IMG/VR virus record: IMGVR_UViG_3300045988_099253
Source of the DNA: a virus
DNA length: 45,539 nt
Reading direction: 5' to 3' (one strand)
Part shown: positions 1 through 45,539 of the stretch, one piece after another
How positions within the stretch are numbered: the stretch's first letter is position 1
How the letters are laid out: each line of letters begins with the position of its first letter
Program-made: the position numbers and the translations under genes
The notes under the pieces: model-generated
The model's input: only the letters and a program-made list of their open reading frames with translations
Told to the model about the DNA's origin: nothing
Databases searched by the model: none

Positions 1-17
1 GTAATGCTGATTCCCGC

Positions 18-55
18 CCGCATTGCAATCCCAGGTTACTCAGCTAAATAATAAT
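18..55 (+). repeat. 38-bp recombination-site-like inverted repeat (copy in the duplicated segment)
   Basis: CCGCATTGCAATCCCAGGTTACTCAGCTAAATAATAAT, identical to 43899-43936. Confidence 0.85.
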
Positions 56-469
56 TTCAAAGCAAGGGATGCTTCTCTGGAAATTGGCCAGGTTGAGCAA
101 GGGGCTTACGTATATCTCCGCAACAAAGTTACAAATAACTTGCTGATGCTTAGGCTTAATGAGGACGATAAAAAACTTGTATTTAATTCTGAAGTTGATG
201 GACAATGGGGGACTGAAACCGAACTCGTTACAAAGTCCGATTTAGTCAAAAAGGCTACAGTAACACTAAATCTATCAGAGGCTGGGACTGCTAGTATACT
301 AGCAGCAAAACTCGGGATTGTAGTCGGTGTCAATACCAATAATACTAATGCGATTTGCGATTTAATATCTATCAATGATGAATGGTATGTTAGATTTAGG
401 GAAATTACTTCTGACGTACCAATTACAGGTCAAGTTACATTAGATTATTGGTATATACCTGTCCAATAG
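23..469 (+). CDS. Tail-fibre alternative C-terminal cassette 2 (LQSQVTQLNNN-FKARD...), duplicate of 45071-45517
   Basis: Identical 148-aa translation. It begins inside the 38-bp repeat, has no SD or ATG, and has an in-frame stop just upstream. Confidence 0.7.
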   Translation: MQSQVTQLNNNFKARDASLEIGQVEQGAYVYLRNKVTNNLLMLRLNEDDKKLVFNSEVDGQWGTETELVTKSDLVKKATVTLNLSEAGTASILAAKLGIVVGVNTNNTNAICDLISINDEWYVRFREITSDVPITGQVTLDYWYIPVQ

Positions 470-565
470 CAGGCTATCTTTCGCAATAATGATAATAGTA
501 TTATTGTTTCACCTAAAAAGACGAATAACACAGTTACAATAAACTGGTTCCAGTTTAATTAATTT

Positions 566-1072
566 CTATCCTATAGCTATTACCATGATATGTATAATCC
601 CGTTATACGAACTTCCATCATTTGCATTCCGGGCGTATATTATCAGTTCGTTAGGTCTTACCTGGGCAGTAAAAACAAGATTTTGCACACCCGCCGAACT
701 TCTGTATTCTTGGTTAATACATACAGCACTGTCATATGTTATCCCAGGAAATGAGATCTCCGCGAATCCGTTAGAGAATTGGACATCAGGTTTTTTTAGA
801 ACTTTTAAATCGGACTTTAAGGCAGTCGCTTGCCATCCGGTCCAATTATTACCATTGTTGTAGTTCGTATATAATCGGTTGTCTCGCCCCTCAATAGAAA
901 TGAACCACGAATTGGCACGATGCATAATATGGGTAACGCAATATCTAGCATTATCATTCGGGAGATCAGCAGTGTCTCCTCCAGTGGATACATTCTCAAA
1001 TGTGCTCACATTTTTTGCGTAATCTAGCAAAGATCCGTTTATGGCGGTATTGACATTTCGTAAATTATTATT
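566..1072 (-). CDS. Tail-fibre cassette 3 (silent), duplicate of 44468-44974
   Basis: Identical translation to the right-hand copy. Confidence 0.5.
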   Translation of the reverse strand, partial: NNNLRNVNTAINGSLLDYAKNVSTFENVSTGGDTADLPNDNARYCVTHIMHRANSWFISIEGRDNRLYTNYNNGNNWTGWQATALKSDLKVLKKPDVQFSNGFAEISFPGITYDSAVCINQEYRSSAGVQNLVFTAQVRPNELIIYARNANDGSSYNGIIHIMVIAIG

Positions 1073-1075
1073 TTA

Positions 1076-1636
1076 TTAATAAGAAATATCCTTTTTAATC
1101 CATAGCGATATCACTTCAACTAATGTGTTTTTTAATGGGGACATGTTTTCATCAAAGCATCTAACAATAATTGTTTTTTGGTATACTGTTGGGATTGATA
1201 ATCTGACATAAACCGAATTTATATATGCTCCAATCAATGAGTATCCTTCTGGTCTATTTATCGTGATATTTCCAGAATCTGATGTATTGCCAGTTGTTTT
1301 ACGGTGAGTAATTAGATCACCTAAATCGGACTTTGTTACGAGTTCATACACCTCCCAGTGATTCAATGCGTACACAAATTCCTTTGGTCGATCATAATAA
1401 GTGATAACCAAAAACGAATTATAATTGCTAAGAGATTGAATTCCCACGGCCAGTGCTCGGCCACCCAAATGGTTCTGAATTTCAACAAGTATCGGCTTAT
1501 TGGTAACAATAGAGGTTTTAAAATCTTCCAGAGCTGTTTGAATGATTTTATCATCATTGAGACTTCCCGTAACATCTCGATGATAAACATCAAATTTTGA
1601 CATATTATTATTTAGCTGAGTAACCTGGGATTGCAA
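1076..1636 (-). CDS. Tail-fibre C-terminal cassette 1 (MSKFDVYH...), here detached from the constant N-terminus; duplicate of 43904-44464
   Basis: The 186-aa translation is identical to the C-terminus of the 43658-44464 product. Confidence 0.7.
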   Translation of the reverse strand: MQSQVTQLNNNMSKFDVYHRDVTGSLNDDKIIQTALEDFKTSIVTNKPILVEIQNHLGGRALAVGIQSLSNYNSFLVITYYDRPKEFVYALNHWEVYELVTKSDLGDLITHRKTTGNTSDSGNITINRPEGYSLIGAYINSVYVRLSIPTVYQKTIIVRCFDENMSPLKNTLVEVISLWIKKDISY

Positions 1637-1641
1637 TGCGG
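1604..1641 (-). repeat. 38-bp inverted repeat copy
   Basis: Reverse complement of 18-55. Confidence 0.85.
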
Positions 1642-1807
1642 GCGGGAATCAGCATTACATGGACCATAAAAATGGAATGTACACTGATAACCGCCCGCTC
1701 CCCGGAGGTGAATGAGATTGTATGGGCGTACCACCGCGCGGGTGCAGAGGCCCCTATATTAATAATAACGCGGCCATAGACCTTTTTGTGACCATTTTGG
1801 AGGAAAA

Positions 1808-2665
1808 ATGAATAAAGAAATTACAAAATTGATAGACCAGGCCAAATCCTGGGATGGATACCTGGAGAAAAAGAGCAACCGGGAGTTGGACGATTTTACG
1901 GCCAACGCCGGAAACAAAAACTATACATGCTTTGCCCGGGATTACCGGGAACATACCGGCCAGAACTTCCAGGGCCAGCCCTGGTGCGCAATGTATGTGT
2001 CTGAGGTATTTGTCCAGGCGTTTGGCCTGGAGGCCGCCAGGCGGCTCCTGGGCGGTGATTTATACCATTACTGCCCAACCGGAGTGGCCCAGTTTAAAAA
2101 GGCAGGCCTGTGGAGTCAGACCCCGGAGCCTGGAGCCGTGATATTTTTTACCAACGGCCAGCGGGCGCACCATACTGGGATTGTGACAGAGGTGACGTCC
2201 ACACGGGTCAAGACCATCGAGGGCAACACGTCTGGCGCATCCGGCGTCATCCCAAACGGCGGCGGGGTCTGCCGGAAGTCCTACCGCAAAGACTACGGCC
2301 AGATCCTGGGATACGGGATCCCGGACTGGAGCCTGGTGGAGCCCGCAAAAAAATCTGGCTGGATCCAGGAGGCCGGGACCTGGAGATACTACCACGGCGA
2401 CACAGGCGAGCCGATACGAAATGACTGGCACCGGGATCCCGATGGCCGGTGGTACTGGTTTGATGGTGCCGGCACAATGGTCACCAACGCCTGGCGGCAG
2501 GATAAGGCCGGGAAGTGGTATTACCTTGGCTCTGATGGTGCAATGGTAATAGGCAGGCTCATGCAGATTGGTGATGAGGTCTTTGCCTTCGGCCCGGATG
2601 GAGCCATGCTGCGGGGAGAGATTAGGTGCTGGGCGGACGAGAGGGGAGCCCTCCGGATGATGTAA
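1808..2665 (+). CDS. Endolysin: CHAP-type peptidase/amidase domain plus C-terminal cell-wall-binding repeats
   Basis: SD GGAGGA upstream. Cys in QPWCAMYV and His in AHHTGIV fit a CHAP fold. Three repeats are of the GxWYY/GxM type (GTWRYYHGDTGEP, GRWYWFDGAGTM, GKWYYLGSDGAM). Confidence 0.85.
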   Translation: MNKEITKLIDQAKSWDGYLEKKSNRELDDFTANAGNKNYTCFARDYREHTGQNFQGQPWCAMYVSEVFVQAFGLEAARRLLGGDLYHYCPTGVAQFKKAGLWSQTPEPGAVIFFTNGQRAHHTGIVTEVTSTRVKTIEGNTSGASGVIPNGGGVCRKSYRKDYGQILGYGIPDWSLVEPAKKSGWIQEAGTWRYYHGDTGEPIRNDWHRDPDGRWYWFDGAGTMVTNAWRQDKAGKWYYLGSDGAMVIGRLMQIGDEVFAFGPDGAMLRGEIRCWADERGALRMM

Positions 2666-2699
2666 AAAGGCGGCAGATTGCCGCCCTCATCTCCTTTTT
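2664..2699. terminator. Bidirectional rho-independent terminator between the endolysin and the convergent minus-strand operon
   Basis: GGCGGC-agatt-GCCGCC hairpin flanked by an A-run on the left and a T-rich tract on the right. Confidence 0.6.
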
Positions 2700-2700
2700 G

Positions 2701-2729
2701 TTGACATTTAACGCAAACTCAAGTATACT
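2701..2729 (+). promoter_or_regulatory. Near-consensus sigma70-type promoter pointing into the 3' end of the minus-strand operon
   Basis: TTGACA, 17-nt spacer, TATACT. Confidence 0.5.
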
Positions 2730-2844
2730 GACCTTGTCAGACGCAGCGGATGCGCTGCTGTTCTGGAGCTGCCAGCAATTCCGGCGGCCACGGATTGAAA
2801 TATTAATGTTAACGCAACAGTGACAGGACTAGGAGGGGGATGCC

Positions 2845-3144
2845 TTAACGGCTTTCCCCTTCAGTCTTTCCATCCCCATAGCACTGATAAAAAGCATCTA
2901 CCAGGCTTGCGATATCTTCCGGATTTAATTTATCAGTGATATCTTTCGGGACCCGATCATAATTGATCCGGAAAAGTTCCTGGTATCTTCCGATTCGGCT
3001 GGCTCTTTTGACCATTTCAAGTTTGTACATTTCTCCCAGCTCTTCCGTGGAGATTTCTCCAGCTTTGACAGCTCTTTTCCCTTCGGCAGTTAAGATTTTC
3101 ATAGCCTCTTCTTTTTTTACTGTTCCAATTCCGTTAATTTTCAT
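2845..3144 (-). CDS. Hypothetical protein, translationally coupled to the upstream XRE regulator
   Basis: 99-aa ORF with a 4-nt ATGA-type overlap with 3141-3359. Confidence 0.6.
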   Translation of the reverse strand: MKINGIGTVKKEEAMKILTAEGKRAVKAGEISTEELGEMYKLEMVKRASRIGRYQELFRINYDRVPKDITDKLNPEDIASLVDAFYQCYGDGKTEGESR

Positions 3145-3359
3145 TCCTGTTCCTCCTTAGCATTTTCTTTTTCAATCAAATCTTCGATTCGGCATCCAAG
3201 CACTATGGACAGCCGATAAACAAATTCGGCGCTGGCTAGATTAATGTTTCTGCGCCCTTGCTCATAGGATTTGATAGATCCTATGCTGACATTTGCTGCC
3301 TGTGCCAGTCGTTGTTGGGTATACCCCTTCTCCTCACGGATCCTTTTTAAATTGGTCAT
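3141..3359 (-). CDS. XRE-family helix-turn-helix transcriptional regulator
   Basis: The KGYTQQRLAQAANVSIGSIKSYEQGRRN motif is typical of HTH_3. Confidence 0.8.
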   Translation of the reverse strand: MTNLKRIREEKGYTQQRLAQAANVSIGSIKSYEQGRRNINLASAEFVYRLSIVLGCRIEDLIEKENAKEEQE

Positions 3360-3370
3360 TTACACTCTCC

Positions 3371-3775
3371 TTAGATTGTTCCCAGCTTGTCACAGTCCAC
3401 GAATTTTGCCCCGTCCCATTTTGCAAATCGGATATAGGATTCCCCGCGGTAGTCCTTCTGGCCGTAGCCATAAACCTGTCCGATTTCCGGGTGGAACACT
3501 ACCAGCTCGCCTTCCTCTCCATGAGTGGCAGAGTATGTTCCGATCTTTTCGTTAAAGTTGTATTTGCCGTGCTCATCCATTTTGCATACCCAAGGGAGGC
3601 TATACCGCCGTGTGTTGTAAGATGCAAAGGTATCAATGACAGCGTTTTCGATTTTTTCAGCCATATTTTTGGCCTCCTTCCATGCTTCTTTCAAAGCGGC
3701 GGAGATTGTAGCCCCTGCTTTTTTAACCAGTTCCCATGCTCTTTTCATAATCTCTGATAAATTGTATTTTTTCAT
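3371..3775 (-). CDS. Hypothetical protein
   Basis: 134-aa ORF with SD GGAGGT upstream of the ATG. The N-terminal LSEIMKRAWELVKK helix is common in mobile-element proteins. Confidence 0.6.
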   Translation of the reverse strand: MKKYNLSEIMKRAWELVKKAGATISAALKEAWKEAKNMAEKIENAVIDTFASYNTRRYSLPWVCKMDEHGKYNFNEKIGTYSATHGEEGELVVFHPEIGQVYGYGQKDYRGESYIRFAKWDGAKFVDCDKLGTI

Positions 3776-3965
3776 TTTGTACTACCTCCATCGCATTTGT
3801 TATGGTCTTATTGTACTACTGTGGTCTCCCAAAGTCTAGTGGCAAAATGCCCAAATTTCGGCAGTATTTTTGTGCATCTTGTGCGACTGTGGTTGCCCTA
3901 AGCCTAGGGAGTAAATTTCTTTTTTTATCCCGCGTGGCGAAGGACGCAATATAAAAAAGAGAGGT

Positions 3966-5540
3966 TTAGAGCTCAACATAAAGGGTCTCCCCGTCCCAGA
4001 CACACTTCTTTATTACTTCTCGGGCGATTGCATTCCTTTCGGCTGCCGTAAACCCATCAAAGTTTCGCATCTTCTCACTGATGATTTTTGCTCGTTCCTG
4101 TGTGGATACCTGGGCGGCAGAGCGTTTCCGTTCCTCCGACGCAGCTATGGTATATTCCCGGTTTAGGGCCTGTATCTCCAGGTCAAACCGTTCCATTTCT
4201 GCGATGATGTATTTTGTCGCAGCGGAGCCAGAGGCCAGGGCCAGCGAGGCCGCCAGCTTCTCGATTTTTGCTTCACAGGATTTTATCTGGCCGGAAATCT
4301 TTTTGGGATCCGGTCTGGCGGCGGTATCCTGGTCCTTCTGGACGTACCGGAGGATGGCGGTATTATCTTGCTCGACTGCGCGGAGGATATTTATGACCTT
4401 TACATCCAGGATCTCGCACTTAATCTGTCTCATATCACAGGCATCCGCGCCTTGTCGTGTCCGTTTGGGGCAGTAATATGCGGAGGAGACGGACCCGTCT
4501 ACTTTTTGCTTGCGGCCGATTGACATGAGCGCGCCGCACTTGCACCGGATCACGCCTTTTAAGAGAGGAGACGGCCAGCGAGCGGTTTTAAAACGCTGAT
4601 TCTGGGCAAACCGGGCCTGTACCGCAAGCCACTTTTCGGCTGGCATAAAGGGCTTGTGGACGCCCAGACACACCCTCCACTGGTCTGGGGGCTGTAATTC
4701 GTGTTTCTTATTTTTCTCCGTGGTGCGGCCATAGACCATGACACCGACGGAGCCGTCCCATTTTTCCCGGGGGGATCCCGGGTCCATGATACATCCTTTG
4801 GCCTGGTAAAAGTCGTATACCTCCGGTGTAGCCTCTGCACAATATGGCATGGTCAAGATTTTGTGGAGCTGCGAAGCAGAGAAAAAGCCGCCCCGCTGCG
4901 TCCGTACGCCTTTGTGCTTAAACTGCGTCTCCATCTTTTGTATGCTGCCGCCAAACTGGATAAACGAGTCAAAAATCCAGGTCACATATCGGGCCCCCTC
5001 CGGATCCGGCGTAATGGCACAGTGCTTTTTCCCGTCCACGATGATCTGGTCCCTTACATATCCGACAGGTGGGTTCCCGCCGACCCAGTAGCCTTTTTTG
5101 GCCAGGCCGATCATGTTGTCGGTCACTCTGGCGGCGATAGTTTCCCTTTCCATCTGGGCAAATACTACAGTCACATACATCATGGCCCGGCCAATGGGTG
5201 TGGATGTGTCAATGTTTTCTTTGATGGATACGAATTTTACCCTGTGTTCCTCCAGAGTGGCGTAGATATTGGCAAAATCCCGGACATCCCTGGACAGCCT
5301 GTCCAGTTGGTAAACGATAAGGACATCTGCGGCGCCGGACCGGATATCCTCCAGAAGCCGCTGTAAGTCCGGGCGGTTGGTGTTGGCCCCGGTAAAATCC
5401 TCATCGGAGTAGGCCCGGAAGTCGTCCACCTGGCCGGAATACTTGACGTTGACGTAGTCCCGGCACATTCGGAACTGGTTGTCCACGGAGTCGGAGCGGT
5501 CAGAGTACACAGATTTACGCCCATAGCAACAAAATATCAT
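3966..5540 (-). CDS. Large serine recombinase (phage integrase)
   Basis: N-terminal resolvase catalytic domain (YGRKSVYSD...DNQ, DRLSRD), recombinase domain (GGNPPVGY), zinc ribbon (CKCG...YYCPKR) and C-terminal coiled coil. SD GGAGGTGG precedes the ATG at 5540. Confidence 0.9.
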   Translation of the reverse strand: MIFCCYGRKSVYSDRSDSVDNQFRMCRDYVNVKYSGQVDDFRAYSDEDFTGANTNRPDLQRLLEDIRSGAADVLIVYQLDRLSRDVRDFANIYATLEEHRVKFVSIKENIDTSTPIGRAMMYVTVVFAQMERETIAARVTDNMIGLAKKGYWVGGNPPVGYVRDQIIVDGKKHCAITPDPEGARYVTWIFDSFIQFGGSIQKMETQFKHKGVRTQRGGFFSASQLHKILTMPYCAEATPEVYDFYQAKGCIMDPGSPREKWDGSVGVMVYGRTTEKNKKHELQPPDQWRVCLGVHKPFMPAEKWLAVQARFAQNQRFKTARWPSPLLKGVIRCKCGALMSIGRKQKVDGSVSSAYYCPKRTRQGADACDMRQIKCEILDVKVINILRAVEQDNTAILRYVQKDQDTAARPDPKKISGQIKSCEAKIEKLAASLALASGSAATKYIIAEMERFDLEIQALNREYTIAASEERKRSAAQVSTQERAKIISEKMRNFDGFTAAERNAIAREVIKKCVWDGETLYVEL

Positions 5541-5602
5541 ATGTCCACCTCCCAAAAAGTGTATAAAAAATACGCCCCTTGCCAGGACGCGCCGGAGATG
5601 GT

Positions 5603-5628
5603 ATAATTCAAGTGTTGAGTTGAATTAT
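5603..5628. other. Candidate attP core: 9-bp perfect inverted repeat ATAATTCAA-n8-TTGAATTAT just upstream of the integrase
   Basis: Seen directly. It lies in the int-proximal intergenic region of an excised or circular genome. Confidence 0.25.
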
Positions 5629-5664
5629 CTTTCCGGGTAAACCTGGTAAGAGAATCTATCTAAA

Positions 5665-5699
5665 AGCCGTTCCGGTTGCTGCCGGGGCGGTTTTTAACA
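5665..5699 (-). terminator. Rho-independent terminator after the 5707-6333 gene
   Basis: GCCGTTCCGG/CCGGGGCGGT stem (two G-U pairs) followed by a U-run on the minus strand. Confidence 0.45.
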
Positions 5700-5706
5700 T
5701 TGATTG

Positions 5707-6333
5707 CTATTTAAGACCAAACTGTCCTTTGGAATAAAGCTTTCCATTCATAAAATAAAGATTCGCGTTTGATCCGATATCATATCCGTACCACAAATAA
5801 GCGCTTGCATTAGTGTCTGCAATGTCTGTCTCCACCATTGGCTCCCCTTCCTCGCCTATAATTTTTACACATTCTTCATATGTCATTCCTATTTGACATT
5901 GATTGTACTTTTCTAGTGTTATTTTATTTCCGAAAATATTTCCACCATCTAATACAACCCACATGAATGCAAAAACCAAACCAAAGCAAGTAACAAATGG
6001 AAGAATCTTCTTTCGTGTAGAATATAACGCAAAGCGTTCATTCCTTCCCATTTTTTCTGAACATTCCTTCAATATTTCAGTATCATATTTTTGAGATATG
6101 AAACTTACAGCTCTGCTCATAGGTTCATTTGATTTTTTTCCAAAAATGAAAGTATGAATATCACCATCATTAAGTTTAAATCTCATAAAACCGAAATTTG
6201 CATTGTCAGCGAATTGGTATTCGATAGATTTTATTTCATCATAGTAAAATATCTTATCTCGTTCCAGAAATTCCTCAATAGTTATTTTTTCTTTACCAAC
6301 ATATAATGTTTGCCCGTTCCCCTTTATACTCAT
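5707..6333 (-). CDS. Membrane-anchored protein with a DUF3862-like C-terminal domain. It sits in the moron/superinfection-exclusion position between attP and the repressor.
   Basis: Central TM helix (ILPFVTCFGLVFAFMWVVL). The C-terminal ITLEKYNQCQIGMTYEECVKIIG...YFMNGKLYSKGQFGLK pattern fits DUF3862. AT-rich. Confidence 0.65.
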   Translation of the reverse strand: MSIKGNGQTLYVGKEKITIEEFLERDKIFYYDEIKSIEYQFADNANFGFMRFKLNDGDIHTFIFGKKSNEPMSRAVSFISQKYDTEILKECSEKMGRNERFALYSTRKKILPFVTCFGLVFAFMWVVLDGGNIFGNKITLEKYNQCQIGMTYEECVKIIGEEGEPMVETDIADTNASAYLWYGYDIGSNANLYFMNGKLYSKGQFGLK

Positions 6334-6358
6334 TTTTCTCTCCTATAAAATAAAAATA

Positions 6359-6982
6359 TTATTTTACATCACTTTGAAATGCCATTGCTTTGCCTAAAAC
6401 ATGCACCTGGTTTAATTCGTTCCCAGAAAAAATCAGATCCTCATAGGCCGGATTCTCCGGTTTCAGAATCAACACCCCCTTATCTGGATAGTAATAGAGC
6501 CGTTTCAGTGTAGCTTCGCTGTCGTTGTTCACTACAACAGCGGCAATCTCTCCGTTTTCCACCATATCCTGTTTTCTTATAAATACTATGTCTCCGTCTA
6601 AAATTCTAGCCCCAACCATGCTGTCACCGGAGGCCCTTAAGCAGAAGTCTGCATTAATGTTTGTGCCCGCCATGACATAACTCTCCCTATCTTCATTTGT
6701 GTATTTTGGCTCTCCACAAGCGATTTCTCCCAACATTGGAAATCGTTTCAGCTCTATTGGGAAGATATTTGGGAATGTAGGTGGTTCTGGGTCTTGCCCG
6801 GTCATTAAGTAATCAACTGAAACACCAAGATAGTCAGCAATCTGGTGAATCTTTGTTACATTTGGTGTGCTTTTGCCTAATTTGCTTATATATCCTTTTC
6901 CAAAGTTCAAGTCAGTTTCTACTTTATTCATGGAAACGTTACTCTGTTTGCACAACTGTTGAATGCGTTCTTTTAAGTCCAT
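6359..6982 (-). CDS. CI/LexA-like phage repressor (XRE HTH + S24 peptidase)
   Basis: N-terminal HTH. C-terminal GDSM...ATLKRL Ser/Lys dyad typical of S24 autopeptidases. Confidence 0.85.
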   Translation of the reverse strand: MDLKERIQQLCKQSNVSMNKVETDLNFGKGYISKLGKSTPNVTKIHQIADYLGVSVDYLMTGQDPEPPTFPNIFPIELKRFPMLGEIACGEPKYTNEDRESYVMAGTNINADFCLRASGDSMVGARILDGDIVFIRKQDMVENGEIAAVVVNNDSEATLKRLYYYPDKGVLILKPENPAYEDLIFSGNELNQVHVLGKAMAFQSDVK

Positions 6983-7025
6983 TCTGCGCTCCTTTCAAAA
7001 CATCTGAAAAAATCGCAAAAACCTA

Positions 7026-7053
7026 TTGACAAACTGAAAATATCGCGTATAAT
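7026..7053 (+). promoter_or_regulatory. Rightward early promoter (PR-like)
   Basis: TTGACA, 16-nt spacer, TATAAT. Confidence 0.6.
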
Positions 7054-7133
7054 AATATTATGAGTTCTGAAAAAATCGCAAAACAATGGCGATATAAATA
7101 TTTGTCGGTTCTGTGATTTTGTGTGGTAGCTTG

Positions 7134-7162
7134 ATTATAGAATATTTTCAGAGTTTAGTCAA
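7134..7162 (-). promoter_or_regulatory. Leftward promoter toward the repressor (PRM-like)
   Basis: Minus strand reads TTGACT, 17-nt spacer, TATAAT. Confidence 0.5.
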
Positions 7163-7193
7163 TATCATTTTGTGATTTTTTCAGAATAGAAAT

Positions 7194-7409
7194 GTGGAAA
7201 GGAGGGGCTACTTGAAAGAATATTCAACACTTAAAGAGAGAGTTTCAAAGATTGCAAAAGAAAAAAATATTCCTCTCTATAAATTAGAGGAGGAAGCGAA
7301 TATCTCAAGAGGTAGCATTTCGAAGTGGGATGATATTTCCCCTTCCTTTGAAAAGGTATGCGCGGTAGCGAAAGTTTTAAAAGTCAATATAAATAAGTTG
7401 ACGGAATAA
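7194..7409 (+). CDS. Cro-like XRE HTH regulator (probable true start is TTG at 7212)
   Basis: NISRGSISKWDD HTH motif. SD GGAAAGGAGGGG lies 5 nt upstream of TTG 7212. Divergent from the repressor. Confidence 0.75.
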   Translation: MERRGYLKEYSTLKERVSKIAKEKNIPLYKLEEEANISRGSISKWDDISPSFEKVCAVAKVLKVNINKLTE

Positions 7410-7421
7410 GGGAGGTGAGTA

Positions 7422-7796
7422 ATGAAGGTACATATTAACGACATTAAGCCGGGAACGAAAATTGACCCGTCTTGGGAAATCATTGAGGATGAGCCAGAAG
7501 AGCTCGAAAGGTCGAAAGAACCTTGCAAATCAGCAGATTCGGACTTGAGTATTTTAAATAAATACAAGCCTGGAGACAAAATCGCCCCAGAAGATGTCGA
7601 GGCATTTACGAAAGCGGTTGAAGCAGAACAGAGACATATTTGCCCTAGTATAGACCGTTTCCAGAGTATTTCTCAGTTGTGCGATTATGCGATTCGAGAC
7701 TCAGAAAGGGCAGTAAAACTGTCACTGTTCTGTCTGATAATATCAACGGCTTGCCTAGGCTCAACCATTGCATTGTTTATACTTTTAATGCAATAG
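7422..7796 (+). CDS. Hypothetical protein with a C-terminal TM helix
   Basis: SD GGGAGGTGA; 124-aa ORF. Confidence 0.55.
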   Translation: MKVHINDIKPGTKIDPSWEIIEDEPEELERSKEPCKSADSDLSILNKYKPGDKIAPEDVEAFTKAVEAEQRHICPSIDRFQSISQLCDYAIRDSERAVKLSLFCLIISTACLGSTIALFILLMQ

Positions 7797-8058
7797 CGAT
7801 AATGCTGACAACCAGTGCGGCAAACGAAACGATGGTTGTTACCCAAAAGCGAAAGAGATCTTCTTTATAGATTTTCATTTCGACTTCGCCTTCTTGGGTG
7901 ACAATATAACCCCCAAATCCGAGAACATGACATTTATAAATATATCCTTTTTGGATAAGGAAATAATATAAATCGCGATTACGGTCAAAGTCCTTTGCAG
8001 TTGTGCCGTTTGAACGGTATATGGATTTTAATTTTTTGTACTGTTTTCTGGTTATCAT
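7777..8058 (-). CDS. Hypothetical membrane protein, convergent with and overlapping 7422-7796
   Basis: SD GGAGGGA upstream of the ATG at 8058. C-terminal TM helix. Confidence 0.5.
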   Translation of the reverse strand: MITRKQYKKLKSIYRSNGTTAKDFDRNRDLYYFLIQKGYIYKCHVLGFGGYIVTQEGEVEMKIYKEDLFRFWVTTIVSFAALVVSIIAIALKV

Positions 8059-8317
8059 CGAAAAAACTCCCTCCATTGGGAGTATAGCACATGACGAAGT
8101 AAACGCAAGTATTTTTTAGGAGAGGAGGCGGAAGGAACTGTTTATTTCAAGAAAAGAGCTGCAAGAAATGAGAAAAGAAATCGCTGACCTCAAGCAAAAA
8201 ACTGAGAGTCAGCAAAAAAAGATTCAGCTTTTAAAAGAAGCGATTGTCACGGGAAAGAAAAACGGATATGTTTCATAGGTTTTTTAATATTTTCTTGAAT
8301 AGGAGGTGAGAAAGTGA

Positions 8318-8599
8318 ATGATGAACGCAATGGAATTTAATAAAGCCGTCAGCAAGCACTGCAAAGATATGTCTGGGGATTGCTGCAAATGCGACTTACG
8401 GCTTTATTGTTATCTATCGCCAAGCGAAAGATGTGATGAGTTGATTAGTCTGGTTATTAGTTTTTTGCATAACTGCACGGAAAACCAAATTCCGTATTCC
8501 CATCACAGTGCGGCTTCATATCCGTGTATTTGTGATATGGACATGAGCAACGCACTAGGCGCTTCTTGCCATCAACAATCTCATAATCCTCAAAAATAG
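8318..8599 (+). CDS. Cys-rich small protein. The N-terminal ~50 aa are paralogous to the 8798-9124 ORF. The 3' extent is uncertain.
   Basis: SD AGGAGGTG. CCKCDLRLYCYLSP resembles CHVCAIRDFCYSPP in the paralog. Confidence 0.4.
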   Translation: MMNAMEFNKAVSKHCKDMSGDCCKCDLRLYCYLSPSERCDELISLVISFLHNCTENQIPYSHHSAASYPCICDMDMSNALGASCHQQSHNPQK

Positions 8600-8672
8600 T
8601 TATGTGTTTGTGGATTTTATGGCAATGATAGAGTCTTGATGATAATTCCAATATATAACCTCCTTTCTGCAT
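8457..8672 (-). CDS. Possible His/Cys-rich small protein, antisense to 8318-8599 (probable start TTG at 8651)
   Basis: AAAGGAGGT SD upstream of the TTG. It competes with the plus-strand ORF, and only one of the two is likely to be real over the overlap. Confidence 0.3.
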   Translation of the reverse strand: MQKGGYILELSSRLYHCHKIHKHITIFEDYEIVDGKKRLVRCSCPYHKYTDMKPHCDGNTEFGFPCSYAKN

Positions 8673-8884
8673 ACTCGGGTATGGCAGTACCCTGTGGCTA
8701 AAGAATAGGAGAATATACAGGAAATGTCAATGGGAGTTTGGAGTTCCAGTTGGAGTAAATCGAGGCAAACGCAAGTATTTTTTAGGAGGTAATACAGATA
8801 GAAGTAACGGAATTCTTCAAAAGACTTGAAAAGTTTTGTTCAGATAAGCCGGAAAAGATTTCAGATGACATTACAAAATGTCAT

Positions 8885-9124
8885 GTGTGTGCAATAAGGG
8901 ATTTTTGTTATAGCCCACCAGACCATTTTAGAGAGAATTGTAATCTCAGAGAAGTTATTTGGTTTGTTGAAAACTTATCAGAAAAGAAAGGGAGTGAAAG
9001 CATACCTGGACATAATTTCAATCATTTTACAGGAAAGAAAAAGCCGTTTTTAATACAAAAACGGAAGAAAAAGGATAAAAAGAAGCGAGTTCACCAGAAC
9101 AAATATGGGGAGGTGAAAGGGTGA
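8885..9124 (+). CDS. Cys-rich small protein, paralog of 8318. The frame is open from 8786, with no canonical start before 8885.
   Basis: The shared 22-bp leader and SD lie at 8767-8790. The conserved paralogous residues lie upstream of the first GTG. Confidence 0.35.
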   Translation: MCAIRDFCYSPPDHFRENCNLREVIWFVENLSEKKGSESIPGHNFNHFTGKKKPFLIQKRKKKDKKKRVHQNKYGEVKG

Positions 9125-9282
9125 GCGAACAGCAGTTAAAAGAAATTAAGGTTGTAGTTACATACACCGACGGTTATCAGAGCCGCTTTACAGAGGCTTG
9201 TCTCCGCCAGTTGGCCAAGAGAAAGCCCGTACCGCTTCCGGCGGCCGAAGAAACGGCTGAACCGGGCCGGAAATACGCTTAA
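9121..9282 (+). CDS. Small hypothetical protein (53 aa)
   Basis: SD GGGGAGGTGA, GTG start; not in the ORF track because it is under 60 aa. Confidence 0.4.
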   Translation: MSEQQLKEIKVVVTYTDGYQSRFTEACLRQLAKRKPVPLPAAEETAEPGRKYA

Positions 9283-9294
9283 GGAGGTGAGGGC

Positions 9295-9447
9295 ATGGCA
9301 AAAGCAAAGAAGCCGACAGACGAGCAGGCAATGCTGATCGCAAAGGCCGGATTGATGGTCAAGGACTGGCTTGTCCTGTGGGAATCACAAACTATGATGT
9401 GTCTGGTGCACCGCACGGATGGCCACATCAGACAAATCGAGATTTAA
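9295..9447 (+). CDS. Small conserved phage/ICE protein (DUF6906-like)
   Basis: SD AGGAGGTGA. The pattern MAKAKKPT..Q..LI...GL....WLV......M.LVHR..G..R.I is recalled from this family. Confidence 0.5.
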   Translation: MAKAKKPTDEQAMLIAKAGLMVKDWLVLWESQTMMCLVHRTDGHIRQIEI

Positions 9448-9461
9448 GGAGGAAATGGAGT

Positions 9462-9575
9462 ATGTATATTGACCCGTTTTGGGCCGGGGTGGCTGCTACG
9501 CTCCTGGCAGAGGTGGCAGCAATCACAGCATTAGTTATCATCAAGGTAAAAAAAGAAATCGGAGGTAAAGAGTAA
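9462..9575 (+). CDS. Small single-TM peptide (37 aa)
   Basis: SD AGGAGGAAA; hydrophobic core AGVAATLLAEVAAITALVII. Confidence 0.4.
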   Translation: MYIDPFWAGVAATLLAEVAAITALVIIKVKKEIGGKE

Positions 9576-10483
9576 TGTGCCAGTTTAAGAGCGGGATTAT
9601 CTTAAAAAATAAAATCGTTGTCGCTCCAGGAAAGGATGACAGCCATTCAAACCTCCTGGAATCCCTCGGAATCCAGGACGACTACATCGGAGCATCTAAG
9701 ACGTTTGTACGAGCGGAGTTGGTTCCAAAAAATAGTGAGTGGTGGATCAGCCCAGAAGAACATCCGGAAAAATGGACGTTTGTCGTTGACCAGGACATTG
9801 TGCCGGATTGGTTTTGCAGAGAAGAATCAGAAAAAGAATTTCGGGCGGCTGTCTGCGAATGGTGGAAATCTCATGTACTGGTAGACCAGAAACTGGGAAA
9901 ACTGGAATCTGGATACTATAAATTGAAGCGCTGTGAGGTTAATAAGCTACTTAACGATGTAATGGCTGATCTGTATGATTCCCAGGTCGGCAAGATGTGG
10001 GGAAGCTCCCAGGTCGGCGAGATGCGGGGAAGATCCCAGGTCGGCGTGATGTGGGGAAGATCCCAGGTCGGCGTGATGTGGGAAAGATCCCAGGTCGGCG
10101 CGATGTGGGAAAGATCCCAGGTCGGCAAGATGCAAGGAAGCTCCCAGGTCGGCGTGATGTGGGGAAGCTCCCAGGTCGGCGAGATGCTGGAAAGATCCCA
10201 GGTCGGCAAGATGCGGGAAAGATCCCAGGTCGGCGTGATGTGGGAAAGATCCCAGGTCGGCGTGATGTGGGAAAGCTCCCAGGTCGGCAAGATGCGGGAA
10301 AGCTCCCAGGTCGGCAAGATGTGGGGAAGCTCCCAGGTCGGCGAGATGCGGGAAAGCTCCCAGGTCGGCGAGATGTGGGAAAGATCCATAGCGAAAGACT
10401 ATAAAAATTATCCTAAAATTAAAATCTGGGTATCCCCAGAAGGAAACTTTGAAATGCTTACATATATAAATAAAACTAAATAA
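9575..10483 (+). CDS. Repeat protein: conserved N-terminal domain (MCQFKSGIILK...) followed by 15 nonapeptide SQVGxMxxx repeats
   Basis: The ATG overlaps the upstream stop. The architecture resembles a Firmicutes phage family with xSxxVxxIxx-type 9-aa repeats. Confidence 0.7.
   Translation: MCQFKSGIILKNKIVVAPGKDDSHSNLLESLGIQDDYIGASKTFVRAELVPKNSEWWISPEEHPEKWTFVVDQDIVPDWFCREESEKEFRAAVCEWWKSHVLVDQKLGKLESGYYKLKRCEVNKLLNDVMADLYDSQVGKMWGSSQVGEMRGRSQVGVMWGRSQVGVMWERSQVGAMWERSQVGKMQGSSQVGVMWGSSQVGEMLERSQVGKMRERSQVGVMWERSQVGVMWESSQVGKMRESSQVGKMWGSSQVGEMRESSQVGEMWERSIAKDYKNYPKIKIWVSPEGNFEMLTYINKTK
9980..10384 (+). repeat. 15 tandem copies of a 27-bp unit TCCCAGGTCGGCnnGATGnnGGnAAnn
   Basis: Counted directly. 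All three forward frames and two reverse frames stay open across it. Confidence 0.95.
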
Positions 10484-10614
10484 AAAATCCCCATTGGTAC
10501 CGGAAATACCAACGGGGAAAGGCACAATAGCTAAGCGTGGTAGCCATTGCAGAAATTATCATACCATAATTTCCTGCGATTGGCAAGAACAAATGTTCGT
10601 TAAAGGAGGAAATT

Positions 10615-10872
10615 ATGGATAAAGAAAATAAAGTATCCTGGGACAACTTGGAGCAGTTTTTTGCAGTAGAGGTGATTGAGCAGTCCAAAAGAAATGCAAA
10701 GAGGTGGTTTTTGGCATGGATTGTCACTCTGGCGGCGCTGATCGGGACGAATGCAGCATGGATTTATGTGGCGCAGTCTTATGAGTATGTATCCCAGGAT
10801 GGAAGCGGCCAGAACAACATTAACACTGGTACACAGGGAGATGTCACACATGGGACAGAGAATGAGAATTAA
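10615..10872 (+). CDS. Hypothetical single-TM protein
   Basis: SD AAAGGAGGA; TM helix WFLAWIVTLAALIGTNAAWIYV. Confidence 0.55.
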   Translation: MDKENKVSWDNLEQFFAVEVIEQSKRNAKRWFLAWIVTLAALIGTNAAWIYVAQSYEYVSQDGSGQNNINTGTQGDVTHGTENEN

Positions 10873-10922
10873 AAAAAACGGAAAAAGCCGTGGAATCAAA
10901 AGGAAGAGGAGGAAGAAGAAAA

Positions 10923-11132
10923 ATGCATGATATCAGTAAGATGCGCCAGGCCCGGAAGAGACAGAAACTTTTCCGGGCGGCAGTGAGGTGGATGGTTGTA
11001 GCGACGCTGTTTAGCCTGTCCTGGCTCGGCCTGTACGTCCTTCTGGCTCCCTATATGATGCCAAGACTTGCCGTATTTTTTTCCGGCATGATGCTGATTC
11101 TGGCCGCGAAATTTTTAGAGGAGGAAGCATGA
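10923..11132 (+). CDS. Hypothetical two-TM membrane protein
   Basis: SD GGAGGAAGA upstream of the ATG at 10923. Confidence 0.5.
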   Translation: MHDISKMRQARKRQKLFRAAVRWMVVATLFSLSWLGLYVLLAPYMMPRLAVFFSGMMLILAAKFLEEEA

Positions 11133-11272
11133 GCAGACGAAGAAATGGAACCAACCAGGCAATGATTCAGCTTGGCCTTAATCGGTACAAGCTTGGAAAG
11201 AAAAAGCGCCCTGGAGCGGTAACTCCGGTGGGCGCAGAAAAAATAACTTACACAGGTAAGTATAGCAGATAG
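11129..11272 (+). CDS. Small basic hypothetical protein (47 aa)
   Basis: ATGA overlap with the upstream gene; SD GAGGAGGAAG. Confidence 0.35.
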   Translation: MSRRRNGTNQAMIQLGLNRYKLGKKKRPGAVTPVGAEKITYTGKYSR

Positions 11273-11286
11273 GAGAGGGGATATCA

Positions 11287-11454
11287 ATGGCAAGTAAAGA
11301 GATTCTGACGTTTTTGTCAGAGGAGGAGCATGAGTATATCGTTGGCCTTGTACAGCGGGATATCTTTCATGAGAGGACAAGCGAGCCGATTCCGATTATA
11401 GACAAATGCCGGATCTGGATAAAACTGGAGGATGCGAAAAAGAAAAATGAATAA
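11287..11454 (+). CDS. Small hypothetical protein (55 aa)
   Basis: SD GGAGAGGGG upstream of the ATG. Confidence 0.4.
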   Translation: MASKEILTFLSEEEHEYIVGLVQRDIFHERTSEPIPIIDKCRIWIKLEDAKKKNE

Positions 11455-11626
11455 TATGTTGGACAGATGCGATGTCTGCGGCGCGTATCTGGAGGAGGAT
11501 GGACGTTTGTGCCGGAGGTGTCGGGACAAGGCCGCCCAGCGGATGCGTAAAAAACAAAAAGGACGTGCAAGAGGGTCTGAAGTGATAGAAGGACTGGAGG
11601 CGTCAGTATGCTGGAGCATAAAGTAA
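11447..11626 (+). CDS. Small zinc-ribbon protein (CDVCG...CRRC)
   Basis: CxxC...CxxC motif; overlapping start. Confidence 0.45.
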   Translation: MNNMLDRCDVCGAYLEEDGRLCRRCRDKAAQRMRKKQKGRARGSEVIEGLEASVCWSIK

Positions 11627-11772
11627 TTGATGGAACGAAACTGGTTGGATGGCTTAGGGGGCAGCAGTCAATTACTCCCTTATCTTACGCCGAAAAAGTT
11701 TTATATGAAAAAATAATCCATCATGTCGTAAATATGATGGAGGAAGAGGGTGTTAAAAACGGAGAACGGTAA
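11608..11772 (+). CDS. Small hypothetical protein (54 aa)
   Basis: SD GGAGG 7 nt upstream of the ATG. Confidence 0.4.
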   Translation: MLEHKVIDGTKLVGWLRGQQSITPLSYAEKVLYEKIIHHVVNMMEEEGVKNGER

Positions 11773-12550
11773 GAAGTTAGAATTTAGGCTGCTGAATGCA
11801 GATGAGATTGATTGCCGCATCGCAATGGTGAAAGAATCTGGAGTGTCAATTCTGCTATATAAAGATGCGAGAGTAGACCAGAATATTCTTGATGAGGTTA
11901 TTGGCCCTATGAATTGGAGCCGGTCTCATCAACTGATTGGCGACAGGCTATATTGTACAGTCAGTATTAAAGACAACGAAAGCGGAGAATGGGTTTCTAA
12001 GCAAGATGTTGGAACAGAGAGCTACACAGAAAAAGAAAAGGGACAGGCTTCTGATAGTTTTAAGCGAGCGTGCTTTAATTGGGGGATTGGCAGAGAGTTG
12101 TATACAGCCCCTTTCATCTGGATCCCTTCTAGCGTATGCAAGATATCTAAAGGACAAAATGGTAGATTTTCTTGCTTTGAGAATTTTTTTGTATGTGATA
12201 TTGGGTACGATGATAACAGGCGAATAAATCTCTTGGAAATCGCAAATGGAAATGGGAAAATCATGTACTCTATGGGAGATAAACCAAAAGAAGAATCGAA
12301 TCCTAAAATGGCAAAGTTAGAAGCTAAGCATATCAATGAATTATATATGCAACTGCAAAGAACTGGAGTGGGATTATCTGGACTCCTTAAAGAGTATCAT
12401 GTGAACGATATCCATGACCTTACTATTATGGATTATGAAAAAGCCATAGACAGATTAAAATCCAGGCCAGACAAGCCTATTGATCTTAACACAATTCCTC
12501 CAGAAAATTCAGATGATCCAACCCTCCCTTGGAATAATCCACAGAGGTGA
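11750..12550 (+). CDS. Rad52/Sak-family single-strand annealing protein
   Basis: The motif KEKGQASDSFKRACFNWGIGRELY and the DARVDQNILDEVIGPMNW pattern are typical of phage Rad52-like SSAPs. Confidence 0.75.
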   Translation: MLKTENGKKLEFRLLNADEIDCRIAMVKESGVSILLYKDARVDQNILDEVIGPMNWSRSHQLIGDRLYCTVSIKDNESGEWVSKQDVGTESYTEKEKGQASDSFKRACFNWGIGRELYTAPFIWIPSSVCKISKGQNGRFSCFENFFVCDIGYDDNRRINLLEIANGNGKIMYSMGDKPKEESNPKMAKLEAKHINELYMQLQRTGVGLSGLLKEYHVNDIHDLTIMDYEKAIDRLKSRPDKPIDLNTIPPENSDDPTLPWNNPQR

Positions 12551-13077
12551 TCCGAATGGAATGTACTGGAAAGCTAAAGAGCATTTCTCAAGATTGGATG
12601 AGCGGAAAGTGGGAAATCACATTTTCTACTGATGAGAACATTACTGGAGGAATAGAAAATATTAAGGACAAGCTGCTTCGTATTTGCGTAAAACAGCATC
12701 GTGAAAGGCGTAGCCTGGATGCCAACGCATATGCCTGGGTGCTGATGCAAAAGATTGCAGAGGCCATACGTACTGACAAGTGGTCCGTTTATTTGATGAT
12801 GCTGGAGCGATACAGCCCTGTTTTTACCCATATCATCGTAAGGCCAGAGGCGGTAGAGCGTGTCAAGGGCGAGTGGAGGACTGTTAAAGTCCTCGGCCCC
12901 ATACAGGTCAACGGAAGCACCGGGATCCAGCTGCAATGCTATTTTGGCTCCAGTACCTTTGACTCTAAGGAGATGGCCAGTTTTATTGACGGAATCGTAT
13001 CGGAGTGCAAGGAAATGGGGATTGAGACCTTGCCGCCGGATGAAATTGAACGAATGAGAAGGGAGTGGGGAATCTGA
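12547..13077 (+). CDS. NinB/Orf-like recombination mediator (putative)
   Basis: RSLDANAYAWVLMQKIAE and GSSTFDSKEMASFIDGI parallel lambda NinB RSLDQNRKLW... and GQSTSRMRVGEFAELL. Adjacent to the SSAP. Confidence 0.45.
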   Translation: MIRMECTGKLKSISQDWMSGKWEITFSTDENITGGIENIKDKLLRICVKQHRERRSLDANAYAWVLMQKIAEAIRTDKWSVYLMMLERYSPVFTHIIVRPEAVERVKGEWRTVKVLGPIQVNGSTGIQLQCYFGSSTFDSKEMASFIDGIVSECKEMGIETLPPDEIERMRREWGI

Positions 13078-13367
13078 AAAAGCTGTGGAGCATCTTTACG
13101 GACGATATGGACCATTGCTATTTTACTGGGTCTCTCCAGATTGAGAGGCATCATGTATTCGGCGGCGCCAATCGGTCCAGATCCGAAAAGTATGGATATG
13201 TAATCCCGTTGAGATATGACATGCACCCTAATGGGGCAAGGTTCCGGCCTACACCGGAGAACAAGAAACTTGACGGATACCTTAAGGCTGCGTGTCAGCG
13301 TGATTATGAGAGCAAGCACGGGACCCGGCAGCAGTTTATCTTCGAGTTCGGAAAATCCTATTTATAG
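13065..13367 (+). CDS. Conserved phage protein with a C..ERHHVFGG..R motif (HNH-like); function unknown
   Basis: Motif CYFTGS...ERHHVFGGANRSRSEKYGYVIPL. The start is ambiguous (GTG 13065 or ATG 13107). Confidence 0.55.
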   Translation: MGNLKKLWSIFTDDMDHCYFTGSLQIERHHVFGGANRSRSEKYGYVIPLRYDMHPNGARFRPTPENKKLDGYLKAACQRDYESKHGTRQQFIFEFGKSYL

Positions 13368-13456
13368 CCTTCTGGTGGCGGAATAATATGTCACAGTATT
13401 AGATGCCATTTATATTACTCCTGGTCCGGCATAGGCCGGGCCGGAAAGGAGGAAGA

Positions 13457-13822
13457 ATGAAACAAAGGAAAGATTTTGATGCTGTAAAGTCCAGAGTCTA
13501 TAACTGCATAGGTACTGGATCAGAAAATGCTGTGAGCCGATATGAGTTGACCATTTTGACAGGATATCATGACCGCCTGGTCAGAGCAGCAATCGAAAGT
13601 TTGAGAAAAAAACACTCCATCATAGAACTCCACAATGGGAGTGGATATTATAAACCATCCAGGACAGCCCAGGGAGCCGTAGAAGCGGCTGAATGGATAC
13701 GGAGGCAGAATAACAGGGCAAGAGCCATAAAAGCCTCTACAAAGGGGTCTGAGCGTTTTATAAAGAGCATGGAGAATATGATTCCTGGACAAATGGAAAT
13801 GTTTGGAGGAGGAAATGGATAA
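13457..13822 (+). CDS. Hypothetical protein, probable winged-helix
   Basis: SD GGAAAGGAGGAAG upstream of the ATG at 13457. Confidence 0.55.
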   Translation: MKQRKDFDAVKSRVYNCIGTGSENAVSRYELTILTGYHDRLVRAAIESLRKKHSIIELHNGSGYYKPSRTAQGAVEAAEWIRRQNNRARAIKASTKGSERFIKSMENMIPGQMEMFGGGNG

Positions 13823-14582
13823 TGCGGAGCGGGACAGCCTCATATTTTACCGTAGTTTTGCGAAAGCAATCAAGCGGCTGCCGGAAGCCGAACAGCTAAA
13901 GGCTCTATGGGCCATCGTTGATTACGGCTTGGACGGAACAGAGCCAGAAGAAGAGGGCCTGTATATGGTTGCCTATGATATGGCAAAACCCCAAATTGAC
14001 GCTAATATCAAGCGCAAAAATGATGGAAAAAAGGGTGGAAGGCCGTCGAAAAAAACCAGTGGTTATGAAAATGAGGAAAATATAAAAACCAGTGGTTATG
14101 AAAATGAAAAACCTAATGTAAATGTTAATGTAAAGGAAAATGTAAATGTAAAGGAAAAAGAAAATATAAAAGAATTATGCCCGGAGCTGGAAATATCCAC
14201 TCCGGCCAGCCCTGCATTTGCACAAATCCCTTTGAATGACGGATCCCTGTACAACGTGACGGAGAACGACGTGGACGAGTTCCAGCAGCTCTATCCGGGC
14301 ATAGATTGCAGGCAAGAAATCCGCAACATGGTTGGATGGTCAATGGGTAACCCTCGCAATCGCAAAACCAAAAGAGGAATCAGAAGATTTATCCACAGTT
14401 GGTTGTCAAGATCTCAAAATAGAGCGCCTACACAACACCAGGATGTTAAAAAGCCTAAAACCCGATTTGATAACTTTGAGAGTAGGGAAAATAACTATGA
14501 GGCGATGATCTGGGATGATATCAAAAACAGGAGGGAGACCAGTGATAATACGCAATGTGGCAGAGGCAAAAAAGAAAATTAA
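13803..14582 (+). CDS. Putative replication/early protein with a DUF6291-like N-terminus
   Basis: IFYRSFAKAIKRLPEAEQLKALWAIVDYGLDG...PQIDANIKRKNDGKKGGRP pattern. Contains an internal KTSGYENE duplication and a VNVNVKEN low-complexity stretch. Confidence 0.55.
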   Translation: MEEEMDNAERDSLIFYRSFAKAIKRLPEAEQLKALWAIVDYGLDGTEPEEEGLYMVAYDMAKPQIDANIKRKNDGKKGGRPSKKTSGYENEENIKTSGYENEKPNVNVNVKENVNVKEKENIKELCPELEISTPASPAFAQIPLNDGSLYNVTENDVDEFQQLYPGIDCRQEIRNMVGWSMGNPRNRKTKRGIRRFIHSWLSRSQNRAPTQHQDVKKPKTRFDNFESRENNYEAMIWDDIKNRRETSDNTQCGRGKKEN

Positions 14583-14781
14583 GATCGGGTCAAAGGTCAC
14601 GATAATGACCCAAAAGGGAAGCACAAAGGACTCTTTGTATGCAGTTAAGACCGGGGTACAGAGAAAAGCAACGGTTATCGGCATATATGAGTATTTTGTC
14701 CATGTACAGCTTAAGAGCGGAGTATGCGAAAGTGTACTATGGTCGGATTTAATCAACGCCAGTGAGGAGGATAAGCGATGA
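14542..14781 (+). CDS. Hypothetical protein
   Basis: SD GGAGGGA 5 nt upstream of GTG 14542. Confidence 0.5.
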   Translation: MIIRNVAEAKKKIKIGSKVTIMTQKGSTKDSLYAVKTGVQRKATVIGIYEYFVHVQLKSGVCESVLWSDLINASEEDKR

Positions 14782-15371
14782 TCAAAGACAGTGGGGAGCG
14801 CACAAAATTTGACACCGGAGCTGTCCGGGACATGCATGCGGGCAAGGGGAGGATGGATCTCCTCCCTCTGTCGGCGCTGATCGAGTTGTCAAAGCACTGC
14901 GAAGAGGGCGCCGCCAAATATGGCGAGCACAACGTGGACAAGGGGATCCCGCAGCACAGCCTCTGCGACTCGGCTATGCGGCACCTGGTCAAGTATATGC
15001 GCGGCGATACAGACGAGCCCCATCTGAGGGCGGCTGCGTGGAATCTTATGTGGGCGCTGAACCAGACAGTGGAGCATCCAGAATTGGTGGATGTGCCGTG
15101 GAGAAACGGTTGTGAAGTGTGGGAGAATTTTAACAATTTAAAACGGCACTTAGAATCCTCAAAATGGATTCTCCCGGAAGAAAGGACCCCAGAAAACAAA
15201 TCATATGTACTGGTATCCTTTGAAAATTTTGATCATCCAGATATCGGCAGGTACGAGGAAAACGATGAGGGAGGGAATTTTTATATGGGGTACGGATATT
15301 ACACATATAAAAGCTGCGGGCTGTTTGTCAATGCCTGGATGCCGTTACCGGAACAGTATGATGAGAAATAA
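14778..15371 (+). CDS. dATP/dGTP diphosphohydrolase (MazZ-like N-terminal domain) fused to a DUF551-like C-terminus
   Basis: KDSGERTKFDTGAVRDMHAGKGRMDLLPLSAL...GAAKYGEHN...DSAMRHL...DEPHLRAAAWNLMW matches the dGTP_diPhyd_N pattern. The C-terminal WMPLPEQY is typical of DUF551. Confidence 0.65.
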   Translation: MIKDSGERTKFDTGAVRDMHAGKGRMDLLPLSALIELSKHCEEGAAKYGEHNVDKGIPQHSLCDSAMRHLVKYMRGDTDEPHLRAAAWNLMWALNQTVEHPELVDVPWRNGCEVWENFNNLKRHLESSKWILPEERTPENKSYVLVSFENFDHPDIGRYEENDEGGNFYMGYGYYTYKSCGLFVNAWMPLPEQYDEK

Positions 15372-15441
15372 AGAAGGATACCTGGAGCCGACCGCGTGCA
15401 GAGCGATCCGGGAGGCCGCCGGAGAATGTGGTCAATTATGA
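15358..15441 (+). CDS. Very small ORF (27 aa) with a GYLEPTA..AI motif
   Basis: The motif resembles the small Y.DPTA..AI phage peptides. Weak call. Confidence 0.25.
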   Translation: MMRNKEGYLEPTACRAIREAAGECGQL

Positions 15442-15457
15442 AGAGGAAAGAAAAAGG

Positions 15458-15811
15458 ATGACAGAATCAGAGAAACAAGAGATTTTAAATGAACTAGAAG
15501 AGCGGTTTGAGAAAAAATATAAAGGTTGTCTGAACAGAGAAGATACACAAAGCGTATTAAAAGAACCTAGAAATAAGTGGTTCAGAGATGAAAATGGTGG
15601 AGGAGGACATTCTCTGATGACAGATGCTTTTGATAACAGTATTGTGTCTTGGCAAGTATGGGAAACGATACGAAAGCTGACCTGTGTTATTTGTGGAAAG
15701 CAGTATGTCAGACACCTTGCAAGAATCGAAGAATCAGAAGAGATTGCAGAAGAAATATGCCAGTTTATCTACGATTTGAGAATGAGATACAAGGAGAACA
15801 GCCATGATTGA
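15458..15811 (+). CDS. Hypothetical protein
   Basis: ORF with a purine-rich SD upstream of the ATG at 15458. Confidence 0.55.
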   Translation: MTESEKQEILNELEERFEKKYKGCLNREDTQSVLKEPRNKWFRDENGGGGHSLMTDAFDNSIVSWQVWETIRKLTCVICGKQYVRHLARIEESEEIAEEICQFIYDLRMRYKENSHD

Positions 15812-16121
15812 GTGCTTGGAAATTGAGAATTTTGTAATTTTGCATATGTTCAGACCGTATATGCCGAGTTTGTTACCGGGAGAGTTTCAGGGATTGGAAT
15901 ACTGTGAGGAACAGAATAGAATTGAACGAAAATTACGTTCTCATCCAAAATATATCATTGATATTTTGGAGAAAAACCCAGAAACCAAACGGCGAATTTT
16001 TAACAGACTTCGGAAGTGTGGTGGTGTGAAGTTCTACAGGTATCTGGATATGAGTAATCCGGTGGTTCAGTATGTTAAGAAAGGATTGGAAGATATATTA
16101 AAGGAGCGTGATAACGATTGA
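15804..16121 (+). CDS. Hypothetical protein
   Basis: 105-aa ORF with overlapping start and stop, consistent with operon coupling. Confidence 0.5.
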   Translation: MIECLEIENFVILHMFRPYMPSLLPGEFQGLEYCEEQNRIERKLRSHPKYIIDILEKNPETKRRIFNRLRKCGGVKFYRYLDMSNPVVQYVKKGLEDILKERDND

Positions 16122-16705
16122 GCCAATACAAGAATATCGCAAAGGTGAAAGCCATAGAGCAAAAGCACCGGGAGCGGCTGTTGAAAGTTAATCCGGTGCT
16201 TGATGATAACAGCGGAATCTACTTCCTTACCCGGACCGATGGAAACGGAATCAATTATTTTTACATAGGCCAGGCAGTACATATCATGCAGCGGATGTGC
16301 AGTCATCTCACTGGATATCAGCACATAGACCTCAGCCTCAAAAAGCGAGGATTCTGGAGCGAGGAGAATCCCTACGGTTGGAGAATCGGGATCCGGCACT
16401 ATCCGGCGCCAGAGCTTGATAAGTGGGAACAATACTGGATCCTGGAATATACAAAGCGTGGTTATCAGTGCCGGTATAACAAGACCGCCGGTGGCCAGGG
16501 AGAGGAAAAGGAGAAAATCAATGACTTCCGTCCGGCAAAAGGATACCGTGACGGGCTGGCCCAGGGGCGGAAGAACATGGCAAGGGAACTTGGACATATT
16601 ATCAGCGTCCACCTATCCGTAAGTCTGAAGCCGGAGAAGCAGAATAACAAGGTATCTCAGAGGGCTTTTGAGAAATTTAATGAGCTTTTGGAGGAAGGAA
16701 AATGA
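16118..16705 (+). CDS. GIY-YIG domain nuclease
   Basis: GIYFLTRTDGNGINYFYIGQA...R..SH motif spacing. Confidence 0.7.
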   Translation: MSQYKNIAKVKAIEQKHRERLLKVNPVLDDNSGIYFLTRTDGNGINYFYIGQAVHIMQRMCSHLTGYQHIDLSLKKRGFWSEENPYGWRIGIRHYPAPELDKWEQYWILEYTKRGYQCRYNKTAGGQGEEKEKINDFRPAKGYRDGLAQGRKNMARELGHIISVHLSVSLKPEKQNNKVSQRAFEKFNELLEEGK

Positions 16706-16935
16706 CATTCAAAGAATTTGAAACATGGTATGAACAAAGAAATTGTGATGGGCATTTGGGTGCATTAGAAAGCATAGGGTGTAGTTGTATTATTGAAATA
16801 GTACACAAAAAATGGTTTTGGAAAAGAGAAAAGTTTTGGAAAGAAAAATACGCCACGGATGTTATGGAACTGGTTGTGAATCCGATCGAAAAGAAGATTA
16901 CAGAACTGGTAAATTCGGCAGATGACAATATTTGA
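16702..16935 (+). CDS. Hypothetical protein
   Basis: 77-aa ORF with ATGA overlap. Confidence 0.5.
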   Translation: MTFKEFETWYEQRNCDGHLGALESIGCSCIIEIVHKKWFWKREKFWKEKYATDVMELVVNPIEKKITELVNSADDNI

Positions 16936-17020
16936 TTTTATGGAGGAAAAATGAGCAGAAGTAATTTCAACGTTTTTATCTATGGCAGACAGGTAAATTC
17001 CGGAGGAAAGACGGCCCTGT

Positions 17021-17392
17021 GTGGGAAAAAGAAGAAAAGCCGGAGGATTAAGAGGGGAAAATAAGCGAAGGGGGTGGATAAGTATACGGACAAGGGAAAA
17101 GACACTCATTGACCTGGAAGTATTTCCAGGAGACGAGGGCAGATTGAAGGAGCGTTGCCGGGACTTGAAGCCGGGGGAGTATTCCACCCTCTACAACTGT
17201 GCAAAAAGTGCGGCTCCTGGCCTCGAGAAGGCCGTATGCGAGTCTATTACCAAAGAGGGCGAGGGATACCGCACACTGATTAAAAAAGGCTGGAACATCC
17301 CTGTTACGGAGGACGATTTCTACTCATACAAGCGCGGCACAATGGCCAAATTTTACCACTGGCTCCGTATGACGGGACAGTGGAAAGGCTGA
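17021..17392 (+). CDS. Hypothetical protein, possibly a late-gene transcriptional regulator; start uncertain
   Basis: Lies upstream of the terminase genes. The C-terminal DDFYSYKRGTMAKFYHWL resembles the ..TFYRYRR..F..L tail of RinA/ArpU-like activators. Confidence 0.35.
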   Translation: MGKRRKAGGLRGENKRRGWISIRTREKTLIDLEVFPGDEGRLKERCRDLKPGEYSTLYNCAKSAAPGLEKAVCESITKEGEGYRTLIKKGWNIPVTEDDFYSYKRGTMAKFYHWLRMTGQWKG

Positions 17393-17451
17393 AAATGTGA
17401 GGAGAGGTAGCACGCGGAATTGTGGTAAAATTAAGATAAAGGAATGAGAAG

Positions 17452-17703
17452 ATGAATCTTAATTTGACACTTAAAAAACTTCAGCGCGCGATCCTCTCCA
17501 CTGGCCTTATTGTCAAGATCGGAACCAGCCAATTTTACAGCCCAGAACAGGAGAGAATGATAACCATGTGGATATTGTCAACACCTACACTCCAGGAAAC
17601 GAGAAACGGCTGGCGGATGAGGGACTATGAGATATTGCGAACGGCGAGCACGGTGGAGGCTGTCAAGTGCCTGGCGGAGATATGGGAGCAGATAAAGGAG
17701 TGA
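17452..17703 (+). CDS. Hypothetical protein
   Basis: 83-aa ORF. Confidence 0.5.
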   Translation: MNLNLTLKKLQRAILSTGLIVKIGTSQFYSPEQERMITMWILSTPTLQETRNGWRMRDYEILRTASTVEAVKCLAEIWEQIKE

Positions 17704-17707
17704 AAGA

Positions 17708-18196
17708 ATGGATAATCCAGAGTTTACAATCAAGGTGGAGCCGTTTTCCTGGGATGATAACTTTTCCGAGGTGGCGTTGGAAGATTTCTCGCGGATCCAG
17801 AACAATCTGCCCTATGTAATGTCCCAGAATATTGGGATGGCACTGGCAAAGCTCAAGATGCTCGAAGAGGCTGCTGCGGAAGAGAAGAAACCGGATGCGC
17901 CCGACGGATTTGTAACCACAGACTTCCCAGAAAGCTGTTTGACCTGTGATTTCTGCCATGAGCGCGACTATGATAACAGGCAGATGATACAGGGGAAAAG
18001 ATTTTGCGGGATCGAAAACGTAGAAGTGGATAGATTCTGCTCTTATGAGAGACCGGGAAAGCCGGATTGGTGTCCGGTGAAGAAATTGCCAGAAAAATGC
18101 CCAATGCAAACGGAATCCGGAAGGCGTGTGATAGATTGGATGTATAACGCCGGGTGGAATGCTTGTGTGGACAAAATGATCGAAGGTGGTGGATAA
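17708..18196 (+). CDS. Cys-rich hypothetical protein
   Basis: 162-aa ORF with CLTCDFCH...FCG...FC...WCP. Confidence 0.55.
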   Translation: MDNPEFTIKVEPFSWDDNFSEVALEDFSRIQNNLPYVMSQNIGMALAKLKMLEEAAAEEKKPDAPDGFVTTDFPESCLTCDFCHERDYDNRQMIQGKRFCGIENVEVDRFCSYERPGKPDWCPVKKLPEKCPMQTESGRRVIDWMYNAGWNACVDKMIEGGG

Positions 18197-18577
18197 ATGC
18201 TTACACCGAAGCAGAAGGCGTTTGCGGATTATTTTTTACAAAGCGGGAATGTAACTGAAGCGGCGAGAAAAGCGGGATATTCGGAGAAAACAGCGGCAGT
18301 AATAGGCAATGAAAACTTAAAAAAACCTAATGTTTCCGCATATATCGCAGAACGCCAGAAACAAATCGACGATTCCCGCATCGCAGACGCCGCCGAGGTG
18401 CAAAGATTTTATTCTGCGGTGCTGCGGGGAGAAGTCAAAGACCAGTTTGGACTTGAGGCTTCGCTGGATACACGAATGGCCGCCGGGCGGGAACTGATGA
18501 AGCGGCATGAACGGACGGAAGGACAGAACACAGATGCCGGCGGCATTGTTATTGTGAATAACATACCGAGGGAATAA
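18197..18577 (+). CDS. terS: Terminase small subunit
   Basis: LTPKQKAFADYFLQSGNVTEAARKAGYSEKTA is typical of Terminase_2/P27-type small subunits. Immediately upstream of terL. Confidence 0.85.
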   Translation: MLTPKQKAFADYFLQSGNVTEAARKAGYSEKTAAVIGNENLKKPNVSAYIAERQKQIDDSRIADAAEVQRFYSAVLRGEVKDQFGLEASLDTRMAAGRELMKRHERTEGQNTDAGGIVIVNNIPRE

Positions 18578-18583
18578 AAGAAA

Positions 18584-19837
18584 ATGGCTGATACAATCCA
18601 ACTTACAGACATCATAGCCCCCGCCTTTTACCCCGTCCACTGGGACATCCTGGACGGAAAGCATACATACTACGACCTATACGGAGGGCGCGGCTCCACG
18701 AAATCCTCTTTTATAGGAACAGAAATTCCGCTGGGAATGATGATGGACGCAAAGAACGGAGTACATTCAAATGCCGTTATCTTCCGAAAAGTAGGAAATA
18801 CCCTCCGCGAATCCGTATTTGAGCAGATTGCATGGGGAATTGATGCGCTGGGAGCCAATGACCTGTGGGCATCCAGCGTCAGCCCCATGCAGTATGTATA
18901 TAGGCCCACGGGACAGAAAATTATCTTCCGGGGGCTGGACAAAGCGAAGAAAACGAAGTCCATCAAGACCAGCCGGGGATATTTCAAATACCTCTGGCTG
19001 GAGGAATTGGATGAGTTCTCCGGAATCGAAGAAATACGTACAGTACAGCAGTCTATTCTCCGCGGTGGGAGCAAGTTTGTGGTGTTCAAATCCTTTAACC
19101 CACCTATCAGCCGGAGCAACTGGGCAAACGTGTACATCAACGAGCCGAGAGAGGACAGTTACCGACACAAGAGCGATTATACAAGCGTTCCGGCGGATTG
19201 GCTTGGCGATCAGTTTATAGCTGACGCTGAGCACTTAAGAACCACAAATGAGCGGGCATATCGCCACGAGTACCTGGGCGAGCCGGTGGGCCTGGGGACC
19301 AATATCTTTGACATGCTGGAGATACGGACGATAACCGATGAGGAGATCCAGACATACCAGTCAATCTATCAAGGGCAAGACTTCGGATGGTACCCGGACC
19401 CGAAAGCCTTTATCCGGGCCGCCTATGTGCCCAATAAGGAGCAGATTGTCCTACTGGATGAGCTGGGCGGGTGCAAGATCAGAAATGCAGACATGGCGCA
19501 GATGATAAAGGACAAGGGGTATGACGATTATGCTCTGATGTGCGGCGTGGATGAACAGGAAAGCATTGTGGACCTTCGGGACGCCGGGATCCCGGCCAGA
19601 AACGCCATTGTAACGCCGGGGAGCCGGAAGTACACCTTTGAGTGGTTACAGTGCCGGACGATTGTTATTGATCCGGCCAGAACACCACGGGCATACAAGG
19701 AAATTACAGAATACGAACATGAAGTAGACGGCAACGGAGAAGTGATAGCAGATTACCCGGACGGCAACGATCACTGGATCGACGCTCTCCGCTATGCAAT
19801 ATCTCCGATGGCTATGAGGAGAGGACACAGCGCATAA
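18584..19837 (+). CDS. terL: Terminase large subunit (PBSX/XtmB-like)
   Basis: Walker A-like GGRGSTKS; size and position fit; C-terminal nuclease acidic residues present. Confidence 0.85.
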   Translation: MADTIQLTDIIAPAFYPVHWDILDGKHTYYDLYGGRGSTKSSFIGTEIPLGMMMDAKNGVHSNAVIFRKVGNTLRESVFEQIAWGIDALGANDLWASSVSPMQYVYRPTGQKIIFRGLDKAKKTKSIKTSRGYFKYLWLEELDEFSGIEEIRTVQQSILRGGSKFVVFKSFNPPISRSNWANVYINEPREDSYRHKSDYTSVPADWLGDQFIADAEHLRTTNERAYRHEYLGEPVGLGTNIFDMLEIRTITDEEIQTYQSIYQGQDFGWYPDPKAFIRAAYVPNKEQIVLLDELGGCKIRNADMAQMIKDKGYDDYALMCGVDEQESIVDLRDAGIPARNAIVTPGSRKYTFEWLQCRTIVIDPARTPRAYKEITEYEHEVDGNGEVIADYPDGNDHWIDALRYAISPMAMRRGHSA

Positions 19838-21261
19838 TGGGAATTATCGCAACAGTAAAAAGGTGGATAGGGATGATATTCAGAAAACAAGCAGAAAAAG
19901 ATTTCCGGGTAAAGGATATCGCATCGGCGCAGATGCTGACAAAAATCTCAGAATGGGCGAACATTTACCAGGGAACTCCGTACTGGTTGGACGCAGAGGA
20001 GAGAATTAAGACCATCAACTTTGCAAAGTCTGTATGCTCTGAGACAGCGCGTCTTGTTATGTTGGGGATTAAGATACAGGTCAGCGGCGGGGAGCGTGGG
20101 AAATGGCTCCAGGAGCAGATTGATAAGGCGTATTATAATCTTCGTGACTGGGTAGAGTATGGATGTGCATACGGCACAATCATTATCAAACCTACGGATG
20201 ATGGGTTCGACTTTGTCTCCCCTCTTAATTTCATGGTGACGGAGACGGACGGGAACAACAATATTACGGGAATCGTTTTCCGGGAAACATATGAGGAAAA
20301 CGATAAATACTACACTCGCCTGGAGTACCATAATTTCGTGGCAGAACATGAAGATGGAAAGACGGTATATCCGTACTACATCGAAAATAAAACCTACGTT
20401 TCCAAAAATTCGAGCTCTATCGGTGACCCGATTGCGATAACCGACACAAGATGGGCGCATCTGGCCCCGATTGAGCGGATTATAAAAGACAACAACGAGC
20501 GGTTAGATTCCTCCATGTTCGGGGTGTTCCGAACTCCCGGAGCGAATAATATAGACCTTGCTTCTCCACTTGGGATGCCTGTTTTTGCGTCGGCCATCGA
20601 AGAAATGAAGGACCTGGATATCGCATACAGCCGAAACGCAGGAGAGGTCTATGACAGCGAAAAGATAATCCTGGCAGATGACCGGCTTATGTACGACAGC
20701 GGGAAAAGCCTTAATGGACGTGTTGCGGATGTGAAGATGCCGCATTATGTCAAGAATGTGTTTGGTAACAGCCCGGAGGAGTTTTACCAGGAGATTAACC
20801 CGCAGCTTAACACTGATACCAGGCTTTCCGGGATTAATGCCCTTCTGTCCCAGATCGGGTACAAGTGCGGCTTTTCTAACGGGTATTTCGTATTCAACGA
20901 ATCCTCCGGGATCCAGACAGCGACAGGCGTTGAAGCGGAGCAGCAGCGGACGATCCAGTTTATCAAGGATGTCCGGGACAAGCTGGAAAGCTGTCTGAAT
21001 GATGCTATCTACGCAATGTCTGTGTATGCAGATGGGTATGGGTTAGCCCCCAAAGGTAATTATGATGTGGTGTACAGCTTCGGGGACATTACATATAATT
21101 TTGACGAGGACAGGGCGAGGGCGTACCAGCTTACATTACAAGGGTTTTACACAAAAGAGTATTACCTTGAAAAATATGAGGGATTCACGCCGGAAGAAGC
21201 GGCAGCAATGGTGACGGCGGCACAGCCGAAAGAAGAACCGGGATTTTTCCAGGAGGAATAA
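19837..21261 (+). CDS. Portal protein
   Basis: 474 aa, directly after terL, with a typical SPP1-like portal N-terminal pattern. Confidence 0.75.
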   Translation: MGIIATVKRWIGMIFRKQAEKDFRVKDIASAQMLTKISEWANIYQGTPYWLDAEERIKTINFAKSVCSETARLVMLGIKIQVSGGERGKWLQEQIDKAYYNLRDWVEYGCAYGTIIIKPTDDGFDFVSPLNFMVTETDGNNNITGIVFRETYEENDKYYTRLEYHNFVAEHEDGKTVYPYYIENKTYVSKNSSSIGDPIAITDTRWAHLAPIERIIKDNNERLDSSMFGVFRTPGANNIDLASPLGMPVFASAIEEMKDLDIAYSRNAGEVYDSEKIILADDRLMYDSGKSLNGRVADVKMPHYVKNVFGNSPEEFYQEINPQLNTDTRLSGINALLSQIGYKCGFSNGYFVFNESSGIQTATGVEAEQQRTIQFIKDVRDKLESCLNDAIYAMSVYADGYGLAPKGNYDVVYSFGDITYNFDEDRARAYQLTLQGFYTKEYYLEKYEGFTPEEAAAMVTAAQPKEEPGFFQEE

Positions 21262-21262
21262 C

Positions 21263-21364
21263 ATGGAAATATTATTTGCAATCGTGGTAATTATAGGTAC
21301 TGTTTTGCTTTTTGATTGTATTGATGGCGTAAAAAGGCAAAACAAAAGGAAGAAGAAAAAATAA
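21263..21364 (+). CDS. Small TM peptide (33 aa)
   Basis: Strong SD AGGAGGA 5 nt upstream. A hydrophobic helix is followed by a KRKKKK tail. Confidence 0.4.
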   Translation: MEILFAIVVIIGTVLLFDCIDGVKRQNKRKKKK

Positions 21365-21382
21365 TAAGTGAGGAGGAATAAA

Positions 21383-21562
21383 ATGAGAGAAGAAACTATG
21401 ATTGTCATGACATCGGATGACGTATTTCAAGCAATCTTTGAATATCTGGATGGAAGAGGTATAGATTGTAGTGACGGACGTGTGGACTTTTGCCCCTTCA
21501 CACAAAATGGAGAGTTCGATTTTGAATGTAAGATAACAGGAGTAAAGAAAAAATATGCTTGA
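21383..21562 (+). CDS. Hypothetical protein
   Basis: SD GAGGAGGA upstream of the ATG at 21383. Confidence 0.5.
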   Translation: MREETMIVMTSDDVFQAIFEYLDGRGIDCSDGRVDFCPFTQNGEFDFECKITGVKKKYA

Positions 21563-22361
21563 CCCTCATTATCTCCAGCAAATAGCGGACGGGGCGGAAA
21601 ACATTGCTTCCCAGCTCCATGAGTACATAATCCGCCAGATCGTAGACCGCATGATGATACGCATCGGGCGGGGGGACGATTATCTCCTTACCTCCTCCGA
21701 TGCGTGGCGCATCCAGGTGTTACAGGACAGCGGATACCTTTTACAGGACATCACGGCGGAGCTGACGAAGTACACGAAGCGGCAGGAGAAGGAAATCAAG
21801 GCGGCTATGGAAGAGGCCGGAGTCAAGGCCCTGGAATACGATGACAAGATATACCGGGCCGCCGGGCTGTCTCCCATGTCGCTGACACAGTCCCCGGCGC
21901 TGATCCGGCTCATGGAGCGGAACTACAACGCCACCCTGGGAGAGTGGCGGAACATGACCCGCAGCACCGCAGAAGCCGCACAGAAGCTTTTTCTGAACGA
22001 ATGTGATTTTGCCTATAACAAAGTCATGAGCGGGGCCATAAGCTACTCACAGGCCGTCAGAGAGGCCGTGGAGAGCGTTGCAATCGGCGGAGTGTATGTG
22101 GACTACCCTTCCGGTCACCGAGACACCATAGAGGTCGCCACAGCGCGGGCCGTGCGTACCGGGATAGCCCAGGCGTGTGCAGATATAACGCTTGCCAGAA
22201 TGAAAGAAATGGGCTGTTCACTGGTCTTGACATCGGCGCATATAGGCGCACGTACAGGGTCAGGAGGGCCAGATCATACAAACCACCTATACTGGCAAGC
22301 CGGAATATATTCTGTTGACTGGGACAAGGTTGACAAGGCAAAGAAAAAAGAGGGTGGTTAA
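21555..22361 (+). CDS. Minor capsid/head morphogenesis protein, N-terminal fragment of a split gene
   Basis: Phage_min_cap2-like pattern up to SAHIGAR...HLYWQAGIYS. The ORF then runs into AT-rich inserted DNA and stops. Confidence 0.7.
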   Translation: MLDPHYLQQIADGAENIASQLHEYIIRQIVDRMMIRIGRGDDYLLTSSDAWRIQVLQDSGYLLQDITAELTKYTKRQEKEIKAAMEEAGVKALEYDDKIYRAAGLSPMSLTQSPALIRLMERNYNATLGEWRNMTRSTAEAAQKLFLNECDFAYNKVMSGAISYSQAVREAVESVAIGGVYVDYPSGHRDTIEVATARAVRTGIAQACADITLARMKEMGCSLVLTSAHIGARTGSGGPDHTNHLYWQAGIYSVDWDKVDKAKKKEGG

Positions 22362-22522
22362 TCCCTCTTGATACTTTCGAGATATGCGGATACCGCTTTA
22401 TCGAATAATTTGCTTAAAGGTATCCCAGTTTCTTCAGAATATTCCTTCAGCTTTGCATATAACTCTTTGTCGATTGATGTAGATATAGCAGTACGATTTT
22501 TTAATCCTCTGTTAGATACCAT
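22358..22522 (-). CDS. Ribbon-helix-helix (CopG/Arc-like) DNA-binding protein
   Basis: SD AAAGGAGG upstream. RTAISTSIDKELYAKLKEYSEETGIPLSKLFDKAVSAYLE fits a beta-strand plus two helices. Confidence 0.65.
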   Translation of the reverse strand: MVSNRGLKNRTAISTSIDKELYAKLKEYSEETGIPLSKLFDKAVSAYLESIKRD

Positions 22523-22639
22523 ATGAACGCCTCCTTTTAAAATAGAATACCATATCTTTTTATTCATTGCAATTACTTTCAATTTATGATAAAATAAAAA
22601 TAAGTTGAAATAAATTGAAATAATAAAAGGAGAGATTAT

Positions 22640-23320
22640 ATGACATTTGAGGAGTTTTGCGTAGAAAATGGAAAAAGGCAAAAAGAAGAAGTACGTCAGA
22701 CTGGAAAATACTCTCATGGAATGGCTGGAACAAGGCTTTATAGAATATGGTCTGGAATGAAAATAAGGACTTCAGAAAATGCTCAGTCGCATAATAAAGT
22801 TGCATATTTTGATAGAGGAATAAAGGTATGCGAAGAATGGGAAAGATTTGAAGCGTTTTTATTTTGGGCTTATATAAGCGGATACAATAAAGGCTTAACG
22901 ATAGACAGGATAGACGTTGACAAAGGATATTCCCCTGATAATTGCCGTTGGGTTCCGCTGAAATGGCAAAATAATAATAAACAGAGTAGTTGGAAGATAG
23001 AGTATCAAGGACAGACAAAAACTGTAGGAGAATGGGAACATTTTTTCGGTGTTCGGCGCGAATATATCAGAGGAAAACTTAATCATGGCTGGACGTTTGG
23101 AGAAATTGTAGAAAATATAAAAAATCCCACAACGCTGAACAAGAACAATAAAAGCGGAATAAAAGGAGTTCTGTTTGACAATAACCATTCAAAATGGAGG
23201 GCTTATATTTCCGTAGGTGGGAAGCGTGTGGAAGATAGAGTTTTCCGAACAAAGGAAGAAGCTATAGAAGCAAGAAAACAAATGGAGTTAAGATATTGGG
23301 GTTATACCAATATTGAATAA
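22640..23320 (+). CDS. HNH-type homing endonuclease with a C-terminal AP2 DNA-binding domain
   Basis: TRLYRIWSGMKIR..., LTIDRIDVDKGYSPDNCRWV, and the AP2-like SGIKGV....SKWRAYISVGGKRV....F.TKEEAIEARK. Confidence 0.7.
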   Translation: MTFEEFCVENGKRQKEEVRQTGKYSHGMAGTRLYRIWSGMKIRTSENAQSHNKVAYFDRGIKVCEEWERFEAFLFWAYISGYNKGLTIDRIDVDKGYSPDNCRWVPLKWQNNNKQSSWKIEYQGQTKTVGEWEHFFGVRREYIRGKLNHGWTFGEIVENIKNPTTLNKNNKSGIKGVLFDNNHSKWRAYISVGGKRVEDRVFRTKEEAIEARKQMELRYWGYTNIE

Positions 23321-23333
23321 AGGGGGCGATTGA

Positions 23334-23420
23334 ATGAGTAGTTTGTATCCAGATTTTGTTGATACCTGTGGCTGGGGCAAGGTTGACGGGATTTGCGGGG
23401 CAAACTGCCGAACGTCATAG
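23334..23420 (+). CDS. Minor capsid protein middle fragment (MSSLYPDFVDTCGWGKVDGICGANCRTS*), in the same frame as 21555-22361
   Basis: Has its own SD AAAGGGGG and ATG supplied at the insertion edge. Conserved YPDF..CGWG...CGANCR motif. Confidence 0.45.
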   Translation: MSSLYPDFVDTCGWGKVDGICGANCRTS

Positions 23421-23793
23421 CTTCGGCCCGTACTATGAGGGACAAGAAAATCCCTATAAAGATATAATGACAGCCGATAACGTTCGCATAGAAAAGCTGG
23501 AGCAACGCCAGCGTACCCTTGAGCGTCGTGTCCGCAAGACAAAGCGGGAGGTCATGGGGCTACAAGAGGCCGTGGATAAATGCCAGGACGAGGCGGCAAG
23601 GTTTGAATTGCAACAGACCCTTGACCGAAAATCCTATCTCCTGTCCCGGCAGAATAAGGCATACAATGAGTTTTGCAAAGAGAACAGTTTGCGACCGCTT
23701 TCAGAACGCCTCCAGATTGCCAAGTGGTCAAGAGAACAGGCGGCAAAAGCCAGAGGGGCGGCGCGGCGGTATCAGAATACGAAAGGGGAATGA
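23356..23793 (+). CDS. Minor capsid protein C-terminal fragment, in the +1 frame. Family-like sequence starts about 23412 (RHSFGPYY...).
   Basis: The conserved motif NCR/RHSF is broken across two frames at 23406-23420. The C-terminal coiled coil plus NKAYNEFCKENSLRPLSERLQ is typical of the family. Confidence 0.55.
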   Translation: MLIPVAGARLTGFAGQTAERHSFGPYYEGQENPYKDIMTADNVRIEKLEQRQRTLERRVRKTKREVMGLQEAVDKCQDEAARFELQQTLDRKSYLLSRQNKAYNEFCKENSLRPLSERLQIAKWSREQAAKARGAARRYQNTKGE

Positions 23794-23918
23794 TTATGCC
23801 AATTATGATACAAGGGATCATAGCAACGAATCAAGCCAATGCAATTAGGCAGAGGAGAGAAGAAGAGGAAAAACGTAAGAAAGAGAAGGACAGGAAAGAA
23901 AGTGAGCGCAAGAAGTGA
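23790..23918 (+). CDS. Small hypothetical protein with a highly charged C-terminus (42 aa)
   Basis: ATGA overlap; SD AAAGGGGA. Confidence 0.35.
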   Translation: MIMPIMIQGIIATNQANAIRQRREEEEKRKKEKDRKESERKK

Positions 23919-24292
23919 GCAGATGGAAACAATTCAATCCTAATCCCAGCGCCCGCCGTGTAGGCGATTGCGTTATCCGGGCGATATGCAAGGCCCTTGA
24001 CATTGATTGGGAGACAGCATTTTCCGGTGTGATGGTTAAGGCGTGTCAGCTTTCGGATATGCCGTCTGCCAACGTTGTGTGGGGAGCGTATCTTCGGGAC
24101 AACGGATTCCGGCGGCATATCGTAGACGATCACGGACAGTATATTTACACAGTGGAGGACTTTTGCCGGGATCATCCGGTGGGAACATATATCCTGGCTA
24201 TTGACGGACATGTGGTGTGCATACAGGACGGGTATTATTGGGATACATGGGACAGCGGACAGGAGATACCTATTTATTACTGGGAGAGATAA
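23915..24292 (+). CDS. Conserved phage protein, possible papain-like Cys/His fold
   Basis: VGDCVIRAI...MPSANVVWGAYL...GHVVCIQDGYYWDTWDSG pattern, recalled from many phages and plasmids. Confidence 0.6.
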   Translation: MSRWKQFNPNPSARRVGDCVIRAICKALDIDWETAFSGVMVKACQLSDMPSANVVWGAYLRDNGFRRHIVDDHGQYIYTVEDFCRDHPVGTYILAIDGHVVCIQDGYYWDTWDSGQEIPIYYWER

Positions 24293-24293
24293 T

Positions 24294-24473
24294 ATGAGTA
24301 GATGGCTAGAGCAACTTCCGGACGGAACATACAAAGTAGATGTTTATGACAAAGAAGGCTGTAAATATTTCTGTAATGAAGTATGTTGTAATGACCAGTG
24401 CAAAATGTGTTGTGACTTTCCGGACCCAGACGAGGATTGTAAAATATGCCAATATTTTGAACCGGAGGACTGA
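24294..24473 (+). CDS. Small Cys-rich protein (59 aa)
   Basis: ORF begins 2 nt after the upstream stop; 10 Cys residues. Confidence 0.4.
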   Translation: MSRWLEQLPDGTYKVDVYDKEGCKYFCNEVCCNDQCKMCCDFPDPDEDCKICQYFEPED

Positions 24474-24476
24474 TAC

Positions 24477-24779
24477 ATGGACGTAATGGAGACAGTACAG
24501 ACGATACTTGCAATTTGCGGAGGTATTTCCGTTATTGGCGGTGCGGCGGCGGTGATCCACAAGTGGATTGCTCCGGCGGTTAAACTAAATGACCGGGTGG
24601 AGACACTGGAAAGACACGACAAAAGAGATTATGAGGCCATGCAGGAAATCAGAGAAAGAGACAGCCTCATCATGGAAACGCTGGTGACTATGCTTAACAG
24701 CCAGATATCCGGGAACAACGTGGAGCAGTTAAAAAAAACGAGAGACAAGCTCATTTCCTATCTGGCACAGACGCAGTAA
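24477..24779 (+). CDS. N-terminal TM plus coiled-coil protein (BhlA/UviB-like architecture)
   Basis: TM helix ILAICGGISVIGGAAAVI followed by a charged helix. Confidence 0.5.
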   Translation: MDVMETVQTILAICGGISVIGGAAAVIHKWIAPAVKLNDRVETLERHDKRDYEAMQEIRERDSLIMETLVTMLNSQISGNNVEQLKKTRDKLISYLAQTQ

Positions 24780-24790
24780 GGAGAATCTTT

Positions 24791-25054
24791 TTGAAGGTAT
24801 ATGATTTCACGGTGCCACAGCTGGCATATTACGAAGAATTTTGCAATTTCAGCCCACAGGAATCCGCGCTTTTTGATCTCAGAAAGAAGGGCGTACCTCT
24901 GGAACAATGTGCGGAGATTATGCACTGTGAAATGACAAATGTCAAGAAGATTAGCCGAAGAGTAAATAATAAGATTATACAGTTGACAGACAGTAAACGC
25001 ATGAATGAGTGGATAAACAAGGTTTACTGGCCAAAAGTAATTAACAGGGAATAG
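24791..25054 (+). CDS. Small sigma-region-4/LuxR-like HTH regulator
   Basis: SPQESALFDLRKKGVPLEQCAEIMHCEMTNVKKISRRV is typical of region 4 HTH. AT-rich. TTG start. Confidence 0.5.
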   Translation: MKVYDFTVPQLAYYEEFCNFSPQESALFDLRKKGVPLEQCAEIMHCEMTNVKKISRRVNNKIIQLTDSKRMNEWINKVYWPKVINRE

Positions 25055-25062
25055 TTTTTATG

Positions 25063-25329
25063 CTATTCCCATTTTTCAGAGCAATATCCGATAGCTTGAG
25101 GGATGGAGTAATTTTCGCCTCCACATCTTTGTGTTAGAACATAGCGACAGTCTTTCCAGCCTATTCGACTATCATCACCCAGTATTTCACTTAAGGATAA
25201 ATCCTCAAAAGATATAAGCCCATGCCATTCTGCTAAAATGTTATTGAACATCTCTTCTTTTGAATTGAAAACTTTCTTTTCTCTCATTGCTTCTTCTAAT
25301 CCTCCGCGATGAGGCCGATAGATAAACAT
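25063..25329 (-). CDS. Hypothetical protein (minus-strand moron)
   Basis: SD AGGAGGA upstream. AT-rich, and on the opposite strand to the whole late region. Confidence 0.55.
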   Translation of the reverse strand: MFIYRPHRGGLEEAMREKKVFNSKEEMFNNILAEWHGLISFEDLSLSEILGDDSRIGWKDCRYVLTQRCGGENYSIPQAIGYCSEKWE

Positions 25330-25435
25330 AATATAGTCCTCCTATTTTTTAGAATATAATAGCACTTTTTATATACTTTTTAAAGCCTTTAACAGCACTT
25401 TAAGAGCCTGTCAGAGGCTTATTTTTTATGCCATA

Positions 25436-25468
25436 ATTTAGTCATACAAAGTCATTGATTTAGTCATA
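25436..25468 (+). promoter_or_regulatory. Phased AGTCAT repeats / ATTTAGTCATA direct repeat upstream of the 25481 module
   Basis: ATTTAGTCATA at 25436-25446 and 25458-25468. A third AGTCAT lies at 25450-25455. Confidence 0.3.
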
Positions 25469-25480
25469 GGAGGGACAGGC

Positions 25481-25948
25481 ATGGCATTACCATACACGCC
25501 TGGATATGGGTACAATCCATATCAGTTTGGGCAAATGAATCCATTACAGCCGCAAATGGACCGGCTGGCGCAGATGCAGGCCCAGTATCAGCAACCGCAG
25601 CAATCCCAGCAAGTAAACCAGGGGATTTTGTGGGTCCAGGGCGAGGCGGGGGCCAAGTCGTATCTTGTGGCTCCAAACACAAGCGTCCTTCTGATGGATT
25701 CCGAAACTTCCAATTTTTACATAAAGACCACAGATGCCGCCGGGATGCCGACGCTCCGGACGTTTGCTTATAAAGAGGTTGTTTTGGGCTCGCAGGAGCC
25801 GCAGAAACAGGCCGAAATAAATCTGGACGATAAATATGTTACCAGACAGGAATATGACGATTTACGGGGCAAATACGAAGAATTGTACAGCTATCTTGAA
25901 TCGGCAACAAAGCCAGAAGGAGGTAAGCATGGCGAATCCATTGTTTAA
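25481..25948 (+). CDS. Hypothetical protein with a Q/P-rich N-terminus
   Basis: SD GGAGGGA. Conserved-looking core GILWVQGEAGAKSYLVAPNTSVLLMDSE..FYIKT. Confidence 0.6.
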   Translation: MALPYTPGYGYNPYQFGQMNPLQPQMDRLAQMQAQYQQPQQSQQVNQGILWVQGEAGAKSYLVAPNTSVLLMDSETSNFYIKTTDAAGMPTLRTFAYKEVVLGSQEPQKQAEINLDDKYVTRQEYDDLRGKYEELYSYLESATKPEGGKHGESIV

Positions 25949-26141
25949 CGCTTTGAATGGTGGGGGCCCATCTGGAATGATGGAACAGTTCCAGCGTTTC
26001 CGGAAAGAAATGGAAGGTAGGAACCCCAATGAGGAGATCAATAAACTGTTACAGTCTGGCCGGATAAGCCAGCAGCAACTTAACCAGGCCCAGCAGATGG
26101 CCCAGCAGATGCAGGGCGTATTCAAAGGCTTTTTTAAATAG
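25929..26141 (+). CDS. Small Q-rich hypothetical protein
   Basis: SD GGAGGTAAG upstream of the ATG at 25929. Confidence 0.5.
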   Translation: MANPLFNALNGGGPSGMMEQFQRFRKEMEGRNPNEEINKLLQSGRISQQQLNQAQQMAQQMQGVFKGFFK

Positions 26142-26196
26142 TACATAACCGGGTGCACACGGTTTGTAAATATCATAATCGGAGGAGATTATTACT

Positions 26197-26880
26197 ATGA
26201 CAGACGGATTAACTGCTTCTGATGTTGCCGTTTTAACTGGCGGCACAGGGAGAAATGACGGCTTCGGTGGAGATTGGGGAGCCTGGATCATCCTGTTTTT
26301 AATTTTCGGTATGTTTGGCTGGGGCGGCTTCGGCGGTTGGGGCGGAAATGGTGGAGGCGCAAACTCTCCGGCATTCCAGGGATATGCGACCCGCGCTGAT
26401 ATCGACGCAGCACTGTCCACACAGGGAATCGAAAACGGTATCCAGAATCTTTCCGGACAGCTTTGCAACGGCCTTGCTGGTGTAAATGCGAATCTGTCCA
26501 ATCTGGGTTATCAGATGCAGCAGTGTTGCTGCGACACCAGAGAGGCAATCGCTGGCGTAAACTACAATATGGCAGCCCAGACCAACATCCTCCAGAATAC
26601 CGTAAACAACGGATTCCGCGATGTGATCGAGGCGCAGAATGCCGGTACCCAGCGTATCATTGATCTGTTCACGCAGGACAAGATCCAGTCCTTACAGACT
26701 GAGTTACAGTCCGCACAGCTCCAGCTGTCCAACAATGCACAGACCAATAGCATTATCAACGCGCTGAGACCTACACCGGTACCCTCTTATCCGGTAATGT
26801 CCCCGTATACATCCATCATCAACCCGACAGGCTTTAGCTTTGGCGGCGGATGTGGTTGTAATACAGGATGCGGATGCTAA
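26197..26880 (+). CDS. Gly/Trp-rich membrane protein with a Cys-rich tail (GGGCGCNTGCGC)
   Basis: SD GGAGGAG. TM helix WGAWIILFLIFGMFGW flanked by G-rich tracts, plus a long Q/N-rich coiled coil. Confidence 0.6.
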   Translation: MTDGLTASDVAVLTGGTGRNDGFGGDWGAWIILFLIFGMFGWGGFGGWGGNGGGANSPAFQGYATRADIDAALSTQGIENGIQNLSGQLCNGLAGVNANLSNLGYQMQQCCCDTREAIAGVNYNMAAQTNILQNTVNNGFRDVIEAQNAGTQRIIDLFTQDKIQSLQTELQSAQLQLSNNAQTNSIINALRPTPVPSYPVMSPYTSIINPTGFSFGGGCGCNTGCGC

Positions 26881-26969
26881 AACTGCATACGGAGTTTCTT
26901 TCAGACCATCTTGTTGACATCAACAAAATGGTTCTGGATGTTCGGCTGATGCCGTTATTACGCAGATGG

Positions 26970-26993
26970 ACAGGCCGCAAAGCCTGTCCTTTT
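26970..26993 (+). terminator. Rho-independent terminator
   Basis: ACAGGC-cgcaaa-GCCTGT followed by CCTTTT. Confidence 0.5.
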
Positions 26994-27012
26994 GCGCAGA
27001 AGGGAGAATATT

Positions 27013-27423
27013 ATGATTGAGTTAGTAAATACAGCGCCAGTCACTGTGCCGGTGGGACAGTCAATCCCGTTTTCGGTGGTTGCCACAAAGGGCGGATGTG
27101 CAGAAAGGCACAGGGCCGGGAGCGCACAGATCACGCTTGCGAAGCCCGGTAGATATCTGGTTACATTTTCCGGTAATGTCGCAGTACCGACCGGAGAAAC
27201 GGTAGGAGAAGTGGCCCTGGGAATCGCCAGAGACGGAGAAATCCTCGGCGGGACGGTCATGCGCGCTACTCCGGCAGCCGTAGAACAGTATTTTAATGTA
27301 TCGTCCCAGACATACGTTGACGTGTTCTGCGGATGCTGCGAAAACGTTTCCGTTAAAAACGCCGGAACGATTCCGGTCCTGGTAGACAACCCGAACATTA
27401 CAGCTGTCCGGGTATGCGGTTAA
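27013..27423 (+). CDS. Beta-sandwich protein resembling BclA-C/C1q-TNF-like domains
   Basis: SD AGGGAGAA. The pattern PGRYLVTFSGNVAVP...VALGIARDGEILGGT...NAGTIPVLVDNPNITAVRV resembles exosporium BclA C-terminal domains. Confidence 0.5.
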   Translation: MIELVNTAPVTVPVGQSIPFSVVATKGGCAERHRAGSAQITLAKPGRYLVTFSGNVAVPTGETVGEVALGIARDGEILGGTVMRATPAAVEQYFNVSSQTYVDVFCGCCENVSVKNAGTIPVLVDNPNITAVRVCG

Positions 27424-27435
27424 GGAGGGCAGACC

Positions 27436-27987
27436 ATGAGTTATAAATTAATGCAGAATATCCGGGAGGAACTGGATAAAATCGCGGAAAAGGGTCTGAA
27501 CACAGGGAACCTTGAAACCGCATACAAACTTATCGACATGCTGAAGGACATGGAGAACGTCGAATACTGGAAATGCAAAGAGGGCTATTACAATGCGGTC
27601 CTTGACGAGATGGAAGGCAGCCGTGGCCAGAGCGATTACAGCGAGAGACGGAAACGTGACAGTATGGGACGGTACAGCCGGGAGGACGGAAGAACCATGC
27701 CGGACTATGAAAACGGGTCCTCTTACGCCCGCCGTGGCGAGCATTATGTAAGAGGACATTACAGCCGGGCCAATGGTGCCAACGACCCGTATGCTGAGTA
27801 TATGGACAGCAAACAGTCTTACCGTAATGGTAAATCCGAGGACTGCAAGCGGCGTATGCTGGCCGCCCTAGAGGAGCATATGGATGCTTTGACCGAGGAG
27901 CTGGGAGATATGAGTCGGGATTCAGATTGCAGAGAAGAGAGGGAGACCATCTCTCGTTATGTGGACAAACTGCGTAAGATGATGTAA
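27436..27987 (+). CDS. Hypothetical charged protein
   Basis: SD AAGGAGGG; 183-aa ORF. Confidence 0.6.
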   Translation: MSYKLMQNIREELDKIAEKGLNTGNLETAYKLIDMLKDMENVEYWKCKEGYYNAVLDEMEGSRGQSDYSERRKRDSMGRYSREDGRTMPDYENGSSYARRGEHYVRGHYSRANGANDPYAEYMDSKQSYRNGKSEDCKRRMLAALEEHMDALTEELGDMSRDSDCREERETISRYVDKLRKMM

Positions 27988-27993
27988 ATGAGG

Positions 27994-28018
27994 GCGGTGG
28001 GGAGACTCACCGCTTTTT
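27994..28018 (+). terminator. Rho-independent terminator
   Basis: GCGGTG-gggagact-CACCGC followed by TTTTT. Confidence 0.7.
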
Positions 28019-28168
28019 GAAAACGAAAAAACGTGCTGAGAGGTAAAAATGGAAAATGTGGTAAAATAGTATCAAGGAAGCAATATGACATTTATAGTAT
28101 GGATTTGCATAACCCCGCGCAAGCCATACTTTTCCAATATTTGTTACATACCTCCTTTCAGATGAGTT

Positions 28169-28221
28169 GCGCACAGCCTTAACGGAAGGTTGAAAATGCG
28201 GTTCGATTCCGTCTGTGTGCA
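28169..28221 (+). ncRNA. tRNA-like minihelix 1: 7-bp acceptor-like stem with a G3-U70 pair, a T-arm (GGTTCGATTCC) and a small internal hairpin; no D or anticodon arm
   Basis: GCGCACA pairs with TGTGTGC. Discriminator A. Only 53 nt, so it is not a canonical tRNA. Confidence 0.3.
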
Positions 28222-28273
28222 ATCCCGCGAAATGCAATCGTGGGACTCTTCATTCTCAATGTAATTCCAGCAA

Positions 28274-28315
28274 TCGTGAAAGGCATACAGCCGGGTTCGA
28301 GTCCCGGCACACGAT
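28274..28315 (+). ncRNA. tRNA-like minihelix 2: T-arm CCGGG-TTCGAGT-CCCGG closed by ATCGTG/CACGAT
   Basis: Seen by eye. No cloverleaf could be built even using the alternative 5' strand at 28238. Confidence 0.25.
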
Positions 28316-28355
28316 GTAGGCGCATTGTTGAGACGGCGCCGATCATTACGCTTTT

Positions 28356-28384
28356 CGCCCGGTTCGCTACCCCCGGGCGTTTTT
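28356..28384 (+). terminator. Rho-independent terminator immediately before the tRNA
   Basis: CGCCCGG-n10-CCGGGCG followed by TTTTT. Confidence 0.55.
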
Positions 28385-28456
28385 GGGAAATAGCTCAGTA
28401 GGTAGAGCGGCGGCCTTATAAGCCGCGTGCCAGAGGTTCGATTCCTCTTTTCCCAA
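28384..28456 (+). tRNA. tRNA-Ile (anticodon UAU), no encoded CCA
   Basis: A full cloverleaf was folded by hand: acceptor TGGGAAA/TTTCCCA, D arm GCTC-agtaggta-GAGC, anticodon arm GCGGC-cTTATaa-GCCGC, variable loop GTGCC, T arm AGAGG-ttcgatt-CCTCT. Confidence 0.8.
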
Positions 28457-28533
28457 CTACCTCGCCCGTGGTTTATCGGGCTTAATCCATACCGCTGACG
28501 GGCGGTTAATTAATCACGTTTAGGAGGATAAGA

Positions 28534-29175
28534 ATGCAGAATATCGAAGCGATTTTGACAGAACTGGGAATTGAAGTTCCGGCAGACAAGAAAGAAAACC
28601 TTACAAAAAAGGTGGCAGAGAATTACATCACGAAAGCTGAACATGAAAAGAAGCTGGGAAAGGTTGAGACCGACCGGGACACCTGGAAGGCGAAGGCCGA
28701 GACGGCAGAAACCACTCTGAAAGGCTTTGAAGGTGTTGACCTCGACACTATGCAGAGGGAACTATCTGACTGGAAAAAGAAGGCCGAGGATGCCGAGAAG
28801 GATGCACAAGCTAAGCTGTATGAAAGGGATTTTGCGGACGCTCTGAAAACAGAGTTTGAAGGAATCAAATTTTCCAGTGAGGCAGCGAAAAGAGCCATCA
28901 TGACGGAGGTCAAGGATGCTGGGCTGAAACTGAAGGATGGAAAGATTCTCGGACTGAATGACCTTATTGCCCAAATGAAGGAAAAGGATGCTTCGGCGTT
29001 TGTCGATGACGAGCAGATCAAGGCCCAGCAGAATGCGGCAAGATTTACACAGCCAATCGGCAAGCAGAACCAGGGCGGAAATATGACAAAGGAGCAGATT
29101 GAAGCGATCAAAGACACCAGCGAGCGCCAGGCGGCTATCGCCAATAACCTTCATCTGTTCGGAAAAACCGAATAA
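28534..29175 (+). CDS. Scaffolding protein (GP20-like)
   Basis: SD AGGAGGA. Highly charged coiled coil immediately upstream of the major capsid gene. Confidence 0.75.
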   Translation: MQNIEAILTELGIEVPADKKENLTKKVAENYITKAEHEKKLGKVETDRDTWKAKAETAETTLKGFEGVDLDTMQRELSDWKKKAEDAEKDAQAKLYERDFADALKTEFEGIKFSSEAAKRAIMTEVKDAGLKLKDGKILGLNDLIAQMKEKDASAFVDDEQIKAQQNAARFTQPIGKQNQGGNMTKEQIEAIKDTSERQAAIANNLHLFGKTE

Positions 29176-29259
29176 TTCAATTCGACACCGGCACGCGATT
29201 GGAGCGTGTCGCTAACCTACACACCTTTTGAAAGCTATGGGTAGAAAGGACTTTTTTTT

Positions 29260-30150
29260 ATGCCAGCAAAAGAAAATTTGATCAAAACAGCGGATGTCCA
29301 GGTGACTGCCAGAGAGCTGGATTTTGTAACCAGATTCGAGCGCAACTGGCAGCATCTGCGGGACATTCTGGGGATTATGCGCCCCATTAAAAAGCAGCCC
29401 GGTGCAGTGCTTAAGAGCAAATACGCCGAGGGCACGCTCGAAAACGGTGCGGTAGCAGAGGGTGAGGAAATCCCTTACAGCAAATTTACCGTAAAAGAAA
29501 AGAAGTACCAGGAAATGACCATCGAGAAGTATGCGAAGGCTGTTTCCATCGAGGCAATCAAAGACCACGGCTATGAGAACGCCGTCCAGATGACTGACGA
29601 CGAATTCCTGTATCAGCTCCAGGCGGGCGTGACGAAGAAGTTTTATGACTATCTGAAAACCGGAACGCTCACCTCCACGGAAACCACCTTCCAGATGGCT
29701 CTGGCGATGGCAAAAGGCAAGGTTGAGAACAAGTTTAAGCAGATGCACCGGAACATCACCGGGGTTGTCGGCTTTGTGAACATCCTTGACGTGTATAAGT
29801 ACCTGGGTGCTGCGAACATCACGATCCAGAACCAGTTTGGATTCCAGTATCTTAAGGATTTCATGGGATTCAACACAATTTTCCTTCTTTCCGACAGCGA
29901 GATCCCGGCGGATACGGTGATCGCCACACCGGTGGAAAACATCGTGATGTACTACATCGACCCCAACGAGAGCGATTTCGCAAAAGCCGGCCTTGTGTAC
30001 ACCACCAGCGGCGAGACTAATCTAATCGGCTTCCATACGCAGGGCAACTATAACACAGCTGTGTCCGAGGCGTTTGCGATCACCGGCCTTGTGCTGTTTG
30101 CGGAGTACCTGGATGGTATCGCAAAAATCACTGTAAGCGCGGGGGGTTGA
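29260..30150 (+). CDS. Major capsid protein
   Basis: 296 aa, after the scaffold gene, with high-expression-type context. Confidence 0.8.
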   Translation: MPAKENLIKTADVQVTARELDFVTRFERNWQHLRDILGIMRPIKKQPGAVLKSKYAEGTLENGAVAEGEEIPYSKFTVKEKKYQEMTIEKYAKAVSIEAIKDHGYENAVQMTDDEFLYQLQAGVTKKFYDYLKTGTLTSTETTFQMALAMAKGKVENKFKQMHRNITGVVGFVNILDVYKYLGAANITIQNQFGFQYLKDFMGFNTIFLLSDSEIPADTVIATPVENIVMYYIDPNESDFAKAGLVYTTSGETNLIGFHTQGNYNTAVSEAFAITGLVLFAEYLDGIAKITVSAGG

Positions 30151-30237
30151 TGGCCGCCAGTACACCCCTAAATACTGACGGCGAACCACTTTCCGGGGAA
30201 ACGAGACGGAAGAGTAAGAGATAAGGAGGCTGACGGG

Positions 30238-30729
30238 ATGGCATACACCACGTTTACATTTTACGAGCAGACCTATCACGGAAATGTCGTCCCGGCGGAG
30301 GACTTTGACCGTATCGCAGACCGCGCCAGTGACTTTCTGGACACTATAACCTTTGACCGATTGGCTGACGGCTTACCGTCCAACGAAAGGGCGGCGACAA
30401 GGGTGCAGAAGGCCGTGTGCGCGGTCTGCGACAAGCTATATCAACTGGAGCTGGCAGATAAACAAGCGCTGTCTGCGGCCGCTGGAGGGACATCATCTGG
30501 CGGGCCCGGTGCTGCGGAGGGAGTAGTGACATCCCGCTCTGCTGGCTCCGAATCAATCTCCTATGCCTCACCGTCCGAAATGGCAAACGGCGCGAAAGCA
30601 TGGAGCACGGTCTACCAGGCGACGGGGGATGCACAGGCAACCAATAAAAACCTGGAGGATACGGCAAGGCTGTATTTGACGGGGGTAAGAACCGACGAGG
30701 GAGTGTTACTGCTATATGCAGGATTGTAA
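30238..30729 (+). CDS. Head-tail connector/adaptor protein (gp6-like)
   Basis: The N-terminal pattern TF..YEQTYHG..VP.EDFDR.A.RASDFLD..TF.R is typical of phage head-tail adaptors. Confidence 0.6.
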   Translation: MAYTTFTFYEQTYHGNVVPAEDFDRIADRASDFLDTITFDRLADGLPSNERAATRVQKAVCAVCDKLYQLELADKQALSAAAGGTSSGGPGAAEGVVTSRSAGSESISYASPSEMANGAKAWSTVYQATGDAQATNKNLEDTARLYLTGVRTDEGVLLLYAGL

Positions 30730-31066
30730 AGTGAATATCCTTGGAACCGAATATGAAATAAAGTTTGGTAATGAGGAAAAATATCCTTCACTGGAAGGGC
30801 TTGACGGATACTGCGATTCCTCGACAAAGGAAATCGTTGTGGACGATATGAAAAAAAGCGAGGGACAGGTTGGAGCGAAAGGAAATCTGAGGGACTATCA
30901 GAAAACCTGTCTCCGGCATGAAATCATTCATGCGTTTATGGAGGAATCCGGGCTGTCCAACAACTTTGAACACAAAACAATCGGAATTGAAGAAACCGTG
31001 GTGGACTGGTTTGCTATTCAGTCCCCGAAGATTTTCAAAGTATTCAAGGAATTGGACTTACTCTGA
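30716..31066 (+). CDS. Small HExxH zinc metallopeptidase-like protein
   Basis: LRHEIIHAFMEESGL contains HEIIH. Confidence 0.55.
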   Translation: MQDCKVNILGTEYEIKFGNEEKYPSLEGLDGYCDSSTKEIVVDDMKKSEGQVGAKGNLRDYQKTCLRHEIIHAFMEESGLSNNFEHKTIGIEETVVDWFAIQSPKIFKVFKELDLL

Positions 31067-31084
31067 TTCCGGAAAGGAAAGTAA

Positions 31085-31399
31085 ATGGAAACATTGTTTG
31101 CGAACATGACCACCATTCTGGCGGTTATCGGCGCACTGGCGTTCATGGTGTCGGTCATTACACAGGTGTTTAAGGGTGTAGGCGTCCTTGCCAAGATCCC
31201 GACAGATATCCTGGTGTTTGTCCTGTCCATCGGAATGACAGTGACCGCCTTTGTGGCGTATATGCAGTACATCCAGCAGACGATTTTGTGGTACATGATC
31301 CTGGCGGCGGTTCTGGCGGGATTTCTGGTCGCCTTTGTGGCGATGTATGGCTGGGAGAAATTTGCGGAATTATGGAACAGATTTAAAAAGATGGAGTAG
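31085..31399 (+). CDS. Three-TM membrane protein, holin-like
   Basis: Three hydrophobic helices and a charged C-terminus (ELWNRFKKME); 104 aa. Confidence 0.5.
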   Translation: METLFANMTTILAVIGALAFMVSVITQVFKGVGVLAKIPTDILVFVLSIGMTVTAFVAYMQYIQQTILWYMILAAVLAGFLVAFVAMYGWEKFAELWNRFKKME

Positions 31400-31402
31400 C
31401 AC

Positions 31403-32041
31403 ATGAACTACCGAAACAGCCGGAACTATGACAACCTGGAACGTCGGATATTTGATGGAGTGGGGGAGTACGGCATACCGCAGATAGAGCCAACAGCCTA
31501 TGAAGGCGGCTGTGACTGGATTGGATTCAATTATGCGAAATCCTGTAAAAATCCATCTGAAAAGGGCGTCCATTTCTTCCTTGATGATTATATTTTCCTA
31601 AGGTTATGGACGTGCATTGACCGATACATACCGATGTTGCAGAAATTCCGCTATGTAATGTCCCCGGACTTCTCCACATACACTGACTTTCCCAAAGCTA
31701 TGCAGATATATAACCATTACCGGAAACACTGGTGCGGCGCATACCTGCAAGAGGTAGGAATACAGGTTATCCCGACCATCTCATGGAGTACACCAGATTC
31801 CTTTGAATGGTGTTTTGACGGAGAACCAGAGGGTGCCGTCGTGGCGGTGTCTTCTGTCGGCTGTATGAACAGCAAGGAAAAGAAAGCACTGTTTCTGGCG
31901 GGATATGAGGAGATGGTGCGGCGATTACACCCGGAAACCATTATCTTTTACGGCTCCGTGCCGGATGAGTGCATGGGGAATATTGTGAGGATAAAAGCAT
32001 TTCATGAGAAGTTTAAGGAGGCGAAATGCAATGGGTGGTAG
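31403..32041 (+). CDS. DUF4417 domain protein
   Basis: GVHFFLDDYIF..LW......Y...L..F..V.SPDFS.Y.DFP.A.QIYN.YR..W.GAY.Q..GI.VIPT..W pattern. Confidence 0.65.
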   Translation: MNYRNSRNYDNLERRIFDGVGEYGIPQIEPTAYEGGCDWIGFNYAKSCKNPSEKGVHFFLDDYIFLRLWTCIDRYIPMLQKFRYVMSPDFSTYTDFPKAMQIYNHYRKHWCGAYLQEVGIQVIPTISWSTPDSFEWCFDGEPEGAVVAVSSVGCMNSKEKKALFLAGYEEMVRRLHPETIIFYGSVPDECMGNIVRIKAFHEKFKEAKCNGW

Positions 32042-32420
32042 AGGCGGAAGTAGTGGAATGAGCAATTCTGGAGTGATCGACAGAAGCGCAAAAACGAGAA
32101 CTATCGAAACGGTTTACAGATCGTCGGGTGGATACTCTGGAGGCTACTATAAGGACACGGTCCTCGAAGCAAAAGATAATGGTAACGGAGAATTATCGTT
32201 TGAGTATGCTACCCCAGAGAAAAGAGAAAAGACGGCAAAAACCAATAAAACCGAGTATCTCAGTTACAAACTGAAAGCCGGAGCTGAAAATGGAGATGTT
32301 TTTGGTGTTAATTGGGACCGTGTGCAATCTGTATCTGGTCAGACTTATGATCTCCGCTCGGAAATCAAGGACCGAGGATTTAAGTGGGATGGAAAAGCGA
32401 AAAAATGGGTGCGCCGATAA
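32031..32420 (+). CDS. Hypothetical protein with a Gly/Ser-rich N-terminus
   Basis: SD AAGGAGG upstream of the ATG at 32031. Confidence 0.5.
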   Translation: MGGRGGSSGMSNSGVIDRSAKTRTIETVYRSSGGYSGGYYKDTVLEAKDNGNGELSFEYATPEKREKTAKTNKTEYLSYKLKAGAENGDVFGVNWDRVQSVSGQTYDLRSEIKDRGFKWDGKAKKWVRR

Positions 32421-32432
32421 GGAGGGGATACC

Positions 32433-32906
32433 ATGCATAGCGACACAGTGACAATATTCAATTTTTACGAATCCAGCACTGCCGCCATCTGGTATCCTCA
32501 TGTGCTTTCCGGGGTGCATCTGGAGACGGACCGGGGGCAGATCATGAAGCTGTACGGCCCCGACAGCACCGATAATGCACAGCTACACATTCCATATGTG
32601 TATAAAGATGGGAAAAGAGTGGTGGTTGATGCCTCCGGGAAGGAACTGCCGTGGCTGCCGCCGAAGGAATGGCGGAAACAGGTGAATGACCTGTTGGACG
32701 ACAGTATCACATTCAACCCCACCACGGATTTTTTCATGGCGGGTGCATGGGACGGAGACGGCCCCGTTGATGATGCGGATTATACGGATCGGCGGTATGA
32801 GGGATTTTACGCCTTCATGAACGCCGAAAAGGATTTTGTTTATCTGATTTCATCTGTGGGCGGCCCGTACAAGGTGATCCCACACTTTGAACTACTAGGA
32901 AAATAA
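32433..32906 (+). CDS. Head-tail joining/head closure family protein (putative)
   Basis: The TIFNFYES....IWYPHVLSGVHLETDRG ... VIPHFELLGK pattern is typical of small connector proteins of Firmicutes siphoviruses. Confidence 0.5.
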   Translation: MHSDTVTIFNFYESSTAAIWYPHVLSGVHLETDRGQIMKLYGPDSTDNAQLHIPYVYKDGKRVVVDASGKELPWLPPKEWRKQVNDLLDDSITFNPTTDFFMAGAWDGDGPVDDADYTDRRYEGFYAFMNAEKDFVYLISSVGGPYKVIPHFELLGK

Positions 32907-32919
32907 GCGCATAGAAAGG

Positions 32920-33660
32920 ATGGAGTTTATGTTAGTAGAGATTACAGGGAAAAGATATGAAGAAGTATTGACAGCATCAACACGTCAAATTGCAGAGGAT
33001 TTTGAGAAAACCCATAGAGAAGTAATATATGCAATCGAAGGCCGAACATCAGATACCGAAAGAGCAGAAGGTTTGGAGGTTAAAAACAAAGGAATCATAC
33101 CGATGCTAATTCAAGGTGGAAATCCCCACGTTGAAAATTATTTCATTGGGTCAGAATATGTCGGAGAAAACGGACGCAAGTATAAAGAATATCTTGTGAC
33201 AAGGGATGGCTTTTCTTTGTTGGCAATGGGATTTACTGGCGAAAAGGCTTTGAAGTGGAAATTAAAATATATAGAAGCCTTTAACGCAATGGAATCTGAA
33301 CTGAAACGCATTTATACAGAGCGGCAGCAATGGCAGATTGAAAGGGACAAGGGAATTATCGTCCGTCATATTTTGACTGATACCATCAAAATGAAGGTGA
33401 CTGACAGTCCACACAAGAAGGTTATGTACCCCAATTACACCAAACTGATTTATAAAACCATTTTTGGCAAGAGTATGAAAGAGCTCCAGGATCAGTACGG
33501 AGTAAAAGGGAAGGAAAGCATAAGGGAATATATAACATCGGATGAATTGAAGCAGATAGAAACTATGGAAATGCTGGTAAGCAGCCTTATAAGCTGCGGC
33601 TGGGGATACGATCAGATTAAGGTGTTTATCCAGGAAAACAGCGCAAAGATGATTGCGTAG
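32920..33660 (+). CDS. Rha-family phage regulatory protein/antirepressor-like
   Basis: STRQIAEDFEKTHREVIYAIE...YLVTRDGFSLLAMGFTGEKALKWKLKYIEAFNAME is the pRha signature. AT-rich. Confidence 0.75.
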   Translation: MEFMLVEITGKRYEEVLTASTRQIAEDFEKTHREVIYAIEGRTSDTERAEGLEVKNKGIIPMLIQGGNPHVENYFIGSEYVGENGRKYKEYLVTRDGFSLLAMGFTGEKALKWKLKYIEAFNAMESELKRIYTERQQWQIERDKGIIVRHILTDTIKMKVTDSPHKKVMYPNYTKLIYKTIFGKSMKELQDQYGVKGKESIREYITSDELKQIETMEMLVSSLISCGWGYDQIKVFIQENSAKMIA

Positions 33661-33668
33661 GTGACGCT

Positions 33669-34163
33669 ATGGCGAGAAGCAAGATAAAGCATTTTAATGG
33701 ATTTTCCGTGGTTGACGGAGATATCCGGGTAACGCTGGACATGAGCCGATTTGAAGAGCAGTTCCGGCGGGCGCAATATCAGCTTGACGGCGCGGTGATG
33801 AGCAGTATGGTTCCGTTTATGCCGATGATTACTGGGAGCTTTATTAACGCAACCAGAGCGGCCAGCGCAGCCATACAGGGATCCGGAGAAGTATATGCAG
33901 CTTATGGCCCGCAAGGCAGATTTTTATATGAGGGGAAAACGATGGTAAGCCCTTCCACTGGAAGCACATATGCCAAAAAGGGAGAAAAGAAAGTACTTGT
34001 CAGTCAGTATGGCGGAAAGACAAGGGCCAGGGAACTGTTGTCCTATACAAAACAGGCACATCCCAAAGCGCAATTCCACTGGTTTGATGCGGCCAAGAAA
34101 AAAGACGGTAAAAAGTGGGTGCGTGGCGTGAAGGAGACAGCGGGAGGTGGTAAACGTGGATAA
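33669..34163 (+). CDS. Minor capsid/tail-completion protein
   Basis: Position and size within the connector module. Confidence 0.5.
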   Translation: MARSKIKHFNGFSVVDGDIRVTLDMSRFEEQFRRAQYQLDGAVMSSMVPFMPMITGSFINATRAASAAIQGSGEVYAAYGPQGRFLYEGKTMVSPSTGSTYAKKGEKKVLVSQYGGKTRARELLSYTKQAHPKAQFHWFDAAKKKDGKKWVRGVKETAGGGKRG

Positions 34164-34662
34164 CGAATTGAAACCCATCGGGAAGGATGCCGGGGGATAT
34201 GATGTCCTTACAGAGATGATTAAGTCGCTCTTAAACTATTTCCCGGGCCTATACCCGGACGAAGAAGTAATGTTTGAGGAACTGGGAGAGGAAAGCGGTA
34301 TTGCCTTCTCAAATGACACAGGAGCGCTTGTATACGCCGAGACAGAGGATGTTTTGGGCGGTGTCCATCAGACATGCCAGTATCCTTTTTATGTAGTGTA
34401 CAGGGCTTCTGGGAGCGCCAAAGAGCGCCAGAAAATGAGCATACAGGAGTTCCTGGACACATTGGGGAAATGGATATGCCAGGAACCTGTAACCATTGGC
34501 GAATACAAATACAAGTTGGACCGCTACCCGGATTTGTCCGGGGGCAGAAAAATCACGAAGGTGACTCGGGACAACTCTTACGGGACAGACCCACAGGAGA
34601 ACGGTGTACAGGACTGGCTGCTCCCAATAACTGTATCATACACAAACGAATTTGAGAGATAG
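34147..34662 (+). CDS. Minor capsid/tail terminator-like protein
   Basis: Lies immediately upstream of the major tail protein gene. Confidence 0.5.
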   Translation: MVNVDNELKPIGKDAGGYDVLTEMIKSLLNYFPGLYPDEEVMFEELGEESGIAFSNDTGALVYAETEDVLGGVHQTCQYPFYVVYRASGSAKERQKMSIQEFLDTLGKWICQEPVTIGEYKYKLDRYPDLSGGRKITKVTRDNSYGTDPQENGVQDWLLPITVSYTNEFER

Positions 34663-34674
34663 GAGATTAAGAAA

Positions 34675-35205
34675 ATGGCGAAATGGACCTATGCTGCCGG
34701 AGAGGCAAAAAGAAAAGATTTTATGGTGTTCTGGATCGTTGACGGATCCGACAATGTAACAGGCAAGGAAAATCTGGAGATCATCGGAAAAGGCGTGGAG
34801 GATATGCCGATTTCCATGAACGCAGAAACCGAGGAGAGCCAGGACGTACTGGGTAACAACAACTATGACATCACCGGATACGCCGAGAGTATGACAGTAG
34901 ACCCGCTGAATGTGTCTGGCGAAAGCAAGTACGCACAGAAGATTGACGAGCTGATGGAGAACAGGGCTACACTGTCGGATCTGCACCTCAAATATCTCTG
35001 TGTAAAGAGATACAAAACTGATGAGAGCAAAAAAATGCGTGCCTGGATCCAGGAGGGCGTGGTGGAACTGGGTGACTTTGCTGGCGGCCTTAAGGGCGTA
35101 TCTGCAACCCATACCGTGCACTACGTTGGGGACAGGATCCTGGGAGTAGTAGACCCGGCCACGATGGCATTTACGTCGGACGCCGCAGCTGCAATGGCAT
35201 TATAA
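34675..35205 (+). CDS. Major tail protein
   Basis: 176 aa, followed by chaperone genes and the tape measure gene. Confidence 0.7.
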   Translation: MAKWTYAAGEAKRKDFMVFWIVDGSDNVTGKENLEIIGKGVEDMPISMNAETEESQDVLGNNNYDITGYAESMTVDPLNVSGESKYAQKIDELMENRATLSDLHLKYLCVKRYKTDESKKMRAWIQEGVVELGDFAGGLKGVSATHTVHYVGDRILGVVDPATMAFTSDAAAAMAL

Positions 35206-35214
35206 GGAGGGAGC

Positions 35215-35685
35215 ATGGAAAATATCAAAGTAAGTATTGAGAGCCCAGTAAAATATTACGACTTCGTGGACCAGCACGGAGAGGCGTTAGCCACTCTGCG
35301 GTTTGTCCCCACGGACATTGATATCATCGAGAGATACCGAGAGGCGTCTGTGGTGTTTGAAAAAATGCGTGATGAACTGGAAAAGGTCGAGAGAGATAAG
35401 CTCTCGGAAGATGAGGCTGTGGCTCTTAAAAATAGATATGCCGCTGAATTAAAGGAGCGTTTTGACGAGCTTTTCAAGGCCGACACTTCCGGCCTGTTTG
35501 ATGTCGCAAGTCCGTTCACGCCGCTTGAAAATGGAGAGACATGGGCACTGGTGATTTTAAAAAGTGTCCAGAAAATCGTTGAAGAGGCAACAGGAAAAAG
35601 CTTTGAAGCCATGCAGAGTAAAGCATCAAAATATACCGAGAAATACCATGCGGGACCGGGGAAATACCCGTTCCCGACAAAGTAG
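35215..35685 (+). CDS. Tail assembly chaperone
   Basis: Acidic 156-aa protein between the major tail and tape measure genes. Confidence 0.6.
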   Translation: MENIKVSIESPVKYYDFVDQHGEALATLRFVPTDIDIIERYREASVVFEKMRDELEKVERDKLSEDEAVALKNRYAAELKERFDELFKADTSGLFDVASPFTPLENGETWALVILKSVQKIVEEATGKSFEAMQSKASKYTEKYHAGPGKYPFPTK

Positions 35686-36251
35686 TGGCGGCCTGGGATC
35701 TGCCGTATAGCCTTAACGTGGGAGGCGTGGACTATGAGATACGGGAGGATTTCCGGGCGGTACTGGACATCTTGACAGCGTTTAGCGATGACGAGCTGAA
35801 CGAAAAAGAAAAGACCCAGGCCATGATAGAGATCCTGTATTATCCGGTCCTGCCTCCGCCAGAGGCACTGGAAGAAGCCGCTGAGGCCGCCAGATGGTTT
35901 ATCGACTGTGGAATCACACGGGAAGAGGAACAGCCCACAGCCCGCACAATGGACTGGGAACAGGATGCCGGGATAATCTTCCCTGCGGTCAATAAAATCG
36001 CCGGATTCGAGACCAGGGGCCGCCAGACGATACACTGGTGGACGTTTTACGGCTGGTTTATGGAGATTGACGACGGACTTTTTTCCCAGGTGCTTTCCAT
36101 ACGGCAGAAATTAGTAAAGGGCAAGAAACTGGAGAAGTGGGAACAGGAATTTTTGAGGAATAATCAGAAACTTTGCGAGCTTAAAGGAGCCGCAAACGGA
36201 ACACAGGGAGACTATGAGTTTTTCGCTGAGTTATTGAGGCGAGGTGAGTAA
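35685..36251 (+). CDS. Gp15-like tail assembly protein
   Basis: LPYSLNVGGVDYEIREDFRAVLDIL..F.D.EL...EK pattern of Phage_Gp15. Confidence 0.6.
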   Translation: MAAWDLPYSLNVGGVDYEIREDFRAVLDILTAFSDDELNEKEKTQAMIEILYYPVLPPPEALEEAAEAARWFIDCGITREEEQPTARTMDWEQDAGIIFPAVNKIAGFETRGRQTIHWWTFYGWFMEIDDGLFSQVLSIRQKLVKGKKLEKWEQEFLRNNQKLCELKGAANGTQGDYEFFAELLRRGE

Positions 36252-36253
36252 TT

Positions 36254-39181
36254 TTGAAGCCGGATGGAACCGTTGTAATTGACACAAAATTGAATACAAA
36301 TGGACTAGAAGCTGGATCTCATGACGCAGAACAGGAAATAAGGAGAATGGCTCAAGCCATCCAAGATTTGAGCACTACATCCAAGATTGCACTTCAGCGC
36401 CAGGTAAATCAATTTGTCAAGTTGAATTCTGCTTATGCTCAAAACGAAAAAAAACTGAAACAGCTGGAAGAAGAGATGGCTCTCTATGGAGAAACCAAGA
36501 TTCCTACACAAGAATATTCAAATGCCGAAAAAGAAATCCAGAAAATAAGTCAAGCACTGGATCGCGCAATAGAACGTCAGATAAAATTCTACGAAACTGG
36601 AGGAAATATAAAGAGCCGTGCTTTTGCGGGAATGGAATATGATATTGAACGGTTAAGCCGGCAGTTGGATGAGGCTAACGAAAGAAAAAAACAGCTCGTT
36701 TCCAGTGGAAAGGCTTTCACTTTGGGCAAGGATACTGATAAGTTTTCTCAAATGTCTGTCAGATATGAAAAGGAAAGTCAGAAACTGGCGAATACAAGCG
36801 CTATTCTGGGTACGACATTTGCAAAAGTAGAGGACGAACTGAATAAGTATAAAGAAAGACTGAGGGGAATAGATAACAGCCAGAAAAAGGCGCAAAAGAG
36901 TGGAAAAAAATTCAATAATGAACTAAGAAGTACGGGAAAAAATGCTAAAAAAGCCCAATACAGCATAGGGCGTATGCTTGCAACATCCATTCTCTTTAGC
37001 ACCGTATTCCGGGCAATATCTATGGTCACAGCCGGGCTTAAAGAAGGGATGGACAACCTGGCGCAGTATTCGGATGATACAAACCTGGCCCTGTCGCTGC
37101 TGTTGTCGGCTGTGACTCAGCTTAAAAATGCGTTTGCAACGGCGTTTAGCCCGCTTATAGAGTTCGTGGCTCCGGCCCTTGCCCAGTTTATCAATCTTTT
37201 ATCCCAGGCTGTAACCTGGACGGCGCAGCTCCTGGCAGCCCTTACCGGGAAGGATACGTTTGTTAAAGCGGTAAAAGTACAGCAAGATTATGCAGATAGC
37301 CTTGACAAGACAAAGAACGAAACCGAAGAGGCGGCGGATGCGACAGAAAAAAGCCTGGCTCCTTTTGACCAGCTTATCCAGCTCACACAGAAAAAGAAAG
37401 ACAAGGATAAGGATAAAAACGAATTAAAGCCGGAAGATATGTTTGTTACCGAGGAAGTATCCAACGGTATAAAGGTTCAAGCCGACACAATCAAAGAAAC
37501 ATTCGGACAATTATTTGCGCCGCTTAAACAATCGTGGGAAGAAAATGGTCCACAGGTTTTATCATCTGTAAAAAATCTCTTCTCCGCAATCAAACAGCTT
37601 GCTGGTGATGTAGGCGCATCATTTATGCAAGTGTGGAATGCTGAAGGATATGGCAAGGCCATCACAGATGATTTGCTGGTTACGTTTTCAAATCTTGTGG
37701 ATACAGTCGCTAACTTAATCACAAATTTTGATAAGGCCTGGGTATCCGGAGGAACTGGAACAAGTATACTCCGACATTTAGGAGACATTATACTCGAAAT
37801 AACCGGCTTCTTTAGGGCCGCATCAGAAAGCCTTAAAGAATGGTCTGCGGATCTTGACTTTACCCCGCTTCTAAGGAGTTTTGACAATGTATTGATCGCC
37901 ATAAGGCCGATTGTTTCGGATGTTGGAGATAATTTATTGTGGATGCTTAATGAGGTTCTGTTGCCTATCGCTGCATGGGGAGTGGAACAAGCTCTTCCAG
38001 AAGCGTTTAATTTGATTGCTGCCGCATTAAGGGTAGTACATAGCGTACTTGAGGCTTTGAAACCTTTAGGAATGTGGCTATGGGATAATTTCCTTAAGCC
38101 ATTAGGGCAGTGGACAGGATCAGTGATAATTGCAGCACTTAAAAAAATTACAGAATGTTTGGAAAGGTTCTCTGGATGGATTTCCGAAAATCAATCAGTA
38201 GTACAAACTGGAGCAATAACAGTGGCTGCCTTTTTTGCGGCCTGGAAAATAACAGAGATGCTTTCATTTATACAGCAGTCTGGCGGTGTTGTAAAAGCAC
38301 TGGAAAACATTACAAAGGCTGTTGCTGGATCAACTTTGGCTAAAATCAAGGATTCGGCGGAAACGGCGTATCTCAATGCTTTATATGCAAAAGATTTTTT
38401 GACCAATATAGTCAAGGCAACATCTGAGGTTGTTAAGCATACAGCACAGTTTATTAAGTCAACAGCAGCAAAATGGGCGGAGGTAGCAGCTCAGAAGGCT
38501 TTAACTCTTGCTACACAAGCGTGGAACGGGATTTGTTCCGCCGCAAGGGCGGCTACAACATTCTTTTCCAGCTCAATGGGAACTCTGGCAATAAAAATAG
38601 GGGCGGTCCTTGTTGTATTTAAAGCAATCTATGAATTGGCATCTATGGTATCCAGGGCATGGGATAAAATGACTCCAGATGAAAGAGTGGCAACAAAAAT
38701 TATTGCTGTGGCCGGGGCCATCGCTTTGGTAGTTGCTGCCGCCGCCGCATTTATGCACGACTATGCAACATTGGCAATCGCTGGTTCTATAGCGGCCATA
38801 GCCGGGCTTTCGATAGCCGGAATATCATCGGGAGCCAGCAGCAGAAGTGCCTCATATTCACGTTCTGGATATTCCCTTGATACTTATTCCACAATCCCCT
38901 ATAAGATGCCCCGCCTGGCCACTGGAACGGTAGTACCGCCCAGAGCCGGAGAGTTTGCGGCTATCCTGGGAGATAACAAGCGTGAGACTGAGGTGGTATC
39001 GCCGCTATCCACGATGAAACAGGCGTTAAAAGAAGCGCTCTCTGAGAGCGGATTTGGTGCGGGAGAACGAGATATCAACATCGAACTGGTACTTGACGGG
39101 CAACGCTTTGCCCGGGCTGTGTACAAGGCCAATAACCAGGAGAAGCAGCGTGTAGGTGTAAGGATGGTGACGAATGGATAA
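36254..39181 (+). CDS. Tape measure protein
   Basis: 975 aa with coiled coil, multiple TM-like hydrophobic stretches and the expected position. Confidence 0.9.
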   Translation: MKPDGTVVIDTKLNTNGLEAGSHDAEQEIRRMAQAIQDLSTTSKIALQRQVNQFVKLNSAYAQNEKKLKQLEEEMALYGETKIPTQEYSNAEKEIQKISQALDRAIERQIKFYETGGNIKSRAFAGMEYDIERLSRQLDEANERKKQLVSSGKAFTLGKDTDKFSQMSVRYEKESQKLANTSAILGTTFAKVEDELNKYKERLRGIDNSQKKAQKSGKKFNNELRSTGKNAKKAQYSIGRMLATSILFSTVFRAISMVTAGLKEGMDNLAQYSDDTNLALSLLLSAVTQLKNAFATAFSPLIEFVAPALAQFINLLSQAVTWTAQLLAALTGKDTFVKAVKVQQDYADSLDKTKNETEEAADATEKSLAPFDQLIQLTQKKKDKDKDKNELKPEDMFVTEEVSNGIKVQADTIKETFGQLFAPLKQSWEENGPQVLSSVKNLFSAIKQLAGDVGASFMQVWNAEGYGKAITDDLLVTFSNLVDTVANLITNFDKAWVSGGTGTSILRHLGDIILEITGFFRAASESLKEWSADLDFTPLLRSFDNVLIAIRPIVSDVGDNLLWMLNEVLLPIAAWGVEQALPEAFNLIAAALRVVHSVLEALKPLGMWLWDNFLKPLGQWTGSVIIAALKKITECLERFSGWISENQSVVQTGAITVAAFFAAWKITEMLSFIQQSGGVVKALENITKAVAGSTLAKIKDSAETAYLNALYAKDFLTNIVKATSEVVKHTAQFIKSTAAKWAEVAAQKALTLATQAWNGICSAARAATTFFSSSMGTLAIKIGAVLVVFKAIYELASMVSRAWDKMTPDERVATKIIAVAGAIALVVAAAAAFMHDYATLAIAGSIAAIAGLSIAGISSGASSRSASYSRSGYSLDTYSTIPYKMPRLATGTVVPPRAGEFAAILGDNKRETEVVSPLSTMKQALKEALSESGFGAGERDINIELVLDGQRFARAVYKANNQEKQRVGVRMVTNG

Positions 39182-39575
39182 CACGGTATTTACCATTGAT
39201 GGGCTTAATCTGAGACTCTGGGTAACAGAGCTTAAACGGTCATTTGCGGTAACGGACACGGAAAATTCTGGCCGTGTCCAGTCCTACCGGATGCACCGGG
39301 ACATTATCGGGACCTTTTACAATTACACCCTAAAAATCGACCCGGAAAGAAGCAATCCGGCAGACTATGATACCTTTTACGAGATCATCTCCTCCCCGAC
39401 AGAATCTCATGAACTGGAATTCCCATACGGCCAGGAAACGTTGTCATTTTCCGCCTATGTTACCAGCGGAGAAGATGGTCTCAGAATCAACCAGAAGGCA
39501 CCAGACGGGCAGAAAAACCGCTGGAGCGGGCTGTCCGTCACGTTTACTGCAATGGAGCCGCAGAGGAGGCCGTAG
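39174..39575 (+). CDS. Distal tail protein-like
   Basis: First gene after the tape measure gene. Confidence 0.5.
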   Translation: MDNTVFTIDGLNLRLWVTELKRSFAVTDTENSGRVQSYRMHRDIIGTFYNYTLKIDPERSNPADYDTFYEIISSPTESHELEFPYGQETLSFSAYVTSGEDGLRINQKAPDGQKNRWSGLSVTFTAMEPQRRP

Positions 39576-41363
39576 ATGTTTTTTAAAATTGTAGACAGGG
39601 ACCCGCCGAAAGCCGGAGAGGGGATAAAAATTGTATACGATGATGTGGCCCCATATGCCAAGGAAAACAGTACCCCACAGGTAGTCAAGGCTGGATTGTA
39701 TCCCCACAAGGGATTGTATCCCCGTAAGGGCCTGTATCCGGCCAAAACAACGATAGAGAGAGAGTTCCCGGACCTCCGCCGGGACGATCTCTCCTATCCC
39801 GGATACGCCCTGTGTTATCCTGGATTTTCTCTCCTTAACGGGCAGTATATCAACTTTCCAGACAAGCCAGCGGATTATGGATATGTCAGTGCCGAGTATT
39901 CGGACGAGAACGGGAACCTGGCATACAACTTCTCCAGGGCGGGGCTCCGGCCCCATTCCGGCTTGTACCCAAGAATCCTTCTTTATCCGGTCAAAACAGA
40001 GTCCTGGCGTATGGAGTATCCGGCACTGACCATCTCATTCAACGGAAAATTCTCCAGTGTAGGTATCCTTCTCACCTTTAACATGATGTCTGGAGACTAC
40101 GCCAAAGATATCAATATCAAGTGGTACGATGGGACCACTCTGCTGAGCGAAAAGGACTTTGTGGCCGATGATGTGCGGTATTTTTGCAGCAATTATGTGC
40201 GGTCGTATAACCGCATTATACTGACGTTCAAAACGACATCCAGGCCGTACCGCCCGGTCTTTTTGACCAGGATTGACTATGGCATTTACAGAGACTTTCT
40301 GGACGACGAGCTGCTCCAGACAGAGTGCCTCCAGGAAATCAACGCCATATCAGAAAATATCAGCGTAAATACACTGTCCTTTACCGTCCGAACAAAGAGT
40401 AATATCCCCTTTGATTTGCAGAAAAAGCAGAGGCTCGGCCTGTATTTTGATGGGAAGTTACTCGGAAATTTCTATTTGAAGAACGGGGCCAGGAAAAACA
40501 AGACCGACTACTACATGGATTCACATGACGCTGTCGGGATCCTGGATGGTAACGAATATCCGGGCGGGATTTATTCCGGGCAGAAAGTAGCTGATGTAAT
40601 TCAAGAGATCTTTGGCGGAGAGGATTTTAATTATTATCTGGATACAGCGTATGCAAACACCACATTGACCGGGTACATACCGTATACCACAAAGCGTAAT
40701 GCTCTTGTGCAGATTGCTTTTGCCATTGGTGCGGTGGTAGATACCAGTAATTCGGATCATGTATCCATATATCCGCAGCAGACGGAAGTAACGGCTGAGT
40801 TTTCCGGTGATGATACATTCACGGGCCTCACGTTGGAGCACAGTGACATCGTGACTGGGATCCGGCTTACTGTACACAGCTACCAGGAATCAAGCGAAGA
40901 AGAGGAGCTGTACAATGACACTCTGTCCGGTACCGCCGAGATCGTCTTTGGGGACCCACACCACCATCTGACCATCACTGGCGGCACGATCAAGAGCAGC
41001 GGCGCAAATTACGCAGTTATCACCGGCACCGGTGGCACGGTAACGCTTAAGGGAAAGAAGTACAACCACCTTACGAATCAGCTTACCAGGGACAATCCAG
41101 ATATTGTATATAACCGAAATATCAAGGAGATTACAGATGCCACTCTGGTGCATTCCGGGAACGCAGAAGCTGTGATTAACAGGGTCTATGCGTATTATCA
41201 GCGGGCGGAGAGTGTGGTTGGCGATGTGCTGCTGAAAAACCGTGTTCTGGGCGAGGTAGTGAGCGCTGATACCGGCTATGACGGCAAGCGTACCGGAACC
41301 CTGGAGAGCATAGATTACAGCTTCACAAAAGAGATAAAAGCGAGGGTGGTAATCCATGAGTAG
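39576..41363 (+). CDS. Tail-associated/baseplate protein (Tal-position) with GLYPxK hexapeptide repeats
   Basis: 595 aa, second gene after the tape measure gene. Confidence 0.65.
   Translation: MFFKIVDRDPPKAGEGIKIVYDDVAPYAKENSTPQVVKAGLYPHKGLYPRKGLYPAKTTIEREFPDLRRDDLSYPGYALCYPGFSLLNGQYINFPDKPADYGYVSAEYSDENGNLAYNFSRAGLRPHSGLYPRILLYPVKTESWRMEYPALTISFNGKFSSVGILLTFNMMSGDYAKDINIKWYDGTTLLSEKDFVADDVRYFCSNYVRSYNRIILTFKTTSRPYRPVFLTRIDYGIYRDFLDDELLQTECLQEINAISENISVNTLSFTVRTKSNIPFDLQKKQRLGLYFDGKLLGNFYLKNGARKNKTDYYMDSHDAVGILDGNEYPGGIYSGQKVADVIQEIFGGEDFNYYLDTAYANTTLTGYIPYTTKRNALVQIAFAIGAVVDTSNSDHVSIYPQQTEVTAEFSGDDTFTGLTLEHSDIVTGIRLTVHSYQESSEEEELYNDTLSGTAEIVFGDPHHHLTITGGTIKSSGANYAVITGTGGTVTLKGKKYNHLTNQLTRDNPDIVYNRNIKEITDATLVHSGNAEAVINRVYAYYQRAESVVGDVLLKNRVLGEVVSADTGYDGKRTGTLESIDYSFTKEIKARVVIHE
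39693..39746 (+). repeat. 3 x 18-bp coding tandem repeat (GLYPHK GLYPRK GLYPAK). A diverged second set lies at 39942-39995.
   Basis: Read directly. Confidence 0.85.
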
Positions 41364-41799
41364 ATTTATTGACCCATTAATATTTGACCGGGTCCAGGCA
41401 GACGTAGACCAGATGACAAAAAAGGCATACATCGCATACGACGACCTTAACCGGGTGGAAAATGCGGTGTGGCAGATATCGGAAACCCTTAACCACATGG
41501 GATACCGGAATACGATTGTAAGGAGAGATGCCTGGAAGATGGATGATTTCCGGACAGAGGCTGATATGGTCCGGCTCCGGAATAATATCCAGGCGATCCG
41601 CAACGCATATTACACCCCTTCCAGTACGCCACTTACGCCGGACCGAATCACCTACACGTCCATATACCAGGCGAATGCGATAGAAAAAATACTGTATGAT
41701 CTGGGGACGCTTGTGGATAAGATAGAGCCCGGCCACCATCATCTGGGATTCCGGATAGGGACCCGGGCACTGGGAAACAGGAGGGAAACATGGCCTTAA
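41356..41799 (+). CDS. Tail/baseplate accessory protein
   Basis: The DRVQADVDQMTKKAYIAYDDLNRVENAV pattern is common in Clostridia phage tail modules. Confidence 0.55.
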   Translation: MSRFIDPLIFDRVQADVDQMTKKAYIAYDDLNRVENAVWQISETLNHMGYRNTIVRRDAWKMDDFRTEADMVRLRNNIQAIRNAYYTPSSTPLTPDRITYTSIYQANAIEKILYDLGTLVDKIEPGHHHLGFRIGTRALGNRRETWP

Positions 41800-42329
41800 A
41801 AACCAACTACCAGAATGACGTTTTCTCCGGCAAGAGAAAATACAATCTGACTAACAACTCAGACGGGACTATCAGCCTGGATGATGTGACGGTCTACAAC
41901 AAAGTCGGAGATATATTTAATGCGGACGATATTAATGCCACGAATAAAGTGGTGAATGAAACATCGGCCGGATTTGAGGCGGTAAAACAGGACAATGCCA
42001 AATTTAAAGAAAAGGTAAACAGACAGGTAACTGGATTGACAAATGATGTTGGAGCCATTAAGGCGGTAAAAACAGTGACACTGCCCGCATCAAAATGGAG
42101 CACTTCGGCCCCATACACGCAGACAGTAACGGTATCCGGTGTTACAGCGGAGGACAGCCCAGTGATCGCCTTGTATATCTCTGGCAGCCCAGGCGCAGCA
42201 GCTGTGAAAGCGATGCGAAAGGCATTCGGATATCTGGACCGGGCTGTTACCGGAAACGGATCCATCACATTTTACTGCTACGAGAAAAAGCCGGCTGCCG
42301 ACTTTAGCGTATCGGTTAAGGGGGAGTAA
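41790..42329 (+). CDS. Tail fibre-like protein
   Basis: KTNYQNDVF...DDINATNKVVNE motif. Confidence 0.55.
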   Translation: MALKTNYQNDVFSGKRKYNLTNNSDGTISLDDVTVYNKVGDIFNADDINATNKVVNETSAGFEAVKQDNAKFKEKVNRQVTGLTNDVGAIKAVKTVTLPASKWSTSAPYTQTVTVSGVTAEDSPVIALYISGSPGAAAVKAMRKAFGYLDRAVTGNGSITFYCYEKKPAADFSVSVKGE

Positions 42330-42331
42330 AA

Positions 42332-42748
42332 ATGGAATGTTTACTGATGCAAAGCGGGAGCGGGTTTGACCCGGCGGAGGTCACCGCGACTCCCGGAAGT
42401 GTAAAAAGCGGGAAGAAATTCCTGGGCGCTGGGAGCGATGACGTACAGACCGGAACGCTTGCCACGGTCCCCAAAGTGGATGTAAAACTGGGAATCAATG
42501 AGTCCTATGCCATCAAACCCGGATATCATACCGGGGAGGACGTGGTATCTCAGTCCGGGATCCCGACATCACAGGGGCTGTCGATCAACCCCACCGCCGG
42601 GGGCCAGACTGTGCAAACGGCTGGCACTTATTACACATCGGACACATACGTCCAGAGTATTGAAAACCTCCGACCGGAGGTGATAAAGGATGGCGTCGTA
42701 ATCGCAGACATCACCGGGACGTACCAGGGATTTGTAGATGAGGGGTAG
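42332..42748 (+). CDS. Tail fibre-like protein
   Basis: TATPGSVKSGKKFLGAGSDDVQTGTL motif, shared with 42752-43651. Confidence 0.55.
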   Translation: MECLLMQSGSGFDPAEVTATPGSVKSGKKFLGAGSDDVQTGTLATVPKVDVKLGINESYAIKPGYHTGEDVVSQSGIPTSQGLSINPTAGGQTVQTAGTYYTSDTYVQSIENLRPEVIKDGVVIADITGTYQGFVDEG

Positions 42749-42751
42749 AAT

Positions 42752-43651
42752 ATGGCGGAAGCATTAATACAGCTTGTAAATCAGAATGTAGATATTGATG
42801 GTCTTACGGCCAACGAGGCAGATGTTTTTGATGGGGCCACGTTTATTGGCCAAGGATCAGAAGCAATACGGGAAGGGACCGGGGTTACACAGGGAGCCCC
42901 CACGCTGGGACTATCATTAAATGGGCGTGTGACTATCCCGGCCGGAAAATACACAGGCGGAAAGGTGCAGCAGTCCATCCAGGTCCTGGGAGAGCAGAGG
43001 ATCAATCCGACATCAAAAAATATCAAAATCCCCACAAAGGATATGTATATGGCCGGAAATATCATCGTTGCATCAATCCCCAACCTTAAGCCAGAGAATA
43101 TCAAAAAGGGGGAGTATGTCGGCGGTGTAGGGCCTGGCACCTGGGAGGGATACATTGTCCGGGATCCGGCGACTTTTTACTATCGTGGTACGTTTGCCCC
43201 AGGACAATCTATCATGGCGTTTAAATTTTCTGGGTCATCGGATATCATGTCTCCCAACCTCGGCAAAAAGGCAATGGAGTTTTACGGAAATAACGATTCC
43301 AGAAGGAAACATTCTGTTTTCTTGTTTAATTCTCCGATTGACATTACCTCAAAAAGCAAATTGACGGTAAAAGGGACGTACCACAGGGATGCAGCTGGAA
43401 CATCGACCAATATGGTTCTGGACATATCGGGATACCAGAGCAAGGCGAGTGCCGGAGCCACTTACACAGGTTTAAACACTGGGGACCGTATTTTCCTTAA
43501 ACAACAGCGGTTTCCGACCGCACAAGGGACTTATCCGTATACGGTTGAGGTGGATATCTCATCCTATTCCCGGATTATTTATCTGTATTTCCTTGTAACG
43601 ATGAACCGCCCAGATGATTATATGACCATTGACTCTATACAGTTTACATAA
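42752..43651 (+). CDS. Tail fibre-like protein, paralogous N-part plus a distinct C-terminal domain
   Basis: LTANEADVFDGATFIGQGSEAIREGT and NLKPENIKKGEYVGGVGPGTWEGY parallel motifs in 42332-42748. Confidence 0.6.
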   Translation: MAEALIQLVNQNVDIDGLTANEADVFDGATFIGQGSEAIREGTGVTQGAPTLGLSLNGRVTIPAGKYTGGKVQQSIQVLGEQRINPTSKNIKIPTKDMYMAGNIIVASIPNLKPENIKKGEYVGGVGPGTWEGYIVRDPATFYYRGTFAPGQSIMAFKFSGSSDIMSPNLGKKAMEFYGNNDSRRKHSVFLFNSPIDITSKSKLTVKGTYHRDAAGTSTNMVLDISGYQSKASAGATYTGLNTGDRIFLKQQRFPTAQGTYPYTVEVDISSYSRIIYLYFLVTMNRPDDYMTIDSIQFT

Positions 43652-43663
43652 AGGAGATTGACT

Positions 43664-44464
43664 ATGGAAGAGAATAAAAAAGACGTATTACCGCTCGAGG
43701 GAGAACCGCTGACCGCGCCGCAGATATCTGAACCGGTGGTGAACGCCCTGGCCGCCGCGCTGAGTAAGATTGAGACGTATGTGCCTACACAGTACATTAA
43801 TGATGGGCCGCCGGACATTGACGCTGACCATCTCAACCACGCAGAACAGGCTATCATGCGGGTCACGAATTTAGCCAACGGAGCCGCCGATGCAATCTCC
43901 GCATTGCAATCCCAGGTTACTCAGCTAAATAATAATATGTCAAAATTTGATGTTTATCATCGAGATGTTACGGGAAGTCTCAATGATGATAAAATCATTC
44001 AAACAGCTCTGGAAGATTTTAAAACCTCTATTGTTACCAATAAGCCGATACTTGTTGAAATTCAGAACCATTTGGGTGGCCGAGCACTGGCCGTGGGAAT
44101 TCAATCTCTTAGCAATTATAATTCGTTTTTGGTTATCACTTATTATGATCGACCAAAGGAATTTGTGTACGCATTGAATCACTGGGAGGTGTATGAACTC
44201 GTAACAAAGTCCGATTTAGGTGATCTAATTACTCACCGTAAAACAACTGGCAATACATCAGATTCTGGAAATATCACGATAAATAGACCAGAAGGATACT
44301 CATTGATTGGAGCATATATAAATTCGGTTTATGTCAGATTATCAATCCCAACAGTATACCAAAAAACAATTATTGTTAGATGCTTTGATGAAAACATGTC
44401 CCCATTAAAAAACACATTAGTTGAAGTGATATCGCTATGGATTAAAAAGGATATTTCTTATTAA
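43664..44464 (+). CDS. Phase-variable tail fibre: 91-aa constant N-terminus currently fused to cassette 1 (MSKFDVYH...)
   Basis: SD AAAGGAG. DADHLNHAEQAI fibre motif. The 38-bp inverted repeat lies in frame at codons for SALQSQVTQLNNN. Confidence 0.8.
   Translation: MEENKKDVLPLEGEPLTAPQISEPVVNALAAALSKIETYVPTQYINDGPPDIDADHLNHAEQAIMRVTNLANGAADAISALQSQVTQLNNNMSKFDVYHRDVTGSLNDDKIIQTALEDFKTSIVTNKPILVEIQNHLGGRALAVGIQSLSNYNSFLVITYYDRPKEFVYALNHWEVYELVTKSDLGDLITHRKTTGNTSDSGNITINRPEGYSLIGAYINSVYVRLSIPTVYQKTIIVRCFDENMSPLKNTLVEVISLWIKKDISY
43899..43936 (+). repeat. Left 38-bp inverted repeat (inside the fibre ORF)
   Basis: CCGCATTGCAATCCCAGGTTACTCAGCTAAATAATAAT. Confidence 0.9.
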
Positions 44465-44467
44465 TAA

Positions 44468-44974
44468 AATAATAATTTACGAAATGTCAATACCGCCATA
44501 AACGGATCTTTGCTAGATTACGCAAAAAATGTGAGCACATTTGAGAATGTATCCACTGGAGGAGACACTGCTGATCTCCCGAATGATAATGCTAGATATT
44601 GCGTTACCCATATTATGCATCGTGCCAATTCGTGGTTCATTTCTATTGAGGGGCGAGACAACCGATTATATACGAACTACAACAATGGTAATAATTGGAC
44701 CGGATGGCAAGCGACTGCCTTAAAGTCCGATTTAAAAGTTCTAAAAAAACCTGATGTCCAATTCTCTAACGGATTCGCGGAGATCTCATTTCCTGGGATA
44801 ACATATGACAGTGCTGTATGTATTAACCAAGAATACAGAAGTTCGGCGGGTGTGCAAAATCTTGTTTTTACTGCCCAGGTAAGACCTAACGAACTGATAA
44901 TATACGCCCGGAATGCAAATGATGGAAGTTCGTATAACGGGATTATACATATCATGGTAATAGCTATAGGATAG
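44468..44974 (+). CDS. Tail-fibre cassette 3 (silent): the frame opens with NNN right after the double stop of cassette 1; no SD or ATG
   Basis: Same architecture as cassettes 1 and 2 (N-part, ..LKSDL hinge, ~75-aa C-part). Its 5' end shares AAATAATAAT with the end of the inverted repeat. Confidence 0.5.
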   Translation, partial: NNNLRNVNTAINGSLLDYAKNVSTFENVSTGGDTADLPNDNARYCVTHIMHRANSWFISIEGRDNRLYTNYNNGNNWTGWQATALKSDLKVLKKPDVQFSNGFAEISFPGITYDSAVCINQEYRSSAGVQNLVFTAQVRPNELIIYARNANDGSSYNGIIHIMVIAIG

Positions 44975-44982
44975 AAATTAAT

Positions 44983-45000
44983 TAAACTGGAACCAGTTTA
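44983..45000. repeat. Perfect palindrome TAAACTGG-AA-CCAGTTTA between convergent cassettes 3 and 2
   Basis: Read directly; also present at 540-557. Confidence 0.7.
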
Positions 45001-45070
45001 TTGTAACTGTGTTATTCGTCTTTTTAGGTGAAACAATAATACTATTATCATTATTGCGAAAGATAGCCTG

Positions 45071-45517
45071 CTATTGGACAGGTATATACCAATAATCTAA
45101 TGTAACTTGACCTGTAATTGGTACGTCAGAAGTAATTTCCCTAAATCTAACATACCATTCATCATTGATAGATATTAAATCGCAAATCGCATTAGTATTA
45201 TTGGTATTGACACCGACTACAATCCCGAGTTTTGCTGCTAGTATACTAGCAGTCCCAGCCTCTGATAGATTTAGTGTTACTGTAGCCTTTTTGACTAAAT
45301 CGGACTTTGTAACGAGTTCGGTTTCAGTCCCCCATTGTCCATCAACTTCAGAATTAAATACAAGTTTTTTATCGTCCTCATTAAGCCTAAGCATCAGCAA
45401 GTTATTTGTAACTTTGTTGCGGAGATATACGTAAGCCCCTTGCTCAACCTGGCCAATTTCCAGAGAAGCATCCCTTGCTTTGAAATTATTATTTAGCTGA
45501 GTAACCTGGGATTGCAA
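45071..45517 (-). CDS. Tail-fibre alternative C-terminal cassette 2 (FKARDASLEIGQ...), silent in this orientation
   Basis: Begins in frame inside the right inverted repeat. No SD or ATG; in-frame stop upstream. Confidence 0.7.
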   Translation of the reverse strand: MQSQVTQLNNNFKARDASLEIGQVEQGAYVYLRNKVTNNLLMLRLNEDDKKLVFNSEVDGQWGTETELVTKSDLVKKATVTLNLSEAGTASILAAKLGIVVGVNTNNTNAICDLISINDEWYVRFREITSDVPITGQVTLDYWYIPVQ

Positions 45518-45522
45518 TGCGG
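45485..45522 (-). repeat. Right 38-bp inverted repeat
   Basis: Perfect reverse complement of 43899-43936. Confidence 0.9.
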
Positions 45523-45539
45523 GCGGGAATCAGCATTAC

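Follow-up and report, generated by a model that had tools for sequence, protein, structure and literature searches.

An invertible tail-fibre segment in a gut phage genome whose only recognisable recombinase is a large serine integrase

The window, which is the whole stretch of viral DNA analysed here (45,539 nt, IMG/VR record IMGVR_UViG_3300045988_099253), contains a phage genome of ~43.9 kb with an invertible segment at the end of a tail-fibre gene and a gene for a large serine recombinase (LSR). The features are listed below with coordinates, strand and, where applicable, the basis of the assignment in brackets.

1..1658, no strand: terminal redundancy of the contig, an oppositely oriented copy of the invertible segment with flank Y joined on both sides (sequence self-comparison)
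1642..1807, plus strand: flank Y, the spacer from the right repeat to the endolysin, without a recombinase gene (first 17 nt invariant in all related contigs)
1808..2665, plus strand: endolysin with CHAP and choline-binding repeats (Pfam)
2845..3775, minus strand: three small genes that separate the endolysin from attP, none of them a recombinase (ORFs, Pfam, PHROGs)
3915..3964, no strand: attP of the LSR, imperfect dyad TTTTTTTATCCCGCGTGGC[GA]AGGACGCAATATAAAAAA with the crossover dinucleotide GA at 3939-3940 (att junctions and family PWM)
3966..5540, minus strand: LSR of 524 aa, the phage integrase and sole recombinase gene of the genome (Pfam, sole six-frame match of the Gin and LSR seeds)
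11750..13077, plus strand: homologous-recombination module with an Erf-like SSAP (11750-12550) and a NinB/Orf mediator (12547-13077) (PHROGs)
43658..43936, plus strand: tail-fibre gene, constant N-terminal part, ending in the left repeat (ORF, translation, relatives)
43899..43936, plus strand: left 38-nt inverted repeat CCGCATTGCAATCCCAGGTTACTCAGCTAAATAATAAT, encoding ALQSQVTQLNNN (arm duplicated at 18-55)
43937..45484, no strand: invertible interior of 1548 nt with cassettes A, B and C (present inverted at 56-1603)
44464, plus strand: end of cassette A (ORF translation)
44510-44974, plus strand: cassette-like ORF B, the third, without a repeat of its own (ORF translation)
45071-45517, minus strand: cassette C (ORF translation)
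45485..45522, minus strand: right 38-nt inverted repeat (duplicated at 1604-1641)

The full fibre ORF (43658-44464) continues through the left repeat into cassette A, and its constant part shows 94-98% identity in seven related viral contigs with different C-termini. None of the cassettes A, B and C belongs to a Pfam or PHROG family. The 38-nt repeat occurs four times in the window, as opposed to zero copies expected by chance, which corresponds to two copies only per genome unit, and cassette B has none. Positions 1-1641 are the exact reverse complement of 43899-45539 (1641 nt, 100%), while 1604-1658 and 45485-45539 form a direct repeat of 55 nt with a spacing of 43881. An internal 25-nt inverted repeat (221-245/1321-1345) was weighed as another crossover site, but a conserved KSDL module junction accounts for it better. 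Downstream of the right repeat, whose last position is 1641, come the endolysin, the three small genes and the LSR, as described in the earlier note; the small genes comprise a 99-aa ORF and the genes for an HTH_3 protein at 3141-3359 and for a Gp111-like protein at 3371-3775. The assignment of the recombination module is supported by PHROG 1097 (2.5e-18) and PHROG 72 (3.8e-20). The SSAP at 11750-12550 had been called Rad52-like, a designation for which Pfam gives just an E-value of 0.0076, and Erf-like fits better according to the PHROGs.

The LSR is encoded on the minus strand from an ATG at 5538-5540 to a stop codon at 3966-3968. According to Pfam, it contains the domains Resolvase (PF00239, 1.4e-33; residues 10-156 of the 529-aa TTG-start version of the ORF), Recombinase (PF07508, 1.7e-12) and Zn_ribbon_recom (PF13408, 4.7e-8), and it carries a YGRKS serine motif at the N-terminus. 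The closest solved structures are the TP901-1 integrase catalytic domain (3.5e-17) and Gin. With the catalytic, the C-terminal recombinase and the zinc-ribbon domains all present, the protein is an ordinary integrase of the LSR family, and gene calls on 22 public contigs give the same product of 524 aa. It resembles the large serine integrases of phages (TP901-1, A118, phiC31, Bxb1 and Roseburia phage Shimadzu) in its domain architecture, in an attP that abuts the int gene and in the integration into a host gene, and nothing unusual compared with these enzymes was found in the LSR itself. In Roseburia phage Shimadzu, attP even lies inside int (10.1101/575076). A megablast search with 1600-9000 against GenBank phages gave two short matches to unannotated gut phages only and no annotated relative.

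The attP was placed 26 nt beyond the stop codon of the LSR by means of prophage junctions in metagenome contigs, in which the identical LSR protein is found at prophage ends adjoining host DNA. Phage identity stops at attP in six contigs with an attR junction (L003, L004, L006, L010, L011, L012) and in two with an attL junction (L096, L091), and GA at 3939-3940 is common to all eight. In ~36 LSR relatives, attP likewise directly follows the stop codon, and the half-site CTCACTTTTTTAT-NN-TGCG-NNN-TC is conserved; the PWM of this family scores 39.6 bits at attP (3939-3963, minus strand). The LSR is thus the integrase, which acts on attP x attB with a 2-bp crossover and leaves hybrid sites flanking the integrated copies. 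Its substrates are the attP beside its own gene and an attB that lies within a gene of a Lachnospiraceae host.

The genome was searched for further recombinases in several ways. Pfam hmmscan of all ORFs of at least 100 aa in six frames, together with a set of non-overlapping genes from 40 aa upwards, revealed no second Resolvase, no Phage_integrase and no transposase family in the ~43.9-kb genome, i.e. no other PF00239 and no PF00589. When Mu Gin, the catalytic domain of the LSR and lambda Int were run as phmmer seeds against stop-to-stop segments of at least 30 aa, the LSR was the only match; the Gin seed found it at 4e-19, the next-best match in six frames having an E-value above 1. Lambda Int is too insensitive as a local seed for tyrosine recombinases, as it missed the enzyme of the sister phage L126, so that the absence of a tyrosine recombinase from the window rests on Pfam and on the Xer-like L126 recombinase as seed, which found nothing in the window. 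A PHROGs search with 20 unannotated proteins added the Erf-like SSAP, the NinB/Orf mediator and an HNH endonuclease, and no recombinase. About 60% of the phage proteins are without an assigned function. The LSR is the sole recognisable serine or tyrosine recombinase gene in the ~43.9-kb genome, which confirms the earlier note's claim that no dedicated invertase is present; a small invertase ORF, which according to that note would speak against this, was found neither in the six frames of the genome nor among ~150 related loci scanned.

The fibre segment inverts in nature. It is found in both orientations within the contig, and cassette types shared across contigs lie beside the fibre gene in some and beside the endolysin in others. 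The contig L005, whose LSR is 100% identical, breaks off precisely where the inner repeat edge lies, as would be expected at an assembly fork. The contigs L096 and L156 have identical flanks, while the 898-nt block from repeat to repeat is 100% identical but inverted. Their repeat arms show 88% identity with an uninterrupted identical run of 11 nt at most, and differ at repeat positions 11, 18, 21, 33 and 35. The flank alignments contain five mismatches each, which equals the number of differences between the arms. Since all five differences travelled with the cassettes, the exchange took place within the outer repeat positions 1-10 (CCGCATTGCA). The crossover is therefore confined to 10 nt at the outer edge of the repeat, a position derived from one clean natural event. 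Beyond this interval, the outer flanks of the arms are unrelated, a layout equally compatible with tyrosine recombinase sites and with serine-invertase half-sites. On the fibre side, a dyad GATGCAAT-CTCCGC-ATTGCAATC is centred on repeat positions 1-2, and the endolysin side lacks a matching outer half. The outer 21 nt of the repeat, which contain the crossover, are lineage-specific, and the lineage carrying them has the LSR at 96-100% identity in every contig that is long enough.

Sister phages encode their own Xer-like tyrosine recombinase. In L126, a PF00589 recombinase (9e-36) lies between repeat copies that are homologous to the repeat of the window (16/20 nt alike in the overlap) and have the same fibre position, with the shared motif TQLxSD (TQL[Y/N]SD); one L126 cassette resembles a cassette from the lineage of the window. 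A relative of the L126 recombinase is encoded in 22 further viral contigs, and in ~14 of these, repeats of 16 nt or more lie in the vicinity. Both an LSR (63% identical) and a tyrosine recombinase of this kind occur in L043, the latter flanked by fibre-cassette repeats. L123 and L125 share the L126 site core and have no recombinase in the examined locus; they are examples of orphan switches with a known cognate enzyme. The sister clusters (L126/L160-L180, L043) and the Rin shufflon of Bifidobacterium prophages (PMC6109161) belong, like the window, to gut temperate phages, and receptor-binding C-termini are swapped by inversion at short coding repeats at the junction of constant and variable parts. 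However, they have an armless XerD-like tyrosine recombinase in or beside the cluster, which the window lacks, as it lacks the more than two crossover sites used for cassette shuffling in shufflons including Rin. In addition, the site core ATAGTGATTT shared by the sisters and Rin is mutated to AAATAATAAT in the arms of the window, and the one mapped crossover of its lineage lies 20-30 nt further out than this core.

Among the other known systems, the G segment of Mu with Gin (also P1 Cin, e14 Pin and p15B Min) shares with the window the constant fibre N-terminus and the alternative C-terminal cassettes exchanged via an inverted repeat; in both, the silent cassette faces inward and the switch is located at the end of the tail module. 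In Mu, the gene of a 193-aa serine invertase directly follows the segment boundary, and our Mu control shows gin in this adjacent position, whereas in the window a 166-nt spacer leads to the endolysin and the ~190-aa invertase typical of Hin/Gin/Cin/Pin is lacking. The host of the window's phage is a Firmicute, and a Fis-type enhancer is not expected. A resemblance to the Hin/Gin consensus (AAACC-AA-GGTTT versus AATCC-CA-GGTTA) at repeat positions 10-21 lies outside the crossover interval and was dropped. The site of the R64 shufflon, recombined by Rci, is asymmetric, with a conserved core and an inner arm as the repeat and a variable outer arm (PMC11852207; PMC4176322). This layout is compatible with the lineage of the window with its crossover at the outer repeat edge and unrelated outer flanks, although R64 is an enterobacterial plasmid system for a pilus adhesin and encodes Rci beside the shufflon. 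A partial likeness between GTGCCAATCCGGTAC and TTGCAATCCCAGGTTAC, based on the R64 sfx sequences from PMC4176322, requires indels and was treated as a coincidence. The bifidophages 689b-1 and Bb423phi2 show a tail-gene inversion of ~500 bp with no flanking recombinase, for which a trans-acting invertase was proposed (PMC6109161). They resemble the window in this respect and serve as a precedent, but they infect another host phylum and their repeat has just 8 bp (CAGGGTTA); that study neither mapped the integrase site nor compared the phages with sisters that bear a recombinase (PMC6109161).

Several explanations for the inversion were weighed. The double orientation might be an assembly artefact at a short repeat, as assemblers with k of 38 or less may be misled by perfect 38-nt repeats. 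However, the terminal overlap of 55 nt points to k = 55, which exceeds the repeat length, in which case the junction k-mers must come from reads; a separate sample (L005) forks at the same point, and as the arms of L096/L156 are never identical over more than 11 consecutive nt, an assembler cannot have mis-oriented this pair, all of which makes an artefact extremely unlikely. Homology-driven inversion, in which RecA or the Erf-like SSAP with NinB would act on the 38-nt perfect repeats, e.g. during replication, would suit a phage that encodes both SSAP and mediator and whose arms in the window are perfect over 38 nt; moreover, relatives without a recombinase tend to have longer repeats, such as 85 nt in L069. 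Exchange by RecA or an SSAP requires unbroken identity over tens of nucleotides and may occur at any point of a repeat, whereas L096 and L156 exchanged in a 10-nt identical stretch that borders on non-homologous sequence at one end and on a mismatch at the other. As this tract is too short for RecA or an SSAP, the event was site-specific. Furthermore, the repeats of L123 and L125 comprise just 21 nt, and the module is not conserved together with the switch, since L003-type relatives have ERF and Gp157 instead. Homology-driven inversion is improbable on these grounds and SSAP-driven inversion, one of the three options offered in the earlier note, is largely excluded by the crossover within 10 nt of identity. 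The many ORFs without a Pfam or PHROG function could hide an inverting enzyme of a family not recognised as a recombinase. No such gene lies beside the segment in ~25 related contigs, however, the inverting two-cassette segments of L096/L156 come without an extra gene, and besides the LSR no serine, tyrosine or DEDD (Piv) inversion enzyme was detected, the enzyme types that, to our knowledge, all known inversion systems use. We consider this very unlikely, and a less likely variant than inversion by the LSR.

The LSR might have a dual role and, besides integration, perform a reversible fibre inversion at a second pair of sites without a recognisable attP/attB half-site. In each of these sites, an outer half specific to its side (fibre or endolysin flank) would be combined with an inner half common to both, so that the products equal the substrates and the reaction is reversible without a directionality factor. 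The LSR is the sole recombinase encoded, and the repeat identity starts inside the 10-nt crossover stretch with differing outer flanks, as in the serine-recombinase sites hixL and hixR. The lineage-specific outer repeat also always co-occurs with the LSR, a weak association that fits such a role as well. On the other hand, the best PWM score near any arm is -10 bits (rank 1080 of 91,030), as opposed to 39.6 bits at attP, and the conserved T-run and TGCG motifs are missing from the repeat. A cruder direct identity scan with four att half-sites is likewise negative at the repeat, and an in-register ATTGC match to one attP half was dropped, as these bases are not conserved in the LSR family. The 38-bp site and attP, whose comparison the earlier note had suggested, thus share no LSR half-site. 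L043, despite its 63% identical LSR, has a separate tyrosine recombinase in the fibre-cassette cluster, and LSRs (the phiC31, Bxb1 and A118 integrases) are not known to bring about synapsis of like or hybrid sites without a directionality factor. With the family half-site absent and L043 as a counterexample, it is rather unlikely that the LSR both integrates and inverts.

On balance, we favour an ordinary LSR integrase beside a separate, orphan site-specific fibre switch, for which a recombinase encoded by the host or by a co-resident phage probably does the flipping in trans. Since the sole recombinase is an integrase with a target unlike the flip site, the most likely source of the flipping enzyme is the host or another resident phage, and we infer its action in trans; it may be a tyrosine recombinase of the shufflon/Rin kind or a small serine invertase. 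The tail-fibre segment would then be a site-specific switch separate from integration, with the crossover at the outer repeat edge, and each cassette would take the conserved inner repeat portion along. The phage lineage would have no gene for the flipping enzyme, which would make the switch an orphan, and a recombinase of the host or a co-resident prophage would flip it, most plausibly in the lysogen. Of the options in the earlier note, an enzyme acting in trans fits best, except that nothing points to a Hin-type invertase, and the sisters use Xer-like tyrosine recombinases. Exact searches with the repeat in IMG/VR, JGI metagenomes and GTDB returned orphan copies of the lineage, CRISPR spacers and chance matches, none of them adjoining a recombinase, and the 22-nt repeat core had 0 exact matches in 185,579 GTDB genomes; a candidate for the trans-acting enzyme did not emerge. 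The metagenome matches L088, L090 and L104, considered as new repeat contexts, are CRISPR spacers instead, and the IMG/VR matches to a 17-mer of the outer repeat (L153, L154, L158) lie in unrelated sequence and were judged to be due to chance.

As a by-product, the analysis provides a mapped attP/attB pair and a family-wide consensus of att half-sites for gut LSR integrases, which are of interest as tools for genome engineering. Tail-fibre inversion switches set the host range of phages, and the textbook cases encode their own invertase, whereas the Lachnospiraceae gut phages described here keep an active switch without the enzyme. They have a very large cassette repertoire, and their sister phages encode the Xer-like recombinase within the cluster. 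If the flip needs an enzyme of the host or a co-resident element, the plasticity of the host range would be decided by the other mobile elements of the lysogen, and such a dependency, if true, would be relevant to phage engineering and to attempts to predict host range from the genomes of phages.

The only recombinase detected in the window is the large serine recombinase (LSR), which bears out the earlier note, in which no dedicated invertase had been recognised. The Pfam scan of the whole window, with six-frame ORFs of at least 100 aa and a gene set with a 40-aa minimum as input, gave the LSR as sole recombinase and no second Resolvase, Phage_integrase or transposase. With phmmer, the seeds Mu Gin, LSR catalytic domain and lambda Int matched only the LSR among all stop-to-stop segments of at least 30 aa, the Xer-like seed of a sister phage had zero matches in the window, and no recombinase was found among the window's PHROGs assignments, which include an HNH endonuclease. 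The LSR carries the YGRKS serine motif, and the solved structures nearest to it are the catalytic domains of TP901-1 integrase and Gin. The features referred to are as follows:

3966-5540, minus strand, LSR of 524 aa (Pfam: Resolvase 1.4e-33, Recombinase 1.7e-12, Zn_ribbon_recom 4.7e-8)
6359-6982, minus strand, CI-like repressor
7194-7409, plus strand, Cro-like HTH gene
11750-12547, Erf-like single-strand annealing protein (SSAP; PHROGs)
12547-13074, NinB/Orf mediator (PHROGs)
21555-22361, Phage_min_cap2 minor capsid protein gene

The gene slot between LSR and repressor (5707-6333) is variable: the window has a BLIP/DUF3862-like protein there, and in the relatives compared (L007/L008/L095 and L009/L011) the occupant is either an unknown protein of 464 aa or a nuclease-like one of the Mrr_cat/FtsK_gamma kind. 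A putatively operator-like 31-nt inverted repeat (84%, 7003-7033/7155-7185) sits in the divergent CI-like/Cro-like region. In the early region, ORF 9575-10483 (plus strand) encodes a 302-aa protein that matched neither Pfam nor PHROGs and contains a 9-aa repeat, SQVGxMWxx, the product of a 27-nt unit that recurs head to tail about 20 times (9926-10465); in the relative L095 the array is shorter and the protein has 215 aa. Two genes look like insertions into otherwise syntenic modules, namely an HNH endonuclease gene (22640-23320) just 3' of the minor capsid protein gene and a DUF4417/nuclease-like gene (31403-32041) that lies amid structural genes, after the capsid module and before the tail module.

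The window is one circular, temperate siphovirus-like genome of about 43,881 nt plus terminal redundancy. Self-comparison showed that 43899-45539 is the exact reverse complement of 1-1641, with direct-orientation identities between 1604-1658 and 45485-45539 and between 18-55 and 43899-43936. Perfect 38-nt inverted repeats (CCGCATTGCAATCCCAGGTTACTCAGCTAAATAATAAT) bracket a 1548-nt block, which, because of these terminal identities, is present once per orientation, with one and the same downstream flank adjoining both copies. A human-gut Lachnospiraceae bacterium is the probable host, given the CHAP and choline-binding endolysin, the gut-metagenome sources and the LSR relatives, which were found in Agathobacter, Blautia and Lachnospiraceae MAGs. 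Three metagenome contigs, L088 (1380-1560), L090 and L104, carry a type I-C CRISPR locus (Cas1, Cas4, Cas7, Csd1, Cas5d and Cas3 confirmed by Pfam), whose spacers link the phage to a host: one consists of the fibre inverted repeat (GCAGTCCCAGGTTACTCAGCTAAATAGTGATTTAC, matching 18-55), with two targets per phage genome, and its neighbour (matching ~19700) encodes IDPARTPRAYK, a peptide of the phage large terminase.

The KSDL motif is present in all three C-terminal fibre cassettes, A, B and C (221-245, 796-818 and 1321-1345, with copies at 44195-45319), and a 25-nt inverted repeat, 96% identical, lies there between cassettes A and C. The L100 cassette shares ~95% identity with cassette C as far as VTKSDL but is unrelated to it from there on, and KSDL therefore marks a module junction at which distal domains are swapped between phages. 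In the variant L105/L152 (IMGVR_UViG_3300045988_184399) the arms are separated by only 433 nt, and the cassette on the endolysin side is a short ORF that is probably degenerate (NNYMVNSARLIV…); this variant seems to have arisen from the switch by deletion.

In all of the ~25 related contigs the fibre gene is followed, in this order, by a repeat, the cassettes, the second repeat, a spacer of 166 nt and the endolysin; their cassette repertoire is very diverse, and several cassette types differ between contigs in their neighbour, which is either the fibre gene or the endolysin. Both orientations are held within the window, and L005, a contig with a 100% identical LSR, terminates exactly at the repeat's inner edge and, at 42,350 nt, differs by at most 17 nt from the length of a genome unit that lacks the invertible interior, the expected outcome of an assembly fork at the repeat. 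The decisive case is the pair of L096, a prophage within a host contig of 156.8 kb, and L156, a viral contig of 13.3 kb. The alignments of their two flanks, 3006 and 2174 nt long, contain 5 mismatches apiece, the same number as the differences between the repeat arms; the 600 nt immediately outside the repeats are 100% identical on either side, and the 898-nt repeat-to-repeat block is inverted at 100% identity. All five arm differences (repeat positions 11, 18, 21, 33 and 35) moved with the cassettes, and the exchange therefore took place inside positions 1-10 (CCGCATTGCA), which have unrelated flanking sequence at one end and a mismatch at the other. RecA and SSAPs need far more than 10 nt, and inversion driven by homology through either, which the earlier note had offered for the SSAP, is not borne out and is very unlikely. 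That the double orientation is an assembly artefact is extremely improbable: the longest run common to the L096/L156 arms is 11 nt, which makes mis-orientation by the assembler impossible for this pair, and the window's terminal direct overlap of 55 nt points to a k of 55 in the assembly, which exceeds the repeat length, so that both junction sets should come from reads. Inversion of the fibre segment is therefore a real and recent event, both precise and site-specific.

The LSR, identical on 22 public contigs, is the phage integrase. In six of these the phage sequence runs 27 nt past the LSR stop codon and then gives way to bacterial genes (amylase, GlgB, two-component system); the opposite prophage end is visible in two large host contigs. 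The dinucleotide common to both junction types, GA at 3939-3940, is therefore the crossover, which gives attP as TTTTTTTATCCCGCGTGGC[GA]AGGACGCAATATAAAAAA and attB as ...GCGTATGAGACCG[GA]CCGTATAGTGATCG..., and in the prophage map the LSR lies at one end and the fibre, endolysin and three small genes at the opposite end. The LSR-proximal half-site is strongly conserved directly 3' of the stop codon in ~36 relatives of 45-98% identity (consensus CTCACTTTTTTAT-NN-TGCG-NNN-TC), and attP of the family (loci L013-L084, positions 3 to 30 past each stop) always begins immediately beyond the stop codon. Host-side halves are alike at many junctions (…CGCATNCGNAGAGC…GGATCAG…), which suggests that the family targets one conserved host gene across Lachnospiraceae; a 226-aa ORF at the prophage junction matched no Pfam family. 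Would the same enzyme also flip the fibres, as the earlier note had considered? The family's half-site weight matrix scores 39.6 bits at attP but at best -10 bits within 8 nt of any repeat arm (rank 1080 of 91,030 positions, z 2.4), and direct comparison of the repeat with the four att half-sites at every possible centre gave background-level similarity. Moreover, L043, with a 63%-identical LSR, has an L126-type recombinase flanked by fibre-cassette repeats, and thus a phage with such an LSR encodes a dedicated recombinase for its fibre cassettes. A weak co-occurrence would also fit a dual role: the outer, crossover-bearing part of the repeat is specific to a lineage that, in every contig long enough to show it, carries this LSR. 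Taken together, a dual-role LSR is not supported and is unlikely, and the comparative evidence points elsewhere for the invertase; flipping by an unrecognised phage enzyme is highly improbable.

L126 is a different phage whose endolysin C-terminus is related to that of the window. Its fibre cluster has four repeat copies, which fall at the same fibre-protein position as in the window's lineage (TQLYSD in L126, TQLNSD/NNN in that lineage), the two repeats being identical at 16 of 20 nt within the overlap, and one cassette resembles a cassette known from the window's lineage. This cluster contains a 331-aa Xer-like tyrosine recombinase (PF00589 9e-36; XerA/C/D-type NCBIfam matches), relatives of which are encoded on 22 further viral contigs, ~14 of them with repeats of at least 16 nt near the recombinase and many sharing the core ATAGTGATTT. 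In the fetched loci of L123 and L125 the site core of L126 is present and no recombinase was found. In the more distant phage L069, whose fibre N-terminus is 54% identical, an invertible fibre block lies between repeats of 85 nt (10361-10445/11235-11319, 99% complementary) and ends at the homologous ELN junction, with the endolysin directly after and no recombinase gene between fibre and endolysin. Recombinase-less versions are therefore common within this phage group.

The AGTGAT-type arms of the window's lineage contain ACTCAGCTAAATAGTGATTTA, which agrees at 20 of 21 positions with the site of L175, a phage that carries a recombinase, and this likeness would suit trans action by L175-type enzymes. 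The window's own arms, however, read AAATAATAAT at that place, and the only mapped crossover is situated outward of the L175-like stretch by 20-30 nt; either two different activities act on the repeats, or the inner similarity is shared coding sequence (LNSD) only. In the layout of the switch site, the crossover is at the repeat's outer edge, the inner arm is conserved and the outer flanks are unrelated. The half-site arrangement of hixL/hixR matches this layout. The asymmetric sfx sites of Rci match it equally well (PMC11852207, PMC4176322), and the enzyme may therefore be either a serine or a tyrosine recombinase. Exact-site searches of IMG/VR, JGI metagenomes and GTDB genomes did not find the cognate enzyme. 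There is one earlier proposal of a trans-acting enzyme, made for an inversion in bifidophage tail genes that lacks a flanking recombinase (PMC6109161). The switch is a phage fibre inversion system without its own recombinase, and with an LSR-only genome and recombinase-bearing sisters the most economical reading, already among the options of the earlier note and one towards which we lean somewhat, is that the fibre segment would be an orphan switch whose recombinase is supplied in trans.

Follow-up and report, generated by a model that had tools for sequence, protein, structure and literature searches.

The window (the whole stretch of viral DNA analysed, 45,539 nt) belongs to a phage whose host is Anaerotruncus colihominis or a relative (one A. 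colihominis isolate with the prophage is the source of WP_317399863.1), and megablast of its positions 39000–45539 against the INPHARED phages gave no match. Its tail module, downstream of the tape measure gene and directly before the endolysin gene, closes with a putative tail-fibre or receptor-binding gene (43664..44464, + strand; 266 aa, with an AAGGAG ribosome-binding site), whose product in the window-end orientation is identical to DAI54610.1 of the public protein collection. The 266 residues comprise a constant N-terminal part of 91 aa (43664..43936, +), found at 80–100% identity in more than 100 proteins with unrelated C-termini, and the 175 aa of cassette 1. The last 13 codons of the constant part form one arm of a perfect 38-bp inverted repeat, CCGCATTGCAATCCCAGGTTACTCAGCTAAATAATAAT: the left arm (IRL) occupies 43899..43936 on the + strand, where it encodes ..SALQSQVTQLNNN, and the right arm (IRR) occupies 45485..45522 on the − strand. 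No copy of the 38-mer is expected by chance (100 shuffles), and the conserved core of the repeat is CCGCATTGCA[A/G]TCCCAGGTTACTCAGCTAAATA. Between the arms lies a 1548-bp AT-rich segment, situated at the 3′ end of the last tail gene, with a GC content of 0.32–0.41 as against 0.46–0.52 in the flanks. A sequence-only reading of the same DNA had described the repeat within the last tail-fibre ORF and its inverted recurrence, a different in-frame continuation next to each arm, and a segment richer in A and T than its surroundings; all three descriptions hold at the coordinates given here.

Cassette 1 (43937..44464, +; 175 aa, MSKFDV...) is composed of two sub-domains joined at the motif ELVTKSDL, with a 10-nt direct repeat, AAATAATAAT, on either side; its halves occur recombined with other halves in other proteins. 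Cassette 2 (45071..45484, −; 137 aa, FKARDASLEIGQ...) continues the right arm in frame on the minus strand and is silent in the window orientation. Its earlier description as startless, with an in-frame stop upstream, also proved correct, such stops being located in the right flank, at window positions 2–4 and 8–10. Behind cassette 2 lies a remnant of another cassette, from the 3′ end of its C-half (44980..45051, −; ..SPKKTNN.VTINWFQFN*), which is 96% identical to positions 1943–2014 of the relative L001, and the full version of which is seen in the alternative proteins of L005 and L008. Cassette 3 (44477..44974, +; 165 aa, LRNVNTAING...), silent and startless, is preceded by a partial site AAATAATAAT (44467..44476, +), which corresponds to the final 10 nt of the repeat and lacks the crossover part. 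In other phages (e.g., L036), domains resembling that of cassette 3 follow the constant part directly, being fused to it at residue 92. Use of cassette 3 itself was considered and rejected, since the exact fusion of the constant part to cassette 3 is absent from the protein collection searched and IMG/VR does not contain the junction of IRL with cassette 3. Cassette 3 has probably been left stranded as a reserve.

A second inverted repeat (25 nt, 96%) lies within the segment, with its left arm at 44195..44219 and its right arm at 45295..45319, inside cassette 2. It spans the ELVTKSDL linker of cassettes 1 and 2, and a 12-nt core of it is present in cassette 3 at 44723–44734. All 21 group-1 cassettes with the linker motif encode it by identical codons (..G TCC GAT ..), and module halves have been swapped between phages exactly at this linker. 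Flipping of sub-domains at the inner repeat was rejected as a mechanism: exact chimeras joining the N-terminal half of cassette 1 to the C-terminal half of cassette 2, or the reverse, were not found.

Neither Pfam nor PHROGs gave a match to the cassettes of the window itself, and homologues sharing the N-terminus or the cassette halves contain Gp53-like_C, H_lectin or Phage_fiber_rpt domains. The gene thus combines the hallmarks of a phage tail fibre or receptor-binding protein (RBP), namely a position in the tail module, a conserved N-terminus, a hypervariable C-terminus, and fibre or lectin domains in homologues, and its position together with these domains points to a role in the tail fibre and in host range. 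Structure prediction for the fibre yielded an AF2 model of low confidence (mean pLDDT 53), in which a long helix at residues 54–92 ends at the junction of the constant and variable parts. No relative in the PDB was found either by fold (Foldseek, E below 0.05) or by a profile search of PDB sequences.

From IRR to the endolysin gene extends a conserved non-coding right flank (1642..1807, +), the first 17 nt of which recur at 45523–45539. It has no Rfam match, the only Rfam match in the window being a tRNA elsewhere. A promoter/terminator scan did not rise above background. The endolysin (1808..2665, +) carries a CHAP domain and choline-binding repeats, and is separated from the integrase gene by three small ORFs (2845–3775) encoding a 99-aa protein with no match, a 72-aa HTH protein, and a 134-aa Gp111-like protein.

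The segment and its arms are present a second time at the start of the window, assembled in opposite orientation: positions 1..1641 are the exact reverse complement (100%) of 43899–45539, with further copies of the 38-mer at 18–55 (+) and 1604–1641 (−) and with the reverse complement of the right flank in bases 1–17. A 55-nt direct repeat (1604–1658 = 45485–45539) closes a circular genome of 43,881 bp, and the 1–1658 copy was produced by an assembly that overshot through the alternative orientation; physically, no second copy exists. Both right-hand junctions are present within the window's own assembly; the one particular to the start copy, which leads from the reverse complement of cassette 1 through the repeat into the right flank, lies at about 1590–1660, where the sequence-only reading had placed it. 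The junction of the left flank with cassette 2 through the repeat is absent from the window.

Inversion of the segment occurs in nature. The exact fusion of the constant part to cassette 2 (228 aa, P0121) is encoded on the ENA contigs L014 and L015, which are independent gut metagenome contigs with segments 100% and 99.7% identical to that of the window, but inverted. The earlier proposal that inversion swaps the distal part of the fibre is thereby borne out residue for residue. The predicted alternative fusions of the relatives L005 and L004 were also found, exact, so that three of the nine predictions have an exact counterpart. The flipped pairs are L005/L035 versus L016–L021 and L004 versus L031; in the latter pair, the flanks are 99.8% identical and an 898-nt block including the arms is 100% identical and inverted, and in some flipped pairs the flanks differ by 4–6%. 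A search of related phages showed that the layout, comprising IRL, IRR and convergent in-frame cassettes, recurs in every retrieved lineage member that spans the segment, with the sole exception of L003, in which the second of the cassettes has degenerated. Roughly 20 types of cassette were observed.

The crossover interval is defined by a single informative pair, L004/L031. The arms of these two loci differ at three core positions and in the distal codons, with a longest unbroken identity of 12 nt, and every difference travels with the cassette, which places the exchange within the 10 nt CCGCATTGCA. The interval contains an 8-bp palindrome, ATTGCAAT, beyond which dyad symmetry is weak. This placement in the outer 10 nt, deduced from sequence comparison, speaks for site-specific rather than homologous recombination. 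At some loci the arms are homogenised, and one and the same cassette is found with NN or with SD distal codons (L005 versus L009), which implies that gene conversion, or exchange at another place in the arm, happens occasionally.

With moderate confidence, we read the last tail gene of this temperate gut Clostridia phage as the site of a programmed DNA-inversion switch, most likely site-specific and operated by an enzyme in trans. The constant 91 aa would probably be the end of the fibre that anchors it to the tail. Because the startless cassettes adjoin the arms, a flip would exchange the distal, presumably receptor-binding, part of the fibre, replacing the 175-aa cassette 1 by the 137-aa cassette 2. 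The exchange would most likely proceed by conservative site-specific recombination, with a crossover in the outer CCGCATTGCA that overlaps the palindrome ATTGCAAT, so that each cassette would take the remainder of its arm along. The enzyme, not being encoded at the locus, would act in trans, and the candidates are the phage's own large serine integrase and a host recombinase.

Alternatively, the segment might be flipped by homologous recombination between the 33–40-bp repeats, carried out by host RecA or a phage single-strand annealing protein with no dedicated enzyme, in which case the repeat would stay long and identical because homology drives the switch. Such a process would fit the lack of an invertase at the locus, the frequent homogenisation of the arms, and the length of the repeats, which are the longest of the three fibre lineages compared here, the lineage with 10–11-nt sites being the one with a dedicated recombinase. 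The ORF at 11750–12550 is weakly Rad52-like (E 1e-3, below the Pfam cutoff), and one paper reports that recombinases of this kind in phages promote relaxed recombination (PMC3945230). However, the arms of L004/L031 have three mismatches, and their exchange took place in the block of identity at the outer edge. A 10-nt identity is much shorter than RecA-type recombination usually requires, and a sister lineage has just 14–19-nt repeats in the same in-frame architecture. We consider homologous recombination unlikely as the source of the flips.

Another alternative is that there is no ongoing switching, the inversions being rare evolutionary accidents and the assembly having merged two strains fixed in opposite orientations. 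Metagenome samples do contain strain mixtures, and the 4–6% divergence of the flanks of some flipped pairs means that orientations do differ between strains. This account is nonetheless very improbable: L004 and L031 are flipped despite a flank difference of about 0.2%, exact counterparts exist for a third of the predicted fusions, and the startless in-frame cassettes have been kept intact across members and three diverged lineages, which requires regular use. That the 1–1658 copy is a chimera made by the assembly, in a phage with one fixed fibre, the outcome which the sequence-only reading had itself named as fatal to its proposal, is extremely improbable, for although the terminal inverted duplication is an assembly product, the junction of the left flank with cassette 2 was assembled independently from other samples (L014 and L015), and the 38-nt repeat is shorter than the inferred 55-nt k-mer, so that the junction k-mers would have needed real reads.

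Under the preferred reading of site-specific inversion in trans, the identity of the enzyme becomes the central question. Searches of about 45 ORFs against Pfam and PHROGs, together with tblastn, revealed neither a Gin-like nor a tyrosine invertase in the window; no small serine invertase gene (about 190 aa) was found among the neighbouring genes checked beside the segment, and the cassette array neither contains nor adjoins a gene for a tyrosine recombinase. The window's sole recombinase, encoded 2.3 kb away, is a large serine recombinase (LSR) of 529 aa (3966..5555, −; Resolvase, Recombinase and Zn_ribbon_recom domains; PHROG 'integrase'), and tblastn with serine (resolvase catalytic domain), tyrosine and Xer-like probes detected no second one. 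This phage integrase is a candidate trans-acting invertase. It is kept in the relatives L008, L009, L016, L030 and L096 and is present in each of the six lineage members with enough sequence, all belonging to one clade. Among 49 LSR loci, the switch is confined to that same clade; homologues at 45–75% identity, in more than 40 other phages, come without the fibre, the repeat and the switch, and sister lineages with other repeats carry other recombinases.

The attP of the integrase (3915..3965) has its crossover near 3940, at which position the homology of the prophage contigs L031 and L026 to the window ends and host DNA follows. The attP shows no similarity to the inverted repeat, and the one element that the two share, the hexamer TCCCGC at a similar offset, is not significant. 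No other copy of the repeat occurs in the genome at up to three mismatches, and mimicry of an integrase site was rejected, as there is no extra copy of either lineage's repeat near its integrase gene. The repeat has no counterpart at attP or elsewhere in the genome. If the fibre segment were also flipped by the integrase, the sites would be hybrids, the inner half-site (25 nt) being conserved, the crossover (TTGCAA) palindromic, and the outer half-sites divergent. The same sites would allow whole-segment exchange between co-resident phage genomes, which would account for segments that are 100% identical despite the 4–6% difference in their flanks. A single enzyme would then control both lysogeny and host range, a possibility that we regard as distinctly unlikely.

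In two fibre lineages that are more distant, the repeat falls at the same codon position. One (L010–L012) has 14–19-nt repeats in the same in-frame architecture; none of its three alternative fusions was found, nor were further loci, and flipping in this lineage was set aside on the lack of an alternative fusion. The other is a four-site shufflon with 10–11-nt sites ([A/T]ATAGGGATAT) and an embedded Xer-like tyrosine recombinase (PF00589, E 2e-39, in L040 and L041), and L040 and L041 differ by a flip. The window has two full 38-bp arms, as opposed to the at least three short (10–19 bp) sites of shufflons.

Like Mu G, P1 C, e14 P and p15B Min, the locus has a constant N-terminus, in-gene inverted repeats, and startless C-terminal parts in opposite orientation, and it shares the presence of several cassettes with p15B Min. 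The constant N-terminus is fused alternately to oppositely oriented C-terminal segments, the feature that characterizes the Gin/Cin/Pin/Min/Hin systems. In these respects the analogy to Mu G and P1 C drawn from the sequence is sound, but it does not extend to the enzyme: unlike the Gin-Cin-Pin-Min systems, the window phage has no small serine invertase gene beside the segment or anywhere in its genome. Further differences are the repeat sequence (unrelated as far as can be judged), the crossover at the outer edge of a 33–38-nt repeat, the absence of a tail-fibre assembly (chaperone) gene moving with the cassettes, and the host, a Gram-positive Clostridium-class bacterium. The switch, presumably one of host range, is real and conserved, and its logic is the one known from Mu, on a site that is, as far as can be judged, unrelated and with no adjacent invertase gene.

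The R64-type shufflons (Rci, sfx) have similarly asymmetric sites, in which one arm and the crossover are conserved and the other arm (here the outer flank) is variable, and they too swap C-terminal segments of a surface adhesin, the target being the PilV pilus adhesin as against a phage fibre here. Rci is a tyrosine recombinase encoded beside the shufflon, and the sfx sites are 19 bp long. Enzymes of the Mpi and RecV type are known to act on chromosomal switches, mostly promoter switches. These trans-acting global invertases, Mpi of Bacteroides fragilis and RecV of Clostridioides difficile, serve invertible regions elsewhere (PMC6109161, PMC9881135), which, like the locus described here, have no neighbouring recombinase gene. 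We found no report of a trans-acting global invertase that operates on a phage fibre coding sequence.

The Rin shufflon of Bifidobacterium prophages (PMC6109161) likewise resides in a Gram-positive gut prophage and inverts RBP C-terminal cassettes behind a constant N-terminus. It has an adjacent Xer-like tyrosine invertase, 11-bp rix sites and several cassettes, whereas the locus in the window has two full 33–38-nt sites and no adjacent recombinase, and the proteins are unrelated as far as tested. A second inverted locus described in that paper is without a flanking recombinase, and an invertase in trans was proposed for it (PMC6109161). Among the relatives found here, it is L040 and L041 that are similar to Rin.

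For Mu and P1, phages of Gram-negative bacteria, a host-range switch based on fibre inversion is textbook knowledge. One report describes it in Bifidobacterium prophages (PMC6109161), and no description of fibre inversion in Clostridia phages was found in the literature searched. Here, the switch is a fixed feature of a whole human-gut prophage lineage, with interchangeable tip modules, of which about 20 were seen, exchanged in two tiers, i.e., as whole cassettes and as half cassettes at the KSDL linker. These modules constitute a natural library of swappable receptor-binding parts for engineering phages against hard-to-target anaerobes, and the switch raises the question of whether a phage integrase or a host enzyme drives phage host range. 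For studies of the gut virome, assignment of phages to hosts by fibre sequence becomes less certain, and assemblies break or overshoot at the fibre locus. Several contigs break off inside the segment, which is the expected outcome of mixed orientations.

Inversion of the distal part of the fibre gene is real. The gene (43664-44464), the final tail gene ahead of lysis, encodes a constant N-terminal part of 91 aa followed by cassette 1 (175 aa), and cassette 2 (137 aa) occupies a minus-strand frame that starts directly at the right arm of the repeat, the right flank containing stops in the same frame, as the sequence-only reading had described. Its predicted cassette exchange has a natural counterpart: the constant part fused to cassette 2 (228 aa) matches P0121 of the public protein collection in every residue. 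The contigs encoding it, L014 (ERZ28656875) and L015 (ERZ1689805), come from two other human-gut samples and carry the order left flank, repeat, cassette 2, reverse-complemented cassette 3, reverse-complemented cassette 1, the segment being inverted relative to the window at 100% and 99.7% identity, respectively. Exact matches also exist for the predicted alternative fusions of two relatives, L005 and L004, and WP_317399863.1 of Anaerotruncus colihominis is one predicted alternative fibre. All loci carrying the repeat core in IMG/VR and JGI/ENA metagenomes were surveyed; among them are pairs of opposite orientation that share both cassettes, i.e., FSVYKY/FKARDASM (L005 and L035 in one orientation, L016-L021 in the other), FQYKELT/LKVSYIPY (L004 and L031), and MSKFDV/FKARDASL (the window end, and the window start with L014 and L015). 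Contigs L017-L021 end inside the segment, where mixed orientations would give contig breaks.

The window itself holds both orientations. The 38-mer CCGCATTGCAATCCCAGGTTACTCAGCTAAATAATAAT has four copies, at 43899-43936(+), 45485-45522(-), 18-55(+), and 1604-1641(-), where none would be expected by chance. Positions 1-1641 are the exact reverse complement of 43899-45539, and a 55-nt direct repeat (1604-1658 = 45485-45539) recurs at a spacing of 43,881 nt. We infer that the true genome is circular, 43,881 bp long, and holds a single copy of the segment, which a de Bruijn assembler at k = 55 traversed once per orientation. At 38 nt the repeat falls short of k, so that the reads must have contained both right-hand junctions, that of reverse-complemented cassette 2, repeat and right flank at the window end and that of reverse-complemented cassette 1, repeat and right flank at 1590-1660. 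The window had been thought to contain junctions of both states; this holds for the two right-hand ones, whereas the junction of left flank, repeat and cassette 2 is absent from it and present in L014 and L015. The AT-richness reported for the segment is borne out by a GC content of 0.32-0.41, against 0.46-0.52 outside.

Cassette 3 (44477-44974, plus strand; 165 aa) has no start codon, and of the repeat only the last 10 nt, AAATAATAAT, stand in front of it. The part of the site where crossover occurs is missing there. The cassette is probably a reserve left stranded, accessible only via secondary half-cassette-type exchanges or via deletion between the 10-nt repeats flanking cassette 1. We note that these direct copies of AAATAATAAT (43927-43936 and 44467-44476) are so placed that a deletion between them would create an in-frame fusion of the constant part with cassette 3. 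Behind cassette 2, on the minus strand at 44980-45051, lies a 3'-end relic of the C-half of a different cassette (..SPKKTNN.VTINWFQFN*); the intact version, in the related locus L001, matches it at 96% identity, and the relic appears to be the scar of a module replacement.

The fibre N-terminus recurs at 80-100% identity in more than 100 database proteins, whose C-termini are unrelated. The window's own cassettes have no family match in Pfam or PHROGs; domains of the Gp53-like_C, H-type lectin or phage-fibre repeat kind occur in homologues that have its N-terminus or cassette halves, and this supports a putative receptor-binding role. Every retrieved member of the window's lineage that spans the segment shares one order, i.e., constant N-terminus, left arm, forward cassette, startless in-frame reverse cassette, right arm, conserved right flank and endolysin; the sole exception is L003, with a degenerate second cassette. 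The repeat has a conserved 33-nt core, CCGCATTGCA[A/G]TCCCAGGTTACTCAGCTAAATA, followed by the codons AATAAT (NN) or AGTGAT (SD), and cassettes of about 20 clearly distinct types occur in the lineage. L005 and L016 have 100% identical invertible segments, as do L014 and the window, whereas the flanking tail genes differ by 4-6%, which suggests that whole segments may be exchanged horizontally between genomes, through the repeats.

The crossover interval comes from one informative pair, L004 and L031, which are the same phage (flank identity 99.8%) separated by a single inversion of an 898-nt block that includes both arms and is 100% identical. Between the arms, three core positions vary, GCATTGCA[G/A]TCCCAG[G/C]TT[A/G]C, as do the distal codons. 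All these differences travelled with the cassette, which places the exchange within the outer CCGCATTGCA, 10 nt that overlap the palindrome ATTGCAAT. The arms share at most 12 nt of unbroken identity, too short for RecA-type recombination, and a site-specific mechanism is therefore favoured. At some loci the arms are homogenised, and an identical cassette occurs with NN or SD distal codons (L005 vs L009), so gene conversion, or exchange at other points of the arm, is likely to happen occasionally.

The sharp question raised by the switch is the identity of the flipping enzyme. Apart from a large serine recombinase (LSR, 529 aa; 3966-5555, minus strand), no recombinase was found in the window by Pfam or PHROGs on about 45 ORFs, or by tblastn with serine, tyrosine and Xer-like probes. 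The distance between the LSR gene and the right arm is 2.3 kb in the circular genome and about 40 kb after integration. The gene is present in six of six lineage members with enough sequence. Since all six belong to one clade, the repeat bears no resemblance to attP (the LSR's attachment site on the phage), and LSR homologues of 45-75% identity occur in more than 40 other phages without such a fibre or repeat, the LSR is a candidate only. Nor does the repeat recur elsewhere in the genome. Both the right-arm outer flank (1650-1660) and the left half of attP (3925-3935) contain the hexamer TCCCGC at 7-8 nt from the presumed crossover; as a hint of a shared recombinase, this coincidence would be weak and is statistically unconvincing. 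A trans-acting enzyme of the host is just as possible. The idea has a precedent in Bifidobacterium prophages, where a trans-acting invertase was proposed for an inverted locus without a flanking recombinase (PMC6109161).

The fibre N-terminus recurs at ~50-60% identity in two further groups. In group 2 (L010-L012) the repeats are 14-19 nt long, CAAATAACAATTTGAGT(AA), and occupy the same codon position; the reverse cassettes are in frame, and a tyrosine integrase takes the place of the LSR. A search for predicted alternative fusions and further loci demonstrated no flipping. Group 3 (L040 and L041, from Lachnospiraceae/Clostridium MAGs) has a genuine shufflon in the homologous fibre gene (L041 10205-12505; L040 2105-4418), in which four cassettes are combined with four sites, [A/T]ATAGGGATAT, and a gene for an Xer-like tyrosine recombinase (PF00589, E 2e-39) is embedded; the two loci are one flip apart, in the first segment. 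One fibre architecture is thus combined with different sites in different lineages, and apparently with different recombinases, the window's lineage being the one without a visible dedicated enzyme.

The likeness to Mu G/gin and P1 C/cin that had been drawn extends to the logic of the switch, but not to the adjacent small serine invertase, which together with gix-type sites defines that family. Shufflons have an adjacent tyrosine recombinase, absent here, where only two full sites exist. The closest published analogue found is the Rin shufflon, with the recombinase-less locus, of Bifidobacterium prophages (PMC6109161). Systematic surveys name tail fibres among inversion targets, with cases quoted from Proteobacteria or of unstated host (PMC9881135; PMC5903667). 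No description of fibre inversion in Clostridia phages was found in the literature searched, whose coverage is incomplete.

Every cassette comprises two sub-domains linked at a (V/L)(T/K)KSDL motif (in the window 44207-44218(+), 44723-44734(+), and 45296-45307(-)), and cassette halves have recombined across phages exactly there. Despite the AT-rich context, the window's lineage uses the same KSDL codons (A.G TCC GAT TTA/TTG/ATG/ATA) in 21 of the 21 cassettes having the motif; in group 2 the linker is AAG TCG GAT, always with TCG. Cassettes 1 and 2 share a 25-nt inverted repeat at the linker (44195-44219/45295-45319), and exact half-swap chimeras of the two were not found in the public protein collection. 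The linker thus looks like a DNA-level hot spot of recombination in evolution rather than a proven switch.

The phage in the window is temperate and long-tailed, with terminase (18584-19837), portal (19837-21261), scaffold (28534-29175), tape measure (36254-39181), an endolysin with CHAP and choline-binding domains (1808-2665), and a LexA/CI-type repressor (6359-6982, minus strand). In prophage contigs L031 (~6165) and L026 (~99), the match to the window ends at 3940 with host DNA beyond, placing attP at ~3940 (window ~3915-3965), beside the LSR gene; T-run/A-run dyad symmetry flanks it. Integrated copies (L095, L097, and L098) adjoin a truncated Tad-type (Tad/T2SSE) ATPase gene, probably the target of integration. 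An early-region ORF without family match (9575-10483) contains 14 tandem copies of a 27-nt unit, encoding a 9-aa repeat (9926-10465). A tRNA gene (Rfam RF00005, 74 bits; 28384-28456) stands immediately upstream of the scaffold gene, and an insertion of ~6 kb (22640-28000) between the minor capsid and scaffold genes holds mostly unknown ORFs and an HNH endonuclease (22640-23320).
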